Origin: an uncultured Elusimicrobium sp.
GTDB lineage: Bacteria > Elusimicrobiota > Elusimicrobia > Elusimicrobiales > Elusimicrobiaceae
Direction: 5' to 3'
Assembly: GCA_902787065.1 (NCBI GenBank)
Contig: CADAFA010000001.1
Coordinates: forward strand, 1 to 58,511
Length of the DNA stretch: 58,511 nucleotides
Shown: one piece after another, positions 1 through 58,511 of the stretch
How positions within the stretch are numbered: the stretch's first letter is position 1
Layout of the letters: every line of letters begins with the position of its first letter
Notes under the pieces: generated by a model
Told to the model about the DNA's origin: nothing
Databases searched by the model: none
What the model saw: the letters and a program-made list of their open reading frames with translations, nothing else
Program-made: the position numbers and the translations under genes

Positions 1-23
1 AAACAACCCAAATTAATGATGAG

Positions 24-1199
24 ATGACGATGGACCAGTTGTTTGCCCAACAAGACGAAATGCAGGACAAATTGAATAAGAAGGAAATCGTGGAAGTTAC
101 TGTTGTCCAAGTTTCACAGGATAATGTCTTGGTTGATATAGGCAGCAAAAAAGAGGGCCTTATTCCTTTGAGTGATTTTGAAGGAAAAGAAGTTCCCACT
201 GTTGGTTCCACAGTTACCGCAGTCTTAGTTAAAAAAGGCGGTGATGAACGCCATAGCATCTTATCACATAAAAAAGCCATAGAATCTTTAGGTTGGGCAC
301 GTTGTAAGGAAGCCTTTGATGCTAAACAAAGAGTTCGGGGTTTAATTACCGCTTGCGTAAAAGGCGGTTATAAAGTGGAAGTAAACGGTGTACCGGGGTT
401 TATGCCCCTCTCATTATCTGAGTTGCATACCGCTTATAAACATTACCTTCCAAAAGGTGCAAAAATTAAAGCTTTAATTGCTGAATTTGCTAAAGAAAAA
501 CAAAAACTCATTATTTCAAGAAAACAAGTTTTAGAAGAAGATGAAGCCGTCCGCCGTGCTGAAGTTTTAAAAGAAATAAAAGTCGGTGATACTTTAAGAG
601 TTGTAGTTTCAAAAGTCGGTAAAGATTGTCTTCATTTGCGCTTTCACGGAATTGAAGGTTTAGTCAGCCTTGAAAATATTGCATGGAAAGACCCTCAAGT
701 CATACTTGAAAATTACAGACGCGGCCAACGCATAAAAGCTAAAATTTTAGCTATTGACCCGGAAACCGGCAATTTAACTTTCGGTATTAAACAACTTTTC
801 TTAAACCCTGCCGATATGTTAAAAAGGCGCTATCCTTATATGAGCACTACAAAAGCTACAATTACCAAAGTTACCCCAGAAGGTTTGGAAGTTGAACTCG
901 GTACTAAAAACAAAACCAAAGGTTATATTGCTGCACAAGAATATACTGAAGGTTTTGAAGGTAAAGTCGGTGATACTGTTTCAGTAGCAGTTATCGGTAT
1001 AGATGGGGCAAATTATGTGGTCAATCTTTCAATAAGACGTTTTGACCAAGTTCAAAATAGGAAAGTTGTTGCTCAATACTTAAAGCAGGCTCCGCGCCCG
1101 ACTTTAGGACAGCTTTTACAAGGTTCTTTTGAAGAAGAATCCGAAGAAGACGAAGAAGAAACAAAAACTGCCGAAGGCGCAAAGCCCGAGGTTAAATAA
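24..1199 (+). CDS. rpsA: S1 RNA-binding domain protein (ribosomal protein S1-like, about four S1 repeats, acidic C-terminal tail)
   Basis: Repeated S1-type segments (VVQVSQDNVLVDIGSKKEGLIPLSDF; GLITACVKGGYKVEVNGVPGFMPLSEL; VVVSKVGKDCLHLRFHGIEGLVSLENI; AKILAIDPETGNLTFGIKQ). The frame is open to the window edge, so the true start could lie upstream. Confidence 0.75.
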   Translation: MTMDQLFAQQDEMQDKLNKKEIVEVTVVQVSQDNVLVDIGSKKEGLIPLSDFEGKEVPTVGSTVTAVLVKKGGDERHSILSHKKAIESLGWARCKEAFDAKQRVRGLITACVKGGYKVEVNGVPGFMPLSLSELHTAYKHYLPKGAKIKALIAEFAKEKQKLIISRKQVLEEDEAVRRAEVLKEIKVGDTLRVVVSKVGKDCLHLRFHGIEGLVSLENIAWKDPQVILENYRRGQRIKAKILAIDPETGNLTFGIKQLFLNPADMLKRRYPYMSTTKATITKVTPEGLEVELGTKNKTKGYIAAQEYTEGFEGKVGDTVSVAVIGIDGANYVVNLSIRRFDQVQNRKVVAQYLKQAPRPTLGQLLQGSFEEESEEDEEETKTAEGAKPEVK

Positions 1200-1210
1200 G
1201 GAGTTTTATT

Positions 1211-1966
1211 ATGGGTGGACATTCACATTGGGCAGGTATTAAACACAAAAAAGCCTTGGTAGATGCCAAAAAAGGTAAAGTTTTTACAAAACTTATTAGG
1301 GAAATTACCATTGCCGCAAAAATCGGCGGCGCAGACCTTGGCAGTAATGCCCGTTTACGCAAAGCTGTTGATGACGCAAAAGCAGCCAACATGCCTGCCG
1401 AAAACGTAAAACGTGCAATTATGAAAGGGACAGGGCAACTCCCCGGTACAGTTTATGAAGAGATAACTTATGAAGGTTACGGGCCCAATTCTGTTGCTGT
1501 TATCGTTGAGTGTACAACGGATAATAAAAACAGAACTTTTGCCGAAATACGCAAAATCTTCCAAAATCATGGCGGTGCGATAGGTACCTCCGGCTGCGTT
1601 TCTTATATGTTTAGCAAAAAAGGTGTTATTTTAGTTAGCAAAGAAGATGCCAGCGAAGAAACTTTAATGGACGTTGCTTTAGAAGCCGGTGCTGAAGATA
1701 TTAAAACATCAGCAGAAGGTTTTGAAGTAATAACCGCACCTGAAACTTTTGAAGCAGTTAAAACTGCTTTAGAAGGTAAAAATATTAAACTTGCTTCTGC
1801 TGAAATTACAATGTTACCTTCTAACGAAGTGGAAATTACGGATGCGGAAGCAGCCTCAAAAATCGTACGTTTGATTGAAACCTTAGATGAACATGACGAT
1901 ACAAAAGAGGTTTACTCTAATGATAAAATCTCCGATGAGGTTTTAGCAAAAATTGAAGAAAAATAG
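1211..1966 (+). CDS. yebC: YebC/PmpR-family transcriptional regulator
   Basis: N-terminus MGGHSHWAGIKHKKALVDAKKGKVFTKLIREITIAAK is the family signature. GGAG RBS 7 nt upstream. Followed by ruvC, the usual arrangement. Confidence 0.9.
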   Translation: MGGHSHWAGIKHKKALVDAKKGKVFTKLIREITIAAKIGGADLGSNARLRKAVDDAKAANMPAENVKRAIMKGTGQLPGTVYEEITYEGYGPNSVAVIVECTTDNKNRTFAEIRKIFQNHGGAIGTSGCVSYMFSKKGVILVSKEDASEETLMDVALEAGAEDIKTSAEGFEVITAPETFEAVKTALEGKNIKLASAEITMLPSNEVEITDAEAASKIVRLIETLDEHDDTKEVYSNDKISDEVLAKIEEK

Positions 1967-2516
1967 AGTTTTGGGTATCGACCCTGGTTTAGACAGAACC
2001 GGTTGGGCTATTGTTGAAAATGGCCCAACCGGGGCTTTTTTGGTAGCAGCAGGGTTAATACATACAGACAAAGATTTGCCCTTCCAAATACGCCTTAAAC
2101 AAACTTACGAAGAAATACAAAAAGTAATAAAAGAATTTAACCCGGAAGTTGCCGCCCTTGAAGCCATGTTTTTTTTAAAACGCGCAATGACAATGTCGCA
2201 TACAATTCAAACACGCGGTGTAATAGTTCTTGCTATGGCTCAAAATAATTTAGAAGTTTTTGAATATCCGGCAAAACGTGTTAAATTAACGATAAGCGGG
2301 AGCGGTGCCGCAGATAAAAAACAAATGCAACGCATGGTGCAACTTACGCTAAAATTAAAAGAAGTTTTAAACCCTGATGACGTAGCAGATGCCGCCGCAA
2401 TTGCTTTATGCCATTTAAAATCTGCCCCCCTTCAAGCACAGATTAAAATCAAGCAAGATTTTTTAGCCCGCTTAGCACAAGCAAAACAAGCACAAATTAA
2501 AAAAATTACCAAATAA
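1953..2516 (+). CDS. ruvC: Holliday junction resolvase RuvC
   Basis: VLGIDPGLDRTGWAIVE N-terminal catalytic Asp motif and C-terminal DVADAAAIALCHL motif. TTG start overlapping the yebC stop. Confidence 0.9.
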   Translation: MKKNRVLGIDPGLDRTGWAIVENGPTGAFLVAAGLIHTDKDLPFQIRLKQTYEEIQKVIKEFNPEVAALEAMFFLKRAMTMSHTIQTRGVIVLAMAQNNLEVFEYPAKRVKLTISGSGAADKKQMQRMVQLTLKLKEVLNPDDVADAAAIALCHLKSAPLQAQIKIKQDFLARLAQAKQAQIKKITK

Positions 2517-2536
2517 CAATCAGGAATATTTTTAAA

Positions 2537-2608
<72 letters not shown>

Positions 2609-3129
2609 ATGAACAAAAAAGCTTTTACTTTACTTGAATTATTGATAGTTGTATTAATTATAGGAATTTTAGCGGCAATTGCTTTGCCGCAGTATCAAAT
2701 GGCAATAGGCAGGTCTAAATTTGCTACTTTAAAAGAATTTACCAGAAGTTTGGGGGAAGCAAGAAACCGCTATTTTTTAACTCATAGCAAATACCCAACT
2801 TCTGTAAAAGATTTAGATATAGATATTAATGTAACAAGTGAGATCTACTCGCCAAAGGCTCATATCCGATTTATGCTGTACAAAATATTTATTGTATGAT
2901 TTGGCTTTCTGATTCTTTTCACTCTGCAGCTGCTTGTGAAAAAAATATCTTTGGTAAAAGAATTGTTTTTTATGTTAAACAGGATGGAACTTCGCCAAAA
3001 AGATGTTTAGTATATAGCGAGAATAAAAAAGATAAAGCTAATCAACTATGCGCAAAAGAAACAAATAAAAAATCAGCATCCGGTTGTGCAGATGAGGGTG
3101 AAGGACAGTATTGCCAATATATGTATTAA
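2609..3129 (+). pseudogene. Prepilin-type N-terminal methylation-domain protein (pilin-like paralog), frameshifted
   Basis: MNKKAFTLLELLIVVLIIGILAAIALPQY class III signal/alpha-helix. The frame breaks between about 2842 and 2897. The +1 frame continues (..GSYPIYAVQNIYCMIWLSDS..) into ORF 2896-3129, whose Cys-rich C-terminus (NQLCAKETNKK) parallels paralog 37649-38128 (NRLCQNETGKK). Confidence 0.6.
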
Positions 3130-3191
3130 AGTCTATCTATAATACTTAACGGGCAAAAAAAATATAAACTATAAATTTTCCTCTCCCCCTC

Positions 3192-3220
3192 TTGTCAATT
3201 CGCTAATATTGTCTTATAAT
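3192..3220 (+). promoter_or_regulatory. Sigma70-type promoter TTGTCA-N17-TATAAT
   Basis: TTGTCA 3192-3197, 17-nt spacer, TATAAT 3215-3220. This implies a TSS near 3227, so the ORF-track start at 3209 is unlikely. Confidence 0.55.
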
Positions 3221-3253
3221 ATTATAAGATACGCCTATATCATTGGAGAATTT

Positions 3254-5251
3254 ATGCAATTTAGAAAGTTGTTTGATTTCAAAAATATTTCGCGTTTTAT
3301 TACATTGGCAATTGTAATTTTTCTGTTCTTACCTCTGATATTCCCGGAAAAAAATGAATTTAAAATAATAAATAAAGAAAGTGTATATTCCCGTGAAGAA
3401 AGCCCTTTGCCCGTTTTCCCTAAAGAAAATTTGCTTGATAAATATGTAAATAAACTAAAAAAATTCTATAAAATGGATGTGCCTGTTTTTGCTTCGGCAA
3501 AACAAAACAATGAACAAGAAAAAACATTATTTTTAACACCGGAAGAAAAAATAAGAAAGAGTAAAGAAAATGCAAAAGAAAATATTGATATAAACGCAGA
3601 AGATTTATTCTTTTCCGCTTATCTTAACGACGATGAAATTGAAATAAATACCGCCCAAGCAGAGCAACAAGACAACTCCGTTAACTTACAAAAAGGAACT
3701 GTTTTAACAAAAGACGGTTTAGTTTTAGAACCAACCAAAGATGGCTATTATTATAAAGGTAAATTTTATAAAAACGGTACATATCCCCAAAATGCCAACA
3801 GAAATCTTATAGAAGGCGCTTTAAACAGATATCACTCCCGTATTGCAAAGAATTTAGGTAAAAAAGCCCTGTATTTTGCCGATGAACAAGGTAATTTAAC
3901 AGTATCCTATGTTGATGAATTACCCAGTGAAATTTCAACCGATATTGATACATATTTGGCCCAAAACCCTGTACAACCTTCAAATAATCTAAAACAAGAA
4001 ACTTCTTACTATAACAGTCATAGTGATAAAAAACAATATGATAAATATCAAAATGCAAAAATAAATAGTAAGGGGCAAGATTTTGTTGATACTGCAGATA
4101 TTGCTCTTGCCTCAATAAGAAGCATGCACGCAGCATATAATTTGATGCACACTAAAATAAAAGAAGGCCAATTAGGCCAAGGTTTAATACCAAATCCTAA
4201 CAATTTAATTCCTTTAGGAAACATCATTTTAAACCAAACTGCCATAGCAGAACCCCCGATAGAAAACCCAGAAAACAGTATTTATTGTCAAGGTGATGAA
4301 TGTAAAAATTCCTACAGAATAGCGCCGCTGATTGCCAATGATGAATATGGGGTACAGTCCTCCGATTTAGACTTATTTTACTCCTCTCTTTGTAACGAAG
4401 ATAAAGAAAAAATACAAGAGGGAGAACAAAATTGTCCCTACACCTTTGCCTATAATGACAATAGCAATAATGATAAACCTTTTAATTTAGATATAACTAA
4501 TAAAGACAACTTGGAACTACTAAAAGAAGACCTTTCTAACAGTGATAAAAAAATTGTAGAAATTACCTATATACATCCTAATAAAGAAAATGAGGAACTA
4601 CTCTCCTCCTTGCAAGAAATGTCTTTAACAAATAAAGACGGAGAAACAGTGGAAATCAAATTACGAGGCTTTGAGGCAATACAAGATAATGCTTCTTTTG
4701 GGGATAAAATAGTTGGTCCTTTTAAATCTAATATTACCAAAGATTTGGCCTCAGAAAATAATGAGATATCATACAAAGCCTTGGTTAATAAATACAATAA
4801 AGTTAATGAAGAAACACAAACAAAAATAAACGAAACAATAGATAACCTTTATTATAAAGAATTATATCCGGATTTAAATCTCAATCTCCCCACCGCCTTT
4901 GTGGAAAAAGATACAGAAGATGGTTATTTTATAATTAATAATTCGGAAATACCAAAAGGCTATATAAGTGAAATCCCTCAATGGGCAAAGTATAAACAGG
5001 AAAACGGTTCTTATAAAGTGCCTAAAAACATTTTATTTAACCCCCCTGCAGATTTGGCAATTATTGCAGTTCAAAACGAGAAAAACAGGGATATAGTTTT
5101 ACAAGACGGGCACCCCATAGGTGTTATTTCCAAAGAAAATTTACAAAACAGAAATTTTAAAAATGTAAGTTCTAACTTGCTTTACATAGCTAATATACAA
5201 ATTAACACAATCAAACATAATGCTGATAAAGCTGTGCAAGAACAAAATTAA
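3254..5251 (+). CDS. Hypothetical membrane-anchored Asn/Lys/Glu-rich protein (about 665 aa)
   Basis: ATG at 3254 preceded by GGAGAA. N-terminal hydrophobic segment ISRFITLAIVIFLFLPLIF. No recognisable catalytic motif. Confidence 0.6.
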   Translation: MQFRKLFDFKNISRFITLAIVIFLFLPLIFPEKNEFKIINKESVYSREESPLPVFPKENLLDKYVNKLKKFYKMDVPVFASAKQNNEQEKTLFLTPEEKIRKSKENAKENIDINAEDLFFSAYLNDDEIEINTAQAEQQDNSVNLQKGTVLTKDGLVLEPTKDGYYYKGKFYKNGTYPQNANRNLIEGALNRYHSRIAKNLGKKALYFADEQGNLTVSYVDELPSEISTDIDTYLAQNPVQPSNNLKQETSYYNSHSDKKQYDKYQNAKINSKGQDFVDTADIALASIRSMHAAYNLMHTKIKEGQLGQGLIPNPNNLIPLGNIILNQTAIAEPPIENPENSIYCQGDECKNSYRIAPLIANDEYGVQSSDLDLFYSSLCNEDKEKIQEGEQNCPYTFAYNDNSNNDKPFNLDITNKDNLELLKEDLSNSDKKIVEITYIHPNKENEELLSSLQEMSLTNKDGETVEIKLRGFEAIQDNASFGDKIVGPFKSNITKDLASENNEISYKALVNKYNKVNEETQTKINETIDNLYYKELYPDLNLNLPTAFVEKDTEDGYFIINNSEIPKGYISEIPQWAKYKQENGSYKVPKNILFNPPADLAIIAVQNEKNRDIVLQDGHPIGVISKENLQNRNFKNVSSNLLYIANIQINTIKHNADKAVQEQN

Positions 5252-5268
5252 AACAATTAGGAAAGTTT

Positions 5269-6729
5269 ATGTCATTAAATTTAAAAAAACAATTTTTAAC
5301 AGAACCAAAAATAAAAAGTTTTTCCTCGGAAAAACAAGCAGAATTGTATACTTATTTTCTTAAAAATTTATCGTTAAAATTACATAAATTTTATAAAGGC
5401 AAATTAAAAACCCAAGTTAAAGTTCCGCTTAATGACAAAGACCTCTTTGACCTTTGGTATACACCGGGGGTATCAGGTGTATCTGTTGAAACAAAACAAG
5501 ACCAACAAAATTCCTTTTTATATACAAACCGGGCGAACAGGGTGGCTATCGTAACAGATAGTACCCGTGTTTTAGGTGACGGAGATTGCGGCCCAAGCGG
5601 CGGTCTTGGCGTTATGGAAGGTAAAGCTTTACTTATGAACTATTTAGGTGGCCTTGAAGCAGTACCTTTATGCATTGATAACCGTGATGAACTAGGCAGA
5701 AAAAGTGTTAAAAAGTTAATAGATTTTGTTACAATGATAGCCCCTAGTTTCGGTGCTATAAACTTGGAAGATATAAGCCAGCCGAATTGTTTTTTAGCCC
5801 TTGAAGATTTGCGTAAAAATTGTCATATCCCTGTTTGGCACGACGATGCGCAGGGCACCGCTTGCATAATAATTGCTGCACTTATCAATGCTTTAAAACT
5901 TGTAAACAAAAAAATAGAAAATGTAAAAATTGTTTTAATTGGTGCAGGGGCGGCAAATACAAGTGTAGCAAGATTTTTGCTCTTAAGCGGTGTAAACCCA
6001 AAAAATTTGATTATGTTTGACAGTGTAGGGGCTTTAAGCAGGAAACGTCAAGACCTAAAATCAAACCCCACTGCTTTTATTCAATGGGAACTTTGCAAGA
6101 AAACTAATTTAAACCAAGTACAAACAAAAGAAAAGGCTTTCAAAAACGCTGATGTAGTTATTGCCCTGTCAAAACCGGGCCCCAATACTTTTGACCCAAA
6201 ATTAATTTCTACCATGGCCTCAAAACCCATAACATTTTTGTGCGCCAACCCTGTACCAGAAATTTACCCGGAAGTCGCCAAAGAACAAGGCGCTTATATT
6301 GTTGCAACAGGCCGGGGTGATTATCCTAATCAAGTTAATAATTCTTTATGTTTCCCAAGCATTTTAAAAGGTGCTATGCTTTGCCGTGCAAAAACTATTA
6401 CTGATACTATGGCCCTTGCTGCCGCAAAAGCAATAGCAAAAAGAGCGCAAGATTTAGGTTTAAAACCCAACTTTATTTTACCTTCAATGCAAGACAATGA
6501 ACTTTACCCCTTGACGGCAAAAGCAATAGCAGCCCAAGCAATAAAAGAAAATATAAATCAGATTAAAATTACCCCAGCAGAAGTTTATAAAACAGTTAAA
6601 CAAGATATTTTACAAAATCAAAAAGAACTAGAATTTCTGACACAAAATAAATTTATCAAAAAATTCCCTAAAGAACTGATAACAAAATCTTTAAAGGAAA
6701 CCATTACTTATGCGTGTAATAAAAAATAG
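5269..6729 (+). CDS. NAD(P)-dependent malic enzyme (short type, no PTA domain)
   Basis: Motifs YTPGV, VLGDGDCGPSGGLGVMEGKALL, AINLEDISQPNCF, HDDAQGTA and GAGAAN Rossmann loop. Confidence 0.85.
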   Translation: MSLNLKKQFLTEPKIKSFSSEKQAELYTYFLKNLSLKLHKFYKGKLKTQVKVPLNDKDLFDLWYTPGVSGVSVETKQDQQNSFLYTNRANRVAIVTDSTRVLGDGDCGPSGGLGVMEGKALLMNYLGGLEAVPLCIDNRDELGRKSVKKLIDFVTMIAPSFGAINLEDISQPNCFLALEDLRKNCHIPVWHDDAQGTACIIIAALINALKLVNKKIENVKIVLIGAGAANTSVARFLLLSGVNPKNLIMFDSVGALSRKRQDLKSNPTAFIQWELCKKTNLNQVQTKEKAFKNADVVIALSKPGPNTFDPKLISTMASKPITFLCANPVPEIYPEVAKEQGAYIVATGRGDYPNQVNNSLCFPSILKGAMLCRAKTITDTMALAAAKAIAKRAQDLGLKPNFILPSMQDNELYPLTAKAIAAQAIKENINQIKITPAEVYKTVKQDILQNQKELEFLTQNKFIKKFPKELITKSLKETITYACNKK

Positions 6730-7543
6730 CTTTATTGCCGATACCGTTGCTGAATTATGCAAAAAAGCTGCCTACACTTTGCCGCAGGATATTATCAACT
6801 CTTTACTCTTTGCTAAACAAAAAGAAAAAGGCCTTGCAAAAAAAATTATTGAACTTACTTTGAAAAATGCCCAAATTGCAGGTGAAGGAACTTTCCCCCT
6901 CTGCCAAGATACAGGTACTGCTGTTTTATTCGTGGAAATAGGGCAAAAAGTACAAATTGAAGGTTCCTTAGAAAAAGCTTTACAAGACGGAATAAAAAAA
7001 GGATTTAAGGAAAATTATTTAAGAAAGTCCATAGTTTCCGAACCTCTTTTTGAAAGAAAAAATACAAAAACAAATACCCCTGCAATAATTCACTATAAAA
7101 TAGTTGAGGGCAGTAAACTAAAAATAACCTTAATGCTTAAAGGCGGAGGAGCAGAAAATAAAAGCCAAATAAAAATGTTTAACCCGACCTCCACTAAAAC
7201 AGAAATTCTTGATTTTGTTTTACAGGTAATAAAAACGGCCGGGGCAAGTGCTTGCCCTCCGTTTATAGTAGGCATCGGTCTTGGCGGTAATTTTGAAATT
7301 GCCCCCTTGTTGGCAAAAAAAGCTTTACTTCGAAATAAACCAAACAAAAATTTAAATTACAAAAAATTTGAACAGGAAATTTTAACAAAAATAAACAAAA
7401 CAAATATTGGCCCTCAAGGTTTTGGCGGTAAAATAACCGCTTTAAAGGTTTATATAGAATATGCTCCTTGTCATATTGCCAGCCTGCCTTGTGCGGTAAA
7501 TATTTGTTGCCATTCCTCAAGACATGCGGAGGCTCTTTTATGA
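6710..7543 (+). CDS. fumA: Class I (Fe-S) fumarate hydratase, alpha subunit (tartrate dehydratase alpha is the alternative)
   Basis: CQDTGTAVLFVEIGQ motif and Cys residues near the C-terminus. Adjacent beta subunit and malic enzyme. Confidence 0.75.
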   Translation: MRVIKNSFIADTVAELCKKAAYTLPQDIINSLLFAKQKEKGLAKKIIELTLKNAQIAGEGTFPLCQDTGTAVLFVEIGQKVQIEGSLEKALQDGIKKGFKENYLRKSIVSEPLFERKNTKTNTPAIIHYKIVEGSKLKITLMLKGGGAENKSQIKMFNPTSTKTEILDFVLQVIKTAGASACPPFIVGIGLGGNFEIAPLLAKKALLRNKPNKNLNYKKFEQEILTKINKTNIGPQGFGGKITALKVYIEYAPCHIASLPCAVNICCHSSRHAEALL

Positions 7544-8061
7544 AAAGCCAACACTTAACTGGGCAAAATCTTAACGAACTTAAAAAATTAAAAACAAAGG
7601 ATTTTATCTTTTTATCTTCCTCCGTATATGTTTTACGAGATATGGCCCATAAAAAATTGTTACAGGAAAAAGTTTTGCCTCTTAATTTAAAAAATAAAAT
7701 AATTTATTATGCCGGCCCTTCCCCAAAGAAAAAAGGCCAAACAAGCGGTGCATTAGGCCCAACTACAAGTTCAAGAATGGATAAATTTTGTAAGAAATTT
7801 ATCGAAAAAACAGGTATAATTGGTATTATAGGAAAGGGCTCACGTTCTAAAGAAGCAAACGCTTGCATGAAGGGTAAAGTTGTTTACTTAGCTGCCCTCG
7901 GAGGACTCGGAGCGCTAGGCGGAAGCAGGGTAAAAAATAGTAAAATTATATTATACCCTGAACTTGGGCCTGAAGCGGTATATGAGGTTCAGTTTGATAA
8001 ATTACCCTTGATTGTCGCCCAAGATTTAAAAGGAAATAATATTTACGGAGAATGTAAATGA
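7540..8061 (+). CDS. fumB: Class I fumarate hydratase, beta subunit
   Basis: GPTTSSRMD motif. ATG at 7540 forms an ATGA overlap with the alpha-subunit stop. The ORF-track start at 7468 lies inside the alpha gene. Confidence 0.75.
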   Translation: MKSQHLTGQNLNELKKLKTKDFIFLSSSVYVLRDMAHKKLLQEKVLPLNLKNKIIYYAGPSPKKKGQTSGALGPTTSSRMDKFCKKFIEKTGIIGIIGKGSRSKEANACMKGKVVYLAALGGLGALGGSRVKNSKIILYPELGPEAVYEVQFDKLPLIVAQDLKGNNIYGECK

Positions 8062-8609
8062 AAAAGTTTATTTTACCAATTTTGTTTTGTTTTGTTATAA
8101 TCGGTTTCTGCGGTTGTGCCCATAAAGAACCTTACAACAGAAATCCCAATATATCCTATGAAAAGAAATTAAGGCGCTATGCTTTCTCCCCTTTCATGTA
8201 TGAAGAAAAATTTTATGCTTACTATGCCCCTACAACAAGAGTTTCAGGGCCGGATAAAGACGGTAATTATCGTTTAAAATTTGCAACCGGGCCAAGGGCT
8301 GGCGAAGAAATTAAAACAAAAAACGTCATACTCAATACGTATGAGTCTAACGGCTATGATTTAAAAAAAGGTATGGTGGTTTTGGTTAACCACTTCAACC
8401 CCAAAGTACATGATGAAAACGCAAGAATAGATACTTGGCGATTAGCTGTGGTTTACAGTTTGCAAAATCTAGATAATAATATAGTTATAGTGGAATTACC
8501 TCATGATAAAAATGATTTTGCTGCCCAAAAAGAAGCCTATTATCTAAAAAATGTACGTGTAATAACAAAGCCGGATAATATTAGGGATATCCGCAATTTT
8601 ATTTATTAA
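8058..8609 (+). CDS. Hypothetical lipoprotein
   Basis: Signal peptide with lipobox-like IIGFCGC. ATGA overlap with the upstream gene. Confidence 0.6.
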   Translation: MKKFILPILFCFVIIGFCGCAHKEPYNRNPNISYEKKLRRYAFSPFMYEEKFYAYYAPTTRVSGPDKDGNYRLKFATGPRAGEEIKTKNVILNTYESNGYDLKKGMVVLVNHFNPKVHDENARIDTWRLAVVYSLQNLDNNIVIVELPHDKNDFAAQKEAYYLKNVRVITKPDNIRDIRNFIY

Positions 8610-8622
8610 TATAAGGTGATCA

Positions 8623-9048
8623 ATGGAAAAGTTAACAAGAAAAACAATTTTTATTAAAAAGGATTTACAAGTAAAATTTATCTTGTTTATCCTTTTATCC
8701 GTATTATTTGGCATGGTTTTGTTTGGGTATCAATTCCTTACTTTCTTACAAGATATTTTTAAAGATCACCCCACATTACTACAACGTGTGTACGAGGAAG
8801 GCCCAAAATTAATTTACCCTTTAATTATAAAAAGTACTATATTTTTTGCTTTACTTGCGATGGTATCCGCGTTGCTTTCACACCGTATAGCCGGGCCCAT
8901 ATACCATATTGAAAGAATTTGCCGTGAAATTAAAAAAGGTGATAAACAAGCCCGTGTCAGACTACGCCAAGGAGATGCCTTGGCTGATTTAGCAGAAGAG
9001 TTTAATTCTATGTTAGATACCATCACAAAGGAGGAGGATAAAAAATGA
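8623..9048 (+). CDS. Small membrane protein with HAMP-like linker
   Basis: Two hydrophobic segments followed by HRIAGPIYHIERICREIKKGD....LADLAEEFNSMLDTI, a HAMP-like amphipathic pattern. Confidence 0.45.
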   Translation: MEKLTRKTIFIKKDLQVKFILFILLSVLFGMVLFGYQFLTFLQDIFKDHPTLLQRVYEEGPKLIYPLIIKSTIFFALLAMVSALLSHRIAGPIYHIERICREIKKGDKQARVRLRQGDALADLAEEFNSMLDTITKEEDKK

Positions 9049-10343
9049 AAAAATTTTATTGTTTTGTTTTTTTATTTTTTTCTCTTTCAGTTCTTACCCA
9101 AGCCCAACAATACCGTTTGAAATATTCTACAGATGAAAGCAGACCATTATCTTTGGAAAATGTTATTCGTTTATCAATCGAAAACAGCTATGATTTGCTT
9201 TTAATTGAACAAGATTTAATTATCTCCCAACAACGTATAAAAGAGGCAAAGTTTTTATATTTTCCCCAATTTAGTCTAAATGGTTCCGCAACTGCCTATA
9301 ATTTAGATTACCCCATAATTTTACCTGAAATGATAGGACAACGCATATTAATGCCTGATTCAAATCACAGAAAAGAGGATTTATTTTATGGTGTAGGAAT
9401 TACGGCAGTCCAATATATATACGGAGGCGGAAGGATTTCGAGCACTTTAGACTTAGCCCGCGCTTCAAACAAAGAAATACAAAGCCGTTATCAAAATGCA
9501 AAAAATACCGTAATATATGAAGCTAAAAAAGCATTCTATGAATATTTGTATGCGCAAGAAAAAAATAAACTTGCCAAAGAGGTATTAAACCAAGCAAAAC
9601 AAATTGCCAGAACTAGGGAGTTAAACCAAGTACAGAAAATTTTAGTATCTGCTGAGATATCTTCCTTAGAAAGTATTACTTCTAAAGCAAAAGCTGATTT
9701 AAATAAAGCAAAAATAAAACTTTTAAAAGTCCTAAATAAAGAACTTAACAGCGAAGTTTCATTTGAAGGATCTTTAGATTATATCCCTCTTGAAACTGAC
9801 TTAAAAAAATTAAACTTATGGGCAATGGAGTTTCGTCCTGAAGTTAAAAGTGCAATGTATAAACTGGAAATGGATAATATTGCAGTTAAGTTATCTTTAA
9901 CCCGAAGTTATCCGGATATTTTACTCGGTGCTTCTTATGACAGGCAAGGCGTGGATAATTTAAAACAAGAAAATATGCAGTTAAGTTTGGCGGTAAAATT
10001 ACCTCTTGGCTACGATTATACAACCCAAATAAAACAAAAAAGGGCGGAACAACGTCAAACAGTTTTAAGGCAGGCTGCAATAGAAGATTCTGTAAGAATG
10101 CAAGTTTTGGAAGCCTATAACAATTTAGTTTATTGGCAAGAAGAAGCCCCGGCCCGTATTAAAACCTGGGAAACGATTAAAACCCAATTTCAAGATTTTA
10201 TGAAAACAAAATCAAATTTTAAAGATACTTTTGAATCTTTGAATTATTACTATCAGGCAGGGGTTAAAAATATCGAAGCAAAAAAAGAACATCTTGAAGC
10301 CATTGCCAATCTTGAAAATGCGGTAGGAAAAGATTTAAAATAA
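9045..10343 (+). CDS. TolC-family outer membrane efflux protein
   Basis: Signal peptide, 432 aa, two-fold repeated coiled-coil/beta pattern typical of OEP proteins (LSLENVIRLSIENSYDLL start). Confidence 0.65.
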   Translation: MKKFYCFVFLFFSLSVLTQAQQYRLKYSTDESRPLSLENVIRLSIENSYDLLLIEQDLIISQQRIKEAKFLYFPQFSLNGSATAYNLDYPIILPEMIGQRILMPDSNHRKEDLFYGVGITAVQYIYGGGRISSTLDLARASNKEIQSRYQNAKNTVIYEAKKAFYEYLYAQEKNKLAKEVLNQAKQIARTRELNQVQKILVSAEISSLESITSKAKADLNKAKIKLLKVLNKELNSEVSFEGSLDYIPLETDLKKLNLWAMEFRPEVKSAMYKLEMDNIAVKLSLTRSYPDILLGASYDRQGVDNLKQENMQLSLAVKLPLGYDYTTQIKQKRAEQRQTVLRQAAIEDSVRMQVLEAYNNLVYWQEEAPARIKTWETIKTQFQDFMKTKSNFKDTFESLNYYYQAGVKNIEAKKEHLEAIANLENAVGKDLK

Positions 10344-10344
10344 A

Positions 10345-11301
10345 ATGCCGTATCGTTTAATAAAACTACTACTAATATTTTTATTTTGCTTTTTAGGGCA
10401 AAATATTTTTGCTGTTACAGCAAAAGAAGAAGATGCTATCTTGCGTGATTTTGCCTGGCAAAAATTTATAGAACTACCAAAACAGGAACGATCAAAAGTA
10501 GGGGTAACTTTATCTGCCGGTGCTTTGCGAGGAGCTTCCCATATAGGGGTTATGGAAGTCTTATCCGAAGCCGGCCTTCCGATTGATTACATGTCAGGGG
10601 CTTCAATGGGATGTATAGTGGGTGCCTTATATAATGCAGGATTACCTTTGGAACACTTACAACATTTAGTAAACAATATAAACACAAATCATATTTCAAA
10701 AGACTTCAATATCGGCGGTATATTAAGATATTTATTTGCAGAGAAATTATTTTCTTCTGCTGAATTCCAAGAATTTATTGACAAAGAAGTAGGCTCCAAA
10801 AACTATGAAGATCTACCTATACCTTTTGCTTGCGTATCTGCAGATATTAAGACCGGTGAGAAGGTTATTTTTGACAGCGGTCCCTTATCTTTAGGTGTTA
10901 GGGCAAGCATGAATTTGCCGGGGATTTTTGAACCTGTAGAATACCGTCAAAGACTCTTAGTGGATGGCGGAATTGTGGATTATATGCCTGTGGATTTAGT
11001 TAAAAAAATGGGTGCTGATTTTATAATTGCGGTTTATGCTTTACCAAGTTTTGCCGGAACTAAACCGTCAAATGTTATGGGTTATGTCTTAAGAATAGGG
11101 GATTTAAGAGGTGCAGTTTTAACAGAAAATTCAGAAAGGCAGGCAGATTTTGTGATACTTTCCAGAGTCGGGGAAATCAGCTCTTCTGACCTATCAAAAA
11201 CAAATTTAGCTATAGAAATAGGGGCCTCTTCGGCTTATCAGGCTTTGCCTAAACTTAAAGAACAATTAATCATCAGCGGGGTTAATTATGTCTTTCAATA
11301 A
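10345..11301 (+). CDS. Patatin-like phospholipase
   Basis: Oxyanion GALRGASHIG, nucleophile elbow GASMG, catalytic Asp in LLVDGGIVD. Confidence 0.85.
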   Translation: MPYRLIKLLLIFLFCFLGQNIFAVTAKEEDAILRDFAWQKFIELPKQERSKVGVTLSAGALRGASHIGVMEVLSEAGLPIDYMSGASMGCIVGALYNAGLPLEHLQHLVNNINTNHISKDFNIGGILRYLFAEKLFSSAEFQEFIDKEVGSKNYEDLPIPFACVSADIKTGEKVIFDSGPLSLGVRASMNLPGIFEPVEYRQRLLVDGGIVDYMPVDLVKKMGADFIIAVYALPSFAGTKPSNVMGYVLRIGDLRGAVLTENSERQADFVILSRVGEISSSDLSKTNLAIEIGASSAYQALPKLKEQLIISGVNYVFQ

Positions 11302-12259
11302 AATATTTGTTTTATTCTTAATTACTTTATTCTTACCTTTACAAAGCGAAGCTTTTTTAGGAATAATAAAAAGATTTGACCAAAAACAAAAAATTACCGC
11401 CGCCCGTGAGGCCTATGCAAAAGGAAATTATCAGGAAGCCATAGAAATAGGCCAAAAATTTTTAACAGAAAACCAAGAAGCCCCAAAACGAAGGGCACGC
11501 CGTATTTACCTGGTGCTTGGAAATGCTTATGCCGCCCTTGATGACTATGACCATGCTCTATTAACCTATAATGAAGCCCTGGAAGTTTTACCAAAAGACC
11601 TTGAACTTAATTTAGCTTTAGCAAATTTATACTACAAAACAGAACTCTATGACAAAGCAATAGAATTTTACAACAGAGCTTTACAAATTGATAAAGATAA
11701 TCCAAAAGCTTTACTCGGTTTAGGCAGAGCTTATTTAAAGATAGGATTTTTATCTAAATCACGGCACTACTTTAAAGATTATTTAAATCAAAACAAAGAA
11801 AAAGATGCTTCTGTTTATTATGACTATGCAATATCTAATTTTCTGTCTAATAACTTAAATATGGCAATCGAATATGCACAAAAAGCACAAGAAATTGATA
11901 ACAATAACCCTGATATTTATTTCCTAATTGCAAAAATTCACAACAACTTAAATGAAAATAAAATGGCAAATGAAAATATTAACAAAGCCTTACAATTATC
12001 CGATAACAGGGAAGATATTTTATTAACTTCACTCCTTTGGAAAGCCTATAAAAAAGATACCGCAAATGATGCTCTAAAAGAAATTAAAGAATATCAAAAA
12101 CAAAATCCTAACAGCCAACTTGCTGTTTTTATTGAAGGTATATCTTTATTAACCCAAGGAAAAAAACAAAAAGCTTTAAGCATTTTTAAAAAAATAAAAG
12201 AACAAAATAATGATAGTTTTATCAAACAAATTGCAGAACAAATTATAAAAAATAATTGA
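11288..12259 (+). CDS. TPR-repeat protein (secreted)
   Basis: Signal peptide. Repeated A..Y..AL..dP.n..A...LG TPR units (e.g. ALANLYYKTELYDKAIEFYNRALQIDKDNPKALLGLGRAYL). Confidence 0.75.
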   Translation: MSFNKIFVLFLITLFLPLQSEAFLGIIKRFDQKQKITAAREAYAKGNYQEAIEIGQKFLTENQEAPKRRARRIYLVLGNAYAALDDYDHALLTYNEALEVLPKDLELNLALANLYYKTELYDKAIEFYNRALQIDKDNPKALLGLGRAYLKIGFLSKSRHYFKDYLNQNKEKDASVYYDYAISNFLSNNLNMAIEYAQKAQEIDNNNPDIYFLIAKIHNNLNENKMANENINKALQLSDNREDILLTSLLWKAYKKDTANDALKEIKEYQKQNPNSQLAVFIEGISLLTQGKKQKALSIFKKIKEQNNDSFIKQIAEQIIKNN

Positions 12260-12265
12260 GGGTTT

Positions 12266-13035
12266 ATGTTGCTTACTATTGACGTCGGAAACACACAAAT
12301 ATATTGCGGTATTTTAAAAAATAATAAGGTTAAAGCACGTTTCAGACATACTTCAAACGGTGCAGTTACCGCAGATGAACTAGGCATATTTTTATTAAAT
12401 GCTTTGACCGCAAACGGTATTAAAAAAATGCTATAAAACAAGTGGCAATATCTTCTGTAGTGCCGGCAATAACACGTTCAATTATACATTCAATTAAAAA
12501 ATATTTTGATTTAAATCCTTTTGTAATAGATGAAAAAACAAAAACAAAAATTTACTTTGATAACAGTACTATTAACGGCCTTGGGGCAGACAGAATCGCC
12601 GACATTGATGGGGCTTTTTACCTGTACCCAAAAACAAATTTGCTAATCATAGATTTTGGCACCGCAATAACTTTTGATGCCGTAGCAAAAGATGGTAAAT
12701 ATTTAGGTGGTGCAATTTGTGCAGGGCCGATGCTTTCAATGCGGGCATTAGCAGGCGGAACAGCTTTACTTTCTACTGTGGAAATTAAAAAACCAAAATA
12801 TGCTGCAGGCTTAACTACCGAAACCCAAATACAAACAGGTTTAGTTTTGGGTACCATCGGGCTTGTTAAGGAAATTGTTACCCGCCTAAAACAAGAGTGC
12901 TTTAAAAAAGAAAAATTTATTATTATCGGAACAGGCGGGCTCGGGCGTTTATTTGAAAAAGAAAATATTTTTGACTTATATGAACCGGACCTTATTTTGT
13001 TTGGCCTGTCCGCTTTAGTAAAGGCAAATAAATGA
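12266..13035 (+). pseudogene. coaX: Type III pantothenate kinase (CoaX), reading frame interrupted by a 1-nt frameshift in an A7 run
   Basis: 12266-12436 encodes MLLTIDVGNTQIYCGIL...GIKKML*, the ASKHA phosphate-1 motif DVGNT. 12442-13035 continues as ..AISSVVP....DRIAD....IIDFGTAITFD. One extra A in A7 (12422-12428) would give GIKKNAIKQVAISSVVP in a single 253-aa frame. Confidence 0.8.
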
Positions 13036-13427
13036 TATCAACTAAACCGACAATTTACTTAATTGACGCTTTAAATTTTTTAAGAAGTTTTTTGCAAGTT
13101 CCAAAGCAAGAGGAAGAAAAAACTTTACGTGCTCTAATTGCAGCCTTAAATGAGGCCGCAACTGAAGATTATAAAGGAACAACTTTTCGCTTAATTATAG
13201 ACGGCGGGTTTAGGAATATCGGCCCTACTTCGCCTGAAAATGTGGATGCCTTATTTTCAGAAGATCAAACCGCTGATGAAGTAATTTTAGAACAAGCAAT
13301 TTATTTAAAAAATTCCGCGCGGCGGGTTTGTGTGGTAACTTATGACCGCGGTATAACAAATACTTTGAGAGGGGAAGGAGTCAAAATTTTAAGTTGTGAA
13401 AAATTTTTTGATACTTTTCTCTCATAA
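13032..13427 (+). CDS. NYN-domain / YacP-like putative ribonuclease
   Basis: Pattern IYLIDALNF ... FRLIIDGG ... SEDQTADEVILEQ ... VCVVTYDRGI parallels YacP (LLVDGYN ... VVFDA ... ETADERIE ... VATSD). Confidence 0.5.
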   Translation: MISTKPTIYLIDALNFLRSFLQVPKQEEEKTLRALIAALNEAATEDYKGTTFRLIIDGGFRNIGPTSPENVDALFSEDQTADEVILEQAIYLKNSARRVCVVTYDRGITNTLRGEGVKILSCEKFFDTFLS

Positions 13428-13438
13428 TTTGCTAAAAT
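13408..13438 (+). promoter_or_regulatory. Putative promoter of tRNA-Leu(UAA) with extended -10 TGCTAAAAT
   Basis: TTGATA 13408-13413, TGC-TAAAAT 13430-13438. The 14-mer TTGCTAAAATATAT is shared with the tRNA-His upstream region. The -10 box ends 9 nt before the tRNA 5' end. Confidence 0.45.
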
Positions 13439-13447
13439 ATATGTGTT

Positions 13448-13531
13448 GGGCTGGTGGCGGAATTGGTAGACGCGTCAGACTTAAAATCTGATGATCGCAA
13501 GATCGTGGGGGTTCGAGTCCCCCCCTGCCCA
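13448..13531 (+). tRNA. tRNA-Leu (anticodon UAA)
   Basis: Manual cloverleaf: acceptor GGGCTGG/CCTGCCC (one T-T mismatch), D-arm GCGGAATTGGTAGACGC, anticodon arm TCAGA-CTTAAAA-TCTGA, long variable arm, T-arm GGGGG-TTCGAGT-CCCCC. No encoded CCA. Confidence 0.9.
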
Positions 13532-13551
13532 CACTTTTAAAATTAATTGCC

Positions 13552-13575
13552 GCCGCATAAAGCGGCTATTTTTTT
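13552..13575 (+). terminator. Small rho-independent terminator after tRNA-Leu
   Basis: GCCGC-ATAAA-GCGGC followed by TATTTTTTT. Confidence 0.5.
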
Positions 13576-13585
13576 AGGAGGCAAT

Positions 13586-14266
13586 ATGTTAGAAGATTTT
13601 ATAATAACTTTAAAAAAGACTTTTTCTTGGGTAACCACTATCTTGCCGCAAGGTATAAAATTTGCAATAAAAGTTTTAGCAGCAGCCATAATTTTCTGCA
13701 TTTTAGGCTTATTCTTTTTAGATGATATTTTTATGCCTCTTTCTTCTATTTGTTTAGTTCTGACAGTTTTTGTATTATTTTTCTTCCGTGACCCGGAACG
13801 GAAAACAAAATTTAATGAAAATGAAATAACTGCCCCTGCCGACGGTACTGTTTTATCTATCAAAACGGAAGGGGACCCAAATACTATAGTCGTCCGCATG
13901 TTCCTTTCAGTTTTTAATGTGCATGTACAACGCGCACCTGTCAGCGGCACAGTTATTGAAACAAAATACACAAAAGGCACTTTTCTTTTTGCCAATAACC
14001 CAAATGCCGATAGAAATGAGCGCAATTTAATTTCCTTTAATACCCCAAAAGGCGATATCACAATAGAACAAATAACCGGTGCTATTGCAAGACGCATTGA
14101 GTGCTGGGTTGAAAAAGGTCAAAAGGTTGATATAGGGCAGCGTGTTGGTTTTATTCGTTTTGGTTCCCAAGTCGCTTTATATTTACCCAAAGATAAAGTT
14201 ACTTTAACTGTCAAAGAGGGCCAATGCGTACAAGGTGGCCTCACCGTAATGGGGCTTTGGAGGTAA
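13586..14266 (+). CDS. psd: Phosphatidylserine decarboxylase (short, Psd-related proenzyme)
   Basis: AGGAGG RBS then ATG at 13586. Motifs FFRDPER, APADG, VHVQRAPVSG, and self-cleavage-type FGSQV near the C-terminus. Confidence 0.85.
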   Translation: MLEDFIITLKKTFSWVTTILPQGIKFAIKVLAAAIIFCILGLFFLDDIFMPLSSICLVLTVFVLFFFRDPERKTKFNENEITAPADGTVLSIKTEGDPNTIVVRMFLSVFNVHVQRAPVSGTVIETKYTKGTFLFANNPNADRNERNLISFNTPKGDITIEQITGAIARRIECWVEKGQKVDIGQRVGFIRFGSQVALYLPKDKVTLTVKEGQCVQGGLTVMGLWR

Positions 14267-14267
14267 T

Positions 14268-15044
14268 ATGGTAAATTTTCAAAAAGTTAAACACATGGGT
14301 ATTGTTACAATACCGTCCTTATTTACGATCGGCAATATCACTTGCGGATTTTTCTCCATACTTGCTTCTGTGGAAGGGGATTTTTATTTTGCAGGTATTT
14401 TGATTTTCGTCGCCATGCTTTTTGATGCTTTTGACGGGCGCGTTGCAAGGTTATTACATGCTGAATCTTCGTTTGGTGTAGAGATGGATTCTTTGGCAGA
14501 CTTAATTTCCTTTTGCGCAGCACCGGCCTTTTTGATTTATTACATTGCTTTAAGGGAAACATCTTTTGGTGCCCCTATTTCTTTTATCTTCATGCTTTTT
14601 GGTGCTATTCGTTTGGCTAAATTTAACGTGTTGGCAAATTCCGGTAAAGGGTCAAAAAAATACTTTTCCGGTTTACCTACACCGGCAGCGGCAGCAGTTT
14701 TAGTTTCCCTTGCCTTATCTTATGATGCCCTTTCTTTAGAAGAAGTCAGGAGGGTTTTACCGATAGCAAAAGTTTATATTCCCTACATTTTCAGTGCTGT
14801 ATCTTTGATAACTTTAGGGCTTGCGCTTTTGATGGTTTCAAATATTCCTTATGCTGCGTTTAAAAATAAACAAACGGGACAAAACAGGAAAGTTACACTT
14901 GGCAAATTTTTGTTTTTAGCGATTTTAATTATTTTATTCATCAAGTATCCGCAAGACATTATTTTTATAGTTTTCGGCCTATATGCTTTAATAGGTTTGA
15001 TAGTTGCTCTTGTACGTAAATTTATCAATTTAAACACAAAATAA
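14268..15044 (+). CDS. pssA: CDP-diacylglycerol--serine O-phosphatidyltransferase
   Basis: CDP-alcohol phosphatidyltransferase motif DAFDGRVARLLHAESSFGVEMDSLADLI. Polytopic membrane protein. Adjacent to psd. Confidence 0.85.
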   Translation: MVNFQKVKHMGIVTIPSLFTIGNITCGFFSILASVEGDFYFAGILIFVAMLFDAFDGRVARLLHAESSFGVEMDSLADLISFCAAPAFLIYYIALRETSFGAPISFIFMLFGAIRLAKFNVLANSGKGSKKYFSGLPTPAAAAVLVSLALSYDALSLEEVRRVLPIAKVYIPYIFSAVSLITLGLALLMVSNIPYAAFKNKQTGQNRKVTLGKFLFLAILIILFIKYPQDIIFIVFGLYALIGLIVALVRKFINLNTK

Positions 15045-15055
15045 ACTTTAACTAC

Positions 15056-15139
15056 GGGCGGGTGGCGGAATTGGCAGACGCGTACGGCTCAGGACCGTAT
15101 GTCCTAACGGACTTAGGGGTTCAAATCCCCTCTCGCCCA
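15056..15139 (+). tRNA. tRNA-Leu (anticodon CAG)
   Basis: Acceptor GGGCGGG/CTCGCCC (one G-U), D-arm GCGGAATTGGCAGACGC, anticodon arm TACGG-CTCAGGA-CCGTA, long variable arm, T-arm AGGGG-TTCAAAT-CCCCT. Starts 11 nt after the pssA stop with no own promoter seen. Confidence 0.9.
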
Positions 15140-15149
15140 AAATAAAAAT

Positions 15150-15176
15150 ACACCCTTTCGGGTGTTTTTTTATTTT
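15150..15176 (+). terminator. Rho-independent terminator (copy 1 of a duplicated 30-nt unit)
   Basis: ACACCC-TTTC-GGGTGT followed by TTTTTTATTTT. Confidence 0.7.
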
Positions 15177-15334
15177 CGGCTGCGCAATGCCAACTGCTTG
15201 GCATTGCGGGGGATTTGAAGGGCGGAGCGATGTTTTTGTTTGAAGCACGAAGTGCTGAAAGGCAAAAACCGCGAGCCCAGGGGTGGAGGAAAATTCCGTC
15301 AGGAATTTTACCGTAACCCAAATCCCCTCTTAAT
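15177..15334 (+). ncRNA. Candidate structured small RNA of unknown class
   Basis: Markedly more GC-rich than its surroundings. 11-bp hairpin 15183-15193/15198-15208. Closing helix GGGGATTTG 15209-15217 / CAAATCCCC 15319-15327. Inner helices GTTTTTG/CAAAAAC (15232-38/15263-69), AGCAC/GTGCT (15244-48/15252-56) and AAAATTCC/GGAATTTT (15290-97/15302-09). Followed by its own terminator copy. Confidence 0.35.
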
Positions 15335-15362
15335 ACACCCTTTCGGGTGTTTTTTTATTTTT
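15335..15362 (+). terminator. Rho-independent terminator (copy 2, identical to 15150-15176)
   Basis: ACACCC-TTTC-GGGTGT-TTTTTTATTTTT. Preceded by CAAATCCCCTCT, which duplicates the tRNA-Leu(CAG) T-arm 3' side. Confidence 0.6.
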
Positions 15363-15380
15363 CTGAGAGTAGTGTGACAA

Positions 15381-15878
15381 CTAAATTTTTATTATACAAC
15401 CGCTATGATAACCTGTGGGAAAATTATTTTTGATTGTATTATTACATATTTTACGACAAATTTTTTCTTTAATTTCTCTTGATAAAGTACTATTGCCAAA
15501 GGGCCCATTATAGTAATAACAAAAAAATTCACCTAAAAGTATTTGTTCCCATTCCTCATAAGCATAACCTATACGTATATCAGTTTTATTGTTACGAAGA
15601 ATTACGTGGCTATTACTAATATCATAATATGTAATATCTGCCATAATAGGCAAATCTATATCTAATAAATCTATTCTGTCAGCATATTCCCCTTTCACTA
15701 AATAATAACGTTGTTGTGCTTCAGCAATATTTTTAATTATACTCATTTGTGTTTTTGTTTTTACCAAGTTTACTACATAATAATACTGCGGCAGTGCAAT
15801 TGCCGCTAAAATACCGATAATTAAAACTACTACTAATAATTCTAACAATGTAAAACCTTTCTTATTATTTTTTATCAT
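15381..15878 (-). CDS. Prepilin-type N-terminal cleavage/methylation-domain protein (pilin-like paralog)
   Basis: MIKNNKKG/FTLLELLVVVLIIGILAAIALPQY with Gly-1, Phe+1, Glu+5. AGGAG 11 nt upstream of the ATG at 15878. The ORF-track GTG at 15890 abuts the RBS. Confidence 0.8.
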   Translation of the reverse strand: MIKNNKKGFTLLELLVVVLIIGILAAIALPQYYYVVNLVKTKTQMSIIKNIAEAQQRYYLVKGEYADRIDLLDIDLPIMADITYYDISNSHVILRNNKTDIRIGYAYEEWEQILLGEFFCYYYNGPFGNSTLSREIKEKICRKICNNTIKNNFPTGYHSGCIIKI

Positions 15879-15935
15879 ACTTATAAACACTCCTAAATTG
15901 ATTCATACAGCGTTTTTAATTTAACTGTATACTAT

Positions 15936-15964
15936 ATTGTACAGAAAAAAAAAAAAAAAAACAA
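15936..15964 (-). promoter_or_regulatory. Pilin-paralog promoter with T17 spacer tract
   Basis: Minus strand reads TTGTTT (15964-15959), 17-nt spacer made of 14 further T of the tract plus CTG, then TACAAT (15941-15936). T17 spans 15945-15961. The downstream leader TACAATATAGTATACAGTTAAATTAAAAACGCT matches 37588-37620. Confidence 0.5.
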
Positions 15965-16081
15965 AACTGAGTATAAAAAACCCAGCTAATATTTTTGAGG
16001 AAATTTTGATTTTTACCGCTAGTAATTGTGAAAGTAAAACTGTAATGTGCGAAAATGTTACGACATTACACAAAATATTAT

Positions 16082-17989
16082 TTACCGTTTTTCTTGCAAA
16101 TTAATATCTTCGGCTTTCAGAAGTGTTTCTTCCAAATTCTTGCGGCGGCTTTCCATCTGCAGGGGAATATTTTTTTGCGCCCATTTTGGATTTTCAAAAT
16201 ATAAAACACCTTCGGCAATACTTGAAGCAAGCAAATCAATAAAACGCTGGCGCTTTAAAAGTTCTTCCTGCCAAGGTACCATCATGTATAAACTTTCAAT
16301 AAGCAAAGCCGGCACTTGCGGCATACCGCGAACTACGGCAAAATCTGCCTGCAAATACCCGTTATCCGGAAGGCCGATATTTTTTGCAAAACTTTTCTCC
16401 ATCGCTTTTGCGAGCGGTATACCTTGCTGATAATAGTAATAAAAAGAAAACCCAAGTTCGCGCTTAAGTGGATTAATAGTATCAGGCAAAGCATTTAAAT
16501 GCAAACTTAAAAATAAATCAGGTTCCAATAAAGAGGCGCGGTAAGTCCTGTCACTTAAACCTAGCGTTTCTTTTTTATCTTTTGTAAGGAAAACCAAAGC
16601 CCCGTATTTTTCAAGTTCACGTTTTACGGCAAGGGCAATTTTATAATTCATTTCATATTCAAGCAAACCGCTGGGCCCAACAGCACCGTCATAAGGTACT
16701 ATTCTTTTTGGGGAGTGGCCCGGATCCAAAACAACACGTAAATTTTTAAGCGGCTGCTTATTCGTAAACTTAAAATCGCGGGAAGTGAAAAGTTCAAAAA
16801 TCAAATTATTTTCTTCGTACTTATAGTTAAAACCGCGCAAGCGTTTACCACTTTGAAAGCGTGCGGTAATTTTTTTAGTAGTAGGTGATACAACCCCATA
16901 ATCAAGCCCATTAACAAGTTTTGTTTTTACATTTGTGTTAAAGGTATTTATCGCTTGAGTGTTATATAAAATTATGCTAAAAGACTGGTCTGTTTGAGAA
17001 GTAGCAAAACTTACACGCTCCGTATTTTTTATAATTATTTTTGTTTTATTCCCATCTTCTTCCGCAACAACTTGCCAGACTATATTATTGGGAAGATTAA
17101 TCTTTTTTTGCGTATTAAGCAAAGTTTGGTCCAGGTAACCTATTTTGTTGCCATCTAAGATAACTTTATAAAAACCCTCAATTTCCCCTTCAGTTAGGAC
17201 GGTGTTAAAAATACGGGTTTGATAATCATAACCGCCACTATTGTTTGGTTGTAGACGCAAACGTAAATTTTGACCGCGCACTTTTGCGGGTTTTAAAATT
17301 TCTGTTTCAGGTAAAATTTTTAACTTACCCTCAGCGGAAATTTTATCTTTATATTTCCCGCCGTAAGTATAAATACGGTAAACAGGTTTTTTGGCATTTC
17401 TTAGGATTTTACCTTCGCCTAAAATTACAGTCTTTTTATATATGTTTGGGTTTAAAACATCTTCGTTTAATTCCATTTCATTAAAAAGCGGAGGCAGGGA
17501 AACCGTAACTTTATGGTAAGGGCTTGCTTCAACTTGAAAAGTAATTTCAGAAGTATTTGAAAGTTCACTATCCCCTTTGGGGAAAGCACTGCCTTCAAGT
17601 AAACGAGGAGCTTTAAAATAGGCCTCTTTATCAATACCTTGTACTTCAACTTTACGGACTGCTTGGTAAGTTTTTTCACCATCGGAATATTCAAGAACAA
17701 GATCATTTGCGCCGGCTTTTACAGGGACATAACCCAAATAAGCACCGGTTGAATATAAATCAATTTTTTGACCGTTTATTGTTAAAAGGCCGGGGCCTAA
17801 AGTTTTCCCGAAAATAAAAATACCTTTTGCGCCTTCGCTTATTTTTGCCCCCTCAGGAGGATATTCAACAGTTATCGGATAAATTTTACCCGGGTGTTTT
17901 TCCCTAACTTCAAGGCTTGGGGCAACGGGTAAAGCAAAAATTTTACCTGCTAAAAATAACAAAAAAAACAAAAAAGGTATTTTATTCAT
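16082..17989 (-). CDS. N-acetylmuramoyl-L-alanine amidase (Amidase_3 C-terminal domain) with long N-terminal beta-rich region
   Basis: Signal peptide. C-terminal VVLDPGHSP...DGAVGPSGLLEYEMNYKIALAVKRELEKYGALVFLTKD...FLSLHLNA... Confidence 0.8.
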   Translation of the reverse strand: MNKIPFLFFLLFLAGKIFALPVAPSLEVREKHPGKIYPITVEYPPEGAKISEGAKGIFIFGKTLGPGLLTINGQKIDLYSTGAYLGYVPVKAGANDLVLEYSDGEKTYQAVRKVEVQGIDKEAYFKAPRLLEGSAFPKGDSELSNTSEITFQVEASPYHKVTVSLPPLFNEMELNEDVLNPNIYKKTVILGEGKILRNAKKPVYRIYTYGGKYKDKISAEGKLKILPETEILKPAKVRGQNLRLRLQPNNSGGYDYQTRIFNTVLTEGEIEGFYKVILDGNKIGYLDQTLLNTQKKINLPNNIVWQVVAEEDGNKTKIIIKNTERVSFATSQTDQSFSIILYNTQAINTFNTNVKTKLVNGLDYGVVSPTTKKITARFQSGKRLRGFNYKYEENNLIFELFTSRDFKFTNKQPLKNLRVVLDPGHSPKRIVPYDGAVGPSGLLEYEMNYKIALAVKRELEKYGALVFLTKDKKETLGLSDRTYRASLLEPDLFLSLHLNALPDTINPLKRELGFSFYYYYQQGIPLAKAMEKSFAKNIGLPDNGYLQADFAVVRGMPQVPALLIESLYMMVPWQEELLKRQRFIDLLASSIAEGVLYFENPKWAQKNIPLQMESRRKNLEETLLKAEDINLQEKR

Positions 17990-18014
17990 ACTAATAAAAT
18001 GATAACATAATTAT

Positions 18015-18746
18015 ATGGAATTTGCACGTTCAATCGTTAAAGACCTAAATAAATTATTGCAAATTGACCTAACCCCCGAACAAAACGGCCTTCAAGTTGA
18101 AGGAACAAAGGAAATCAAAAAAATTATTTTTGGGGTTTCGGCCAATATGACCTTATTTGAAGAAGCCGTCAAAAAAGGTGCACAGATGGTTATAGTTCAT
18201 CATGGCTTGCTTTGGGGACATGAGCAAAAAATTACAGGTATTTTTGGGGCGCGTATCAGATTTTTAATAAAAAACGATTTAAATCTTGTTGCCTATCATT
18301 TACCATTAGATAAACATCCTGTCTTGGGCAATAATGCCGGGCTTGCTAAATTGCTGGGTTTAAAAAATTTAAAACCTTTTGGAACTTACAAAGGTTTAAA
18401 AATCGGTTTCAAAGGTACTTTAGCAAAGGCCAAAAGTTTTGAAAATATTTTTAAAATACTCGGCGGTGAAGGTTTGAATTTCGGACCAAAACAAATAAAA
18501 ACGGTTGCCCTAGTCAGCGGGGGCGCCCATGATATGCTTGAAGAAGCTATTCAAGAAAAAGCGGACCTTTATATCTGCGGATCACGTGACGAATACGTAC
18601 AAGAACTTGCAAGAGAAGGTAAAATAAATTTTATAGCGATGGGGCATTATAATTCTGAAAAACTAGGAATTTTGGCGCTTAAAAACTACATAGATAAAAA
18701 GTACAAAGTAAGCACAGAATTTATAGATATTAAAAACCCCTTCTAG
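18015..18746 (+). CDS. NIF3-family dinuclear metal-centre protein (GTP cyclohydrolase 1 type 2 homolog)
   Basis: VHHGLLW, AYHLPLD and C-terminal MGHYNSE motifs. Confidence 0.85.
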   Translation: MEFARSIVKDLNKLLQIDLTPEQNGLQVEGTKEIKKIIFGVSANMTLFEEAVKKGAQMVIVHHGLLWGHEQKITGIFGARIRFLIKNDLNLVAYHLPLDKHPVLGNNAGLAKLLGLKNLKPFGTYKGLKIGFKGTLAKAKSFENIFKILGGEGLNFGPKQIKTVALVSGGAHDMLEEAIQEKADLYICGSRDEYVQELAREGKINFIAMGHYNSEKLGILALKNYIDKKYKVSTEFIDIKNPF

Positions 18747-18761
18747 GAGAATAATTAGTAT

Positions 18762-19994
18762 ATGGAAAAAATGTTTGATAATATAAGCAAAATGAAAGGC
18801 TATGCCTTGGAACTTCAAAAGAATATGACTTGCCGCCCGGCAATTTCCCCAAGTGTAGGCGGGAAGGGCGAATATCAAAAAGCTTTATATCTTGAAGGTG
18901 AATTAAATAAAATTAAATTTGATGAATTATTTCATGTTGATGCCCCAGATACCACTGCAGAAGGTAATATACGCCCCAATATTATTGCAAAATATTACGG
19001 TGAAAATAAAAATAAAACTTTATGGCTTATGGCACACATGGATGTTGTTGCAGCTGGGGATTTGTCTTTATGGAAAACTAACCCCTTTGAACTCGCTTTA
19101 GATAAAGATAAAGATACTATTTACGGCCGCGGTGTTGAAGATAACCAACAGGCAATTGTCGCAGCAATACTAACGGCAAAAACCATCACGGAAAGCGGTA
19201 AACGCCCACCGATAAACTTGGGCCTTATGCTTTTAAGTGATGAAGAAGAAGGTAATGAATATGGCCTTGAATATTTGCTTAAACAAAGGCCTGATGTTTT
19301 TGGAAAAGATGATCTTTTCATAATTCAAGACTGCGGTGATCCGGAAGGCCGTGAAATTGAAATTGCGGAAAAAAACACTTTGTGGTTTAAATTTACAATT
19401 ACAGGCAAACAATGCCATGCTTCCATACCGGACATGGGTATAAATGCTTTTGAAGCTTCGGCGAATTTAGCTGTCCGCTTAACCAAAGGGCTTAGGGAAA
19501 AGTTTAACAAACAAGACCCTTTATTTTCCCCAAATGTAAGCACCTTTGAATTAACAAAAAAGGAAGCAAATGTCCCAAATGTAAATATCATCCCCGGGAC
19601 AGATGTTTTCTATATGGACTGCCGCACCTTTCCCTACTTTTCAAAAGAAGAAGTAATGGAAGAAATTGAAAAGATTTCAAATACCATAGAAAATGACTTT
19701 AAAGTAAAAGTCACTTATGAAAAGGTGATGGATATATCCTCTAAAGCAACCCCACAGGATTCACCTTTAGTAAAAGCTTATGCAGAAGCTGTAAGAGCAG
19801 TAAATAAAGTTGAACCTAAAGTTATCGGTGTAGGCGGAGGAACTTTTGCCGCTGATATCAGAAACTTGGGTTTACCGGCAGTGGTAGGTTCAAAAATGTA
19901 CAGTAACCCCCACGGCCCGAACGAAAGAACGCGTTTGAGTTTTGTACTGGACGATGTTAAATTGCTCGTCTACGTATTAACGCATTTAAAATAA
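18762..19994 (+). CDS. M20-family metallohydrolase (ArgE/DapE-like)
   Basis: AHMDVV, GRGVEDNQ and SDEEEG metal-ligand motifs. 410 aa. Confidence 0.75.
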   Translation: MEKMFDNISKMKGYALELQKNMTCRPAISPSVGGKGEYQKALYLEGELNKIKFDELFHVDAPDTTAEGNIRPNIIAKYYGENKNKTLWLMAHMDVVAAGDLSLWKTNPFELALDKDKDTIYGRGVEDNQQAIVAAILTAKTITESGKRPPINLGLMLLSDEEEGNEYGLEYLLKQRPDVFGKDDLFIIQDCGDPEGREIEIAEKNTLWFKFTITGKQCHASIPDMGINAFEASANLAVRLTKGLREKFNKQDPLFSPNVSTFELTKKEANVPNVNIIPGTDVFYMDCRTFPYFSKEEVMEEIEKISNTIENDFKVKVTYEKVMDISSKATPQDSPLVKAYAEAVRAVNKVEPKVIGVGGGTFAADIRNLGLPAVVGSKMYSNPHGPNERTRLSFVLDDVKLLVYVLTHLK

Positions 19995-19995
19995 T

Positions 19996-20382
19996 ATGAT
20001 AAAAAATAAGAGCCCCTTTGCCAGGGAAATAGTAGTAACGGTTTTTTTGATTATTTTACTTTCTGTTTTGTGTGTTAAGAAAATTAAAGATTTAAAATTT
20101 CTTGCACAAGAAAGTATCTCACAAAAAAATGAGCAAATTATACGGGAAGCTCTAGCAGTATACCGCGGTGATAACGAAGGCCTTTGCCCTATACACTTAG
20201 AAGCTCTGAAGGGTGACTATTTGGATGTTTTGCCCCCGTATTACTATAAAGGGCAGGCAAGTGATAAGGTCAAAGAAGGTTCAAGCTATCAGGAAATTTT
20301 TGACGGAACGGGCGGATGGCTTTATATCAATAATAAATCTGATAAAGATTATTGCGAAGTATACCCCAATGCGGAAGATTAA
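19996..20382 (+). CDS. Atypical pilin-like protein with non-canonical leader
   Basis: N-terminal hydrophobic helix (FAREIVVTVFLIILLSVL) but no G-F-T-L-x-E motif. The body ALAVYRGDNEGLCPIHLEALKGDYLDVLPP resembles the GspG/pseudopilin core (Y.ld.g.yP..l.aL...yl...P). Two Cys. Immediately upstream of the prepilin peptidase. Confidence 0.4.
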   Translation: MIKNKSPFAREIVVTVFLIILLSVLCVKKIKDLKFLAQESISQKNEQIIREALAVYRGDNEGLCPIHLEALKGDYLDVLPPYYYKGQASDKVKEGSSYQEIFDGTGGWLYINNKSDKDYCEVYPNAED

Positions 20383-20389
20383 TTAGTTT

Positions 20390-21166
20390 ATGGAATCATT
20401 ATTTGTTTATATTTTAAGTCTAATTTTAGGTGCAATGGTAGGCAGTTTTTTGAATGTCTGTATTTATAGAATACCGGAAAATGTTTCGCTTTGGTGGCCA
20501 CCATCAACTTGCCCGAAGTGCAAAACAAGAATCAAATTCTACGACAATATTCCTGTATTAAGTTATTTAATTTTACGCGGCAAATGCAGGAATTGCAAAG
20601 CAGGAATTTCTGCCCAATATCCGCTTATTGAGGCTACAACATCTCTTTTAACCTTATTTGTAGTTTACAAACTCGGTTTAACTTATTGGACGGCAATTAC
20701 CCTGCTTGTGACTTATTCTTTAATAGTTTTATCTATGATAGATTTCAGACTTTATATTATACCGGATAGGTTTTCAATAGGTTTGACTGTTTTAGGGCTT
20801 GTGGTGTTTTTTATTAACCCTGCCTTCAGCGGAAATCTAACGGCAAAATTTTTACAATGTTTGACCGGCGGTGCTGTGGGATTCTTCGGTCTTTGGGGTA
20901 TGGCAATAATAGGCAGTTTGCTATTCAAAAAAGAAGCCATGGGTGGCGGAGATATTAAATTAATTGCAGCCGTAGGCACTTTAACAGGGGTTAGCGGTGT
21001 TATTTCAACTTTAATTATTGCTTCTTTTCTTGGTTTAGTTTATTATGCTGTTTTGTTTATTTTAAAGAAAAACCCTCAAAACAAAACTATCCCTTTCGGA
21101 CCTTTTATAAGTATAGGGCTTTTTATAAATATATTATTCCCCAATAATTTGCTATTATTATATTAA
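20390..21166 (+). CDS. pilD: Prepilin peptidase (A24 family, PilD/GspO)
   Basis: Zn-finger-like CPKCKTRI...CRNCK, YPLIE, two catalytic Asp regions including GGGDIKL. Polytopic membrane protein. Confidence 0.9.
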   Translation: MESLFVYILSLILGAMVGSFLNVCIYRIPENVSLWWPPSTCPKCKTRIKFYDNIPVLSYLILRGKCRNCKAGISAQYPLIEATTSLLTLFVVYKLGLTYWTAITLLVTYSLIVLSMIDFRLYIIPDRFSIGLTVLGLVVFFINPAFSGNLTAKFLQCLTGGAVGFFGLWGMAIIGSLLFKKEAMGGGDIKLIAAVGTLTGVSGVISTLIIASFLGLVYYAVLFILKKNPQNKTIPFGPFISIGLFINILFPNNLLLLY

Positions 21167-21171
21167 TAGCT

Positions 21172-21969
21172 ATGCGAAAAACATTAATACTGTCTTTAAT
21201 TTTATTTTTAAGTTCCTTCACTTGGGGGCAAAAAGTCCAAGTATTAAGCGGGGTTACACCCCCTAAAAAAAAGGAAATTGCCCTTTATCCGACACCATCA
21301 AAACTTGAAATAGATGATGAAATGTTGCCTACATCAGCTGATTATTACCTCTTTGAAGTTTGTGTTATAGGGCAAGAAGAAATAAAAGTCCCAGTTCAAC
21401 AACAATTGCCTGCACAAAGAAATACAAAAGCAATTCCCCAACAATATAAAATAAAAAATTATAGGCCTATAAGAAGGTGTAAATACTATGAAGGAACAAA
21501 TACCCCTTTAGATAAACGCCGCATGATGACCGCTGCCGCACAAGAAATACATGTACCTAATGGAAGAACCATAGAAATAAATATAAAAGCCTATTTAGGT
21601 AACCCTCATGCTAGTTTTGTCGTTATTGATAAAGCCGCTATGCCTTACACTTTACCTTATGAGGAAATGTCAAAAGGCAGTGTGCTTAAAAAAATTTTAG
21701 CAGGTGAAGATAAAATTGCCAAATTTTACAGTTTTAATTTACCTGCTTCCATATACTTAAATTCTATAGTACAAAAGCGTTTATACAGGAATTTACCAAT
21801 CCGGATAAGTTTTTACGAAGAAACTTTAGGCAACGGGCAAGCCAGAACTTTTATAGTTTTTGTTTTTAATGAAGCTGAAAAATATACTTATAAGCCTGTC
21901 GCAAATGAAATTGTAAGCGACAAAGTTTATGATATCACCCCTGACTTTGCAGTTCAGTATTTAAAATAA
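21172..21969 (+). CDS. Hypothetical secreted protein
   Basis: Signal peptide MRKTLILSLILFLSSFTWGQ. 5-nt gap after pilD. No recognisable motif. Confidence 0.55.
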   Translation: MRKTLILSLILFLSSFTWGQKVQVLSGVTPPKKKEIALYPTPSKLEIDDEMLPTSADYYLFEVCVIGQEEIKVPVQQQLPAQRNTKAIPQQYKIKNYRPIRRCKYYEGTNTPLDKRRMMTAAAQEIHVPNGRTIEINIKAYLGNPHASFVVIDKAAMPYTLPYEEMSKGSVLKKILAGEDKIAKFYSFNLPASIYLNSIVQKRLYRNLPIRISFYEETLGNGQARTFIVFVFNEAEKYTYKPVANEIVSDKVYDITPDFAVQYLK

Positions 21970-22139
21970 AATATTTAGTTATTAGGGGCAACCCCTTTAG
22001 CGCTGTTGTTTCTTTAAACAAGAGCAAAGAAAAACATATAAGAGCTTTTATTTATATAGAAGATACCAAATATAAACGGAAGCCCCCCTTATAATCTTTT
22101 CACCCAAAAACAGGAACGTTCCATATTTATAAACAAAAT

Positions 22140-22815
22140 AAATATCCCCCGGCGAAGCCGGGGGTTTTTCATATGCGGGCATAGCCCTATATTACTAGTC
22201 CTCTGCAAATGCAGCCGCAACCGCTCTATTTCTTGCGTATCTGCTCTAATCCATCGTAAAACGGTAATACGCTTTCTAGCTTATCTGTCTTTAATTGATT
22301 GCTGATGTAATCTGCTATCTTTTGCGTGTTCTTTCCCACCGTATCCACATAGTAACCTCGACACCAAAAATTTTTATTGCCATATTTGAACTTTAAGTTC
22401 CCAAACTTCTCATACATCATCAAGCTACTCTTTCCTTTTAAATACCCCATAAATCCTGCTACACTTATCTTCGGGGGTATCTTTACTAACATGTGTATAT
22501 GATCGGGACAGGTCTCCGCTTCTAGTATTTGCACCTCTTTCCACTCACATAGTTGCCTTAGTATCCTGCCTATTTCTTTTTGCTTGTCTTTATATAGTAT
22601 TTGTCTTCTGTATTTCGGTGCAAATACTATGTGATACTTGCAATTCCATTTCGTATGTGCTAATTTATTTATATCCTTATCCATAGTAAGGACCTCCTTG
22701 TGCTTTAAATTACCTGCTGTCACAGGTAATTTAATTATAGCACAAGGAGTTTTCTTGTGTTAGGCATAGGTGGAACCCTTTTATCGACTCCCCGGCGTAG
22801 CCGGGGGTTTATTTT
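22140..22815 (-). mobile_element. IS200-type insertion sequence (IS200/IS605 family, tnpA only). Boundaries approximate.
   Basis: About 680 bp. Near-identical subterminal hairpins CCCCCGGC-GAA-GCCGGGGG (22146-22164) and TCCCCGGC-GTA-GCCGGGGG (22789-22807). A 23-bp composite stem 22694-22749 buries the tnpA SD (AAGGAGG). Y1 transposase inside. Confidence 0.8.
22226..22684 (-). CDS. tnpA: IS200/IS605-family Y1 (HUH) transposase TnpA
   Basis: KYHIVFAPKYRR, HUH motif DHIHMLV, catalytic Tyr region IADYISNQ. ATG at 22684 with AAGGAGG RBS. The ORF-track start at 22723 lies inside the hairpin. Confidence 0.9.
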   Translation of the reverse strand: MDKDINKLAHTKWNCKYHIVFAPKYRRQILYKDKQKEIGRILRQLCEWKEVQILEAETCPDHIHMLVKIPPKISVAGFMGYLKGKSSLMMYEKFGNLKFKYGNKNFWCRGYYVDTVGKNTQKIADYISNQLKTDKLESVLPFYDGLEQIRKK

Positions 22816-22856
22816 TACAACAAATAAAATCCCCGAGTTTAAAACCCGGGGATTTT
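22815..22856 (-). terminator. Rho-independent terminator of the giant pilin gene
   Basis: 10-bp stem AAAATCCCCG/CGGGGATTTT (22826-35/22847-56), followed on the minus strand by ATTTGTTGT. Confidence 0.55.
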
Positions 22857-22899
22857 GACATGTCAGTAATTTGTTTTATCGACCTACGCTATCTGCAAA

Positions 22900-25761
22900 T
22901 TACCAAGGAACTTCTGTACACCTAAAGGCCAAACTTGAAATATGTGTACAATATTTCTTAGGAATAATACTACCACAAGTGTCCCATTGAGTAGCTGGAG
23001 GAACCGGCGAATTCATGTTCCAATTCCCATTTATAGGAATACCTACTCTAGTTGGATTGGTTGTAGTGCGACAATAGCCGGTAACGGTTTGCTGATTACT
23101 AGGACTATAGTTATTTATTGTTGTAATAGAAGTATCACTACAATAAGAATCGCTACAGTGTGGATTATTGTACCCTTGCCCGCTACTTCCGCAAGTTACA
23201 AGTCTACTAAAAGCACAACCGGTATCCGAAGGTATATATTCAAAATAAGCAGAAAATGTAGTAGTTTGATAACACTTCTTCTTCGCATTGTTATACACTG
23301 TGCCTTGCGGACAGCTGACTAATTGACAGTTCTTACAATTTATGCCATCTGATGTCGGATATTGAGCAAGGGCATTTGAACACTGTGCCCCGGGCCTTAA
23401 AAGAACAACCTGATTATCATATTGCCATGTCCAAGTTCCATCCTGATTTTCCTTGCATTTATGTTCGTACATACTGCAAGAATCCGGCCCTATAACAGAG
23501 AGATTATCCACCCCGCACATAGCATCGGTATAACACTGTGACCAACGGCAGCTTTCGCACCTTTGGAAACCTGTCAATCCATTTAAAGAGCAGGAGTGAG
23601 GTTGTTCAACATTTTCACAATTATTTCCTAAATGCCATTCCGCTATACCATTAGAAGTTGGCGGGTTATACATATCAGAACCCGATAACCATTGTGTATA
23701 TCCTTCTTGGGCCCAACATTCAGATTTATATGTAGCACACCCACTGTCATAATCAGCAGGTTTTGCTGAAGCATCACATAAAGACCACGGCGACCACTTA
23801 CACTCCTGGCAGACCCTATTCAATAAAGGTAGCCATATAGGTGGGGCAGTTGGGTCATTTGAATTTGGAACATAGTTCCAATTAGGGGGGAGAGGGATTT
23901 GTCCGCCACCTCCGCCACCTCCGCCAGCACCACCGCCAGCACCGCCGCCACCGGATTGACCGCCACCCGACTGACAGTACACTATATTAGGGCCGCATAT
24001 ACCGGATAAGCAAGAGTAACATTGATTACCTCTACACACATCCGGCTCATACCCACCTGAGAAAATCCCACAGCCAATACAATCAGCTGCACAAGTACCT
24101 TCTGCGTCTGAGTAAGAACAGCAGTTGTCACCTGAACCCCTGCCCCCTGTATTTTGCGAGGTACCGTCATTACAATCGCCAGAATAGCAATATTCCCTTA
24201 AACCGTTTTGTTCACAATTATACCAAGGGTGTAAAAATTCAATTTCCTCAGTATACTGCCAATGCCAATTGCCATCGCTATCTTTTACACATTCTTGTTT
24301 CTTTTTTTGACAATCGCCAACTTGTGCCGCGGGAAGCATTGTATTAGGGTCGCAATTTTGATTTGGATCAGGGAAACAATCTTTTGACCATTGACAGTCG
24401 TCTTGGCAAATTTTAACGAAACCATTTGTGCATCCTTCTTCTTTAGTTTGGCCGGTAAAGCAAGCACTTCCACTCTTAAGTTTGCAAGCAGTAATTAAAT
24501 CTACACCGGAATAACTATCATTTAACTCGCAGCTGGAAAATACCTTAGAACCGCAAGTATTGCCGGGAGTGGCAATAGAATATAAATCCGTACCGTCACA
24601 ATCTTGTCCTATATCCCCGTTAACCTCTATACATTCATTGTTATTGGCGCAGTACCACTGGCCGGTAGTGCCGTTACATTCAACCGTATTATCTTCTGTA
24701 CTCCTATAACCGCAACATTGCTGGGAAGACGGGGGAGTACTTCCTCTTGTTCCGGAAATATCATTTGAACAAGGATTACATACCTCTATGGGATGTGCAT
24801 TTGCCATACAAATTTCGCTAACACTCGGTTTTGGAAGGCTGCAACTCTTATCACATTCACAAGTTTTTTCATTAAGTTTAGTTCCTGTAGGGCATTCCTT
24901 TGGACGGCACTCAGTTTTGCCTGATAATTGCCAAAAGCCGGAAGTACATATCCTTTCCTGCCACTCTACCCCACATACTAAATTTATAATTGGAAGAAGG
25001 GAACCAGGATCTATACCTCTGCCGCGTTTACCACTGCCTTGTTTACCACAAGCATTATTTGTTTGTATCCACTCTGTTGCACCTTCTACGGAACATGGCT
25101 GATTACCACCTATACATTCACAGTTCTCCTCGTTAAGCATACCACCGCTTGCCTGGCAAGAATTGTACATATCACAAGGACATTTTTTGCATTCACAGGT
25201 AGAACAGAGGAAGCCAAAACCGTTACCAAATTGCTGGGCGCATATATCCTCATTTAATTCGCAGGGCTCTTGGTCGTTGGGACACAATTCAGCCAAATTA
25301 TCTACAGGGGAGACAAAGTCTTTTATCTCCTCGCAAAAGGGGCCGCTGCATTGTACTTTATCATGAGTCTTATAGTTTTTTACCAAAGTATAATCACTAC
25401 CGCTAATATTAGATACTGCTTGTATACAGTGCTGGGTAGGTACTTTCTTATATGTGAAATTGGCAGTTACTAAATTTTCATAAACCACCCCCTCAACGGT
25501 TACTTTTTTCTTTATAGGGGCATTTAAAGCGGCTAAACTTGCTGAATATCTGTTGTGCTGTATAAAATATTTTTCTTGTGCGCCGGCTAACATATCAAGA
25601 ACATGTAACCCATCGGCGACACGGCTTCTCTTTATCACTTTGTTATAGGTTGGCACAGCAATTGCTGCCAATACAACTAAAATAATGAGCACCACCAAAA
25701 CTTCAAAAAGGGTATAACCTTTTTTTCGTTTAAACTTAAATTTGCTAAATAATTTGTTCAT
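22900..25761 (-). CDS. Giant modular type IV pilin-like protein: prepilin N-terminus plus about 900-aa Cys-rich extracellular region with a poly-Gly hinge
   Basis: Leader MNKLFSKFKFKRKKG / YTLFEVLVVLIILVVLAAIAVPTY (Gly-1, Glu+5). About 82 Cys by hand count. Repeated modules (CQKKKQECVKDSDGNWHWQYTEEIEFLHPWYNC vs CSMYEHKCKENQDGTWTWQYDNQVVLLRPGAQC; CQDDCQWSKDC / CQECKWSPWSLC / CESCRWSQC). GGGQSGGGGAGGGAGGGGGGGG tract. Confidence 0.8.
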   Translation of the reverse strand: MNKLFSKFKFKRKKGYTLFEVLVVLIILVVLAAIAVPTYNKVIKRSRVADGLHVLDMLAGAQEKYFIQHNRYSASLAALNAPIKKKVTVEGVVYENLVTANFTYKKVPTQHCIQAVSNISGSDYTLVKNYKTHDKVQCSGPFCEEIKDFVSPVDNLAELCPNDQEPCELNEDICAQQFGNGFGFLCSTCECKKCPCDMYNSCQASGGMLNEENCECIGGNQPCSVEGATEWIQTNNACGKQGSGKRGRGIDPGSLLPIINLVCGVEWQERICTSGFWQLSGKTECRPKECPTGTKLNEKTCECDKSCSLPKPSVSEICMANAHPIEVCNPCSNDISGTRGSTPPSSQQCCGYRSTEDNTVECNGTTGQWYCANNNECIEVNGDIGQDCDGTDLYSIATPGNTCGSKVFSSCELNDSYSGVDLITACKLKSGSACFTGQTKEEGCTNGFVKICQDDCQWSKDCFPDPNQNCDPNTMLPAAQVGDCQKKKQECVKDSDGNWHWQYTEEIEFLHPWYNCEQNGLREYCYSGDCNDGTSQNTGGRGSGDNCCSYSDAEGTCAADCIGCGIFSGGYEPDVCRGNQCYSCLSGICGPNIVYCQSGGGQSGGGGAGGGAGGGGGGGGQIPLPPNWNYVPNSNDPTAPPIWLPLLNRVCQECKWSPWSLCDASAKPADYDSGCATYKSECWAQEGYTQWLSGSDMYNPPTSNGIAEWHLGNNCENVEQPHSCSLNGLTGFQRCESCRWSQCYTDAMCGVDNLSVIGPDSCSMYEHKCKENQDGTWTWQYDNQVVLLRPGAQCSNALAQYPTSDGINCKNCQLVSCPQGTVYNNAKKKCYQTTTFSAYFEYIPSDTGCAFSRLVTCGSSGQGYNNPHCSDSYCSDTSITTINNYSPSNQQTVTGYCRTTTNPTRVGIPINGNWNMNSPVPPATQWDTCGSIIPKKYCTHISSLAFRCTEVPW
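23902..23967 (-). repeat. In-frame GGN low-complexity tract with 9-nt and 12-nt tandem duplications (encodes the poly-Gly hinge)
   Basis: Plus strand TCCGCCACC TCCGCCACC TCCGCCAGCACC ACCGCCAGCACC GCCGCCACC. Confidence 0.8.
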
Positions 25762-25795
25762 ATCTTCTCCGGTAATTATATGGGCCTACTTTATT

Positions 25796-25824
25796 ATTAT
25801 AACTAGTTTTTACCTAGTTTGCAA
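25796..25824 (-). promoter_or_regulatory. Near-consensus sigma70 promoter of the giant pilin gene
   Basis: Minus strand TTGCAA (25824-25819), 17-nt spacer ACTAGGTAAAAACTAGT (itself an inverted repeat), TATAAT (25801-25796). GGAGAAG RBS before the ATG at 25761. Confidence 0.6.
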
Positions 25825-26020
25825 GAGAATATTGAGGAGTAAAATAAGCCAAAATAAGTGCAATACTTGGCAAGTATTTTTGAGAAAATTTTATTTTTAT
25901 ATACGACGACAAGTACAACGTGGAGCGAAGTGACATCTTGCTACTTTAGGAGCAGAAAAACTAAAATTTACAAAAAAGAATTAGACGGCAAAGAATAAAA
26001 AACGTAAATTTCCATATTTT

Positions 26021-26050
26021 TTGCAAAATGGGGAAATAATTTGCTATAAT
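26021..26050 (+). promoter_or_regulatory. Promoter of the infC-rpmI-rplT operon
   Basis: TTGCAA 26021-26026, 18-nt spacer, extended -10 TGCTATAAT 26042-26050. Confidence 0.6.
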
Positions 26051-26076
26051 GTATATGTCCTTAAAGGACTTGTATA

Positions 26077-26613
26077 ATGGTAAATCAAAATTACACAAGA
26101 AGCAGTAAAGATCTTTTAAGAAAGAATGAACAAATTCGCGCGCCGCAGGTACGTTTGATAGGATCTGACGGCACAATGCTTGGGATAATGAGTTCCTCAG
26201 AAGCCCTGTATAAAGCGAAACAAGAAGCGCTTGACTTGGTGGAAATTTCACCAAATGCTCAGCCGCCTGTTTGTAAGATACTTAACTACTCCAAGTATCT
26301 ATATGAACTAGGCAAAAAGAGTAAAGACGCGAAAAAGAAACAAAAGGCAGTATCTCTTAAAGAAATTCGCCTGAAATCCAGAATCGCGCCACACGACTTA
26401 GAAGTCAAAGTTAAGCAAATTGAAGGATTTCTTAAAAAGAAAGACATGGTCCGCGTGTCCGTTGTGTTCTACGGGCGTGAGAACCAGCACAAAGACATTG
26501 GTACGACAATGCTTGAAGATATGAAAAATAAATTAGCGGAAATCGCCAATGTTGAAGGCAATATGCAAGCACAAGGGAACAGAATATCAGTAACTTTCGT
26601 CCCTAAAAATTAA
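26077..26613 (+). CDS. infC: Translation initiation factor IF-3
   Basis: NEQIRAPQVRLIGSDGTMLGIMSSSEALYKAKQEALDLVEISPNAQPPVCKILNYSKY. Followed by rpmI and rplT. Confidence 0.9.
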   Translation: MVNQNYTRSSKDLLRKNEQIRAPQVRLIGSDGTMLGIMSSSEALYKAKQEALDLVEISPNAQPPVCKILNYSKYLYELGKKSKDAKKKQKAVSLKEIRLKSRIAPHDLEVKVKQIEGFLKKKDMVRVSVVFYGRENQHKDIGTTMLEDMKNKLAEIANVEGNMQAQGNRISVTFVPKN

Positions 26614-26622
26614 AGAGGTATT

Positions 26623-26826
26623 ATGCCAAAACTTAAAAATCATGCCGGTGCAAAAAAGCGTTTTAGAAAAACCGCGACCGGTAAATATAAAAACAGAAAA
26701 GCCGGAAGAAGGCACTTGCTCGCCCCTGAAAAGGCAAGCATTAAACGCGAAAGGCGTCAAGCCCGCATAACTGCGGCAAATTCACCGGAAGGTAAATTGC
26801 TTAAAAAATACCTTCCCATGCAATAG
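26623..26826 (+). CDS. rpmI: 50S ribosomal protein L35
   Basis: [33 protein letters not shown] signature. 67 aa. Confidence 0.95.
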
Positions 26827-26837
26827 GAGGTTAATGT

Positions 26838-27191
26838 ATGAGAATTAAATTTAGCGTTGCAAGACATGCAAGAAAGAAAAAGGTTCTTAACAGAGCCTCC
26901 GGTTACTATGGTGACAAATCCCGCCGTCTTAGAATGGCGACCCAGCAAGTTGACAAATCTTTAGTCCATGCTTATACCGACAGGAAAGATAAAAAGGGCA
27001 CATATCGCTCTTTGTGGATTACAAGGATCAATGCTGCTGTCCGTGAAGAAGGTTTAAATTATTCCACCTTCATTAACGGATTAACAAAAGCAAATATCAC
27101 ATTAAACAGAAAGATGCTCTCTGAAATGGCCATTAAAGATCCCGTATCTTTCAAACAACTTGTTGATATTGCAAAAAAAGCCGCAAAATAA
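26838..27191 (+). CDS. rplT: 50S ribosomal protein L20
   Basis: [18 protein letters not shown]...[25 protein letters not shown]...[11 protein letters not shown] signature. Confidence 0.95.
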
Positions 27192-27217
27192 CTTAGTTAT
27201 TTTTTAATCGGTCAAAA

Positions 27218-27252
27218 CCCCGTCTGAAATTTTAGGCGGGGCTTTATTTTTT
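27218..27252 (+). terminator. Rho-independent terminator after rplT
   Basis: CCCCGTCT-GAAATTTT-AGGCGGGG followed by CTTTATTTTTT. Confidence 0.6.
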
Positions 27253-27264
27253 ATAACAAAAAAT

Positions 27265-27294
27265 TTGCGTAATTGGTAAAAAAATTGCTAAAAT
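27265..27294 (+). promoter_or_regulatory. Putative promoter upstream of tRNA-His
   Basis: TTGCGT 27265-27270, 18-nt spacer, TGC-TAAAAT 27286-27294. The 14-mer TTGCTAAAATATAT is identical to 13429-13442. Confidence 0.4.
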
Positions 27295-27335
27295 ATATAA
27301 GATAGATTTATATACTGGTTTGTATATTAATTTAC

Positions 27336-27410
<75 letters not shown>

Positions 27411-27461
27411 CTTTTTATTTCTTAATTTTTATATAAATTGCGATTAAAAGAGGTGCAGTTT

Positions 27462-27956
27462 ATGGAAGTTATACAAAGTTTTACTATTGACCATACACAT
27501 TTAAAACCGGGTATATATGTTTCACGCCAGGATAAAGGGTTTACTACTTTTGATTTACGTATTACCGAGCCTAATAAAGAGCCTGCAGTAGCACCTGCTG
27601 CAATGCACAGTTTGGAACATTTGATGGCTACTTGGTTTCGCAATTCAGAAGTAAAAGAAGATGTTGTATATGTCGGCCCTATGGGATGCCTTACAGGTAT
27701 GTATATTGTTATGACAGGGGAATATTCCGTTGAAGATATGCGCAAATTAACAATAAAATGCCTTAAATGGATTTTAACTCAAACGGAAGTTCCGGCAACG
27801 CGCCCTGAGGCTTGTGGTAATTATTTACTTCATGATTTGCCTATGTGTAAATGGGAAAGTGAACGCTATATCAACCGCCTTGAAAAAGATTTCCATAACG
27901 AATATACCAAACTCCAAATAACTTTAGATGACGGCAAAAATTTTGCCGATGCATAA
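27462..27956 (+). CDS. luxS: S-ribosylhomocysteine lyase LuxS
   Basis: FTIDHT, metal-binding HSLEHL and GPMGCLTGMY motifs. AAAGAGGTG RBS before the ATG at 27462. Confidence 0.9.
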   Translation: MEVIQSFTIDHTHLKPGIYVSRQDKGFTTFDLRITEPNKEPAVAPAAMHSLEHLMATWFRNSEVKEDVVYVGPMGCLTGMYIVMTGEYSVEDMRKLTIKCLKWILTQTEVPATRPEACGNYLLHDLPMCKWESERYINRLEKDFHNEYTKLQITLDDGKNFADA

Positions 27957-27980
27957 TAAATAAAGTTCTTATATAAATAC

Positions 27981-28009
27981 CCCCCGGTTTTGCCGGGGGA
28001 TATTTTTTA
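27981..28009. terminator. Bidirectional terminator between convergent luxS and asnS
   Basis: CCCCCGG-TTTTG-CCGGGGG flanked by an A/T run on one side and ATATTTTTT on the other. Confidence 0.6.
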
Positions 28010-28021
28010 ATTATCAGTAAA

Positions 28022-29314
28022 CTATGGCTTCAAGCGGTCCATTAAGCGCGGGAAAGGTATCGTTTCGCGTAAGTGGTGCAAACCGCACATCCAGGAAACA
28101 AATCTCTCAATACCCATACCGAAACCGCTATGCGGAACAGATCCGTATTTTCTTAAATCAAGGTACCAATCAAAAGCTTCAACGGGCAATCCTTGTTCTT
28201 TAATGCGGGCAACTAAGGTATCGTAATCTTCTTCGCGTTGGCTGCCGCCGATAATTTCCCCATAACCTTCGGGGCCGATCATATCAACTGCCAAGACAAC
28301 GCGCGGATCTTTGGGATCGCGTTTCATATAAAATGCTTTAATTGCAGTCGGGTAGCGGTGAATCATAACAGGGCGGTCAAAGTTTTCGGAAATTATTGTT
28401 TCTTCGTCGCCGCCAATATCGCCACCCCATTCAGTAGGGTTGCCTTTTTTGTTTAAAATTTCAATAGCTTCAGTATAACTTATGCGCGGAAAAGGCTTTT
28501 TAATATTTTCAAGCTTTGAAATATCACGCCCTAAAACCTCAAGTTCTTTGTGGCGGTTCTTTAAAACTTGTTCTACTAAGTAACAAACAAAATCTTCGGC
28601 AAGGTCCATATTGTCATCTAAATCGTTGAAAGCAACTTCCGGTTCTACCATCCAAAATTCTGTTAAATGGCGGCGTGTTTTTGATTTTTCTGCCCTAAAT
28701 GTCGGACCAAAACAATAAATTTTACCAAGTGCCATAGCGCTTGCTTCACCGTATAACTGACCGCTTTGGGATAAATAGGCCTTTTCACCGAAATAATCAG
28801 TTTCAAAAAGTGTTGAAGTGCCTTCGCAAGCGGCAGGGGTTAAAATTGGGGAATCAACTAAAGTAAAACCGTTTTTCCTAAAATATTCGCGGATTGCAAA
28901 AATGACTTCGTCGCGGATTTTCAAGATAGCAACTTGCCTGCTTGAGCGCAACCATAAATGGCGGTTATCCATCAAAAATGCGGTGCCGTGTTCTTTGTTG
29001 GAAATAGGGTAATCTTTTGCCATTTGCAAAAGTTTAATATCTTTTACGCCAAGTTCAAAACCGAGCGGGGAGCGTTTATCTTCCCTAACAGTTCCGGTAA
29101 TCTCAACGGAACTTTCCTGTGCGAGTTTATCGCCGAGTTCAAAAACTTCGGGGGTAACATCACCTTTAAAAACTACGCATTGGATGATGGCGCTGCCGTC
29201 GCGCAATTGTAAAAAATGTAATTTACCGCTTGAGCGTTTATTATAGAGCCAACCTTTTAAAGTAATTTCTTTACCAACATATTGGGCTACATCTGAAATT
29301 CTTATTTTTTGCAT
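28022..29314 (-). CDS. asnS: Asparagine--tRNA ligase
   Basis: 430 aa class IIb synthetase. OB-fold N-terminus ([21 protein letters not shown]). Motif 2 [21 protein letters not shown], the AsnRS-type signature. Motif 3 GFGMGIERF. Confidence 0.9.
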
Positions 29315-29359
29315 AAAGACCTCGTATACGCTATATTATACATATTATATCTTTTTATG

Positions 29360-29414
29360 AGATCTTTTGCTTACTAGGTCTTTTGGCTCTTTTCTTATAG
29401 GTCTTATTGCTCTT
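29360..29414. repeat. Three imperfect direct repeats (AGrTCTTwTkGCTyTT) in the asnS / 29474 divergent intergenic region
   Basis: AGATCTTTTGCTTACT (29360), AGGTCTTTTGGCTCTT (29376), AGGTCTTATTGCTCTT (29399). The inverse copy AAAGACCT overlaps the asnS SD region at 29315-29322. Confidence 0.6.
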
Positions 29415-29473
29415 GTAAAAATATAATATCTTAACTATGCTATAAGTATAATACTAAATAAGTGAGGATATTT

Positions 29474-30970
29474 ATGATAAAAAAATTAATATGTTTATGC
29501 CTTACCCTTACATTGATGTTAGGAAACAGCTTCGCACAAGTTTTTAATAATGGTGCAAATGCTTGGAATATGTCAGAAATTTTAGAAACAAAAGGATATA
29601 TTCCAAGTGAAGGTTTTCATTATTATATGCCAAAAAAACGAATATTTAACCCTTGGAAAATGCATATATATGCAGATAACCTTAATGATTTAAGAAACAT
29701 ATCAAACAAAATTTTACCTTACTTACAATATCTGGATGTAGAACATAAAATATCACTAAATGCCGCTACTGCCACAAATGATATACAGGCAAATAAAGCA
29801 ATAACAATATACCCCAAAAATGAAGAAGAATTTAGAAAAATAGCAGTAGATTTGGAACGCATTATTTATGACAACAATTTACAAAAACCAAGAACAAGCA
29901 TTTACGGAGATGAAGCTTTAGGTAAAACCGGCCGTATTTTTTATAGATATGATGCAGGTTCCAAATATTACTTAGGTAAAGATATTTACAGAGTTAATGA
30001 CGGGCATTATTTAGCGGAAGGTATGACCGTTTATGATGACCCTTTCCACTATATGAATAATATGAGAACCTTATTGGACGATGCCCAAAGAATAGAAATT
30101 ACTACATTAGATGAATTAAAACATTTAAATAACATAACACAAGGAAATAAAATAATACTCGGCCGTAATTTTGAAGGGGTTAATAAAGATGCTAATTTGG
30201 TAAGCAGAGAACAATTATTGTTCACAAGAGAAAGAGCAGATATTATTAGTGTAAAAAATATAGGTAGGAACCCTGTCCAAGTAAACGGGCATATATTAAA
30301 TAATGGCGATGTTTGGTATTTAACTGCTCAAGATAAAAATCTTAGAATATTTCTTCCTTCACAAGCCAATGGTAATTTGGCCGGTTTTAATAATGTAGTA
30401 ACAGTAAATTTAGAACCATACCAATTAAAAAATATGCGCCCTAATAGACCTACAGCAATCAGAACAAACGGACAATTAGTAAAAAACTTTTTTAAACGCA
30501 TACAAGCCAGATTCCCAAAAATTACTCTTAGACAAGGCGTAAAACATAACTTTATACATGAAATTCCAAAAGAAGTCAGACGCGGTGCAAAAGTTTTTAC
30601 ATACTTAGGCCCTATAGTTGCTGTAGCAGTATTACTCTATACAAATAGAGATAAGACCAACATACAAAGCATTTCATTTCAGGATATAAAAAAGAATATT
30701 GAAGAAATGAAACAAACCGATGTAGAATTAAACCCTTCCGACATAGATGATGTGGCAAGAATTTTAGCTTTTTCCGATCCGGATTATGAAATGCTTATAA
30801 ACAAAAGCCCCTCATTATTAAGCAAGCAAATGGCAATAGTAGAGGGTTTAAATAGAGAATTAGAAGACAATATTGTTGAGGCCATAACAAATGTAACAAA
30901 TAAACAAGCTTATTTAGATATAGAAGATAAAGTTATTAAAAAAATTAATGAATATGAAAATGAAGCATAA
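29474..30970 (+). CDS. Hypothetical signal-peptide protein with an FHA-like segment and a C-proximal TM helix
   Basis: MIKKLICLCLTLTLMLGNSFAQ signal. FHA-like pattern ILGRNFEG..LVSREQLLF...VKNIGRNPVQVNGHIL.NGDVWYL. TM VFTYLGPIVAVAVLLYT. Acidic coiled C-terminus. Confidence 0.55.
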   Translation: MIKKLICLCLTLTLMLGNSFAQVFNNGANAWNMSEILETKGYIPSEGFHYYMPKKRIFNPWKMHIYADNLNDLRNISNKILPYLQYLDVEHKISLNAATATNDIQANKAITIYPKNEEEFRKIAVDLERIIYDNNLQKPRTSIYGDEALGKTGRIFYRYDAGSKYYLGKDIYRVNDGHYLAEGMTVYDDPFHYMNNMRTLLDDAQRIEITTLDELKHLNNITQGNKIILGRNFEGVNKDANLVSREQLLFTRERADIISVKNIGRNPVQVNGHILNNGDVWYLTAQDKNLRIFLPSQANGNLAGFNNVVTVNLEPYQLKNMRPNRPTAIRTNGQLVKNFFKRIQARFPKITLRQGVKHNFIHEIPKEVRRGAKVFTYLGPIVAVAVLLYTNRDKTNIQSISFQDIKKNIEEMKQTDVELNPSDIDDVARILAFSDPDYEMLINKSPSLLSKQMAIVEGLNRELEDNIVEAITNVTNKQAYLDIEDKVIKKINEYENEA

Positions 30971-32129
30971 AATAATTTCTTACTGTTTGATGTTTGCCAT
31001 ATTGTTTAATTGTCTAACTCCTTTACACGCAGAATCCGGCCCCAATAGCAAAGAGAGTGCAAGATTAGAACAATTACAAAGAGATTACGGTTCTTTAGAT
31101 CTTAATGAATTGTATGATATATACGAACAGGTACGAATTGCACCGGAAGAAAGCCCTTATTTTTCAAAATCTTATCAGGATCTTATAGATATTTATGCCG
31201 AAATTAATGATGATATAGCATTTTTATGGAGCCAAAACCCAGAATATATACGCCAAAAAATACAAAAAGCTATAAGACATACTACCGTTGCAATAGCAGC
31301 AGTTACTGTTTTTGCTATTTCCGCATATTGTGTAGGATCTTATTTGGTAGCTTCAGGTTTTCCTATAACGGGGGAATTGATTTCTTATGTTCCTATTAAA
31401 ACCTCAGCCGGTGCAACAGTAAGTTTAAAAAGTACACAAGTAAGTATAGGTGCGGCAAAATTAGCTAAATTATTAAAAGGAGGTAAAAAAGTAAAAGATA
31501 TTGCAAAACTTTCACAAGCAATTGACCGAACAACCACTTCCGTAAAAGGCATGTTACTTTGGACAACACTTATGACTGCTGACGGAATTCTTTTGCAAGA
31601 TTCATTTGTCGCTTTAGATAATTCATTACAGAGGATACAAAAAGTAAAAAATGAATCATATTCAAAATATTTACCGGCAGATTTCGCCGTATCTATGAAT
31701 AAATTTTTTAAAAAAGCAGATTATTTCGCACCCTTATTTGAAAATGATGTAGAACAAGCACAAAAAATCCTTGAACAATATTCATCTAATTTTATAGATA
31801 ATTTTGATGATTTGGATGAAGAAGTCAAAGGACCAACAATGTCTGAATACCAAAGAATCGGTAAAGTAATTACCACCATCCATGTTCTAGAAATAATTAG
31901 GGCAGAATTATCAGACCAAAACAACCCTATCCGCTATGATATGGCATCTTTTGACATATTTAACTACTTTTTTGACTCCGAAAAAAAACAACTTGATACT
32001 AGAGAGGAACTTAAAAATTTCCTTCTGCCGATTCACCAAGCTTTAGAACAAAAAGCTAAAGATGACCGCGAAAAAGTTATCAAAAAATTTAAAGATGGCT
32101 ATTCACATTATTCCCATTTTATACTATAA
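30948..32129 (+). CDS. Hypothetical membrane protein
   Basis: Signal-like N-terminus (KIISYCLMFAILFNCLTPLHA), central hydrophobic pair (TVAIAAVTVFAISAYCVGSYLVASGF). Overlaps the upstream gene by 23 nt. Confidence 0.5.
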   Translation: MNMKMKHKIISYCLMFAILFNCLTPLHAESGPNSKESARLEQLQRDYGSLDLNELYDIYEQVRIAPEESPYFSKSYQDLIDIYAEINDDIAFLWSQNPEYIRQKIQKAIRHTTVAIAAVTVFAISAYCVGSYLVASGFPITGELISYVPIKTSAGATVSLKSTQVSIGAAKLAKLLKGGKKVKDIAKLSQAIDRTTTSVKGMLLWTTLMTADGILLQDSFVALDNSLQRIQKVKNESYSKYLPADFAVSMNKFFKKADYFAPLFENDVEQAQKILEQYSSNFIDNFDDLDEEVKGPTMSEYQRIGKVITTIHVLEIIRAELSDQNNPIRYDMASFDIFNYFFDSEKKQLDTREELKNFLLPIHQALEQKAKDDREKVIKKFKDGYSHYSHFIL

Positions 32130-32146
32130 CCCTTCGGGTTTATATC

Positions 32147-32175
32147 TTGACACTACCCCACATAAATGATAAAAA
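32147..32175 (+). promoter_or_regulatory. Promoter of the lipoprotein cluster
   Basis: TTGACA 32147-32152, 17-nt spacer, extended -10 TGATAAAAA 32167-32175. Preceded by the small hairpin AACCC-TTC-GGGTT. Confidence 0.5.
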
Positions 32176-32202
32176 TATATTATATTCCAATCAGGAGGAA
32201 AT

Positions 32203-32796
32203 ATGAAAAAGTTGTTTATTGCTTTACTCGTCTGCCCATTTCTCTTAGCATGTGGCACAAAAGTTAAGCGTATGGAAGTTGAACAAGTAAAAGATGTCAG
32301 CGGCAGTTGGAACGATACCGATTCCCGCGAAGTTGCCAAGACCATGATTGAGGACTGCTTAAACGGTGCTTGGTATGCTAAGGCCTTAAAAGAAAAGAAA
32401 GGGGCCGACCCGGTTGTAATCGTAGGTACAGTAAGAAATGATTCTATGGAACATATAAACACCAATACTTTTATTGAAGAACTTCAAAGGGCTTTAATAA
32501 ACAGCGGTAAGGTGGAATTTGTGGCTTCTAAAGATGAAAGAGGGGACTTGCGCCAAGAACGCCTGGACCAAGATGAATATTCCTCTGAAGCTACCCGCAA
32601 AGCATTTGGTAAAGAAGTCGGTGCCGATTATATGTTAAGCGGCGTATTAAGTGATATTAAAGACCAAGAAGGCAGTAAAAGTGTTGTGTTTTATCAAGTT
32701 AATTTAAAATTAATTAACATTGAGACAAACAAAATACTTTGGAACGGTCAAAAACAAATAAAAAAATACGTAAATAAAAAAGCATTTAAATTATAA
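32203..32796 (+). CDS. LpoB/YcfM-family lipoprotein (penicillin-binding-protein activator-like, COG3417-type)
   Basis: Lipobox LLAC. Core PVVIVGTVRNDSMEHINTNTFIEELQRALINSGKVEFVA ... GADYMLSG ... YQVNLKLINIETNKILWNG parallels E. coli LpoB (LLVDSVNNRTNGSLN..ALANNGKFTLV..GAHYVLY..MQLMLVQTGEIIWSG). Confidence 0.65.
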   Translation: MKKLFIALLVCPFLLACGTKVKRMEVEQVKDVSGSWNDTDSREVAKTMIEDCLNGAWYAKALKEKKGADPVVIVGTVRNDSMEHINTNTFIEELQRALINSGKVEFVASKDERGDLRQERLDQDEYSSEATRKAFGKEVGADYMLSGVLSDIKDQEGSKSVVFYQVNLKLINIETNKILWNGQKQIKKYVNKKAFKL

Positions 32797-32799
32797 TCT

Positions 32800-34095
32800 A
32801 TGAAAAGTATGAAGGCCCTGTTCGCAATTGCTTGCTTTGTCTTGCTCTGCGCTTGCTCAGGGCCTTCAATACGTTATAAAAACCAAGTTATCGGTTATAT
32901 GCAAGACCATAACTTTGAAGCTTCAAAAGCAAGAATAGAAAACAATAAAAAAATTTATGGCAGGCGTGATACCAGTTTATATTATTTGGATTTGGGCACC
33001 CAGCAAGATTCCTTACATTACTCCACAAACACTTTAGTAAATCTAAAAAGAGCGGAAGATATCCAGTCCGATCTTTACGCAAAAAGCATATCACAAAAAT
33101 TTGCAAGTTTTATAGTTAATAATTATACAGAGCCTTATCGCTTAAAATATTTTGAACTCGGTTATTTATTCTTTTACAAAATCTTAGCCTATTTACAGGA
33201 AAAGAATTTACAAGATGCGGTAGTTGAAACAAGAACTATGGTGTTTTACCTGGACAAACTCCGCCAAGATACCGGTAAAGATGACCCATTTTTACAATAC
33301 TTTGCAAGCCAAATATTTTTAATGTGGGGTGCCTTTTCAGATGCGCGTATTTGTTATGAAAATGCAAAAAATGCCTATTCAAAGTTTGCCGATTCCTATG
33401 CTACAATGCCCCAAATACCAAGAATGTCAAGGGGTTCTAATCAAGGCCTGCTTACCGTACAACATTTAAACGGAAATATCCCTATTTTGATTTCTAAAAG
33501 AACCATGGTGGCCTGGAACAGGTTCGGCTTTGCCTTGGGTACGGATAGCAGTTATCAGAGTGTCAGCCAACAGACAATAAATTCAGCTTTAGCAGGTGCT
33601 TATGGTAATGCTATTGCCGTTGCCTTGCCGGCAATACATGAAGTACCTTATCAAATTCAGGGGTCCCGTATATTTGTTGACGGGAAAGAGGTTGCACAAA
33701 CAAGTCTGGCCAGCAATTTAAGTTATTACTTTAAGAAAAATTTTGATGAAGAATATAGCAAAATATTCATCAGTTCGGCAGTAAGGGCGGCAATAAAATT
33801 CTTAATTACGAAAGAAGCCAAAAAACAAACCTCAAGGAAAGATGATAATGTGGGTGTATTAGTTGACATGATTTTAACCGGCCTATTTACCGCAACAGAA
33901 AGTGCCGATACCCGTTCTTGGTTTACTTTACCCGCGCAAATCAGGGAAGCAAATATTTTGATTGAAGAAGGAACCCACGAAATTAAAGTTCAGTTACTCG
34001 ACGAAAATGAAAAAGTACTTGACGAACACACCTTTAAAGATGTACAAATTAATAAAGGGCGCCACACTTACTTGTATTTAAGGAGCGCTAAATAA
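32800..34095 (+). CDS. Hypothetical lipoprotein (431 aa) co-operonic with the LpoB-like gene
   Basis: Signal with LLCAC lipobox-like site. 3-nt gap after the upstream gene. No motif recognised. Confidence 0.5.
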   Translation: MKSMKALFAIACFVLLCACSGPSIRYKNQVIGYMQDHNFEASKARIENNKKIYGRRDTSLYYLDLGTQQDSLHYSTNTLVNLKRAEDIQSDLYAKSISQKFASFIVNNYTEPYRLKYFELGYLFFYKILAYLQEKNLQDAVVETRTMVFYLDKLRQDTGKDDPFLQYFASQIFLMWGAFSDARICYENAKNAYSKFADSYATMPQIPRMSRGSNQGLLTVQHLNGNIPILISKRTMVAWNRFGFALGTDSSYQSVSQQTINSALAGAYGNAIAVALPAIHEVPYQIQGSRIFVDGKEVAQTSLASNLSYYFKKNFDEEYSKIFISSAVRAAIKFLITKEAKKQTSRKDDNVGVLVDMILTGLFTATESADTRSWFTLPAQIREANILIEEGTHEIKVQLLDENEKVLDEHTFKDVQINKGRHTYLYLRSAK

Positions 34096-34104
34096 AGGAG
34101 AATT

Positions 34105-35040
34105 ATGAAACTAAAACAATTGTTTATAATTTTGCCAATATTGGCTGTAATATGTGCCTGCGGCAATAAAAATGTTTTAAGGGAGAATTTAAAACAGTAT
34201 CCTTATGACAAATATCTTTCCAAAGTAGCAAGTGCTGATACTAAAGATAAAGCCAAAGCTTCTGCTTTAGCGGAAATAAGAAATATTTTTGCCACCTTAC
34301 CTGCCGATAAAGAAAGCCAGGCAAGAAGGGATAATATCCTTTCTTTAGCAAAAATTGCAAAAACTTGGAAGGTGAAACAAGACGACAAAAAACGCTACTA
34401 TGCCATGGCAATACTTGAACGCCAATCTGCTATGGAAGCCTTGCAACCTTATTACACAGACTATGATGCCAAGATAGAAAGTTTAACCAAAAAACTAAAT
34501 GAAGAGCAGGATAAATTTGTACGCCTAAAATATGCTTTACAAATGGAAAATCTTTTAGAAGAAAGAAAACCCCTTGATGAGGAATATAAAATATTATCCT
34601 ATGACGCAACTCCCTATAGGGAAGAACTTTTATATAATGCCCGCGCAGCTTATAACAGGGCCTTTTATGAAATCAAAATATCTTCAAAAATTACCGGTGA
34701 TGAACAGGAAACAATTAAAACCCCTATCATCGAAAGTTTAAACACTCTAGGTTTCCAAGTAGGTGAAAATTTACCTGAGGCCGATATTGAACTTGTAATG
34801 AAAGTTTATGTCGATAAATATGAATCTAAAACAACACAAGGGTTAAATTGGTGCACCTCAACTGCGACAGTTAATTTAAAAGATATGGCTACAGGAGGGA
34901 TTTTTGCAACCTATTCAAAAACCGAACGTGACGGTTCTAACAGGAAAGAAACAGCACAATTAAGAAGTTTATTGGCTGCGGGGCAAGATGCAGCCTTGGC
35001 AGTAAAACAAAAAGTATTAGAATATTTAAAACGTAAATAA
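34105..35040 (+). CDS. Hypothetical lipoprotein (311 aa)
   Basis: Signal ILAVICAC. Coiled N-terminal half, mixed alpha/beta C-terminal half. AGGAG RBS. Confidence 0.5.
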   Translation: MKLKQLFIILPILAVICACGNKNVLRENLKQYPYDKYLSKVASADTKDKAKASALAEIRNIFATLPADKESQARRDNILSLAKIAKTWKVKQDDKKRYYAMAILERQSAMEALQPYYTDYDAKIESLTKKLNEEQDKFVRLKYALQMENLLEERKPLDEEYKILSYDATPYREELLYNARAAYNRAFYEIKISSKITGDEQETIKTPIIESLNTLGFQVGENLPEADIELVMKVYVDKYESKTTQGLNWCTSTATVNLKDMATGGIFATYSKTERDGSNRKETAQLRSLLAAGQDAALAVKQKVLEYLKRK

Positions 35041-35050
35041 GGAGTTTAAA

Positions 35051-35722
35051 ATGAAAAAGTATTTAACATTAATTATTTGTTGTTTATTCTCATCTCTCGT
35101 ATTAGCACAAGCAGGGCAGCCAACAGACCAATCTGATGAAAAAGTTATGTATTCCCTAGGTTATTTGCTGGGCAATAATGTAAAAAAACAACTTATTTTG
35201 GAAGATGAAGATTCTTATAAATCTTTTTCCCAAGGTATGAGGGACTCTTTGCTTAACCGAAAATCTCAAACAAATTTAGAAGAATATAAGCCCTTAATTG
35301 CAAAAAAATATCAAGAAGATAAAGCCACATTAGAGGCAAAACGCAAAGTAGCACAAGATGACTATTTAAAAAACGTAAAGAAAGATAAAAAATCTAAAGT
35401 ACTTTCAAACGGGGCAGTTATACAAATAGAAAAGAAAGGTAAAGGTAAAAACCCCAAACCGGCAGATACTGTTAAAGTTCACTATACCGGTAAATTGTTA
35501 GATGGTACAGTTTTTGACAGTTCCGTTGCGAGAGGTGTAGCGGCTGAATTCCCGTTAAACGGTGTTATTTCATGCTGGACTATTGGTTTACAGGAAATGA
35601 AACCGGGCGCAAAAGCCACTTTATATTGCCCGCCGGAAACAGCTTACGGTAATATGCAAGCAGGCCCCATTGAACCGAATTCTTTACTCATATTTAATGT
35701 GGAATTATTGGAAGTTAAATGA
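35051..35722 (+). CDS. FKBP-type peptidyl-prolyl cis-trans isomerase (FkpA/Mip-like, secreted)
   Basis: Signal peptide. N-terminal dimerisation helix region. C-terminal VKVHYTGKLLDGTVFDSS....FPLNGVISCWTIGLQEMKPGAKATLYCPPETAYG. Confidence 0.85.
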   Translation: MKKYLTLIICCLFSSLVLAQAGQPTDQSDEKVMYSLGYLLGNNVKKQLILEDEDSYKSFSQGMRDSLLNRKSQTNLEEYKPLIAKKYQEDKATLEAKRKVAQDDYLKNVKKDKKSKVLSNGAVIQIEKKGKGKNPKPADTVKVHYTGKLLDGTVFDSSVARGVAAEFPLNGVISCWTIGLQEMKPGAKATLYCPPETAYGNMQAGPIEPNSLLIFNVELLEVK

Positions 35723-36240
35723 AGAAAAAATTATCCATAGCATTGCTGGCCTTTTCGCTGGCAATATTATGTGCTAATTTTCTTGTCAGAAGGGTTGAAA
35801 GTTTTATCCCTTCTTCTGATCAAGAAATTGAAGAAAGCAGGGAGTTTTCCCCCTTTGCAAAACTTAAAGATGAAGATGTAAAAGAGGTAAAAAAACCGGC
35901 TTTAATTGCCCAAGAACAAAAAGATTTTAATCAACAAAAAGAATTAGTAAAACCAATTTTACAAATTGAATTAACGGAAGAAGAAAAACAAACTGTCGAA
36001 ACTTACAGCCAAAACCCTAAATTAAGGGAATTTATTAAAGAAATTTCTACTGTAGTTTCACAGGAAGAATTAGAACAGGGAAATTATTTACAAATTGTTT
36101 TTAAACCGGAGGTTAGAAATATTTTTGTAAAATATTCCAAAGATGAAGAATTTCGCAAAATAGCTGCAGAGGTTATGAAAGATAAAAATATGCTGCAACT
36201 TGCAAAAAAATTAGTTAATAATAGTGAGGTAAAAAAATGA
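35719..36240 (+). CDS. Hypothetical secreted Glu/Lys-rich protein
   Basis: Signal/anchor KLSIALLAFSLAILCANFLV. ATGA overlap with the upstream gene. Confidence 0.45.
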   Translation: MKKKLSIALLAFSLAILCANFLVRRVESFIPSSDQEIEESREFSPFAKLKDEDVKEVKKPALIAQEQKDFNQQKELVKPILQIELTEEEKQTVETYSQNPKLREFIKEISTVVSQEELEQGNYLQIVFKPEVRNIFVKYSKDEEFRKIAAEVMKDKNMLQLAKKLVNNSEVKK

Positions 36241-36746
36241 TGGGTCTTTTCCTGGCAATACTTATAATTATACTTTTAATTTTATTTGTTCTGAAAATTA
36301 TTTTTGAACATACCGATTTTCAAACTTGGCTGAATATTTTAATTGTAACAGTCATATTATTTACCGTAATTTTATCAATATACATAGTATTGAGCAAAGT
36401 GCATACGGCAGGCACCCCGGCTAAAACACAGGTTACCAAAGAAGAAACTTTAGATAAAAAATCTACAAAACCAAGAGCAATCCCTCAAAAAGACATAGCG
36501 GAAATGACTGATGAAGAACTTTCCATAATGCTGGCAGAAAAGTACCTAACCCTAAAAACCGAATATGAAAAAGAGCATGAAGGGGAAGACGGTGCTGATT
36601 ATGCAAAACAACAAATCATGAACGAATATGATTTGCTTGAAGAAGAATGGGAAGCCTTATACGATAAATTTGTCCAAAACGGCTATTTGGATAAGGCAGC
36701 AAAAAACCTCAACCTAGGCATAGATTACTTAATAAAAACCAAATAA
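36237..36746 (+). CDS. Hypothetical membrane protein
   Basis: Two N-terminal TM helices, acidic C-terminal domain. ATGA overlap. Confidence 0.45.
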   Translation: MMGLFLAILIIILLILFVLKIIFEHTDFQTWLNILIVTVILFTVILSIYIVLSKVHTAGTPAKTQVTKEETLDKKSTKPRAIPQKDIAEMTDEELSIMLAEKYLTLKTEYEKEHEGEDGADYAKQQIMNEYDLLEEEWEALYDKFVQNGYLDKAAKNLNLGIDYLIKTK

Positions 36747-36764
36747 GTAATATTAGGGGGTAAT

Positions 36765-37511
36765 ATGAAAAGAATTGTCTTGCTAAGACATGGGCAAAGT
36801 TTGTGGAATAAAGAAAATAAATTCACAGGCTGGACTGATGTTATACTTACACCTGAAGGTTTACAGGAAGCCAAAAAAGCCGCAATTTTACTTCGGGAAA
36901 ACAGTTTTAATTTCGATTATTGTTTTACTTCTTACTTAAGCCGCGCAATAGATACTTTAAATATTGTTTTAAAAGGTTTAAACCAAGAGTATTTGCCGGT
37001 GGAAAAATCTTGGCGTTTAAATGAAAAGCATTACGGCGTTTTACAAGGTTTAAATAAAGCGGAAACGGCTGAAAAATACGGGGCAAAGCAAGTCCAAATT
37101 TGGCGAAGAAGTTTTGATATAGCACCGGCCCCTCTTGATGAAGAAGATCCTCGCAACCCCGCTTTAGACCCAATGTATAAAAAAATCCCAAAAGAATTTT
37201 TACCGCGTACCGAATCTTTAAAAGATACAATTAACCGCACTATGCCTTATTGGCAAGAAAATATTTTCCCGAAACTTAAAGATAATGACACTTTACTTAT
37301 CGTAGCACATGGCAACTCTTTACGTGGAATAATAAAGCACTTAAAAAATATCAGTAACGAAGATATTGTTAATTTAAATTTACCCACCGCAGTTCCTTAC
37401 GTTTTTGAATTTGATGAAAATTTAAATTTAATCAAAGATTATTTTTTAGGTAATCAAGACGAAATAAAAGCCAAAATTTCCGAAGTTGCAAACCAAATAA
37501 ATAAGAAATAA
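36765..37511 (+). CDS. gpmA: 2,3-bisphosphoglycerate-dependent phosphoglycerate mutase
   Basis: [21 protein letters not shown] catalytic His motif, RSFD, AHGNSLR second His motif. Confidence 0.9.
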
Positions 37512-37540
37512 TTTCTTTACAAAAATACACAAAATTTTAT

Positions 37541-37648
37541 TTTCTCGTCGTAAGGTTTAAATACCTCTTGACAAGCTTTTTTTTTTTTACAATATAGTAT
37601 ATAGCTAAATTAAAAACGCTATAAAATAAAAATATGGAGAAATAAATT
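37541..37648 (+). promoter_or_regulatory. Pilin-paralog promoter/leader cassette with T12 spacer tract
   Basis: TTGACA 37568-37573, AGC, T12 37577-37588, TACAAT 37588-37593 (14-nt spacer) or TATAGT 37593-37598 (19-nt spacer). The leader ..TAAATTAAAAACGCT.. and GGAGAAATAAATTATG are shared with other paralogs. Confidence 0.5.
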
Positions 37649-38128
37649 ATGAATAAAAAAGCTTTCACTCTTTTAGAACTTTTAGTTGTGGTTTTAATTA
37701 TTGGTATACTTGCCGCAATTGCTTTGCCGCAATATAAATTAGCAGTTGCAAAAAGTAAATTCAGCACTTTAAAAAATGTTACGAAAGCTTTGCAAGAATC
37801 TACCGAAAGATCTTATTTGGCAAAAAGTATTCCACCTACCAAATTTAACGACTTGGATGTTTCAATACTAATAAAATCGGAAAATGAATATGATGATAAA
37901 TTTACTATATATCCCAAAAACACTGATATATATAGCTGCGAAATTTGGAAAGATTTAAGAGTTATTTGTAAAACATATATTTTTGGAATACAAATGATGT
38001 ACAGTAAAGAGGCTTGCACTGTCTACAGTTTAGATACTAATGATATCCCAAACCGACTTTGTCAAAACGAAACAGGAAAAAAAGAAGGGAAAAAAGCTGA
38101 TACCCGTTACACCTATTATTATAATTAA
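37649..38128 (+). CDS. Prepilin-type N-terminal methylation-domain protein (pilin-like paralog)
   Basis: MNKKA/FTLLELLVVVLIIGILAAIALPQYKLAVAKSKF. Cys-containing variable C-terminus. Confidence 0.8.
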   Translation: MNKKAFTLLELLVVVLIIGILAAIALPQYKLAVAKSKFSTLKNVTKALQESTERSYLAKSIPPTKFNDLDVSILIKSENEYDDKFTIYPKNTDIYSCEIWKDLRVICKTYIFGIQMMYSKEACTVYSLDTNDIPNRLCQNETGKKEGKKADTRYTYYYN

Positions 38129-38169
38129 AGGTTTACCGAAAAATATAGGAAACAAAAAATAAAAAATAA

Positions 38170-38724
38170 TTATTTACTATCTCTTTCCGATTGACCGCCG
38201 ATATTGTGAACTATACAGTCATCACCGTCTTTTTCTTTTAAATGCACGTGGATAATATCATCATCTGCGGTAATAACTTCCCTGCCAATATAATCAGCTT
38301 TTACAGGGATCTCGCGGTGGCCGCGGTCTACCATGACCAAAAGTTCCACTTTGCGCGGGCGGCCAAGATCGGTTATTGCGTCTAAAGCGGATCGAACTGT
38401 GCGGCCGGTGTATAAAACATCATCAACAACAATTAAATTTTTATCTTTAATATCAAAGCCGACTGAGGACGGTTTAATTTGAGGGTCTTCGGCAACTTTT
38501 GAAAGGTCATCGCGGTACCAAGTTATGTCCAAAATACCAACGGGTAAAGTAATACCTGCAAATTTTTTAATACGTTCTTGGAGGCGGTTTGCCAAATAAA
38601 CACCGCGTGTTTTTACGCCGATTAAGCAAAGGTTAGAAGTATCACTGTAATTTTCCAAAATCTGGTGGGCCATGCGGTCCAAACTTCTTAACATATCTGC
38701 TTGGTTTGCAATTATTTTTTTCAT
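38170..38724 (-). CDS. pyrR: Bifunctional pyrimidine operon regulator / uracil phosphoribosyltransferase PyrR
   Basis: PRPP-binding VVDDVLYTGRTVRSALDAI. 184 aa. Own extended -10 TGCTATAAT (38773-38765, minus strand). Confidence 0.9.
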   Translation of the reverse strand: MKKIIANQADMLRSLDRMAHQILENYSDTSNLCLIGVKTRGVYLANRLQERIKKFAGITLPVGILDITWYRDDLSKVAEDPQIKPSSVGFDIKDKNLIVVDDVLYTGRTVRSALDAITDLGRPRKVELLVMVDRGHREIPVKADYIGREVITADDDIIHVHLKEKDGDDCIVHNIGGQSERDSK

Positions 38725-38778
38725 AAATAACCTCTCAAAATTACGTCCTAAACTCCTTTTTAAAATTATAGCAAAAAA

Positions 38779-39837
38779 TTAAGTATAAATTTCAAGATAG
38801 GTGTGCAGGCCTTCGGCTTTGGCTCGTTCTACGGCGGCAAAATAAATTTTGTCCGCTTTAGCCTTATCGCCCAAAGCATAAATAACTTGCGCAAGGGAAA
38901 TTTCTGTTAAAAGCTGCCCGCGTATTTCATCGGAATTGGCAAATAATTTTTTGGCTTCTGCTAAAATAACCAAGGCTTGTTCAAGTTTATTTTGGCGTTT
39001 TAAAACATCAGCCTGCCCCCATTTAACAAAACCGAGATCAACAGTATCGTTTATCGCCGTATAAAGCAAAGCAGCGCGTTTATAATGCTTGGCGGCTTTA
39101 TCTAAAAAACCAAGCTGCCTAAGCCCGTTTGCCATACCACAATTTGTATAGGCTTTACCAAAAATATCCTGGGTTTTAGCAAATAACTTTTCAGCCTTCT
39201 CATAATTTAAGACGCAATTTTTTGCATCCCCGCTTACGCGTAAAATACCGGCAAGGCCGCATAAAGCATAGGCCATAGAAATTCTATCTTTAATACGCGC
39301 GGCATATTTATAGCTTTGTTTAAATAAATTTATACCTTCTTTAAAATTGCCTTCCAGACGGCAAATACCGCCTAAAGCCCAGGCAATAAAGGATAAACCT
39401 TCATAATCCTTTTCACTTTGATAATACTCCCAAACCTCTTTAAGTAAAATTTTTGCATCACTTAATTTACCTTCGGCACGTAGGGCTAAAGCAAGTTCCT
39501 GTAAAGCCAAAATCGCCTGATCAATTAATTGCTCTTTACGGGCAATTTCCCCTGCAGCGGAGGCAAATTTTTGTGCCTCTTTTGCTTTACCGAGCGTGCG
39601 GTAACATTTGGATAAAGCCAAAAATATATCAATTTTTTCTTCTGAAACTTTGGCTAATTTTTGGGCTTTTTTCGCTTCTAAAATAGCCTCTTCAAATTTA
39701 CCGAGCAGGCGGTAAGCCTCACTTTTAATGAAATAAAAATAACTTTCCTTTCCTTTATAAGAAAGTAAAATTTCCAAGACCTCAGCAGGTTTATTCTCGT
39801 TTAATAAATTTTCAAGTTGTATTCTGTCCATAATCAT
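38779..39837 (-). CDS. TPR-repeat protein (cytoplasmic, about 8 repeats)
   Basis: Repeating A.....Y..lG....A...f..A motifs throughout. ATGA overlap with the upstream gene. Confidence 0.7.
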   Translation of the reverse strand: MIMDRIQLENLLNENKPAEVLEILLSYKGKESYFYFIKSEAYRLLGKFEEAILEAKKAQKLAKVSEEKIDIFLALSKCYRTLGKAKEAQKFASAAGEIARKEQLIDQAILALQELALALRAEGKLSDAKILLKEVWEYYQSEKDYEGLSFIAWALGGICRLEGNFKEGINLFKQSYKYAARIKDRISMAYALCGLAGILRVSGDAKNCVLNYEKAEKLFAKTQDIFGKAYTNCGMANGLRQLGFLDKAAKHYKRAALLYTAINDTVDLGFVKWGQADVLKRQNKLEQALVILAEAKKLFANSDEIRGQLLTEISLAQVIYALGDKAKADKIYFAAVERAKAEGLHTYLEIYT

Positions 39838-40886
39838 TTACCTTTAATATTTCCTTTAATTTTCTTGCGACCTTTGGCTTGATATACGGTAAGCCAATTC
39901 CAAAAATCTTCTTCAAAAGCTAAAATATTTTGATACCTATAAGCGGCCCTTAAAGCCTCTTCTTCACTTGGGCGGGCCATAATTTTTTTACCGTCTGCGG
40001 ATAAAATAGGCTTTCCTGTTTCATCTGTTTTAGGGCTGTATTTTGTAAGTATTTCCATAAATTGCTGGAATTGCATACGCTTGCTGGGTGTTGGGGAATT
40101 TTCCGGCCTGAATAAAAAGCGAACCATAGCATAAGCTTGCAAATACCAATCATCTACCTTACCGTTTGCAAGGGCTTTATCATAAGAATTAGGTTCTATA
40201 AAATCAACAAAATTTTTAAAAAATACAATTTTATCTGAAACCGCAAATTTGCGCAAACCCTCTTTTTCCTTATGTGTTAACCCTCCGTTTTCTTTACGCA
40301 TTTTTAAAGTTTCATGCTCGCCGCCGGAAAATATATTTATCACTATTAAATCATGGTTCCAAACACCCCCCCGCGGTGTTTCGGCCAAATCTTCCATATT
40401 AACGGCTAGACCTTCATTTAGCCATACAGGCGGTTCTTTTTTAGGAGTTTTGGAATTAGGCGGGTTAAAAGTATTTTCAACAAACAAATGGGTAAGTTCA
40501 TGGGCGAACTTTTTCATCATATGTTTTTGCCGTTTGGGTTCGTCATACATAACAATAACATTACGGCCCGGGTCAAATAAAGCGCCGGACCAATCTTCCG
40601 CGATAGCACTGTTATGCATTAAAAAACTATTTTTATTTTGATAGACTTCTATATTAACAGTCCCGGGAATCATCCAAGCAATATTTTGGCGCAACATCTG
40701 GAAAATATTATTAAATTGCATTGCAAGGTTTGGGGTCATCATACCACCAGTATGCGGCTCAATATTTATATTAAAACCGCCGAGGTTACTTTTTATCCAT
40801 TTAATATCCCCTGCCTTATCTTTGGCTATACAAAATGTACCCAACATAAATAAAAAAATAAGGATTAATATTCTTTTATTTGGCAT
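39834..40886 (-). CDS. Secreted HExxH protein (putative zinc metallopeptidase, MA-clan-like)
   Basis: Signal peptide. FAHELTHLFVEN (HExxH) followed by WLNEGLA (a possible third-ligand Glu). 7-nt gap after the last pseudopilin gene. Confidence 0.5.
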   Translation of the reverse strand: MPNKRILILIFLFMLGTFCIAKDKAGDIKWIKSNLGGFNINIEPHTGGMMTPNLAMQFNNIFQMLRQNIAWMIPGTVNIEVYQNKNSFLMHNSAIAEDWSGALFDPGRNVIVMYDEPKRQKHMMKKFAHELTHLFVENTFNPPNSKTPKKEPPVWLNEGLAVNMEDLAETPRGGVWNHDLIVINIFSGGEHETLKMRKENGGLTHKEKEGLRKFAVSDKIVFFKNFVDFIEPNSYDKALANGKVDDWYLQAYAMVRFLFRPENSPTPSKRMQFQQFMEILTKYSPKTDETGKPILSADGKKIMARPSEEEALRAAYRYQNILAFEEDFWNWLTVYQAKGRKKIKGNIKGK

Positions 40887-40893
40887 TTTACGC

Positions 40894-41250
40894 TTATTGG
40901 CCTGTATTTACAGTAACGGTAAAAGTAGTAATTATTGTATAAGAATTGTTTATTGTAGCAGTGCCGGCTGTCATAGTAATAGTAGAAACGGTTACCCCAT
41001 TATTGGGATAATAAAGACAATTCATGTCCAAAGTTCCGCAAGGGGGTTCCCCCTTTAATTCTGAAGTGGCTTGGAAAGACATATATTGATCCAAACAACT
41101 GTCTGCAACTATTTGGGAGTCCAAAATACGTACCGTTCTGGATAAGTTAGCACTTCTTGTCACGGCATATCTAAGCATCAAAACGGCAAAAGCAGCAACT
41201 ATAAGCCCTATAACTAAAACTTGCATTAAAGCAGAACCTTTTTTGGACAT
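40894..41250 (-). CDS. Minor pseudopilin-like protein, non-canonical (no Phe+1/Glu+5; PilX/GspK-position)
   Basis: MSKKGSALMQVLVIGLIVAAFAVLMLRY hydrophobic helix. Last gene of the pilin row. TAATG overlap. Confidence 0.5.
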   Translation of the reverse strand: MSKKGSALMQVLVIGLIVAAFAVLMLRYAVTRSANLSRTVRILDSQIVADSCLDQYMSFQATSELKGEPPCGTLDMNCLYYPNNGVTVSTITMTAGTATINNSYTIITTFTVTVNTGQ

Positions 41251-41960
41251 TATGCCCCTCCCTTCCTAGTTAAAAAATGTTTAAATTTAAAGTAAACCGG
41301 CGGAGTACCTTCACCAAAATCCCTATTAATTGTATAATCGATGAATAATTCCGAGATACTATCAGATGGTATTGTCAAAGAAAAATCTGAAACATAAGGC
41401 ATGATATTTTCCCTGTTTGAAGCTGTAGAACAAAAGGAATGTGCATCACTTATTAAGGTGCTGATATTTATAACTTTATTCTCTGTAAGAAAATTATTTT
41501 TACAACGGTAAACTTGCATTGAATCCTTATCAAAAACGTATATTGTATAAGAAGGCTTTATACAACGGGAAACCATATTCCCCAATGTATCCCCTGTAGC
41601 CCAAGCATTATTTGAAGCACCGCAAATCGGATTGGTAATTCTCATAAGTTGGTCCCTGTTTTCAGGATTTATAACAGCCTCTTTAACAGAAATATATTCA
41701 CCATCATTGCAAGAAGCCCCACCTTTAGAATAGCTCCAAGGGCAAATAATTTCACTTGAGGAAATAAAATCAGAATAAATTTTCCTAAGAAAAACAGTAT
41801 TTTCATTTTTTATAATAGTCTGGCGTTGGGCTTGGGCAGTATGATTAGAAGAAGTTTTCCACATAGCAACCAAAGCAAGCATTACCATCCCAGAAATAAA
41901 GATGGACACCAACAATTCCATTAAAGTAAAACCTTTTTTCGTCATAATTATTCCGTACAT
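41250..41960 (-). CDS. Minor (pseudo)pilin, PilW/GspJ-position (alternative start at 41945)
   Basis: MTKKG/FTLMELLVSIFISGMVMLALVAMW. 231-236 aa. Confidence 0.7.
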   Translation of the reverse strand: MYGIIMTKKGFTLMELLVSIFISGMVMLALVAMWKTSSNHTAQAQRQTIIKNENTVFLRKIYSDFISSSEIICPWSYSKGGASCNDGEYISVKEAVINPENRDQLMRITNPICGASNNAWATGDTLGNMVSRCIKPSYTIYVFDKDSMQVYRCKNNFLTENKVINISTLISDAHSFCSTASNRENIMPYVSDFSLTIPSDSISELFIDYTINRDFGEGTPPVYFKFKHFLTRKGGA

Positions 41961-42403
41961 TGTGCCTTTAAACTTAAAACGTTAAAATGTTCCAGCTGAA
42001 CGGGCTTACTTACACACATCCCAGGATCCAGAGACAACCAAGCCTCCGGGAGGGATTGCGAAACTTTAACATTATAGCTAAACACCCCTGTACTATCTTT
42101 CTCACATAAATTTTTAAAATTAAAGGTAAAAAGGCCATTACATGTTTTTAAATCTTGGTCAGAAACTGAATATTCATAGTTGCATCCCATTTTTTTCAAA
42201 TGACATTCAGTATTTGAACGGCAATCTTTAAGCATACCATAAGCGCTTTGCAAACTATATAATACCTCTTCCCGTTCGGAAGAAGAAATTATAGCACGCC
42301 TGCTGGACATTAAGGCAGAAAATACAGCCCCTACCATAACAACCACCAGAAACATGGCTACTACTGCCTCCATTATTGTGTACCCTTTATTTTGCATAAA
42401 CAC
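41948..42403 (-). CDS. Minor (pseudo)pilin, PilV/GspI-position
   Basis: MFMQNKG/YTIMEAVVAMFLVVVMVGAVFSAL with Glu+5. Confidence 0.7.
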   Translation of the reverse strand: MFMQNKGYTIMEAVVAMFLVVVMVGAVFSALMSSRRAIISSSEREEVLYSLQSAYGMLKDCRSNTECHLKKMGCNYEYSVSDQDLKTCNGLFTFNFKNLCEKDSTGVFSYNVKVSQSLPEAWLSLDPGMCVSKPVQLEHFNVLSLKAQCTE

Positions 42404-42426
42404 TACCTAGAATTATCCTCTTCAAT

Positions 42427-42906
42427 CTAGCAGGATTCATCCTCCTGCTTATAAACTCTTCCCAGGGAATCTATACAAGCGCATTTACCGGCATATATGC
42501 CTGCATTTTCTAATCCTTTCATAGAAATTACAGGAGAACTACAAGCACAACACTCCGCATCTAGCCCTAACTGAAAAGAATACCTGTCAAAAATATCCTC
42601 TCTGTCTTTTATATATTTACAAGCTGTTAGTATAGAGGGCTCCAATCTTAAATTCTCTTGGCCATAAATATTTTGTATATTACACTCTGTCAGATAAACA
42701 TCGCCCCCACCTATTTTTACACCTGGATAATCCTTTTCAAAATTCATACGAGCTTCATTTAGTTCCCTCATATAAATTAAAGCTTTACCGTTATAAGCGT
42801 CATCTATATATCCTTTAATAAAAGGAGTGCTTAAAACCGCTAAAATCATTAAAATAGCTATTACAGCTACCATTTCCGCCAAAGTAAAACCTTTGCTCAG
42901 TTTCAT
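42427..42906 (-). CDS. Minor (pseudo)pilin, FimU/GspH-position
   Basis: MKLSKG/FTLAEMVAVIAILMILAVLSTPF with Glu+5. Several Cys in the C-terminal half. Confidence 0.7.
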   Translation of the reverse strand: MKLSKGFTLAEMVAVIAILMILAVLSTPFIKGYIDDAYNGKALIYMRELNEARMNFEKDYPGVKIGGGDVYLTECNIQNIYGQENLRLEPSILTACKYIKDREDIFDRYSFQLGLDAECCACSSPVISMKGLENAGIYAGKCACIDSLGRVYKQEDESC

Positions 42907-43403
42907 TAATTTTGTACCTCTACTACCGTATCAGTGTTAGGATTAAAAAAAGCACAAGAAGGGTAACCTTCAACATTTTGCTCTTTAGGTTTCATAAAAA
43001 CTGACAATGTATCTAAATTACCTCCGCAAGCACTATTACTTGGAATGCCAAAATAAAAATTAAATTTTTCATCAAACCCTAAACTCTTTTCTATATATCC
43101 GCAAGTAAATATACTTTTCATTTTTTCACTGGCATTATGGCTATAATAATTGCAAGTCCCACTTTCAATAGTTGTATCTATAAGCAAAGGTGCTGATAAA
43201 CCCGGTTGACCATACTCCAATATAAACCTTGCAACACCGCCACCTAAAGCAGCTAATTTCCCTTTTGCGGCTTTTACTTCCCCTTCCCTTATAGTATTAG
43301 TATAATAATAAACACCGTAACTGGCAAGTACTGCCACCAAAATTACGGTAACAATTAGTTCCATTAAAGTAAACCCTTTTTTATTTAAATAATTAAAGCT
43401 CAC
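42906..43403 (-). CDS. (Pseudo)pilin
   Basis: MSFNYLNKKG/FTLMELIVTVILVAVLASYGVYYY. Confidence 0.7.
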   Translation of the reverse strand: MSFNYLNKKGFTLMELIVTVILVAVLASYGVYYYTNTIREGEVKAAKGKLAALGGGVARFILEYGQPGLSAPLLIDTTIESGTCNYYSHNASEKMKSIFTCGYIEKSLGFDEKFNFYFGIPSNSACGGNLDTLSVFMKPKEQNVEGYPSCAFFNPNTDTVVEVQN

Positions 43404-43902
43404 AACTATCTAACCTCACTTTTTTTACAATAGCAGGATTTGTTTTTTGTATAAAAAATTTATAACATTCTTCAACATCCTCATCCGGGCCGGTAAACTT
43501 ACAAGTGGTATGGGACAAAATTGAAGTATCCTGATTATCTCCTATTGTATAGCGGCAATTCAGAACTCCTTCAGCCGTTCTTAAAGAATACTCCGTAGCA
43601 GAACCAGTTCTTAAACCCCATCGGTTGGAATTTTGCAAATATACATATCCCTGTTCTGTATCTTCTTGTGTTAAGAGATCAAAATTATCTTTATTGAAAA
43701 TACCTGACATCGGGTTAGAATCATGAATTTCATTATACAATTTTACAGCTGTGGTTAATTCAACTAAACCGATTTTGGCCATTTCCATTTGATTTGTCAT
43801 AACAGAATTTTTAAAAGAAGGTGCAACCAGTAAAGCCAGTGCAGCAATAATTAAAGTAACAACAACAACTTCAATTAAAGTGAACCCTTTTTTACCCGCC
43901 AT
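43393..43902 (-). CDS. (Pseudo)pilin, first of the row. Candidate major subunit (PilA/GspG-position).
   Basis: MAGKKG/FTLIEVVVVTLIIAALALLVAPSF. 1-nt gap after the platform gene. Confidence 0.7.
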   Translation of the reverse strand: MAGKKGFTLIEVVVVTLIIAALALLVAPSFKNSVMTNQMEMAKIGLVELTTAVKLYNEIHDSNPMSGIFNKDNFDLLTQEDTEQGYVYLQNSNRWGLRTGSATEYSLRTAEGVLNCRYTIGDNQDTSILSHTTCKFTGPDEDVEECYKFFIQKTNPAIVKKVRLDSCEL

Positions 43903-43903
43903 A

Positions 43904-45130
43904 TTAACCTCCGATTTGGGACATTTTAAATATCGGCAAGAAAATAGACAAAACTATAACAGCTATTATAGAACCTATACCTACAATTAAAATCGGGTCA
44001 ATCATAGCAGAAAAACGGGCTAGGAATTGATTAACTTGTTCTTGATAGAATACAGCAAGGGTTTCCATAATACTAGGTAAACGCCCAGATTCTTCACCCA
44101 TAAGCATCATTTCAGTCATCAAACCAGGGAAAACTTTAGTTTTTCTAAAAGATTCTGATAAACTCTTACCTGAAGCAACTTCATTTTTAGTATAGGTTAT
44201 AGCTTCCTTTATAATAACATTACCGGCAAAAGATTCTTCCATAACAGTTAAAACGTTAATAATGCTTACACCGCTGTTTAACAAAGTAGCCATGTTATTA
44301 AGTAATTTTTCATAGTAAATATTAGAAACAAATTTGCCGAATATAGGCATGGTTAAATGAAATTTATGCCAAACTTTTTTACCTGACGGAGTAGATATAA
44401 TCATATAAAATATAGACACAATAGCAACTATAATTGTAAATATTAAAAGCCAATGATCTGCTATAGCATGTGAAACATTCAATACGATTTTCGTTATTGT
44501 AGGCAATTCCATGTCAAAGTCTCTAAATATATCAGCAAATGTCGGGACTATCCCTACCACGAAATACACTAAAACACCCATGGCCATAATAAACAATACT
44601 GCCGGGTAAGAAACTGCGGTAATAATTTTGCTTTTCAAAGCTTCTTTAGATTTGACGTATTTAGCAACCTGCATCAAAGCATCAGCTAAATGGCCGCCAA
44701 CCTCACCTGCTTCAATCATGGAAATCCAAGTATGGTCAAATACTCTAGGGAATTTATCAAGAGCTTCATGCATAGAATTACCACTCGCAATATCGCGGGC
44801 TACTGCTACTAAAACAGGCCCAAAATTTTTATCTGTAGAGTATTCTCCAAGCAAAGATATAGCCCTGATTAAAGGAACACCACCGCTTAGCAAAGTTGAA
44901 AGCTGTTCAGCAAAAAAGGCTAAAACATGCCCTTTTATTTTTTTAGAACCGATACGCGCAGAGCTAAATAAAGAAGCAAAAGAAGTTTTTGCCTTTTCCG
45001 GTTTTATTTCTAATACAATAAAACCCTTAACCTGTAAAGCATAAATAGCCTTTTCTATAGTATCAGCTGTTATTGAACTTCTTATATACTTTCCATTAGT
45101 ATCTTGAACTGTACAATTAAACCTAGGCAT
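43904..45130 (-). CDS. pilC: Type IV filament platform protein (PilC/GspF family)
   Basis: 408 aa. Duplicated GspF-type domain (FFAEQLSTLLSGGVPLIRAI.. and YEKLLNNMATLLNSGVSIINVL..). Three TM segments. Confidence 0.85.
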   Translation of the reverse strand: MPRFNCTVQDTNGKYIRSSITADTIEKAIYALQVKGFIVLEIKPEKAKTSFASLFSSARIGSKKIKGHVLAFFAEQLSTLLSGGVPLIRAISLLGEYSTDKNFGPVLVAVARDIASGNSMHEALDKFPRVFDHTWISMIEAGEVGGHLADALMQVAKYVKSKEALKSKIITAVSYPAVLFIMAMGVLVYFVVGIVPTFADIFRDFDMELPTITKIVLNVSHAIADHWLLIFTIIVAIVSIFYMIISTPSGKKVWHKFHLTMPIFGKFVSNIYYEKLLNNMATLLNSGVSIINVLTVMEESFAGNVIIKEAITYTKNEVASGKSLSESFRKTKVFPGLMTEMMLMGEESGRLPSIMETLAVFYQEQVNQFLARFSAMIDPILIVGIGSIIAVIVLSIFLPIFKMSQIGG

Positions 45131-45157
45131 ATTATCTCCTTTTATTCATTTGCTAAA

Positions 45158-46897
45158 TTATTCATTTGCTAAAGTGACAGCAAGAACTTCTTCAACAGTA
45201 GTAATACCGGTTACAGCTTTCCTCCAACCGCTGGCACGTAAATTCCAAGCACCTGTACTTTGGGAAGCTTTTTTAAGCTCAATCAAATCTTTAGTTTGAT
45301 AGATTGTATTGCGCATACTTTCGTTTACTTTAAATACTTCGTAAATTGCTTTTCTGCCCATATAACCGGTACCGGAACACTTAGGACAACCTTGGGCTTT
45401 AAAGAAAGTCCATGTTGCTTTATCTTTAGAAGGTAACATTGATTCCCTTATAACCTGATCAATAACACTCGGCCCCGGAACATAAGGCACTTTACAATAA
45501 GGGCAAAGTACCCTAACCAGACGCTGGGCAGCCACCAAAGCCAAAGAGCTTGCCAGCAAGAAAGGTTCTATACCCATATCAATCAAACGGGGAACAGCAC
45601 CGATAGCTTCATTTGTATGCAAAGTAGAAAATACCAAGTGACCTGTCAATGCAGCTTTTAAGCAAGCTTCTGCAGTTTCAGAGTCCCTGACTTCACCGAC
45701 TAGTATTACATCAGGGTCCTGACGTAAGAAAGAACGCAGGCCCGCCGCAAAAGTTAAACCTATTTGCGGTTTTACCTGTACTTGGCTGATACCGGATAAT
45801 TTGTATTCTACCGGGTCCTCCAAAGTCATAAAATTGTATTCGGAACTTTTTATTGATGTTAAAACAGCATTTAAAGTTGTAGTTTTACCTGAACCTGTGG
45901 GACCGGTCAAAAAAATCAAACCATGGGGTAAAGCTGCTGCTTCCAAGAAATCTTTTTTTTGTTTAGGTTCGAAACCCAATTTGTCAAGATTCAATTCGTT
46001 GCTACCCTTATCCAAAATACGGATAACCAACTTTTCGCCGAAAACGGTAGGACATACTGACACACGGAATTCTACCGTCCTGTTTTGGAATTTTACTGCG
46101 AAACTTCCATCTTGTGGTAAACGTTTTTCAGCGATATCAAGTTTTGATAAAATTTTTATACGGGAAATAATAGCCCCAACGTCTTCCTTGGCCGGTGAGG
46201 TTCTTTCATACAAAGAACCGTCAATCCTAAAACGCAAACTTACTCTTTCATCAAATAATTCTAAGTGGATATCAGACACCCTTTCTGTTAAAGCTTGACG
46301 CAAAATAGCGTTAACCATTTTAACATAATGAGCACCTGCACCGGAAAATTCTTTATCTAAGTCAATTTTAGCATCGGGGTTAGAAAGTTCTTCTAAACTT
46401 TGCCCTTCCCCTGCTTCTGCTTCTTCTTTCTCTTCTGAAATTACTTCTGCAAGCAAGTCTTTCTTAGAATAAAACGCATCCAAAGCTTGAAACAACTGTG
46501 ATTTGCTGGCGATAAAGGGCTGTATCTCAAGCCCGCTCATCATGCGCAAATTATCCAACAGAAAAACGTTGGAAGGATCGTTTAAAGCAACTGCTAAGGT
46601 GTTATCTTCTATAAATAGAGGTAAAATAACATTTTCACGGGCATATTTTTCCGGAATATACTTAGCAAGATTTTGATCTTTTTCAGGTATCAAAATGCCA
46701 TTTTGCCTACTGGCATAAGGTACTGAAAGTTGTTTAGACATTGCTTGTGTAAGTTCTTCTTCTTTAACAATATCCAAGGATACCAAAGCTTCGTTTAAAG
46801 AGACCTCATTTTGCTTTGCATGTAATTCTGCTTTCTTTAAACCTTCTTTGGTTAACTTACCACTTTCTATTAAAATATCTACCAACTGTTTTGCCAT
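45158..46897 (-). CDS. pilB: Type IV filament assembly ATPase (PilB/GspE family) with N-terminal MshEN/GspE_N-like domain
   Basis: Walker A GPTGSGKTTT, Asp box, Walker B DPDVILVGEVRD, His box GHLVFSTLHTN, tetracysteine CPYC...CPKC. Confidence 0.9.
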   Translation of the reverse strand: MAKQLVDILIESGKLTKEGLKKAELHAKQNEVSLNEALVSLDIVKEEELTQAMSKQLSVPYASRQNGILIPEKDQNLAKYIPEKYARENVILPLFIEDNTLAVALNDPSNVFLLDNLRMMSGLEIQPFIASKSQLFQALDAFYSKKDLLAEVISEEKEEAEAGEGQSLEELSNPDAKIDLDKEFSGAGAHYVKMVNAILRQALTERVSDIHLELFDERVSLRFRIDGSLYERTSPAKEDVGAIISRIKILSKLDIAEKRLPQDGSFAVKFQNRTVEFRVSVCPTVFGEKLVIRILDKGSNELNLDKLGFEPKQKKDFLEAAALPHGLIFLTGPTGSGKTTTLNAVLTSIKSSEYNFMTLEDPVEYKLSGISQVQVKPQIGLTFAAGLRSFLRQDPDVILVGEVRDSETAEACLKAALTGHLVFSTLHTNEAIGAVPRLIDMGIEPFLLASSLALVAAQRLVRVLCPYCKVPYVPGPSVIDQVIRESMLPSKDKATWTFFKAQGCPKCSGTGYMGRKAIYEVFKVNESMRNTIYQTKDLIELKKASQSTGAWNLRASGWRKAVTGITTVEEVLAVTLANE

Positions 46898-46925
46898 ACT
46901 AACGATCCTTCCAATTCAAAACTAC

Positions 46926-48494
46926 TTATTCAGACAACACCGTAGGTGTTATGAAAATGACTAAGTCTGTAGTGCTTTTACTTTTCTGCTTAGAAGTAAA
47001 TAACCAACCAATTATTGGTATTTGACCAAGTAAAGGAACCCTATAAGTCATTTCTTTATCCGAAGATTGTAAAAGGCCGCCTAACACAACTGTTTGGCCG
47101 CTTTTTACGCGAACTTGTGTTGTAACAGCACGGGTGACTGTATCATAAGTATCGCCCATTTCTGATGCAACAAGATCTGAATAAGAAGGTAAAACTGTTA
47201 AAGTAACATAACCTTCTTTATTAACTTGAGGTGTTACGGTTAAGGTTAATCCAATTCTCTTTCTTTCAGAACCGCTTGTTGTGGTTGTACCGCTTGAACC
47301 ACTTCCTGTATCTCTAGTTATTGTACCTATGGAGGCATCTCTTGAAGAAGTTACCATAGCTTGATTATTATTCATGGTAATAACTTTAGGTTTACCTAAT
47401 GAGCGGGCCTCTTGGTTTTGCATTAAAGCTTTAAATACAACTGTAAAATTTTCCCAACTCAATTTAGGAGATACCGTGCTAGGGCTGTCATTAGAAGTTG
47501 TACCGAGATATCTTAACAACTTATTACCTTCTCTGGCACCGAAATAATTCCAAGGCATTTCTGTCGCGCCGCCGGTAAATGTGCCTTGAACATTCCAGTT
47601 AAAACCGACATCATAACCACTACCTTTTGATACTTCAATTACTTGAGCTTCAATTAAAACTTGAGGAGCTTTAATATCGAGCTCATCTAAGATGCTTTCT
47701 ATTTGCGGGAAAACTTCCGGAACATCAGTAATAATTAATTTATTTGTTCTGGAGTCAATAGCAATTTTCCCTTGTTTTGTAAGAACACTTTGAATAACGC
47801 CTAAAATTGCGCTGCTTCCGTTGCCGGCGATGGTTTGTGTCGGAGAATTATTTAAAGAAAAGCCAGGACCGCCTGGGCCACCGCTGGAAGAACTGTCAAA
47901 AACGTTAAAAGAAGTTCCGCTTCCGCCGCTAAAACTGCTGCTGGTGACATCTGCAGGCATAACAGAACTTAAATCACTGGCAAGAGATGTGTTAGGTTGC
48001 AAAGATACATAATTTAAAGTATAAACTTTAGTTATTGTATTAGGAGCTTCCTCAGAGCGGTTTGTAATAACATAAGAATCACTTTTACCGACTCTTTGAT
48101 AAGTCAAACCTTGTACCCTTAACAGAGTATCCAAAGCTTCCCGAACAGTTACATTTGTTAAGGAAGCAGAAATTTTCTTACCGGAAAACTCCTCTCCCAT
48201 AATAAAGTTAATTTTTGATTGTGCGGAAATACTGTTTAAGAAAGTACCTATTGGTACATTATTAACCCTGATAGTTACTTTCCTATCTAACGGAGAAACA
48301 ACTTCCCGTTTGTATAATGAAGATTCCGCCTTTTGCCCAGCATTATTATTGGCTTTCGGGGTTTCCCCATAATTATCTACTACTTCAACCTTCGGCCCTG
48401 TTGAATTTTTCGTTCCTTGTGCCAAAGCTATTTGGCTACACAATTGAAACGAAGCAAACACCAGTACCAAAGTGAGTGCTATTTTCTTTTTCAT
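46926..48494 (-). CDS. pilQ: Secretin (PilQ/GspD family)
   Basis: Signal peptide. N-domain repeat, Ser/Gly-rich linker. C-terminal secretin core ending VPLLGQIPIIGWLFTSK....DLVIFITP. Confidence 0.85.
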   Translation of the reverse strand: MKKKIALTLVLVFASFQLCSQIALAQGTKNSTGPKVEVVDNYGETPKANNNAGQKAESSLYKREVVSPLDRKVTIRVNNVPIGTFLNSISAQSKINFIMGEEFSGKKISASLTNVTVREALDTLLRVQGLTYQRVGKSDSYVITNRSEEAPNTITKVYTLNYVSLQPNTSLASDLSSVMPADVTSSSFSGGSGTSFNVFDSSSSGGPGGPGFSLNNSPTQTIAGNGSSAILGVIQSVLTKQGKIAIDSRTNKLIITDVPEVFPQIESILDELDIKAPQVLIEAQVIEVSKGSGYDVGFNWNVQGTFTGGATEMPWNYFGAREGNKLLRYLGTTSNDSPSTVSPKLSWENFTVVFKALMQNQEARSLGKPKVITMNNNQAMVTSSRDASIGTITRDTGSGSSGTTTTSGSERKRIGLTLTVTPQVNKEGYVTLTVLPSYSDLVASEMGDTYDTVTRAVTTQVRVKSGQTVVLGGLLQSSDKEMTYRVPLLGQIPIIGWLFTSKQKSKSTTDLVIFITPTVLSE

Positions 48495-48527
48495 TACTTC
48501 CTCCTAATTTTTTTTATCTACAAAACT

Positions 48528-49025
48528 TTATAACAAAGGTAATTTGCGCTGAAACCTTTGCCCTTTATAAGTAAACCAAACAGAATCATCTGTTATTGAC
48601 ACTACTTTAGCTCCTAAAACTTTGGAGCCTATACCAACAACTTCTCCGTTAACTATGGCCTCTTTTCCTAAGATACCGTCTACACGTATTTTATACATGA
48701 TAGCTCTGGCAGGATAACGTCTTATTTCATCTTCAAGAATTTTTTGTTTCAAGATGCGTTCCCTTTCCGCTTTAGCCTGACGTTCTCTCTCTGCTTCTTC
48801 TTCAACTAAACGGCGCTGCTCTGCCTTCCTCATTTGGTCTATTTTTATAACTTCTTCTTTAGATAAAAAGGGATTTCTTCTGCCCGGGTTAAAAGAAACT
48901 TTTTTTACTCCCACGGCCTTTGTATTTACAGCAGCCTTATTATTTTGCACCTTTTGTGCATTAACTGTCACAATTAAAAAGCAAAAACACAGAGCTAGAC
49001 AAATATATAAAAATTTATTTTTCAT
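48528..49025 (-). CDS. PilP/GspC-like periplasmic protein
   Basis: Signal/anchor, charged coiled region. C-terminal beta domain YKIRVDGILGKEAIVNGEVVGIGSKVLGAKVVSITDDSVWFTYKG, typical of PilP/GspC HR domains. Position next to the secretin. Confidence 0.45.
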   Translation of the reverse strand: MKNKFLYICLALCFCFLIVTVNAQKVQNNKAAVNTKAVGVKKVSFNPGRRNPFLSKEEVIKIDQMRKAEQRRLVEEEAERERQAKAERERILKQKILEDEIRRYPARAIMYKIRVDGILGKEAIVNGEVVGIGSKVLGAKVVSITDDSVWFTYKGQRFQRKLPLL

Positions 49026-49623
49026 TCTTTCCCCCTACCAAAGTTGGAAAATCTTTATCCTGAACAAAAACAGTATTGGTATTAAAAGTAACACTTAATT
49101 TTTCTAATTCCCCTTGTTTACGGCTGATTTTTAAATCTGATACACGCATAAAACTAGGATTATTCTCTATCGCTTCAATAACACGCCCTATTTGTTCAAA
49201 GGTGAGCTCCCCTTTAATCGGAATAGTAGAAATGGTAAAAACCCCTTCTGTCTTCTGCGCCTCATTACCATTAGATAAAGCGGCTTCTGTTAAACCGACT
49301 TGTTCTCTTATTGAAATAATTTGTGACGGATGCCAAAAGGCTTTTTGAGTATTTGGGGGTAATTCCTCAGCCAATTTCATATACTTAGCCTTATTTTTTA
49401 AATACTCTTCCCTGTTTTCAATTTCTGCTGCTTGGGCTTCCGCCTTCCTTCTCATATCACTTATTTGAGAAGATGTTCCTTGATGTAAAAACCAGGCAAT
49501 TACGACAACTATTATTAACATTGACAAAGGCCTAAAAAAAGGCTTAAAATTTCTGTCTTTAATCATCGAAATGGCATCTGTCATGCCAGCTTTTAAATTA
49601 CTTATTTTCATTTTTATTCCCAC
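49015..49623 (-). CDS. PilO/GspM-like bitopic inner-membrane protein
   Basis: Single TM (LSMLIIVVVIAWFL), coiled coil, C-terminal alpha/beta domain. Position between the PilMN-like and PilP-like genes. Confidence 0.45.
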   Translation of the reverse strand: MGIKMKISNLKAGMTDAISMIKDRNFKPFFRPLSMLIIVVVIAWFLHQGTSSQISDMRRKAEAQAAEIENREEYLKNKAKYMKLAEELPPNTQKAFWHPSQIISIREQVGLTEAALSNGNEAQKTEGVFTISTIPIKGELTFEQIGRVIEAIENNPSFMRVSDLKISRKQGELEKLSVTFNTNTVFVQDKDFPTLVGGKNEK

Positions 49624-51190
49624 ATTTTACTACAAATTTAGTACCTAAAACAAAGATACTACCTTGATTTTTCAAAGAATTATCAATATTGTAGCTTATA
49701 TTAGCTGAATTTTTACATAAATCAGCAAAATCTAAATCAGCAGATATATCTGACTTAAATTTATTACCTAAAGCCAATTCCTCTTTATTACCAGCTAAGG
49801 TACTGGCTATCCCTTCAATAGCCATAGTAGCATTTCCTTTTTTTATATCAAAATTATAAGGATAATCTATTGATAAGGAGGATAACCAAATATCTTCCGG
49901 TAAAGTTCTGGGTAAAGCAGAAAGTTTTTTAGTAAAATACGGCTCTACAAGTAAACCGTCTAATTTTTTAGAATTGCTCTTTAAATTTGAGACTTTCGTC
50001 TTAATCTGGTCAGCATACAAGCCCTGAAAGTCTGTTACTTCCTTTTGATCTTTTTTGCTGGCTTTAAGCTGTACGGCAGTAACAACTGAAGTCACCTGCA
50101 TAAATAAAGCATAAAGTATTACAAGGCCTGCAACAGCTGCCGTTACCAACCAGGCAAAGGTTGTAGCCCTAATTTCTTCATCTGAAGAACGATTACCTTT
50201 ATAGAAATCTATATCTGGTACTTTTTTGTTAACAAATTTGAGGCAAGCCCCTAAAACAGACATTTCGGAGAATCCGTCCACCCTAAAGCCGAAAACCTCA
50301 CTTATTTTGCTTATCCTAACATGTTGTTTAACTTCTCCCTCTACTATATAAACCCAAAAATCCCCGTCGTCAGAAACTACCGCTACATCTTCAAAAGGAT
50401 TCTTTTCAAGTTGTTTAGAAATAAAATCCATACAATTCGTTATTTCTAAACGGTTTCTTGCACCCAGAGCCTTCTGAACTTCCACCTCCCTAAACATCAG
50501 TGGTAATTCATTTAAGGCAAACAGGAATTGCCCATGGGTAGAAGTGAAGTTTGCATATATGATACCTTTTTGTTCGGAATTATCTTTATCTACTTGTGTT
50601 AAAAGGCGATAAGCAGATATTGCAGAACATTCCACTGAAACTAAATTAAGCCCTATTTTTTTCATCCCGGCTTCTAAAGCAGAAATGATTTTAGCAGAAG
50701 TCATACAAAATACAACACCAAGCTTCTGGGTTTTACTTAAAGGAGCATTAAAAGGGTATACATAGAAATCATAAACACCCTTTTCAAAAGGATAATGAAT
50801 ATATTTTCTAGCCTGAAGGGGTATAGTTTGTTTCCAATAAACACGGGCTATATTCTGAATTACAAAATGCCTGTAAATACAAAATGCCGGATCAAGAGAG
50901 ATAACAACATTTTTAGTGTTAAAATCTCTACTTTCTATGATTTTCTGTATGGGATCAAGCCAATGTTTAGTTGTTAAAAAGAATCCTTCATTTAATTCTG
51001 CAGGTTTTAAGTTATCTTGAGGAACATCACTTATAGGTAATTTTATAAGTGAATTTACTTCCATCCCGCCTGCAACAGTTGTAACCTGTGCGACATAAAC
51101 ATCCGTCAAGGAAATATGTATACCTATACATTCCACATAATCTGAACGTTTAATGCCTGAGAATTTGTCAAAAATACTAGTTATATCCAT
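49598..51190 (-). CDS. PilM-PilN fusion (GspL-like architecture): cytoplasmic actin-like domain, TM helix, periplasmic domain
   Basis: N-terminal VECIGIHISLTDVYVAQV (PilM-type start), about 340 aa cytoplasmic, TM WLVTAAVAGLVILYALFMQV, about 160 aa periplasmic. Confidence 0.55.
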   Translation of the reverse strand: MDITSIFDKFSGIKRSDYVECIGIHISLTDVYVAQVTTVAGGMEVNSLIKLPISDVPQDNLKPAELNEGFFLTTKHWLDPIQKIIESRDFNTKNVVISLDPAFCIYRHFVIQNIARVYWKQTIPLQARKYIHYPFEKGVYDFYVYPFNAPLSKTQKLGVVFCMTSAKIISALEAGMKKIGLNLVSVECSAISAYRLLTQVDKDNSEQKGIIYANFTSTHGQFLFALNELPLMFREVEVQKALGARNRLEITNCMDFISKQLEKNPFEDVAVVSDDGDFWVYIVEGEVKQHVRISKISEVFGFRVDGFSEMSVLGACLKFVNKKVPDIDFYKGNRSSDEEIRATTFAWLVTAAVAGLVILYALFMQVTSVVTAVQLKASKKDQKEVTDFQGLYADQIKTKVSNLKSNSKKLDGLLVEPYFTKKLSALPRTLPEDIWLSSLSIDYPYNFDIKKGNATMAIEGIASTLAGNKEELALGNKFKSDISADLDFADLCKNSANISYNIDNSLKNQGSIFVLGTKFVVKCGNKNENK

Positions 51191-51209
51191 ATACTCCCCT
51201 TACTTAAAA

Positions 51210-52985
51210 TTATTCCTCTTCAGTAACGGTATTTGAATAAGGATTATTTGTCGCCCCATAAGAGTTTACCGTTAAACTCGTTTCTGTTTCTTGAGGAACC
51301 CCTGCTATATTATCGGTACTACTGGATTCATATACTGTTTCAGAAGTTTTTGTAACAGATTTAGTAGAAACCACGGAAGAAACTTTCTCATTTTCTTCCT
51401 CTATATTTCCTATCCTTTTAATAGCAGGCTTAGTCCAAAGCCTCTTTTGGGAATAATTCAAATTTTTGGTCTCACTTTTTATAGTTCCCTTTTTAAGTTC
51501 TTCACTTTTCTTTACTTCAGATTCAGTTTTAATTACAAGTACTTCATCTTTTTCAGGGGCTTCTTTTAAAGTGAGTTGGCGCTTTAAAATACTTTCACGA
51601 CCGGCAGTATCTTTTGCTTTAAGAACAACAGTATATTTACCCAAGGGTAATAAATGCCCAAAATATCTTTTGCGGCCATTCCAAAAAGTTTGATAGTTTA
51701 AAGCATCTGTACCCGAAAGTTGCTTAATAACGTAGTAATGCCCGTCAGAAGCATGGCTGACAATTTGGAAAATCCATTCTTTAATAGGCGCAGAAGCTTC
51801 GATAACTGAAAAATCTATCACAAAAATCTCACCTATTGAAGGAGTTATTTCTTCAAAAGGATAAACAGCCAGACTAAGAGTGGGGGGCAAATTCTTTTCC
51901 TGTAATTTAGATTTTAAACGGGACTTACCATCATAATCAAACACTACAGAAACCCCGGCTAAATTGCTGAATTTCTCAGGCGGTTCTTGGGTTGTTAAGC
52001 CCATATTTAAATTCATTTTTGACGGAGAAATACCCCTGTTTATTAAGTAAGAGTTTAGTGCAACCGCCTGACGTACCCCATGCAAAGTTACATCCCCAGT
52101 ATAACTGCCTTCAGGTAAAATAACATAAGCAGGAGAATCTTCCAAAATCATCAAAGCATAGACATCGTCTAAAATCGGTGAAGAGACTTTACTAATCGCA
52201 CTTCCAAAAAATAGAGCGGAAGAATCAATATCTATTGCATCGACTCGTCCTCCACGCAAATAAACCTGAACATCTTCCCTGGCATTTAACTTAGCAACTA
52301 AAGAATCTATTAACTCCTGCCTTTGCTGTTTTTCATCCTTTTTCTGTAAGTAACGAATTTTTGATTTGCTTCCTTTAGGGAAAGACTCTTCTTCCGGAAT
52401 TATAATTTCCTTATCTATAACTTCAGTCACATTTTCATTATTTTCTTCCTGAGCAGAATCTTTTTCCGTAATTTCTTCGTTGGTACCAGAATCTAAATTT
52501 TTTGCGGTTTTATTGTTATCTCTCGATCCAAAGGGGTCGGCATTAGGCTCAGAGTCCTCAGGTTCAGGAATATCTTCCATAACTTCTTTTGTAAAAACCT
52601 CTTTCCAGACAACGGTTGACTTATCTGGGTTTGTTGGGACTCCTGGTTCCTTCTCAAGTTGTTTATCAAATAAAACTTTTCCCCTTTCAGGGCTTCTATT
52701 TTTTTCTATTTCTTCGTTATAAGGAACTTGTGTAGGCGCAACTACACCCCCTCTATCAAAATGAATCAGGTTGACATATTCATTAGCTTCGGCGATTTGA
52801 TCCGTACTCCCGGTTACAAAGACATTTATAAAATTATCCATTGCCTCCTCATAACGTCCATCTGCATAAAGCCTTTTACCTTTGGATAAAGCTTCTTCTG
52901 CATCAGTCACAGATGCAAAAACAGAAGAAGACATAGTCAAAACAAGACAAGCCATCAAAGTAAAAATATTTATTCTAAATCTCAT
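51210..52985 (-). CDS. Secreted multidomain protein: TPR-like N-terminus, acidic linker, degenerate OmpA/MotB-like segment, Ig-like (FlgD-Ig-type) domain, Ser/Thr-rich tail
   Basis: Signal MRFRINIFTLMACLVLTMSSSVFA (ATG at 52985, AGAGGGG RBS). FFGSAISKVSSPILDDVY...HGVRQAVALNSYLINRGISPSKM resembles an OmpA_C pattern. GKYTVVLKAKDTAGRES resembles FlgD-Ig. Confidence 0.4.
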   Translation of the reverse strand: MRFRINIFTLMACLVLTMSSSVFASVTDAEEALSKGKRLYADGRYEEAMDNFINVFVTGSTDQIAEANEYVNLIHFDRGGVVAPTQVPYNEEIEKNRSPERGKVLFDKQLEKEPGVPTNPDKSTVVWKEVFTKEVMEDIPEPEDSEPNADPFGSRDNNKTAKNLDSGTNEEITEKDSAQEENNENVTEVIDKEIIIPEEESFPKGSKSKIRYLQKKDEKQQRQELIDSLVAKLNAREDVQVYLRGGRVDAIDIDSSALFFGSAISKVSSPILDDVYALMILEDSPAYVILPEGSYTGDVTLHGVRQAVALNSYLINRGISPSKMNLNMGLTTQEPPEKFSNLAGVSVVFDYDGKSRLKSKLQEKNLPPTLSLAVYPFEEITPSIGEIFVIDFSVIEASAPIKEWIFQIVSHASDGHYYVIKQLSGTDALNYQTFWNGRKRYFGHLLPLGKYTVVLKAKDTAGRESILKRQLTLKEAPEKDEVLVIKTESEVKKSEELKKGTIKSETKNLNYSQKRLWTKPAIKRIGNIEEENEKVSSVVSTKSVTKTSETVYESSSTDNIAGVPQETETSLTVNSYGATNNPYSNTVTEEE

Positions 52986-53076
52986 AAATATGCCCCTCTT
53001 AACAAAGCCTACAAAGCCCATATAAACATTATATCAATTTATCAGTCTTTGTAAAGCATTACCTTCATCGTCCATA

Positions 53077-55605
53077 TTATATATTAACATTTTTGAACCT
53101 ATTTTTGGCAAATTCATCATAAGGGTCAAAATACAATATTTCTTGAAGCATTTCTTCGCTTATCTGTCTATCCCCACATTTTTGAGCTGACATAGCTAAA
53201 GATAAGTTATAAGATTTACCCCAAAAATTATTACCTTTGCCCTTTTTTAAGATTTTTGCAGCCTCACAGAAATTACCCTGCCTATAATAAAATTCCGCAA
53301 GCAGAGCATTTATTTCATGTTCTTCAGGATATTTTTTTTGTAGTTTTTCAATATCTTTTAACAAAGTGTCGTCTTGCCTAGTTTTTATTTGGTTTTTTAA
53401 TTCGTTAATTTTGTAAACCTTTTGCAGGAATTTATCAGTTTTTGCCTTACTAGGGCAAATAGTAAAAATTTCCAAGGCAGTCTTATCAAAAATATTTTTT
53501 TGTAAAGCTTTAAGGGCAAAGTCAGAAGCAGCGCTGCAGTTGTTTTCCTTAAAATAAATTTCAGCTAAATATGACGGTAAGTTAGTTTCATAAGGCAACA
53601 CCTCAACTAAAGTTTCAAGAAATTTTTTATCTTCTTTAGAAACATAATTTTGGTTTAATAAAATATTTGCAAACAGTTCTGCCGCAGGGGAATAGGTGGG
53701 TAACAATAATAAATTTTTACGCAAATTTATCAAAGCACCTGCCATATTTTGTTGGATATATTGTAAAGATGCCAGATAGAAATAAAACTCATAATAGGCA
53801 GGGTAAAAATTAAGAACTTTTTCATTAATTTTTTGGGATTTTACAAGATTATTTAATTGTGTTTGAACTTTGATTAAAACATAATATGGTTCAGGCCTAA
53901 GTGAAGATAATTTTATTGCCTTTTCCATATCATCAACGGTATTTTGATAATTTTCCTTAGCTAAATTTTTATATCCCTTTAATTCATAAATCTGGGCTAT
54001 AAAATTTTTTGTTTGGAAACTAATTAAAAGATAAACTGTAAAACAAATTAAAATAAAAATTACCTTACCAATAGCTTTGTTTAAATTAATTTTTTTATTT
54101 TTTGCATTTAAGTTATTTATCAAAGAAAAGATAAACCAAAAGGCGAAACTAACCAATAGAGTTCGCAAAGTAATATTAAATAAATTATCAATCAAAACAC
54201 TTACTAAACCTAATAATAAGGCAAGATAAAAATATTTTTCTTCATTGTTTAAAGTTTTTGTTTTTTTATTGAACATCATAAAAAACAAAACCCATAGAAT
54301 CAAATAAGCAATTAATGAAAAGAAACCTCCATCAGATAATATTTCAAGATATTCATTATGAGTTGCATTTGCTTGCATTTTCATTTTATCTAAAGCAGGA
54401 TTTTGGACGATTAGTTTACCTTGGCAGTAAGGGAAATTAAATTGAAAAGAATTTAACCCTTTACCTAAAATCGGAGAACTTTTAAAATTTTCCAAAGCAC
54501 AATGCCACATCATTAAACGCTGATGTAAAGGCTGAATTAAATTTTTACTTCGCAAAGAAAATGTTTGAGAACTTAAAGCTTGTTTTACTTCTAAAATTCT
54601 TGCACCCGGTAAAGAGTTACCACCCTGTTTTAAATTTTTTATTACCCCAAAAGTACAAGCACAAAAAATTAAAAATAAAATAAATATCTTCAAGAATTTA
54701 CTTATAAATATTTTTCTCAATTCCGAGGATAAAATAAAAAATATAAAACAACAACCCAACAAACCTATCCATGCGGAACGGGTACCAGATATAACTAAAA
54801 ATAAAGCTAAAATTAAACAAATAAAACCGCTTATTAAGTTTTCTTTTTTATTTTTAGCATGCAAAAAAAGCAACAAAGAATATGGTAAAAGAAGTAAAGC
54901 AAAAGAAGCCAAAAAATTTGGGTTACCGAACGTAGAAACAGGGCGCGCACCAAATTCTTTTGAAATATCTAAAACCCAGAATAATTCAAAACCTGTTCCT
55001 TGCATCAAACCGTATAAACAAGCGCAAAAACAAACGGAGAGCATAAGGTCCAAAATTTGCCTTACACCGAAATTTATCAAATGTCTGTAACCCAAATAAA
55101 CCCCTGCGCCCAAAATCAAAATAGCAACAAAAGAACTAGCTTGAACCTTCCACAAAAACCAAGCTAAACACCAAAGAAAAATATTTTTGAAAAATTTATA
55201 AGAGGAATCAGCAAATTCAATTTTTACCGATGCTATTTTGGCGAATAAAAAACCGAATATTAAACCAAAAATTACATAATCTGATTTACGCAAAAATTCA
55301 TTTATTAAAGCTGTTTTATAAGGGGCGGAAATATAATTAAAAATCAAAGAAAGTAATAAAGAGAATAAAAAAATAATAAAAACAAAATCTAATTTAGAGT
55401 ATCGGAGATTGAGTTCCCCTTTAAACAAAATTTCCAAGCCATAACATAAAATAAAAATACCACCGAAAATACCAAAACATAACGGCTGCACTGCAAAAGG
55501 GTTTTGGGTGGCATTTGTTAAAAATAAAAGGGGGCAGACAAATAAACAAATTGTAAAACAAAACCTTTTTAATAAACTGATAAAATTTAAAATTTTATTT
55601 TGCAT
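53077..55605 (-). CDS. O-antigen-ligase-family (Wzy_C) polytopic membrane protein with C-terminal TPR domain
   Basis: More than 10 TM segments. Periplasmic loop ATHNEYLEILSDGGFFSL (Wzy_C H-N-x-[YF]-L...G signature). About 300-aa C-terminal TPR region. Confidence 0.65.
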   Translation of the reverse strand: MQNKILNFISLLKRFCFTICLFVCPLLFLTNATQNPFAVQPLCFGIFGGIFILCYGLEILFKGELNLRYSKLDFVFIIFLFSLLLSLIFNYISAPYKTALINEFLRKSDYVIFGLIFGFLFAKIASVKIEFADSSYKFFKNIFLWCLAWFLWKVQASSFVAILILGAGVYLGYRHLINFGVRQILDLMLSVCFCACLYGLMQGTGFELFWVLDISKEFGARPVSTFGNPNFLASFALLLLPYSLLLFLHAKNKKENLISGFICLILALFLVISGTRSAWIGLLGCCFIFFILSSELRKIFISKFLKIFILFLIFCACTFGVIKNLKQGGNSLPGARILEVKQALSSQTFSLRSKNLIQPLHQRLMMWHCALENFKSSPILGKGLNSFQFNFPYCQGKLIVQNPALDKMKMQANATHNEYLEILSDGGFFSLIAYLILWVLFFMMFNKKTKTLNNEEKYFYLALLLGLVSVLIDNLFNITLRTLLVSFAFWFIFSLINNLNAKNKKINLNKAIGKVIFILICFTVYLLISFQTKNFIAQIYELKGYKNLAKENYQNTVDDMEKAIKLSSLRPEPYYVLIKVQTQLNNLVKSQKINEKVLNFYPAYYEFYFYLASLQYIQQNMAGALINLRKNLLLLPTYSPAAELFANILLNQNYVSKEDKKFLETLVEVLPYETNLPSYLAEIYFKENNCSAASDFALKALQKNIFDKTALEIFTICPSKAKTDKFLQKVYKINELKNQIKTRQDDTLLKDIEKLQKKYPEEHEINALLAEFYYRQGNFCEAAKILKKGKGNNFWGKSYNLSLAMSAQKCGDRQISEEMLQEILYFDPYDEFAKNRFKNVNI

Positions 55606-57769
55606 TTTGTTCTTTTAATTTTTTTTCTTCTTCGTCAAAAATTTTATAAAACTTTTTAGCTGTTGTATTATTTTTATGTTGGGCCAAATAAGCTGTATTT
55701 ACGATATCGTTGGGCCCCTTCATATACAGGTTAAGCCAAACCTTTGCCGTATTGAAATCACGGTGCATGGCTGCAATATCGGCAAGCTGAAAATAGGTAT
55801 TATCATATACAGGGTCCAAATGAAGAGAACGCTTAAAATAAGCTTCAGCCTGCTTATAATATTTCTCCCCTTCAACAAAATCTTTACGCCCGACATTTAA
55901 AGCCATTTTTTTATAAAGCAAACCACGGTTATGCCATACTAAAGCATTGTTAGGGCTTAAGGAAATTTCTTTTTGATAATATTTATCAGCGCGCTCAAAA
56001 TCTGTCATTGGCTCGGTATCCCCTTCTAAGGGTAAAAACTTTTTCCGCATATCAAACCTATTAACAAAAAAGGAGGCCTTAAATTGATTTATACTAGTCT
56101 TAAAAGGGTTTAAACTTAAGGCTTTTGTGTATATAATTCCGGATACAGGATTTTTGTAAATTGACATTGAGGAAGCTACACTCAAATAATGATCTGCAAG
56201 CAAAGTACCGAAACCTTTAAACATTAAAAATGCTGTCAAAGAGAGTATTATTGCCACAAATATTTTTTTGTTTTTCCAAATTTGGTAACCGAAAGCCCAT
56301 AATATTCCAAATGCAGCTGCCAAAAAGAAACCCACGTAAAGCCCAAGCAATAAGATATTATTTGTGAGGGCAATTTGTAAAAATTGATATCCGGTGAATA
56401 TAACCAAAAACAAAATAAAAGAACTTGCCAACACGCATAGAATCACAGAAAAAATACCGAATTTTTTGTTTGTATTATTTTCAGATTTTTTCTTTTCCAA
56501 TCCATCATAAGCTAAGTTAAATAATACACCGTTGAATAAGGCCAAAAAGTACATTGTGGAAACGAAATAAATACTTACGTCAACTAAATTGTGCAAGTAA
56601 ATAGCGCTGCTTGCCATTAAAGCAGCAAGCAAATTGCAGGCAGTTTCTTTGTCATCTATACGTTCAAAATATTTGAAAGCTTTAAAAGCACCTTTCAGTT
56701 GATAAAAAACTAAGTACAAAAATAAACCTAGGCCGAGCAAACCCAAACTTGCCCATTGTTCTAAGAAGAAGTTTTCCGCATGTTGTGTTTCGGCGTTATG
56801 CAAATTTTCCATATAAAAAATATCCGGCCTTTTGTATGCCTGATATATAACCTGGAAAGAGCCAAACCCCGTACCCGTAAGAGGTGTTGCCTGCACCATA
56901 TCCCAAGTTGAACGCCAAGTAGATAAACGGAAATTGACCGACTGCATACGCTTAGCACCGAAATGCACAACCAAAGCACCGCAAGCAAAAAAGAAAATTA
57001 AAGCGGAAATATTTATTATTTTTTTATGCTCGCTTAATTTCGTCTTAAAAAAATTCAAATAGACACCGGCAAAAATAACTAAACTGACACCAAGGCCCAT
57101 CCACGCACCTTTACTTTCCGTAAAAAACATATCGGTAACCAAAATTAAGACAAGCAAAATATACCTTTTATAATGCGTATAGCAAAAACGCGCCAAAACC
57201 ACCATTAAAGAAAATAAAAGATAGTTGCCTAAAAAGTTCGGGTTTGCGATAGTAGAAAATATACGTTTTTGGAAGGCATTAGTCCAATAAAGCAAGTCCA
57301 CCCCTTTGTAGATATAGCAATCTACCACTTGCACCAAACCATAAATACCTACGATCCATGCACATGCGATAACTGCTTTAAAAAGTAAATTTATATCTTT
57401 TTTATCAAACTCAAAAGCAACGATAGAAAAGAAAATACAAATACCCAAAAATTTGAACAAGCTTTCCATCCTGCCCAAAACATAAGGGTGAAAAAAATAG
57501 CCTATTACTACATAACCCACATATAAAATAAACGGCAAAAGTTTAATTAAATTTTGGCGTGTAAAAATATTTTCCCTGCAAATATAAAGTTTTGAAACCC
57601 AGAGCCCCAAAGCCCCAAGGGCGCCCATATAATAGAGGGTTATTTTAACTTGTGCGCTGTCTAAAGAATTTAAGAAAAGCGGCAGAGAAATAAAAAAACA
57701 TAAGGCGGAAAGCCAGTAAGTTAAAAGGCGGCTTTTCCCGGTTTTAACGGGTGTTTCGGTATTTTCCAT
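55595..57769 (-). CDS. O-antigen-ligase-family (Wzy_C) polytopic membrane protein with C-terminal TPR domain (paralog of 53077-55605)
   Basis: Loop NLHNAETQHAENFFLEQWASLGLLGL. C-terminal TPRs (ALVWHNRGLLY.., YYKQAEAYFKRSLHLDP..). ATG at 57769 with GGAGGGGA RBS. 11-nt overlap with the next gene. Confidence 0.65.
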   Translation of the reverse strand: MENTETPVKTGKSRLLTYWLSALCFFISLPLFLNSLDSAQVKITLYYMGALGALGLWVSKLYICRENIFTRQNLIKLLPFILYVGYVVIGYFFHPYVLGRMESLFKFLGICIFFSIVAFEFDKKDINLLFKAVIACAWIVGIYGLVQVVDCYIYKGVDLLYWTNAFQKRIFSTIANPNFLGNYLLFSLMVVLARFCYTHYKRYILLVLILVTDMFFTESKGAWMGLGVSLVIFAGVYLNFFKTKLSEHKKIINISALIFFFACGALVVHFGAKRMQSVNFRLSTWRSTWDMVQATPLTGTGFGSFQVIYQAYKRPDIFYMENLHNAETQHAENFFLEQWASLGLLGLGLFLYLVFYQLKGAFKAFKYFERIDDKETACNLLAALMASSAIYLHNLVDVSIYFVSTMYFLALFNGVLFNLAYDGLEKKKSENNTNKKFGIFSVILCVLASSFILFLVIFTGYQFLQIALTNNILLLGLYVGFFLAAAFGILWAFGYQIWKNKKIFVAIILSLTAFLMFKGFGTLLADHYLSVASSMSIYKNPVSGIIYTKALSLNPFKTSINQFKASFFVNRFDMRKKFLPLEGDTEPMTDFERADKYYQKEISLSPNNALVWHNRGLLYKKMALNVGRKDFVEGEKYYKQAEAYFKRSLHLDPVYDNTYFQLADIAAMHRDFNTAKVWLNLYMKGPNDIVNTAYLAQHKNNTTAKKFYKIFDEEEKKLKEQNAK

Positions 57770-57788
57770 TTCCCCTCCAAAAGACACA

Positions 57789-57861
57789 AGCCGAGAATGG
57801 GGTTCGAACCCACGACCTGCCGCTTACGAAGCGGCTGCTCTACCAGCTGAGCTATCTCGGC
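57789..57861 (-). tRNA. tRNA-Thr (anticodon CGU)
   Basis: Reverse complement GCCGAGA-TA-GCTCAGCTGGTAGAGC-A-GCCGC-TTCGTAA-GCGGC-AGGTC-GTGGG-TTCGAAC-CCCAT-TCTCGGC-T. Confidence 0.9.
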
Positions 57862-57869
57862 ATACAGAC

Positions 57870-57898
57870 ATTTTAGCAATTTTGCACTTAAAGCGCAA
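57870..57898 (-). promoter_or_regulatory. Promoter of tRNA-Thr (and probably of the downstream 19.6-kb gene run)
   Basis: Minus strand TTGCGC (57898-57893), 17-nt spacer, TGC-TAAAAT (57878-57870). The -10 box ends 8 nt before the tRNA 5' end. Confidence 0.5.
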
Positions 57899-57903
57899 AA
57901 GTA

Positions 57904-57921
57904 AGGAAATATATATTTCCT
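57904..57921 (-). terminator. Weak terminator hairpin after pilin paralog 57956-58486
   Basis: AGGAAATA/TATTTCCT palindrome followed on the minus strand by TACTTTTG. Confidence 0.4.
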
Positions 57922-57955
57922 ATTTTTGCCGGTTAACTCTTTTGGTAAATTTTAT

Positions 57956-58486
57956 TTATAAATCCGGGCAAGTATAAAACATATCATTTTTTCCACTTAT
58001 TTCGCTTCGGAAGTCACAATTCATTATTTTTTCGCAAAAAGACTTAACTTCCGGAATATAGGACTTATGTTCATAACAGTAAAGTTTATTATCAGAATTA
58101 ATAAAAAACCCTGCTCCCTTATAAAGTCCTTTATTAAATTGGAATAAAGGAATGCTATCTTTCCCGACAGTTACAACATTTAAGTATAAATTTAAATAAT
58201 CATTGGCTTTACATCCGCCTGTTTTATAGGTAGGTCCTAAATAGGAACAAGTTTTTGAATAACCTTCTAAGTCAATATCTAATTCCTCTAATTTGGACGG
58301 ATAAACGTCATTGGTCATATAATAAATATCTATTGAGTTTTTCATAGTTCTCAATATAGGCAGCATGCTTTTAGCTCTGCTTTTCCAAACTGCCTTTTTA
58401 TATTGCGGCAGAGCAATTGCGGCTAAAATTCCGATAATTAAAACTACTACCAAAAGTTCAAGTAAAGTGAAAGCTTTTTTATTCAT
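57956..58486 (-). CDS. Prepilin-type N-terminal methylation-domain protein (pilin-like paralog)
   Basis: MNKKA/FTLLELLVVVLIIGILAAIALPQYKKAVWKSRAK. The RBS/start block GGAGAAATAAATTATGAATAAAAAAGCTTTCAC is identical to that of 37649. Its promoter lies beyond the window edge. Confidence 0.8.
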   Translation of the reverse strand: MNKKAFTLLELLVVVLIIGILAAIALPQYKKAVWKSRAKSMLPILRTMKNSIDIYYMTNDVYPSKLEELDIDLEGYSKTCSYLGPTYKTGGCKANDYLNLYLNVVTVGKDSIPLFQFNKGLYKGAGFFINSDNKLYCYEHKSYIPEVKSFCEKIMNCDFRSEISGKNDMFYTCPDL

Positions 58487-58511
58487 AATTTATTTCTCCG
58501 TATTTTAGTTT

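Follow-up and report, generated by a model that had tools for sequence, protein, structure and literature searches.

A structured, protein-less module family behind tRNA genes of Elusimicrobiota and CPR bacteria with the architecture of E. coli tRNA-linked repeats

Downstream of a tRNA-Leu(CAG) gene in an uncultured Elusimicrobium sp., the 3′ fragment of the gene and its terminator each occur a second time, and the two sets of copies enclose a GC-rich, multi-helix segment of about 150 nt. What is this segment, and how does it come to be framed by pieces of the neighboring tRNA gene? The window, meaning the whole stretch of DNA that was analyzed, comprises positions 1 to 58,511 (58,511 nt, forward strand) of contig CADAFA010000001.1 in assembly GCA_902787065.1. 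An initial annotation made from the letters alone proposed three readings: a structured small RNA that co-opted a copy of the tRNA terminator, an att-like scar of an element that integrated into the tRNA 3′ end and was later deleted, and a small non-autonomous mobile element. Taken as a whole, that interpretation is partly supported. It did not include that the segment belongs to a family, that its arms are specific to its own tRNA, and that its architecture matches that of the RtT RNA of E. coli.

The locus has pssA and a pilin gene as neighbors and is made up of the following parts:

15056-15139, + strand: host gene tRNA-Leu(CAG), from ARAGORN and the Rfam tRNA model (52.4 bits)
15122-15133, + strand: DR1, first copy of the direct repeat CAAATCCCCTCT, inside the working tRNA-Leu(CAG)
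15135-15180, + strand: terminator 1 within a longer palindrome (repeat and palindrome scan; terminator call)
15183-15208, + strand: hairpin P1, stem of 11 bp, CUGC loop with two closing A-U pairs (fold and covariation)
15209-15219, + strand: anti-T segment GGGGATTTGAA, reverse complement of the T-loop and four bases of the 3′ T-stem
15220-15278, + strand: first core arm, with P2, P3 and the tip (minimum-energy fold and covariation)
15281-15319, + strand: second core arm, with P4 and P5 (minimum-energy fold and covariation)
15319-15330, + strand: DR2, second copy of the direct repeat CAAATCCCCTCT, 3′ strand of the closing helix
15332-15361, + strand: terminator 2, exact 30-nt duplicate of terminator 1, giving a dual-terminator layout

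The stretch from the T-loop to the 3′ end of tRNA-Leu(CAG) (15120-15139) is the template for the inverted and direct copies in the module. DR1 spans from T-loop position C56, where the direct repeat starts across the whole family, to the acceptor 3′ strand. Both duplications described in the initial annotation are exact: the 12-nt repeat at 15122-15133 and 15319-15330 and the 30-nt terminator unit at 15147-15176 and 15332-15361 are each 100% identical, and both units are called as + strand terminators. The module starts at 15177, 38 nt 3′ of tRNA-Leu(CAG) on the same strand; prediction places + strand terminators on both of its sides and no + strand promoter within 14900-15500. The stem of terminator 1 occupies 15150-15165 and is followed by a T tract. 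The arms of the surrounding palindrome (15135-15155 and 15160-15180) are 21 nt long and 90% complementary, so the stem reaches into the acceptor 3′ strand of tRNA-Leu. Of the anti-acceptor segment, just a weak remnant is left, CGGC at 15177-15180. At the other end of the module, the remaining acceptor strand and trailer (CGCCCAAAATAAA) of DR2 have been deleted, and the window copy keeps just the 12-nt repeat and the 30-nt terminator of the tRNA tail; orthologous Leu-CAG copies in other species retain CAAATCCCCTCTCGCCCA.

The composition and the helices recognized by eye in the initial annotation are borne out by calculation. The segment 15177-15331 is 52.9% GC, compared with 35.3% for the whole window, and the three small ORFs across the region are without a Pfam match, in keeping with the view that no protein gene fits there. 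The perfect 11-bp hairpin is present at 15183-15193 and 15198-15208, and the three-way junction is closed by GGGGATTTG (15209-15217) pairing with CAAATCCCC (15319-15327). Both arms of the junction, GTTTTTGTTT/AGGCAAAAAC tipped by AGCAC-GAA-GTGCT and GGAAAATTCC-GTCA-GGAATTTTACC, are recovered in the minimum-energy fold of 15177-15362, which has an energy of -83.2 kcal/mol compared with -54.1 ± 4.2 for shuffled sequences (z = -7.0; 0 of 200 shuffles as good). The 5′ strand of the closing helix is the anti-T segment, the exact reverse complement of tRNA-Leu positions 15120-15130. In the first core arm, P2 (15220-15223 with 15275-15278) is followed by a GGA/GA internal loop, by P3 (15227-15229 with 15270-15272 and 15232-15241 with 15260-15269), which contains two invariant tandem U.G pairs, and by the tip AGCAC-GAA-GUGCU at 15244-15256. 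The second core arm consists of P4 (15281-15284 with 15316-15319) and P5 (15288-15297 with 15302-15312), the latter capped by a GUCA loop.

No RNA family in Rfam accounts for this fold, for which the initial annotation had likewise made no match to SRP, 6S, tmRNA, RNase P, or common riboswitch consensus sequences. An Rfam 15 scan of the window returned tRNAs alone at the gathering threshold. Relaxing the search to E ≤ 10 gave, within 15140-15362, matches of about 8-19 bits, all far under the family thresholds and mostly to the terminators alone, and a match to RNAI that reached 24.8 bits against a threshold of 47, most of it falling on the tRNA and terminator 1. Literature searches turned up no earlier account of the Elusimicrobia/CPR family, and a mobilome preprint that mentions rttR was uninformative on mechanism.

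Further copies, the search for which had been proposed at the outset, were found both in the same genome and in its relatives. The genome of the window contains eight full and two partial copies among its 36 tRNAs, each 3′ of a different tRNA, and none was found behind its tmRNA gene. The family is present in 20 of 24 congeners, and a covariance model finds it, with a patchy distribution, in 118 of 301 genomes of Elusimicrobiota. The core recurs downstream of tRNAs in the CPR (Patescibacteria) groups Saccharibacteria, Paceibacterota, and Adlerbacteria. A same-strand tRNA lay just upstream at all 38 of the loci first fetched and for 95 of 106 copies overall, the others being at contig ends, and at least 24 tRNA isoacceptors are represented. 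Copy numbers reach 14 or more in genomes of 1.2-1.5 Mb, counting units in tandem arrays, partial ones, and those with truncated repeats; the nearly complete genomes G011 (14 copies), G004, and G017 are rich in copies. No copy is present in the close relatives G001, G010, and G015. No conserved neighboring gene accompanies the family, no match to the unit was turned up by blastn among 50,697 phage records and 72,556 plasmids, and the core pattern is absent from IMG/VR viral contigs. The segment 15177-15331 and the repeats around it represent one member of a large family of structured modules that lack a protein and are not yet catalogued.

Covariation among these homologs, a check also proposed in the initial annotation, is strong. 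The family consensus is hairpin P1 followed by a three-way junction, with 95.6% of cells paired, compensatory changes in 41 of 49 pairs, and a covariation score of 0.461 compared with 0.142 for shuffled alignments and ≤0.098 for slid controls. The P1 consensus CAACUGCUUG is kept across the phylum; all eight of its stem pairs covary, both partners having changed in seven, and 98.6% of its cells are paired. The closing helix is paired in 92.4% of cells family-wide and is retained even where other parts of DR2 have decayed. P4 occurs as GGGU/ACCC, GGCU/AGCC, GGUU/AACC, and CCC/GGG. Within the core, the C-GAA-G triloop is invariant, and two positions of P3 are U.G in 96 and 97 of 99 copies. G.U pairs outnumber A.C pairs 274 to 32, or 81 to 32 when the two invariant tandem U.G pairs are left out, and this excess identifies the tRNA-sense strand as the folding strand. 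The structural part of the structured-RNA reading is thereby supported, with the tandem U.G pairs and the three-way junction of the core pointing to RNA and not DNA.

The arms of the module are matched to the tRNA that precedes it. If X denotes the sequence of a module's own tRNA from T-loop C56 to the 3′ end, with or without trailer and terminator, the unit reads X, a variable inverted copy of the acceptor 3′ strand, P1, anti-T (an 11-nt inverted copy of T-loop and T-stem), the conserved core of about 100 nt, and a second direct X, and it is the inverted and direct copies of X that close the three-way junction. Compared with its own tRNA, the anti-T segment is perfect in 45 of 95 copies and has one mismatch in 31 more, whereas only 2.3% of comparisons with other isoacceptors are perfect. 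Direct repeats always start at C56, range from 12 to about 75 nt, and peak in length at 18-21 nt, where controls have a median of 7 (in L030 all 26 of 26 positions match), and the inverted ends vary with the neighboring tRNA. No more than one mismatch is seen in the anti-acceptor segment of 26% of copies, versus 4.8% of controls. Some CPR copies have arms of just 4-5 nt that match only the last bases of the tRNA.

A filled and an empty site for tRNA-Gly(GCC) bear on how a module is placed. In the filled site of G012, the native CCA and terminator follow DR2 and match the empty site of G000. The topology at this pair is that of an insertion into the T-loop, in which the module supplies the completing 3′ end and displaces the native 3′ end and trailer; the comparison is of one filled/empty pair and is unpolarized, so that a precise loss would look like a gain. 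An origin by T-loop insertion is inferred for all other sites. Target-site duplication by staggered nicks is disfavored, because the native Gly-GCC CCA and terminator follow DR2 and not DR1. At the Leu-CAG site, congeners L058-L066 have an empty site that lacks both hairpin and anti-T, no fresh insertion was seen across the species compared, and losses from an old four-unit array explain all of the differences between species.

These observations bear directly on the att-scar reading, in which an island or prophage integrated at the 3′ end of tRNA-Leu and was later deleted. Direct repeats of a tRNA 3′ part that start in the T-loop resemble classical integrase att sites, yet the interior is a conserved, covarying family behind 24 isoacceptors in two phyla and not a random remnant, no integrase remains or is associated with it, and an inverted copy of the tail is unexpected in a scar. 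A plain scar has therefore a negligible probability. Of the three original readings, the small non-autonomous mobile element ranks as the best fit, given that the module is multi-copy, is always behind tRNAs, forms arrays, has a T-loop insertion topology, and occurs in two phyla.

A more specific account can draw on the tRNA-linked repeats of E. coli (TLR; also RtT RNA or rttR, Rfam RF00391), which have been known since 1978 (Egan & Landy 1978; Rudd 1999; Stenum et al. 2021, PMC8144298). The best explanation, at a probability of roughly 55%, is that the module is a TLR-like unit that yields a read-through RNA with tRNA-like ends and is a passenger of tRNA genes by means of host enzymes. By analogy with the E. 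coli TLR rrB, transcription would begin at the tRNA-Leu promoter, read through terminator 1, and stop at terminator 2. In the resulting RNA, a 5′ strand (anti-acceptor, P1, and anti-T) and a 3′ strand (X) would rebuild a tRNA-like acceptor/T helix, with P1 in place of the tRNA body and the core in place of the T-loop. Such tRNA-like ends could provide for RNA processing and stability, and the same pairing would occupy the antisense segment, so that the neighboring tRNA would not be unfolded. Persistence and spread as a passenger of tRNA genes might need host enzymes only, the tRNA sequence and X serving as recombination homology, and arrays would shrink by recombination between the repeated segments. 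In the window copy, DR2 is truncated and the anti-acceptor is just CGGC, so the idea of tRNA-like ends is not the whole story for that copy.

The conservation of resident copies gives weight to a different emphasis. Five other species match the block of trailer, terminator, P1, and anti-T at 96-99% identity, compared with 82-85% for the neighboring pssA, and core type C is 94-99% identical across species; over the two comparisons together, pssA ranges from 82 to 86%. A 46-nt stretch of core is letter-identical between the Leu-CAA copy of this genome and a Saccharibacteria copy. Conservation of resident orthologous copies above that of coding DNA would be unexpected for a purely selfish, decaying passenger and points toward a function at the level of the host. 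Lineages of cores specific to particular tRNAs were also sought: a core tree of 97 usable columns, with many weak forks, required 26 label changes, compared with 29 in shuffles and a minimum possible of 11, and such lineages were rejected.

A host-serving structured RNA, in which each copy has a cellular job and the tail copies are functional parts instead of footprints, is possible but rather unlikely. It might be a small RNA that binds a protein or ligand, like E. coli RrA/B/F, or an antisense-plus-decoy switch, in which the core would set whether the antisense arm is locked to DR2 or invades the pre-tRNA and blocks its maturation. The elevated identity of orthologous copies relative to adjacent coding DNA and the cross-phylum identity of the 46-nt core stretch are both in line with this idea, as are the invariant tandem U.G pairs and C-GAA-G triloop and the closing helix that is kept despite decay of DR2; there is also the precedent of E. 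coli rrA/B/F, which are processed small RNAs that bind Hfq and CsrA (PMC8144298). A cellular job for each copy is harder to reconcile with genomes that hold up to 14 or more copies in arrays, partial units, and truncated repeats, with close relatives that have none and a patchy distribution in the phylum, and with the lack of tRNA-specific core lineages or a conserved neighbor gene. The TLR-like passenger reading remains preferred.

No coding ORF was found in or beside the unit, where there is also no integrase remnant, no TnpB, and no adjacent DEDD recombinase, and within the genus the presence of the family is not paralleled by that of any further integrase, reverse transcriptase, or Y1 transposase. 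In the genus co-occurrence analysis, many carriers have as Phage_integrase matches only two Xer-like recombinases, which non-carriers have as well. RVT_1 was detected in 6 of 31 congeners, G000, G011, G004, and G017 not among them, and Y1_Tnp in 11 of 31, with many carriers, such as G011, G018, and G002, lacking it.

A SINE-like retroelement, in which a co-transcript of tRNA and module is reverse-transcribed after priming at the target or by snap-back of the pre-tRNA 3′ end, would account for the presence of both inverted and direct tail copies and for constraint at the RNA level. Retroviral primer-binding sites are about as long as the last 18-21 nt of a tRNA that the repeats represent, and the inverted copy follows the terminator U tract directly, at the point from which copying by a snapped-back 3′ end would begin. 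The distribution of RVT_1, which is missing from the 14-copy genome and from copy-rich genomes such as G004 and G017, makes such an origin very unlikely; moreover, simple copying would not account for P1 in the midst of the inverted copy, and there are no poly-A or other marks of retrotransposition.

The absence of a tracking enzyme also weighs against the idea of a folded-single-strand or nucleic-acid-guided recombination substrate that host Xer, or the core itself, inserts at T-loop 55/56. The X helix might rebuild the duplex of the tRNA 3′ end in the manner of attP(+) or attC, or the arms might pair with both target strands in the manner of a bridge RNA. The arms are target-specific and between them represent the two strands of one stretch of 11-21 nt, C56 is the constant junction, the fold is strand-specific, the Xer pair alone is universally present, and the insertion topology is of the integrase type without an integrase. 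Nevertheless, genomes without the family share this Xer pair, the T-arm does not resemble dif, neither circles nor fresh insertions are in evidence, the arms pair fully with each other in a way that guide loops of bridge RNAs do not, and arms are only 4-5 nt in some CPR copies. A conservative crossover would leave the arms unmatched to a new tRNA, and a simple crossover at the T-loop would produce chimeric tRNAs. Such a substrate is accordingly improbable.

A related proposal is that the core is the working part of a target-programmed, protein-less mobile element that inserts at T-loop 55/56 and copies the tail of its target into its arms, with the E. coli TLRs being of the same kind. In such an element, antisense and sense arms would recognize both strands of the tRNA gene, and a host enzyme or its own chemistry would perform the insertion and the copying. 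This proposal is doubtful, although it would, if true, explain a TLR puzzle that is 45 years old. Under the preferred TLR-like passenger reading as well, the question is sharpened to how a 150-nt unit without a protein gains an inverted and a direct copy of the tail of each new tRNA.

Several known systems resemble the module in part. Integrative elements at tRNA sites and CIMEs share with it direct repeats from the T-loop to the 3′ end, a supplied completing 3′ end, a native 3′ end and trailer pushed downstream, and tandem accretion at one tRNA. They differ in that the module is a unit of just about 170 nt without an integrase, with a conserved covarying interior, an inverted copy of the att segment, and one family at 24 or more isoacceptors with matching arms. 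Units of this kind occupy non-coding space in very small genomes, and their tRNA-fragment repeats are easily mistaken for att sites of islands. In attP(+) of CTX phage, in IMEX, and in integron attC sites, a folded strand rebuilds a target-like duplex for elements that have no recombinase of their own. The strand-specific fold, the complementary segments that rebuild a target duplex, and the lack of an own recombinase are common to attP(+)/attC and the module, whose target is a tRNA T-arm instead of dif or attI and whose non-carriers also contain Xer.

The bridge RNAs of IS110 and the omega RNAs of IS200/IS605 are guide RNAs of mobile elements with segments that match their targets. The module is likewise a structured non-coding sequence of about 150 nt with short segments that match a target or flank, but its arms pair along their full length with each other and, unlike those of bridge RNAs, leave no open guide loops. 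Other element classes were considered and fit less well. An IS110-type element does not fit a unit with no coding ORF in or beside it that folds as a hairpin and three-way junction instead of two guide loops. A MITE moved by a DDE transposase would not have inverted ends that vary with the tRNA and direct repeats of 12 to about 75 nt instead of a fixed length. REP/REPIN-type repeats, mobilized by RAYT/TnpA, are disfavored by a Y1_Tnp domain present in 11 of 31 congeners only, and a SINE-like retroelement by a reverse transcriptase present in 6 of 31 and absent from copy-rich genomes.

The closest likeness is to the E. coli TLRs, whose units, about 130-180 nt long, share a strand with the tRNA (or 5S) gene that they immediately follow. 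Their unit end is the last 18-19 nt of the upstream gene, near the 18-21 nt at which the repeats peak here, and this tail copy pairs with an antisense T-stem specific to the upstream tRNA, a closing helix that is also part of the Rfam RtT consensus. Behind tyrT/V, proK, serX, lysT, and valT, RtT runs from an antisense T-stem through a core to an 18-19-nt tRNA tail, and the closing helices are GGGGAAGGAT/ATCCTTCCCC at tyrT, GAGGAT at proK, and GGGGGGAT at serX. Tandem arrays, long repeats that contain a terminator, partial terminal units, dual terminators, and C-GAA-G triloop hairpins are further points in common. The Elusimicrobia/CPR family alone has the extra hairpin P1 and the anti-acceptor segment, its antisense segment spans the whole T-loop (11 nt), its repeat starts at C56 instead of about A58, and its core is a two-armed three-way junction in hosts that are Elusimicrobiota and CPR bacteria and not E. 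coli.

Homology between the two is undetectable in either direction. RF00391 gave no match to the window at its 45-bit threshold or to 15000-15420 at E ≤ 10, and as a positive control it gave four matches of 133-137 bits at E. coli tyrT/V; in the reverse search, model R2 reached ≤5.7 bits on the E. coli locus. The position 3′ of a tRNA, the repeated gene tail, and the closing helix of tail and anti-T are all found in the module, which on this architectural basis is a counterpart of the E. coli TLR/RtT without detectable homology and belongs to a newly found family of the TLR kind. A second family, in Elusimicrobiota and CPR bacteria and with a near-identical core across phyla, makes the TLR architecture a general phenomenon and not an oddity of E. 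coli. The module family deserves a place in catalogues of RNA families, and because E. coli carries the same architecture, a tractable laboratory model is at hand.

The roughly 150-nt element 3′ of tRNA-Leu(CAG) carries an inverted copy of part of that tRNA, together with direct repeats and helices:

15056-15139, tRNA-Leu(CAG)
15122-15133 and 15319-15330, 12-nt block CAAATCCCCTCT, two copies, 100% identical
15147-15176 and 15332-15361, 30-nt terminator unit, two copies, 100% identical
15183-15193 with 15198-15208, perfect 11-bp hairpin (P1)
15209-15217 with 15319-15327, closing helix
15209-15219, GGGGATTTGAA, exact reverse complement of the T-loop and 3′ T-stem of tRNA-Leu(CAG), 15120-15130

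Both direct repeats, the hairpin and the closing helix lie exactly where the initial annotation placed them, and the two arms that it had drawn by eye are those of the computed minimum-energy fold of 15177-15362 (-83.2 kcal/mol versus -54.1 ± 4.2 for dinucleotide shuffles, z = -7.0). Its description of the element as GC-rich and free of protein genes also holds: the element has a GC content of 52.9% (whole window 35.3%), and the small ORFs spanning the region have no Pfam match. The Rfam scan that it recommended found no match to a known family in the window unit. The decisive clue to the family was the match of GGGGATTTGAA, in inverted form, to its own tRNA.

The proposed similarity search of the same genome (assembly of 1.08 Mb, 76% complete) recovered seven further copies of the 155-nt unit. 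A full unit lies just downstream of eight of the 36 tRNA genes and on the same strand, the tRNAs including Leu-CAG, Val-GAC, Leu-CAA, Asp, Asn, Ser-UGA and Ser-GGA, the last with its unit behind a different insert. Two further tRNAs, Met (G000:C61:1794-1880) and Ser-CGA (G000:C65:97-178), are followed by "solo" forms with terminator, P1 and antisense segment and lacking the core and second repeat, which are probably leftovers after long repeats recombined with each other. The tRNA-Met site is followed ~700 nt downstream by a gene for a Xer-like recombinase, with the same gene order in G011 and G019; this looks like conserved gene order, not a functional link. Behind tRNA-Asn (G000:C21:2531-2860), a full unit is followed by a second P1 whose loop is split by the 18-nt insert TGAGGGCACAGCGCCCCG, and then by 22 nt, CTCCTCGGACAGGACTCTAACC, that repeat the end of tRNA-Asn (3′ side) in inverted orientation with one mismatch. 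The P1 loop may be a breakpoint hotspot, because three arrays terminate exactly there (Leu-CAA and Asn in this genome, and locus L013). An unusually long 93-nt tRNA-Arg(GCG) called by ARAGORN at G000:C56:4604-4696, with the atypical T-loop region TTCAAATTGTA, may be a false call, an intron-bearing gene or a disrupted tRNA.

The family extends well beyond this genome, giving the conservation in relatives for which the initial annotation had proposed a search. A first covariance model built from seven copies found 1-14 copies each in 20 of the 24 species of the genus, and also detected members in one more family of the order. With a broader model, members were detected in 118 of the 301 genomes screened from the phylum: they are near-universal in the taxonomic family to which the window belongs, patchy though high-scoring in distant families, and missing from the other orders of the class. 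Exact matches to a core motif were found as well in MAGs labelled Candidatus Saccharibacteria, Paceibacterota, Adlerbacteria and Patescibacteria, where model R2 scores full units at 98-133 bits directly behind tRNAs. A 46-nt core stretch, GGAGCGATGTTTTTGTTTGAGCGAAGCGAAAGGCAAAAACCGCGAG, is identical letter by letter between the Leu-CAA copy of this genome and a Saccharibacteria copy. Rumen or gut MAGs placed in unrelated phyla (L164, L165 and L174, labelled Alphaproteobacteria, Spirochaetes and Muribaculaceae) also have units of 106-145 bits, on short contigs; these contigs are probably mis-binned Elusimicrobia, and horizontal transfer may be another source.

Linkage to tRNA genes is obligatory. 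A same-strand tRNA lies just upstream at all 38 loci first fetched and for 95 of 106 copies overall, the rest all being at contig ends; 24 isoacceptors are represented, with class II tRNAs (Leu, Ser, Tyr) over-represented. Each unit comprises, in order, the tRNA tail from C56 to the 3′ end (in some units extended by trailer and terminator), a variable inverted acceptor 3′ strand, P1, an 11-nt inverted T-loop/T-stem copy, the core, and the tail again. These arms match their own tRNA when tRNAs of other isoacceptor types serve as controls. The inverted T copy is perfect in 45 of 95 copies and has one mismatch in 31 (controls 2.3% perfect), direct-repeat length peaks at 18-21 nt (control median 7), and the anti-acceptor segment has no more than one mismatch in 26% of copies (controls 4.8%). 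In other genera, cleaner copies have perfect 26-nt repeats that take in the encoded CCA (L030), and an acceptor mimic can be recognised in them. The 5′ strand runs from acceptor strand through P1 to T-stem strand, suggesting a tRNA-like topology, with P1 in place of the body and the core in place of the T-loop. Some copies from the ultra-small Patescibacteria radiation (CPR; L147, L171, L188 and L203, in Saccharibacteria, Patescibacteria and Adlerbacteria) have the same core framed by no more than the final 4-5 nt of their tRNA, as short inverted and direct frames such as GTGG...CCAC, with P1 fused to the tRNA trailer; the tRNA entry point is therefore lineage-dependent, at the T-loop or the extreme 3′ end.

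Covariation supports the structure. In 58 copies fitted to the covariance model, standard pairs fill 95.6% of cells (73.8% in shuffles), 41 of 49 pairs change on both sides, and the covariation score of 0.461 compares with 0.142 for shuffles and no more than 0.098 after partners were shifted by 1-3 columns; an earlier MAFFT alignment of seven sequences already had 20 compensatory pairs. Examples are GGGC/GCCC, GCCC/GGGC and GGCC/GGCC in helix P2 and GGGU/ACCC, GGCU/AGCC and CCC/GGG in P4, while P3 has two essentially invariant tandem U.G pairs. G.U exceeds A.C by 274 to 32, or 81 to 32 minus the two P3 pairs, and the folding strand is therefore the tRNA-sense strand. This suggests that RNA is made in the direction of the tRNA; the folded molecule may instead be + strand DNA. 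No + strand promoter was predicted in 14900-15500, and the unit sits between two identical predicted + strand terminators.

Empty Leu-CAG sites in distant congeners (L058-L066) lack both hairpin and antisense segment, and the whole unit is therefore an insertion. The initial annotation's alternative of a scar left by a deleted island at the tRNA 3′ end is refuted, since what lies between the repeats is a conserved family. At Gly-GCC, the filled site (G012) reads tRNA...CGCCCGCT, element, CGATTGCTTTCGCCCGCT-CCA-TTTAAAAGCC(terminator), and the empty site of the window's genome reads ...CGCCCGCT-CCA-TTTAGAAGC(terminator). Thus it is the second repeat that precedes the native CCA and trailer; the tRNA is now completed by the first repeat, which is part of the element. 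The topology of this one filled/empty pair, in which gain and loss cannot be polarised, is that of integrase-type insertion at the T-loop. Target-site duplication is disfavoured by the position of the native CCA and trailer in the same pair.

No partner enzyme tracks the family. No ORFs were found inside units, and neighbouring genes are unrelated from one site to another. Two Xer-like recombinases occur in every genome of the genus, non-carriers included, and many carriers have nothing more; Y1_Tnp occurs in 11 of 31 genomes and does not track the family. A retroelement reading is weakened because no reverse transcriptase follows the family either (RVT_1 in only 6 of 31 genomes). The unit has no match in phage and plasmid collections, and the core pattern was not found in IMG/VR.

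At the window's Leu-CAG site, eight related species have 1-3 tandem units, drawing on three core types and on four left-module types (a, b, c, d) whose order never varies; no fresh insertion was seen there. The window unit combines left module a with a type-A core, and its second repeat is short by 13 nt (acceptor strand and trailer lost). Arrays decay by recombination between repeated segments, and losses from an ancestral multi-unit array largely explain the pattern, the sole case needing an extra exchange being the second unit of G011, in which a type-A core follows left module d. Downstream, 15381-15890 (- strand) encodes a prepilin-type protein (N_methyl motif, E = 6.4e-10), and the region distal to the array varies by species, with different pilin-like or other genes. 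In L041 (G041:C16) and L049 (G019:C26), a second element, ~370 nt long, free of ORFs and with inverted repeats at its ends (AGGCTTGGCAAG...CTTGCCAAGCCT), lies inside the antisense T segment behind tRNA-Leu(CAG), at the same point (GGGGATTT^) in two species and two different units, as if targeting the T-loop-like sequence ATTTGAA. Another repeat family, with core ...CGGATACCTCCGCNCTACGNGCGNGTTAACTCGGTATACC... and A/T-rich inverted repeats on its flanks, occurs directly after tRNA genes: behind Ser-GGA in the window's genome (G000:C20:10250-10495, between the tRNA and its module), Leu-CAA (G018) and Leu-CAG (G006, G046), including L010, L063 and L066. This repeat could represent another type of mini-element located next to tRNA genes.

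Conservation of resident copies exceeds that of coding DNA. In five species in which pssA, the gene neighbouring the window unit, is 82-85% identical to the window's, the 80-nt left block shows 96-99% identity, and type-C cores from four species share 94-99% identity. Core phylogeny does not track tRNA identity (26 label changes, versus 29 in shuffles and a possible minimum of 11), in a tree of 97 usable columns with many weak forks that places the window's core with Val-GAC and Ser-UGA cores. In the mechanism proposed here, the unit would be transcribed by read-through, and the helix of inverted and direct tail copies would give the RNA tRNA-like ends and prevent interference of the antisense arm with the tRNA. 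The unit would spread as a passenger of conserved tRNA sequence, via host recombination. Because resident copies are so well conserved, an RNA function serving the host is still a serious rival to this passenger model.

[quoted passage not shown] The tyrT/tyrV units, 178 nt each, read GGGGAAGGAT-GAGAA...core...-AATCCTTCCCCCACCACCA, in the order antisense T-stem copy, core and tRNA tail, and the Rfam family RtT (RF00391), which models this closing helix, matches them at 133-137 bits. K-12 RtT units behind proK, serX and the lysT/valT clusters have tRNA-specific antisense segments (GAGGAT, GGGGGGAT), long terminator-containing repeats and partial terminal units. With unit order, antisense segments and long repeats matching, the architecture is therefore common to TLR/RtT and the Elusimicrobia/CPR family. 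Homology between the two is not detectable in either direction, and the Elusimicrobia/CPR family differs in its P1 and anti-acceptor segment, its full T-loop complementarity with a repeat starting at C56, and its junction topology. It is therefore a family of the TLR kind, but outside RtT.

Follow-up and report, generated by a model that had tools for sequence, protein, structure and literature searches.

What does a type IV pilin do with an extension of some 800 cysteine-rich residues? The question is raised by one gene in the DNA analysed here, a 58,511-nucleotide contig of an uncultured Elusimicrobium sp. (the window), whose product we refer to as the giant pilin. The initial annotation had described this product as a modular pilin with a huge disulfide-rich extension outside the known adhesin families, and had proposed it as a candidate tip adhesin or display scaffold. 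The core of that description survived each refuting test that we ran, and a literature search found no paper on giant Cys-rich pilins. We consider it probable that the protein is a minor pilin of modular build, displaying on type IV filaments a variable domain that resists proteases and has a binding or antigenic role.

Translation confirmed the coordinates, strand and length of the open reading frame (ORF; Table 1). It gave 21 Trp and exactly 82 Cys (8.6%), the even number reached earlier by hand count, compared with a mean Cys content of 1.18% across the window's other 56 ORFs. The same 953-aa ORF is present in an independent metagenome assembly (L017, ERZ1029115) with a DNA identity of 99.8%, and the two versions differ by four synonymous and one non-synonymous changes, which indicates constraint. 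This recurrence, together with relatives elsewhere that keep the same architecture, speaks against the chimeric assembly that had been named as a possible pitfall. The gene is a real, intact type IV pilin gene, encoding an ordinary pilin head followed by an extension of ~800 residues.

Table 1. Features of the giant pilin gene and of the type IV filament genes in the window.
Feature	Coordinates	Strand	Basis or description
Giant pilin ORF	22900..25761	-	953 aa
Basic 15-residue leader MNKLFSKFKFKRKKG	25717..25761	-	predicted cleavage after Gly15; N_methyl and TIGR02532 above cut-offs
Pilin module, residues 16-160	25282..25716	-	hydrophobic alpha-1 helix with Glu5, beta-sheet head, four conserved Cys
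Conserved Cys-rich core (putative stalk), residues 161-510	24232..25281	-	44 Cys; short beta-hairpins
Poorly conserved distal half, residues 511-953	22903..24231	-	34 Cys; low-confidence model, pLDDT <50
Cys/Trp module copy 1, residues ~438-530	24172..24450	-	new ~80-90-aa module; C-x3-C-x-W-S-x2-C ... C ... C-x5-G-x-W-x-W ... C
Cys/Trp module copy 2, residues ~721-812	23326..23601	-	contains CESCRWSQC and DGTWTWQY
Gly/Ala hinge SGGGQSGGGGAGGGAGGGGGGGG, residues 598-620	23902..23970	-	translation; imperfect GGY-type repeats
Pro-rich linker PLPPNWNYVPNSNDPTAPPIWLP, residues 623-645	23827..23895	-	translation
Sigma-70-type promoter TTGCAA-N17-TATAAT	25796..25824	-	consensus scan and sequence reading
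Shine-Dalgarno GGAG	25767..25770	-	6 nt upstream of ATG at 25761; read in sequence; GGAG in related copies
Intrinsic-terminator-like hairpin	22826..22856	-	44 nt past stop codon; 14-bp stem, then T-rich tail
IS200/IS605-family element	22150..22809	-	transposase CDS 22226-22723; Pfam Y1_Tnp E = 7e-39 and NF033573
Prepilin peptidase (PilD-like, peptidase A24), predicted processing enzyme	20390..21166	+	Pfam A24_N_bact E = 5e-36, Peptidase_A24 E = 1.5e-17
Type IV filament machinery	43904..51190	-	NCBIfam and Pfam
PilC/GspF	43904-45130	-	NCBIfam/Pfam
PilB/GspE ATPase	45158-46897	-	NCBIfam/Pfam
Secretin	46926-48494	-	NCBIfam/Pfam
GspC/M-like proteins and PilM-like protein	48528-51190	-	NCBIfam/Pfam
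Six short pilin genes beside machinery	40894-43902	-	NCBIfam/Pfam

The canonical class III prepilin signal with Glu at +5 and a hydrophobic helix, as first annotated, was recognized by both Pfam N_methyl (26.6 bits; cut-off, 21.2) and TIGR02532 (24 bits; cut-off, 16.3). It reads MNKLFSKFKFKRKKG/YTLFEV with Glu5 present, a basic leader that ends in Gly and is followed by ~20 hydrophobic residues (KRKKG/YTLFEVLVVLIILVVLAAIAV). G15, T17, L18 and E20 are invariant across the giant pilin family. In five relatives, the leader carries one or five Cys and the odd Cys total becomes even once the leader is removed, which supports the predicted cleavage site. An AlphaFold2 model of the head (helix 18-69, strands 102-139; pLDDT 80-94) matched the gonococcal pilin PilE (1ay2) in Foldseek with a probability of 1.00 and 5vxx with 0.98, phmmer and profile searches recovered PilE/PilA chains, and the head cysteines C112, C138, C143 and C160 do not vary within the family. 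The head as modelled has a T4a-like pilin fold. A type II secretion pseudopilin identity (GspG-K) was rejected, as no score exceeded an equivalog cut-off; the GspG model reached 30.4 bits against 88.85, on the N-terminal helix only. A ComP DNA-uptake-sequence receptor pilin was likewise rejected: Pfam ComP_DUS scored 26.8 bits against a gathering score of 27.3, with profile positions 1-48 of 87 aligned to residues 37-82, the alpha-1C region.

The extension, residues 161-953, is separate from the head and joined to it after a conserved LCP at 159-161. Neither Pfam nor NCBIfam has a family that it matches, and comparison with the PDB (sequence and fold) and with BFVD (fold) likewise gave no match. 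Pfam searches at E <= 10 gave no match on segments of the extension and likewise none in any of 40 family members; matches of single members to CXXCXC or Cyclotide at 2-4e-4 were treated as chance. A PDB profile search found nothing past the pilin helix, and the best Foldseek matches outside the head were PAPP-A and runs of factor H CCP domains, with a probability of 0.13 and a TM-score of ~0.1. The strings CSTCECKKCPC (residues 186-196) and CECDKSC (301-307) are both present in the translation; the EGF-like or knottin-like label that had been attached to them found no HMM or fold support in Pfam, PDB profile or Foldseek searches. EGF-like, knottin and other described Cys-rich extracellular domains were rejected, with no family HMM or solved-fold match. 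The extension corresponds to no defined InterPro/Pfam functional domain, the giant pilin has no recognizable ligand-binding domain, and residues 161-953 remain unassigned by HMM, profile and fold searches, in keeping with their proposed place outside any described adhesin family.

When 1.84 billion representative proteins were searched exhaustively with HMMER, only ~24 true relatives were recovered, and each complete one is itself a giant pilin, with a length of 551-1042 aa and 32-90 Cys. All of the family copies that could be placed taxonomically come from Elusimicrobiaceae or Elusimicrobia MAGs, several of them from the rumen. These searches point to a family that is small and undescribed, with members so far assigned to gut or rumen Elusimicrobiaceae/Elusimicrobia MAGs only. 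Residues 1-510 are common to 21-35 of 39 relatives, and residues 511-953 are covered in 0-8 of them; judged by these alignments, only the first ~510 residues of the protein are widely shared within the family. The distal half showed no DNA similarity to syntenic loci, and the exhaustive search gave no relative of it outside the giant pilin family.

The core (residues 161-510) was modelled at pLDDT ~70-89 in two models. An internal duplication relates residues ~371-581 to ~675-874 (blastp E = 1e-10), and the two DG-x-W-x-WQY copies described earlier are real (491-516 and 769-794) and lie within it, but do not obey a single strict pattern (C-x-K-x2-DG versus C-K-x3-DG). Similarly, only one of three reported C-x2-C-x-WS-x-C copies is exact (at 735), the others being the variants CQDDCQWSKDC at 452 and CQECKWSPWSLC at 651. 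Family-wide, we found 31 instances of the Cys/Trp module, 24 of which are taken into alignment A4, with C15, C19, W21, C25, C47, C54, W62 and W64 as invariant columns. The comparison of orthologs for repeat-number variation, as initially suggested, showed that family members carry from 0 to 3 copies. Both linkers that had been noted, the Gly/Ala hinge and the Pro-rich stretch, are present; Tandem Repeats Finder detected periods of 9, 12 and 21 nt in the hinge DNA, and similar Gly runs occur in the relatives P0028, P0030 and P0031. The protein ends in FRCTEVPW, without a hydrophobic segment.

We propose that PilD would cleave the leader after Gly15, leaving the alpha-1 helix to insert the head into a type IV filament. 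The extension would fold in the periplasm as a chain of small beta-hairpin modules, with ~41 disulfides in the protein, two of them in the head. The disulfide-rich core may then serve as a protease-resistant stalk, while the Gly/Pro linkers and variable distal modules would offer, in the gut or rumen, a surface particular to each species that binds ligands or acts as an antigen. The giant pilin would most likely be a low-abundance, tip-proximal subunit and not the major pilin, because, by a geometric estimate, a secretin would have no room for subunits that each carry an 85-kDa appendage. It would act as an adhesin, and "tip adhesin" is a plausible, putative label. A strict tip position is not implied, since Glu5 is invariant here, yet the foremost subunit of a tip can do without this residue, as in the case of GspK.

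The genomic setting bears on the variable surface. The giant pilin slot is conserved, between pilD-orf265 and infC, and pilD is syntenic with the giant pilin in nine distinct related loci (L001-L003 and L006-L010). Across species, the flanking proteins are mostly 75-100% identical, in contrast to 34-42% for the giant pilin, and DNA identity between related loci collapses from window position ~21977 to ~26016. In every pair compared, giant pilin identity falls from the N- to the C-terminus, and domains are mosaic: P0004 and P0032 share 64% of the head, 36% of the core and 66% of the distal part, and P0030 and P0039 share 86% of the head and 37% of the core, with distal parts that cannot be aligned. 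These alignments indicate that the giant pilin diverges far faster than its neighbours and that its gene sits in a slot of very high variability whose surroundings are conserved. Several processes may have supplied this diversity: recombination, tandem duplication, the gain and loss of modules, and a loosening of constraint on residues other than Cys. The two conspecific strains have giant pilins that differ by one residue only; thus, the variation is between lineages and not within this one.

Such a pattern could also mean that the protein is a variable surface coat or decoy, still displayed on a filament or surface, which blunts recognition by host antibody, phage or protists in the manner of Giardia VSPs. 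Strong divergence inside conserved flanks, one to three paralogues per slot with mosaic domains, and the retention of Cys while almost everything else varies are all consistent with this explanation, and Cys-rich variant antigens have a precedent in another anaerobic gut dweller, Giardia (PMC2188815). Between the two L003 paralogues, dS is 0.16 at the 5' end and 1.15 in mid-gene, suggestive signs of gene conversion at the 5' end. However, dN/dS for this pair ranges from 0.04 to 0.46, values that speak for a gene under constraint, with no window above 1, so that positive selection is not demonstrated. The window holds no silent cassettes or pilin-gene fragments elsewhere, the near identity of the conspecific strains gives no sign of rapid switching, Pfam VSP is not matched, and a coat would be compatible with binding as well. 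We regard a coat or decoy function as rather unlikely.

The expression signals raise a different issue. The strong promoter, monocistronic layout and pilD-adjacent position resemble a major-pilin locus and run against the minor-pilin reading. The promoter TTGCAA-N17-TATAAT is present as first annotated, but its score is not the window's highest: four sites reach 11/12, and it is among 33 at 10/12, making it one of 37 at or above 10/12, while the giant pilin region contains 13 promoter-like sites where 13.2 are expected by chance. The promoter call is instead supported by conservation across gene copies. All 13 slot-associated copies, including that of the window, are preceded by a -35 element (TTGCAA, TTGAAA or TTGTAA), a 17-nt spacer with TAAAA, an invariant TATAAT and GGAG, and the promoter is kept even where DNA further upstream differs. 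The gene's own terminator was also found as described, as a 14-bp hairpin.

It is therefore worth weighing whether the giant pilin is this lineage's equivalent of pilA, the major subunit of a thick, bottle-brush filament in which every subunit bears a Cys-rich appendage. Besides its consensus-like, conserved promoter and monocistronic layout, the position beside pilD recalls Pseudomonas aeruginosa, in which pilA allele groups lie next to pilBCD in a variable island; conservation is high at Glu5 and along the alpha-1 helix, and the head is similar to major T4a pilins such as PilE. Against this, ~85 kDa of additional mass per ~1 nm rise would, from geometry, make a filament ~13 nm wide, compared with secretin channels of ~6-8 nm, and the window encodes a secretin. 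Moreover, at least nine ordinary-sized pilin genes of the window are available as major subunits, and the 15-residue leader of the giant pilin is unlike their leaders of 4-13 residues. A bottle-brush filament is, on balance, improbable.

The minor-pilin reading also requires that the protein be assembled and displayed. The window encodes both a prepilin peptidase, 1.7 kb from the giant pilin gene, and assembly machinery, along with at least 10 prepilin genes; the range of 118-236 aa given earlier for the other pilins was confirmed. The N-terminus might nonetheless be only an inner-membrane anchor or a T2SS pseudopilin-like handle, with the Cys-rich part periplasmic or released and no external pilus display. 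T4P and T2SS models give the machinery roughly equal scores (PilB 582 bits versus GspE 554; secretin GspD 218 versus PilQ 213), a retraction ATPase is not seen in the window, and cultured Elusimicrobium minutum reportedly shows no appendages. Such an anchor or handle is decidedly improbable, given that the GspG model falls far below its cut-off, that the head fold matches fibre-forming pilins, and that a lineage-variable, disulfide-stapled domain of ~800 residues suits an exposed surface better than the periplasm.

Even Cys counts were found in 33 of 35 mature family members (leader removed; range, 32-90; p = 1.8e-8), and a bias toward even counts is accepted as a sign that disulfides form (PMC2823432). 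Cys is enriched 7.3-fold over the window background, and in the core it is 88% conserved, versus 11-56% for other residues. Taken together, the family-wide parity and the Cys conservation in the core indicate structural disulfides, and the parity lends statistical support to the earlier idea that all Cys are paired. The extension is thus probably stapled by disulfides.

Alternatively, the cysteines may bind metals or act in redox reactions, as metallothionein-like, Zn-ribbon-like or oxygen-scavenging groups. CxxC does occur eight times and CxC four times in the giant pilin, oxidative folding is less expected in a host lineage reported to be obligately anaerobic, and no Dsb- or VKOR-type oxidase, which the initial annotation had proposed looking for, is encoded within the window. 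However, an all-Cys4 arrangement is excluded, because 82 is not a multiple of four; the giant pilin has no CXXCH motifs, its predicted Trp/Gly-rich beta-hairpin domains are unlike metallothioneins, and even Cys counts, besides prevailing in the family, are found in most other pilins of the window. A metal or redox function appears very unlikely.

Downstream of the giant pilin terminator, an IS200/IS605 element bounded by GC-rich hairpins (22146-22164 and 22789-22807) has inserted; it is no part of the pilin system, and the conspecific contig L017, which lacks it, joins window position ~22810 directly to ~22149. The element starts 90 nt past the giant pilin stop codon and the distal half has almost no homologues, but the idea of an assembly chimera or decaying pseudogene is effectively refuted already by the intact ORF in this independent, IS-free assembly, and is further opposed by the 4:1 ratio of synonymous to non-synonymous differences, by ~35 full-length relatives of the same architecture and by even Cys parity that continues through the distal half.

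Beyond the favoured reading of a display-type minor pilin, we tentatively suggest, as possible more than probable, that lineage-restricted giant pilins built of undescribed Cys/Trp modules with new folds form a recombining, species-specific surface antigen that binds host, fibre or microbes in obligately anaerobic gut Elusimicrobiaceae. If so, these proteins, with 16-45 disulfides each, would be among the most disulfide-dense bacterial proteins, and an efficient oxidative-folding pathway would be implied in these anaerobes. They would also be a pilus-mounted bacterial counterpart of Giardia VSPs, which are credited with conferring protease resistance.

There is established precedent for modular pilins with grafted binding modules on display (Raynaud et al. 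2021, PMC8179133); that survey, with >1,200 proteins in 264 architectures, shows how widely the design is spread, and the longest case cited has 860 residues, an extreme that the giant pilin exceeds. Like PilB and PilC of Streptococcus sanguinis, which carry a vWA and a lectin module, respectively (PMC8179133), the giant pilin has a class III pilin module followed by a bulky graft for presentation on filaments. In contrast to theirs, its graft is no recognizable domain, is multi-modular with ~39 of the ~41 predicted disulfides, and is hypervariable between related species, and its host is diderm and has a secretin. Unrecognized extra modules also exist in modular pilins, as in CofB, which is proposed to sit at the tip as an adaptor (PMC8179133). 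The giant pilin shares with the type IVb large minor pilins ETEC CofB and Vibrio TcpB a pilin module, a flexible linker and beta-rich domains unrecognized by databases; it differs in its T4a-like head, much larger size and Cys richness, and no sequence or fold similarity to them was detected. In functional logic, it resembles the type IVa tip adhesins PilY1/PilC, with a large variable effector at the pilus tip and a conserved carrier part (PMC8179133), although PilY1 is not a pilin and docks by a beta-propeller onto minor pilins, and the giant pilin has no PilY1-like domain.

Outside the pilins, the nearest likeness is to Giardia VSPs, which are also Cys-rich, CxxC-containing, widely varying surface proteins of an anaerobic gut organism (PMC2188815). 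This likeness is a functional analogy only, and membership in the VSP family was rejected. The marks of a VSP are a match to the VSP HMM, a TM segment at the C-terminus and a CRGKA tail, whereas the giant pilin has no Pfam VSP match or C-terminal hydrophobic segment, is anchored by its N-terminal pilin helix, shows no evident switching mechanism, and occurs as one to three genes per locus rather than as a repertoire of ~200. The locus itself recalls the pilA island of P. aeruginosa, where a divergent pilin gene with a conserved N-terminus and a variable C-terminus also lies by peptidase or assembly genes within conserved flanks; those pilins are major subunits of ~150 aa with a single disulfide loop, while the giant pilin is 6-7 times larger and probably not a major subunit. 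Finally, Elusimicrobium minutum, of the same bacterial family, is said to have 60 pilE-like genes without assigned function. The window poses the same puzzle of many pilins, and adds to a set reportedly of ordinary size one that is giant and Cys-rich.

The ORF at 22900-25761 on the minus strand encodes a protein of 953 residues, of which exactly 82 are Cys (8.6%) and 21 are Trp; Cys makes up 1.18% of the residues in the window's 56 other ORFs. Its N-terminus, MNKLFSKFKFKRKKG/YTLFEVLVV... (slash, predicted cleavage site), is a class III prepilin signal, on which the Pfam N_methyl and TIGR02532 models both scored above their curated cut-offs. The leader has 15 residues, against 4-13 in the other pilins of the window. 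The predicted mature N-terminal residue (codon 16, 25714-25716) is Tyr; among the 34 complete relatives only P0029 shares it, the other 33 having Phe. In an AlphaFold2 model built with a 25-sequence family alignment, residues ~20-160 (pLDDT 80-94) formed a long alpha-1 helix (18-69) followed by a beta-sheet, and Foldseek matched this head to gonococcal pilin 1ay2 (prob 1.00) and to 5vxx (prob 0.98). Sequence and profile searches of the PDB likewise retrieved PilE, PilA and geopilin chains through the N-terminal region only. In the same alignment E20 (Glu5) and Cys 112, 138, 143 and 160 are invariant. Identification as a GspG pseudopilin or as ComP was rejected, the GspG and ComP_DUS models scoring under their cut-offs. 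By sequence, fold and genomic context, the giant pilin is a type IV pilin.

These results bear out the 953-aa modular pilin proposed in the initial annotation, including its ORF, signal and Cys count. The Cys strings, a Gly run (residues 598-620), a Pro-rich stretch (623-645) and two DG-x-W-x-WQY segments are also present in the translation; of three claimed copies of C-x2-C-x-WS-x-C, one is exact and the other two are only variants. A chimeric assembly had been raised as a concern, and the same ORF was recovered from L017, a conspecific contig from an independent metagenome assembly (ERZ1029115), with five differences in 2,862 nt, four synonymous and one V98I; the gene is therefore not an assembly artefact. 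With only these five substitutions in the 2.9-kb pilin gene, infC (26256-26584) carries 18 relative to L017, 12 of them clustered at 26488-26584, which suggests either a local infC recombination tract or a recently shared pilin allele. The proposed terminator was confirmed as a hairpin. The TTGCAA-N17-TATAAT promoter exists and is conserved, but it is not the best in the window: in this AT-rich DNA it is one of 37 sites matching at least 10 of 12 consensus positions, and four score higher. Its better support is conservation across copies, since TTG(C/A/T)AA-N17-TATAAT and GGAG are kept in 13 of 13 copies associated with the slot between pilD-orf265 and infC (the window's included), despite differing upstream DNA.

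Features of the giant pilin, its gene and its neighbourhood, with the identity of slot-region proteins between related genomes and the window
Feature	Position	Strand	Remark
Prepilin peptidase gene (pilD)	20390-21166		1.7 kb from giant pilin gene
Type IV filament machinery (PilB-like ATPase, PilC, secretin, PilM-like proteins)	43.9-51.2 kb		
Scattered short pilin gene	15381-15890	-	N-terminus similar to next two
Scattered short pilin gene	37649-38128	+	similar N-terminus
Scattered short pilin gene	57956-58486	-	similar N-terminus
Pilin-like stretch	~2615-2830	+	
Giant pilin promoter, TTGCAA-N17-TATAAT	25824..25796	-	consensus scan and conservation across copies
Giant pilin terminator hairpin	22856..22826	-	found in sequence
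Pilin head	residues 16-160		conservation highest in family
Cys-rich core	residues 161-510		common to 21-35 of 39 relatives
Distal half	residues 511-953		common to 0-8 of 39 relatives; modelled at low confidence
Giant pilin copies at or adjoining slot, L006	4488-11900		each with conserved promoter
Giant pilin copies at or adjoining slot, L003	3544 and 10435		each with conserved promoter
Giant pilin copies at or adjoining slot, L010	704 and 4722		each with conserved promoter
AsnRS			98-100% identity
L20			98-99% identity
IF3			95-98% identity; 100% in closest relative, L012
NIF3			89-94% identity
PilD			76-89% identity
Giant pilin			34-42% identity, part of length only

The machinery encoded in the window indicates a diderm organism whose type IV filaments depend on a secretin. 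Pilin genes of ordinary size (118-236 aa) number at least nine, and two of the scattered short ones start identically (MNKKAFTLLELLVVVLIIGILAAIALPQY); with the giant pilin and the six at 40894-43902 counted in, at least 10 prepilin genes lie within 58 kb. Near the N-terminus of the PilB/GspE-type assembly ATPase (45158-46897, minus strand), residues 7-56 match an MshE-like c-di-GMP-binding motif (NF053729), so filament assembly may be controlled by c-di-GMP. The window shows no retraction ATPase of the PilT type. Between the machinery and the 176-aa pilin gene at 57956-58486 lie two minus-strand genes (53077-55605 and 55595-57787) for large proteins that combine a Wzy_C (O-antigen-ligase-like) region with TPR repeats at the C-terminus; they are candidates for PilO/PglL-type O-oligosaccharyltransferases acting on pilins, and pilin glycosylation may therefore occur.

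The extension (residues 161-953) belongs to no described adhesin family by any HMM or fold search that we made (Pfam, PDB, BFVD, HMMER). Pfam searches of three segments and of the whole extension at E <= 10 assigned no family, a CBM64 match to DGTWTWQY (E = 0.15) being weak and not significant, and those of 40 family members and 24 instances of the Cys/Trp module found pilin families only, plus sporadic chance matches. Against PDB sequences, phmmer and a family profile matched the pilin helix only, and the module profile matched nothing. An exhaustive HMMER search of 1.84 billion representative proteins with residues 161-953 gave 25 hits: the query, 23 giant pilins of the family, some of them fragments, and a single false positive due to low complexity. 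The module profile found nothing above threshold in a 5.8-billion-protein index, a search that also missed the family members themselves. Foldseek found nothing credible beyond the head for the full model (PDB and BFVD) or for residues 161-515 modelled on their own (PDB); the best hits outside the head were strings of CCP domains (factor H, PAPP-A; prob 0.13, TM ~0.1), and the modelled likeness to disulfide-bonded CCP beads on a string is at most an architectural resemblance. The EGF or knottin label initially given to the extension received no support from the Pfam, PDB profile or Foldseek searches.

The models predict mostly short beta-hairpins in the extension. For residues 161-515, fair local confidence together with a low global score (pLDDT 73.5, pTM 0.42) fits a chain of small modules without fixed mutual orientation. 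Residues ~371-581 and ~675-874 are an internal duplication (E = 1e-10) containing both DG-x-W-x-WQY segments. The module itself spans ~80 aa, C-x2,3-C-x-W-x1-3-C ... C ... C-x4-8-G-x-W-x-W ... C, with C15, C19, W21, C25, C47, C54, W62 and W64 invariant. The suggested comparison of repeat number among orthologs revealed real variation: 31 instances family-wide, from 0 to 3 per protein, with two in the window protein. The DNA encoding the Gly hinge contains imperfect 9-, 12- and 21-nt repeats, which make in-frame length changes plausible.

Several observations indicate that the Cys residues are paired. After removal of the leader at G/F or G/Y, 35 complete family members have 32-90 Cys each, and the count is even in 33 of the 35 (binomial p = 1.8e-8, a value that overstates independence, since the sequences are related). 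This extends to the whole family the earlier remark that an even number is consistent with full pairing, and the range of counts implies many separate gains and losses with parity kept. Five proteins have an odd Cys total in the precursor but an even one without the Cys residues of the leader, which also supports the predicted cleavage site. Within the core, conservation is 88% for Cys, 56% for Trp, 55% for Gly and 11-35% for other residues. An even-count Cys bias is an accepted sign of disulfide formation in exported proteins (PMC2823432). Heme or metal binding is disfavoured, as the giant pilin has no CXXCH motifs and parity favours pairs. From the even counts, the Cys conservation, the lack of CXXCH and a total of 82 that is not divisible by four, we infer that the mature giant pilin probably has about 41 disulfides. 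Dsb or VKOR genes were not found among the window ORFs scanned.

When one genome for each GTDB species was scanned with a pattern, all relatives came from MAGs labelled as Elusimicrobiaceae or as uncultured Elusimicrobia, rumen being the source of several; three further matches (Steroidobacteraceae, Gammaproteobacteria and an unclassified bacterium) covered only the N-terminal pilin helix. The slot is shared by 9 distinct related genomes (L001-L003, L006-L010), each with the giant pilin between pilD-orf265 and infC-rpmI-rplT. The flanks are 81-95% identical in DNA, similarity ending at window ~21977 and ~26016, and inside this island alignment is limited to the promoter and to ~200-290 nt at the start of the giant pilin gene. 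The number of giant pilin genes per slot ranges from one to three, L006 carrying three and L003 and L010 two apiece. Smaller extra family members lie outside the slot at L011 8001-9700 and L013 8001-8783, their upstream DNA not alignable with the slot promoter; one small off-slot protein, P0026, has 560 aa and 32 Cys. The secreted 265-aa protein right after pilD (21172-21969, plus strand), which borders the island, has a signal peptide, no Pfam match and unusually high divergence (48-78% identity between genomes vs 75-100% for most neighbours). Just downstream of the pilin terminator lies an IS200/IS605-family element (22150-22809; transposase CDS 22226-22723, minus strand) edged by GC-rich hairpins (22146-22164 and 22789-22807); being absent from L017, it is a recent insertion. 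A 502-aa protein adjoining asnS (29462-30970, plus strand), with weak RamC_N and FHA_2 matches, is also more variable than its neighbours (60% identity in L001, 95% in L012).

In all comparisons made, pairwise identity between giant pilins drops from the N- to the C-terminus. Domains are mosaic: head, core and distal identities are 64%, 36% and 66% for P0004 and P0032, and 86%, 37% and unalignable for P0030 and P0039. Over the first 50 residues the two copies of L003 share 98% identity, and they diverge thereafter. Windowed dN/dS between them is 0.04-0.46 and in no window exceeds 1, so on these data the diversification is not attributable to positive selection; dS rises from 0.16 at the 5' end to 1.15 mid-gene, a pattern suggestive of gene conversion at the 5' end. 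Silent pilin cassettes of the Neisseria pilS type were not found in the window, where only the N-terminal helix is shared with other pilins. Thus, the Cys scaffold is under purifying selection, with recombination and module turnover in addition.

Taken together, the modular type IV pilin interpretation is supported. Our analyses establish the pilin identity, the nearby processing and assembly genes, conserved and probably paired Cys, a proximal-conserved, distal-variable layout and a dedicated variable locus. On this basis, PilD would cut the leader after Gly15, the head would polymerise via alpha-1, and the extension would form a disulfide-locked chain of small modules, its core a stalk resisting proteases and its distal modules, past the Gly/Pro linkers, a lineage-specific binding or antigenic surface. 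We infer binding or antigenic display as the function. A decoy coat in place of an adhesin is unlikely. That the giant pilin is the major subunit of a bottle-brush filament would agree with its invariant Glu5 and with a locus like that of a major pilin, points that bear on stoichiometry; however, ~85 kDa extra per subunit would give a fibre of ~13 nm by geometric estimate, against secretin channels of ~6-8 nm, so we consider this improbable and favour a substoichiometric, tip-proximal position. A non-displayed anchor or pseudopilin seems a slightly poorer prospect still. Metal or redox chemistry of the Cys is very improbable given the parity, the lack of CXXCH and a total that is not a multiple of four, and an artefactual gene can practically be dismissed, as L017 carries the same ORF independently.

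The first Elusimicrobium genome study reportedly described a large pilin repertoire without assigned function, and the giant pilin is a concrete candidate for how the little-studied Elusimicrobiaceae contact their surroundings. This gut and rumen lineage is obligately anaerobic, and the protein raises the question of what oxidises ~41 Cys pairs in an anaerobe's periplasm. Its interest lies in the scale of oxidative folding that this would imply, in the new Cys/Trp modules and in the hypervariable pilD-adjacent locus, whose conserved flanks and variable insert make a ready marker to type Elusimicrobiaceae strains and species in metagenomes. For protein engineering, a conserved Cys scaffold whose loops vary freely may be of interest as a stable display framework.

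A literature search found no description of a giant Cys-rich pilin family, and the protein falls within none of the EGF, knottin, VSP, Gsp pseudopilin or ComP families; its resemblance to the Cys-rich variant surface proteins of Giardia is by analogy only (PMC2188815). Modular pilins are a recognised route to new functions for type IV filaments, and a survey described over 1,200 of them, spread across 264 architectures and reaching 860 residues at the extreme (PMC8179133). The giant pilin has the modular architecture as defined there for S. sanguinis PilB/PilC, but differs from the surveyed proteins in its unrecognised module type, extreme disulfide content, larger size and inter-species hypervariability. 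Its family takes the design to an extreme, reaching 1,042 residues and 45 predicted disulfides with modules that databases do not recognise, and it shares its logic with the tip-located CofB/TcpB and with the PilY1 adhesins.

Follow-up and report, generated by a model that had tools for sequence, protein, structure and literature searches.

A T-homopolymer spacer in a predicted promoter shared by prepilin-type genes of Elusimicrobiaceae

The vlp genes of Mycoplasma hyorhinis code for a family of surface lipoproteins, and each vlp promoter carries a poly-A tract. Work by Yogev, Citti, Wise and colleagues reportedly demonstrated by experiment that these promoters switch on and off according to tract length. 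Repeats are also present in the promoter spacers of Neisseria meningitidis opc (poly-C), porA (poly-G) and fetA, and of Haemophilus influenzae hifA/hifB (TA repeats). In the fim2 and fim3 promoters of Bordetella pertussis, a poly-C tract spaces the site for the activator BvgA relative to the -10 element. Slipped-strand mispairing in a T tract of the Helicobacter pylori sabA promoter yields multiphasic, graded output (PMC4081817). Sigma-70 promoters of Campylobacter and Helicobacter combine an A/T-rich periodic region with an extended -10 element, TGnTATAAT (PMC3656092). Promoter-spacer work on opc is among the references cited within PMC5084427.

Here we analyse positions 37541-37651 of a 58,511-nucleotide stretch of DNA (the window) from an uncultured Elusimicrobium species of gut or rumen. 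We lean, if only slightly, towards a model in which this region supplies one prepilin gene of a large family with its promoter and leader, and in which its T tract acts as a slippage-prone dial that sets the register and strength of the promoter. The Elusimicrobiaceae are widespread, mostly uncultured bacteria of gut and rumen, and their genomes contain very large families of pilin-like genes.

The first-pass annotation of the window had described three sequence blocks (A, B and C) shared by the upstream regions of four scattered pilin-like genes, along with tracts of 27, 12 and 17 T nucleotides, and all of these coordinates were confirmed (Table 1). The copies of block A at 2537-2572 and 37541-37576 match at 31 of 36 positions with one indel. 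Identity is 31/33 both for block B (37588-37620 and, on the minus strand, 15941-15909) and for block C (37634-37666 and, on the minus strand, 58502-58470). The window contains 430 A/T runs of five nucleotides, 181 of six, 72 of seven and 10 of eight, and beyond these only T12, T17 and T27. These three are its only A/T runs of at least nine nucleotides, where 0.12 runs of 12 or more would be expected, and each is located fewer than 100 nucleotides upstream of a prepilin-type gene with blocks A, B or C flanking it. The promoter of the fourth paralog, which starts at 58486, was not recovered, as the only other contig covering it (L089) reaches only 41 nucleotides upstream of the ATG.

Table 1. 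Features of the window and of the promoter family discussed in the text
Feature	Position	Strand	Remarks
Block A, upstream half of the predicted promoter	37541-37576	+	T-rich CGTCG element and -35 region cTTGACAAGC
T-rich CGTCG element	37541-37552	+	TTTTCTCGTCG; within block A
-35 hexamer TTGACA	37568-37573	+	a constant 2-3 nt separates TTGAC from the T run in many Elusimicrobiaceae species
T12 homopolymer, predicted promoter spacer	37577-37588	+	last T is also the first base of TACAAT
-10 candidate TACAAT	37588-37593	+	14-nt spacer from TTGACA; overlaps TATAGT
-10 candidate TATAGT	37593-37598	+	19-nt spacer from TTGACA
Predicted 5'-UTR stem-loop	37600-37623	+	TATAGC, 12-nt A-rich loop, GCTATA
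Shine-Dalgarno (SD) sequence GGAG	37636-37639	+	inside block C
Focal prepilin-type gene, 159 aa	37649-38128	+	PF07963 N_methyl match; C-terminal part variable
Second block A with T27	2537-2599	+	TTGACA 2564-2569; T27 2573-2599
Pilin paralog split by a frameshift	2609-3129	+	ORFs of 96 aa (2609-2899) and 77 aa (2896-3129)
T17 cassette	15904-15961	-	T17 15945-15961, CTG, TACAAT 15936-15941, block B with hairpin 15904-15931
Prepilin-type gene, 165 aa	15381-15878	-	
Prepilin-type gene, 176 aa	57956-58511	-	coding region 57956-58486; also covers block C and the 3' end of block B; promoter beyond the window end
Prepilin peptidase, Peptidase_A24 family	20390-21166	+	enzyme processing the pilin paralogs
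Core type IV filament machinery	41250-46897	-	minor pilins 41250-43902; T2SSF 43904-45130; T2SSE ATPase 45158-46897
Co-directional upstream genes	1953-2516; 36765-37511; 16082-17989		RuvC; histidine phosphatase; amidase
Family promoter form			TTGACTTG-Tn-GATAAAAT (Tn, T run)
Upstream CGTCG/CGACG element			variants TTTTCTCGTCG/CCCGACGG

The distances from the focal TTGACA to its two candidate -10 elements had been calculated correctly as 14 and 19 nucleotides, and neither falls within the 16-18 nucleotides spanned by well-registered promoters or equals the 16 nucleotides of the T12 form common in the family. The position of TACAAT (or TAAAAT) relative to the tract is the same in L053, L025, L058 and L090. 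The TGn element is absent directly upstream of the -10 at the focal locus, which reads TTT-TACAAT, and likewise in L053, L025 and L090. With no extended -10 TG in the lineage of the window, its promoters should depend on the -35 element. The 14-nucleotide spacer suggests either a permanently weak promoter or a true geometry that differs from the one assumed, and the focal copy is probably a weak or inactive promoter whose length is fixed in the four strains sampled. Transcription would begin about seven nucleotides downstream of TACAAT, which is where the 5'-UTR hairpin begins. Five homologous leaders preserve most of the eight base pairs of this hairpin, although the structure is weak (-4.2 kcal/mol). 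A single compensatory pair and a few substitutions to G.U among the five sequences offer thin support that is only suggestive of a maintained stem. A scan of the whole window with Rfam gathering thresholds returned four tRNAs only, and the cassette was matched by no known RNA family.

The associated genes have the characteristics of type IV pilin-like proteins. Matches to PF07963 exceed the cut-off in all paralogs tested, and the cleavage and methylation motif KKAFTLLELLVVVLIIGILAAIALPQY is followed by a hydrophobic alpha-1 helix. The focal protein has an identical copy in three other assemblies, and the cognate peptidase, assembly ATPase and platform protein are all encoded in the same window as the pilin paralogs. 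Similarity over the first 90 or so coding nucleotides of the four paralogs, with diverged 3' parts, had led the first-pass annotation to propose recombinational shuffling of variable C-termini. This would resemble the Neisseria pilE/pilS system, in which conserved 5' coding blocks accompany shuffled C-terminal cassettes. However, the description of these regions as nearly identical was overstated: they are 71-87% identical, or 71-82% over 30 codons, 8-14 of the 30 codons differ synonymously, and the longest identical run is at most 20 nucleotides. Each paralog begins with a start codon of its own, and wherever upstream DNA could be read, in the window or in another strain, a separate promoter and SD precede it; among the paralogs compared we saw no silent cassette devoid of a promoter. 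The synonymous divergence indicates that the 5' similarity reflects constraint on the protein (the class III signal peptide and alpha-1 helix) rather than recent gene conversion, and we have discarded the shuffling model as extremely improbable.

Cassettes beyond the window were identified by consensus matching, and the DNA-pattern search of metagenomes was made blind to pilin information. Pilin paralogs in many species of the family share one cassette, composed of cTTGACnnG, a T run, GnTAnnnT, a 5'-UTR hairpin and an SD sequence, wherein 2-3 nucleotides separate TTGAC from the run and 0-2 separate the run from TAnnnT. This recurring layout bears out the proposal that blocks A and B form a conserved pilin-paralog promoter cassette with the T tract as the -35/-10 spacer. 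In the pilin-blind search, a prepilin ORF was located downstream of 42 of 54 clean cassettes compared with 1 of 62 chance matches. Thus, the T run appears to be the spacer of a sigma-70-type promoter dedicated to pilin genes, and the search shows the cassette to be almost exclusive to them. These comparisons establish a predicted promoter common to the pilin family, with a T-homopolymer spacer whose length varies from paralog to paralog and, at some loci, from strain to strain. The literature searched yielded nothing relevant on a prior description of such a promoter in Elusimicrobia.

In its usual form (TTGACnnG-T12-GnTAnnnT) the family promoter has a 16-nucleotide spacer, as in TTGACT followed by TG, T12 and GG and then TACAAT. 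The last T of the tract and the following G create an extended -10 element (TGn) just before the -10, and this T-G-n-TAnnnT arrangement is present in most family members. The TTTTCTCGTCG/CGACG element is found upstream of the -35 in 26 of 76 cassettes from other species, compared with 5.6% of controls, and is only a candidate for a regulator site.

A rival possibility is that block A and the T run form a rho-independent terminator for the co-directional upstream gene, with TTGACA residing in the stem. Both copies of block A can form a hairpin (GUCG..AGGU..ACCU..UGAC; -8.0 kcal/mol, and -8.4 kcal/mol for the copy at 2525-2600, z about -2), and block A is positioned 20-30 nucleotides past the stop codon with the T run after it. 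However, the stem is weak and AT-rich, a gap of four nucleotides (AAGC) separates it from the run, and a terminator scan of 37300-38300 called none. In other species, 8-9 nucleotides (TTGACTTG) intervene between any hairpin and the run, and many cassettes (such as L098 and L116) already have a canonical terminator further upstream. Moreover, the cassette tracks the downstream pilin gene and not the upstream gene, and the conserved TAnnnT, hairpin and SD all come after the run. The absence of a called terminator, the weak hairpin, the gap and the association with the downstream gene led us to reject this interpretation, which seems very unlikely.

Tract lengths were compared between strains and paralogs. 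Samples in which the species of the window is present include ERZ28612962/SAMEA5383950, ERZ1029115 and ERZ27280436, and run ERR3275106. The focal T12 is the same in four strains (the window and L001-L003), which differ by 7-23 SNPs over 4.5-6.5 kb. At the T27 locus the run has 27 T in the window, 34 in L090 and at least 28 in L005, whose contig ends inside the run. The T17 locus has 17 T in the window and at least 21, 22 or 42 in other strains, where about 50 extra nucleotides ending in GTGACTTGC are located 5' of the longer run. Orthologous short tracts with identical flanks from different samples have lengths of T12/T11/T12 and T12/T13/T13; one-T changes therefore occur in two of five orthologous groups despite flanks that are 100% identical. 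Two groups besides the focal one are invariant (T12 in three copies, T15 in two to three). Lengths in the lineage of the window range from 9 to at least 42, including T18 in L025 and T9 in L058. Two candidates for orthologues of the focal tract, P0001 (92% identical) and P0004 (63%), were set aside as they sit at other loci and have tract-less promoters, and P0003 (66% identical to the focal pilin) carries cassettes with T15 and T16.

Such differences might be homopolymer artefacts of assembly or sequencing, either in the tracts themselves or in their lengths and the adjacent missing blocks, which would make length differences uninformative. Contigs of every short-read assembly that reaches a long tract break inside it, an outcome compatible with heterogeneity but also expected from homopolymer sequencing problems, and the lengths given for long tracts may be wrong in all of the assemblies. 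Also, the window is shorter by about 50 nucleotides beside each of its long tracts, at 2600 and 15962, than other assemblies of the same species. Between T27 and the start codon at 2609 it lacks block B and the SD, whereas in the orthologous L090 the T34 run is followed by a complete block B and GGAG. Because the long tracts differ in length between assemblies and these nucleotides are missing, the T27 and T17 lengths and their immediate flanks are not species constants. One-T differences between metagenome consensus assemblies, as at T11-T13, could likewise be consensus errors. However, dozens of assemblies, produced independently and with various assemblers, show such tracts at orthologous and paralogous positions, T12 is exactly reproduced in four assemblies, and L090 spans T34 with both flanks. 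In addition, six control groups of T9-T12 tracts from unrelated organisms are invariant between assemblies. An explanation of the tracts or of their length differences by artefact seems very unlikely.

Phase variation, as proposed by the first-pass annotation, is supported in part. Orthologous tracts do differ in length between samples while their flanks are the same (T11/T12 and T12/T13, with T27/T34/at least 28 and T17 against at least 21, 22 or 42 at the long loci), whereas the focal T12 shows the invariance among strains that the annotation had regarded as evidence against its model, and T12 is tightly held across the family. Among the 44 pilin-linked cassettes of the pilin-blind search, T12 was found in 35, T11 in six, T9 in two and T15 in one. 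T12 also occurs in about half of the cassettes in a scan of representative genomes, in which a representative of the same species was not found and the best pilin identity was 45-59%. The further suggestion that gain or loss of two or three T nucleotides would restore register does not extend to the very long tracts (27-34 and at least 42), which are too far off.

In the model we favour, tract length would fix the -35/-10 register and hence how strong the promoter is. Runs of at least 12 T should be intrinsically prone to slippage, giving each pilin gene a built-in mutational dial. One-T changes (spacers of 15-17 nucleotides) would grade expression, and larger excursions would silence the gene. 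Thus, the run probably serves to tune or silence individual pilin genes, and the copies with T27-34 and with at least T21-42 appear to be silenced or decaying. Reversible, adaptive switching at these promoters is plausible.

The tight T12 mode, however, points to stabilizing selection on the in-register length rather than to on/off scatter, and a fixed structural spacer accounts for it no less well than selected mutability does. T12 would then be a constant part of a strong pilin promoter rather than a switch. A rigid or narrow-groove T tract could place the -35 and extended -10 elements, or could be contacted by RNA polymerase or a family-specific regulator, and the odd lengths in the species of the window would result from decay of redundant paralogs and from assembly error, without adaptive switching. 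This possibility deserves serious consideration even though we do not rate it as probable. It agrees with the prevalence of T12 in both surveys and with the invariance of the focal tract and two further orthologous groups. Furthermore, T27-34 precedes a gene whose frameshift is identical in all four assemblies, and the copy in the window has also lost its -10 and SD. A T-rich or A/T-rich stretch upstream of a TGn-extended -10 is, moreover, normal in Campylobacter promoters (PMC3656092). However, spacing alone does not call for an uninterrupted homopolymer of at least 12 nucleotides, and substitutions should erode such a run unless purity itself is selected. The one-T changes noted above also speak against a fixed spacer, as do the intact genes whose tracts are far from register (15381-15878 with at least T17-42, T18 in L025 and T9 in L058).

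A bolder version of the dial model is that selection for mutability itself keeps the T12 of a genome's dozens of pilin promoters pure. Each paralog would have an independent slippage dial, and a clonal population would keep yielding new combinations of pilins and pseudopilins on its surface. Loss of the extended -10 TG in the lineage of the window would have changed a graded control into a genuine on/off switch, which would account both for lengths that range from 9 to at least 42 and for a focal promoter that is out of register. We regard such a family-wide contingency system, new to the phylum and acting on the type IV filament subunits of an uncultured commensal, as a tentative and rather unlikely proposal.

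A single recognizable promoter cassette marks the pilin-like genes and allows the family to be located by sequence, and T-run cassettes explain why metagenome assemblies of Elusimicrobiaceae fragment at pilin loci. The probably hypermutable spacer offers a concrete, testable hypothesis for the tuning or silencing of individual paralogs. If switching occurs, promoter-spacer contingency loci would reach past the classical pathogens and take in a commensal phylum and a repertoire of type IV filament subunits. If it does not, the strictly conserved T12 would still be useful as an example of constraint on spacer sequence within a natural class of promoters.

Each of the described systems shares some features with the pilin cassette. 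The fim2/fim3 promoters also place a homopolymer upstream of fimbrial paralogs whose expression is set independently, although the CGTCG element is only a candidate for an activator site comparable to that of BvgA. In opc, porA, fetA and hifA/hifB, a repeat between the -35 and -10 likewise alters the spacer and grades or switches transcription of surface structures. Those are single loci with G/C tracts or dinucleotide repeats, experimentally verified and with a broad spread of lengths among strains, whereas the pilin tract is poly-T, recurs in dozens of paralogs and clusters tightly around one length.

The sabA promoter resembles the cassette in having a promoter-proximal T tract, an arrangement found at several genes of one genome (PMC4081817). 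However, the sabA tract adjoins the -35 on its upstream side and shifts the axial alignment of UP-like elements and the core promoter (PMC4081817), whereas the pilin tract resides inside the spacer. Campylobacter, another low-GC gut bacterium, has a T-rich stretch directly upstream of a TGn-extended -10 (PMC3656092). There the arrangement lacks a clear -35 and is the genome-wide default in Campylobacter and Helicobacter (PMC3656092), whereas the pilin cassette has a good TTGAC -35 and a pure homopolymer, and is almost confined to pilin genes.

By analogy of layout, the poly-A promoter family of M. hyorhinis vlp is the closest counterpart of the pilin cassette. Both are associated with surface multigene families in which each gene is preceded by a separate promoter, and promoter and 5' region are highly conserved between copies. 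In both, an A/T homopolymer is located between the -35 and -10, with lengths that differ between paralogs and are in register for some. The pilin family differs in its phylum and in its type IV pilin-like protein class, and its switching is inferred. It also differs in that T12 dominates across species, most copies appear to be in register, and most carry an extended -10 TGn at the 3' end of the tract.

The four pilin upstream sites, at genes starting at 2609(+), 15878(-), 37649(+) and 58486(-), agree exactly in sequence with the first-pass annotation, which had described mosaic blocks and T runs shared among them. In the window, which has a G+C content of 35%, A/T runs of 5, 6, 7 and 8 nucleotides occur 430, 181, 72 and 10 times, and only three runs are longer. 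These are T12, T17 and T27, compared with a chance expectation of about 0.12 runs of at least 12 nucleotides. Each is located less than 100 nucleotides upstream of an ORF that matches PF07963 and carries a prepilin cleavage/methylation motif, such as KKAFTLLELLVVVLIIGILAAIALPQY. Thus, the T runs and shared blocks at pilin genes are real and non-random.

Features of the pilin upstream regions and filament genes (L numbers denote sequences from other assemblies or species)
Feature	Position	Comment
Block A (-35 side)	2537-2572 and 37541-37576	31/36 identical, one indel
Block B (-10 and hairpin)	37588-37620 and 15941-15909 (-)	31/33 identical
Block C (SD side)	37634-37666 and 58502-58470 (-)	31/33 identical
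TTGACA	37568-37573	-35 candidate
TACAAT	37588-37593	14-nt spacer
TATAGT	37593-37598	19-nt spacer
T12, focal tract	37577-37588	T12 in three other assemblies; whole 161-nt intergenic region identical
T17, 15878 tract	15945-15961, minus strand	at least 21, 22 and 42 T elsewhere; each contig ends inside the run
T27, 2609 tract	2573-2599	T34 in spanning scaffold L090; at least T28 at contig end in L005
CGTCG/CGACG element	37541-37552 and 2537-2548	also L011, L098, L116, L119, L128, L205 and others
Prepilin peptidase	20390-21166
T2SSE ATPase	45158-46897
T2SSF platform protein	43904-45130
Minor pilins, in a row	41250-43902

The peptidase, ATPase, platform protein and minor pilins encoded in the window make it plausible that the paralogs are subunits of a type IV filament system. 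In a protein-guided scan using one genome per species, the window pilin falls among Elusimicrobiaceae MAGs from rumen and gut; that scan found no same-species representative, and the best pilin identity was 45-59%. The 5' coding regions had been called nearly identical, which is an overstatement given 71-87% identity between paralogs. Recombinational shuffling of C-termini, proposed on that basis, is rejected because 8-14 synonymous differences separate paralogs within the first 30 conserved codons. The longest identical runs between paralogs are at most 20 nucleotides.

Several neighboring features were also observed. A protein of 842 amino acids (53077-55605, minus strand) that combines an O-antigen ligase-like Wzy_C domain with TPR repeats is encoded within a run of co-directional ORFs; its gene shares a strand with those for the filament ATPase and platform protein, which lie about 6 kb away. 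This protein is a candidate PglL/PilO-type enzyme for O-glycosylation of pilins. A giant pilin-like protein of 953 amino acids (22900-25761, minus strand) has a prepilin N-terminal motif and a ComP_DUS match of 26.8 bits, a borderline score that falls slightly short of the 27.3 cut-off. Two identical 30-nucleotide copies of a hairpin and T run (AATACACCCTTTCGGGTGTTTTTTTATTTT; 15147-15176 and 15332-15361, 185 nucleotides apart) occupy part of the interval from a tRNA (15056-15139) to the 3' end of the 15878 pilin gene.

Upstream regions of pilin paralogs in many Elusimicrobiaceae species share a common layout: cTTGAC-n-n-G, a pure T run, G-n-TAnnnT, a short hairpin, the SD and ATG. In the usual T12 form, TTGACT is followed by TG, T12 and GG and then TACAAT, giving a 16-nucleotide spacer in which the final T of the run and the next G supply the TGn of an extended -10. 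We scanned a metagenome collection, blind to pilins, with the pattern TTGACNNG-T9+-N0-12-GNTANNNT. Among clean matches, in which the T run leads directly into GnTAnnnT and at least 200 nucleotides of downstream sequence are available, 42 of 54 have a prepilin motif within about 400 nucleotides, versus 1 of 62 chance matches, whose gap lacks a pure T run. Run lengths in the pilin-linked cassettes are T12 (35), T11 (6), T9 (2) and T15 (1). These counts and the family-wide layout give good support to the proposal that the T run is a promoter spacer, in a class essentially dedicated to the pilin family and with tightly held run length. A terminator of the upstream gene was also considered and rejected: none was called, block A folds into a weak hairpin that is separated from the T run, and the cassette follows the downstream gene. 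No prior description of this cassette was found in the literature on Elusimicrobia.

The cassette is absent at four pilin loci sampled, two per genome, in complete genomes of the cultured insect-gut species Parelusimicrobium proximum and Elusimicrobium posterum (L028, L035, L040, L044), where the longest T run is 5-8; it may be confined to a vertebrate gut and rumen clade. In some cassettes of MAG RGIG9886 (L027, L029, L034, L064), an element of about 100 nucleotides with inverted ends (GTCGTCATTGCGGGCGTGGACCCGCAAT ... CCGGGATGACG) separates the T12 promoter from the SD, placing the promoter 130-170 nucleotides upstream. This insert resembles a small mobile element or repeat that targets pilin leaders.

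Strains of the same species, obtained by exact-protein look-ups, differ from the window at the two long tracts. At the focal locus, three assemblies carry 7-23 SNPs relative to the window over 4.5-6.5 kb, and the tract is fixed in these strains at a length giving a 14-nucleotide spacer. Beside each long tract, about 50 nucleotides present in other strains are missing from the window. At 2600 it has no block B or SD, and T27 is joined straight to AATTGATATATG (2599-2609), whereas L090 (2406-2500), L091 and L092 continue from the T run into 52 nucleotides (CTACAATATAGTATATGGCTAAATTAAAACGCTGTATAAATTAAATATGGAG) that comprise the -10, hairpin and SD. Either the window has truly lost this stretch next to the tract, or the assembly has collapsed there. 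At 15962-15975 (minus strand), a block of about 50 nucleotides ending GTGACTTGC is missing, a second such difference in this assembly that abuts a long T tract; L006-L008 have about 50 extra nucleotides (CATTAAACAAAATTTACTCTTTTTATTTTTTAAAATATCGAAGTGACTTGC) between GTTTTGTTT and a longer run (at least 21-42). The longest resolved tract (T27-T34) belongs to the 2609-3129 paralog, which a frameshift divides into ORFs of 96 and 77 amino acids in 4/4 assemblies, and which is likely a species-wide pseudogene.

Short-read contigs repeatedly begin or end in long T tracts (L004, L005, L006-L008, L091, L092, L227, L228), and for many pilin homologues the only known contigs are shorter than 2 kb. The cassette and conserved N-termini appear to break up assemblies at pilin loci. 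Assembly artefact may influence the precise lengths seen at the long tracts, and likewise the two differences of about 50 nucleotides, but it cannot explain tracts that recur across dozens of independent assemblies.

Orthologous cassettes from related species with 100% identical flanks have T12/T11/T12, T12/T13/T13, T12 three times, and T15 two or three times. Six groups of T9-T12 runs from unrelated organisms are all invariant between assemblies. Relatives that share block B or otherwise lack G after the run have T9 (L058), T15 (L053, L225, L226), T16 (L225) or T18 (L025), for spacers of about 12 to 22 nucleotides. Judged from these alignments, the tract seems less stable than its flanks, and a -35/-10 promoter must be sensitive to tract length. 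What dominates, however, is conservation of an in-register length. Phase variation of the pilin promoters, as originally suggested, is plausible but only partly supported: some orthologous tracts do differ, whereas variation of the focal T12 is contradicted by the strain consensus. Given the mostly conserved in-register length and the fixed focal tract, a mutational dial with occasional silencing fits better than a freely flipping on/off switch. A serious rival is a fixed structural spacer, with T12 a constant promoter element and deviant lengths reflecting decay. Promoters of Campylobacter show that an A/T-rich stretch preceding a TGn-extended -10 can be an ordinary part of a promoter (PMC3656092).

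The 5' half of block A (TTTTCTCGTCG) recurs across species as a T-rich CGTCG/CGACG element 10-20 nucleotides upstream of the -35, and is often palindromic (e.g. TTTTCTCGTCGGGAAAA, GTTTCCCGACGGGAAC). CG[AT]CG is present there in about a third of cassettes (26/76) versus 5.6% of controls, and may serve the pilin family as an operator or activator site. The 3' half of block B forms a putative 5'UTR hairpin whose start coincides with the inferred transcription start. Its eight pairs are mostly retained in five homologous leaders, among which one change is compensatory and several are G.U changes. Covariation is clearer among 20 distinct leaders of a rumen subfamily (L093, L098, L110, L122, L128 and others), in which AAACGTG/CGCGTTT alternates with AAATGCA/TGCATTT. 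There, the first 13 or so nucleotides of the transcript also base-pair with the region around the start codon (UUUUAACAUAAGU with ACUUAUGUUAAAA), suggesting translational control of these pilins.

In the vlp surface protein family of Mycoplasma hyorhinis, each gene has a conserved promoter with a poly-A run between the -35 and -10. This family is the nearest analogue of the pilin cassettes, and Neisseria opc, porA and fetA and Haemophilus hif are single-locus analogues. The T tract of H. pylori sabA acts as a rheostat with graded output, but it lies outside the spacer (PMC4081817), whereas the tract of the pilin cassette is the spacer.
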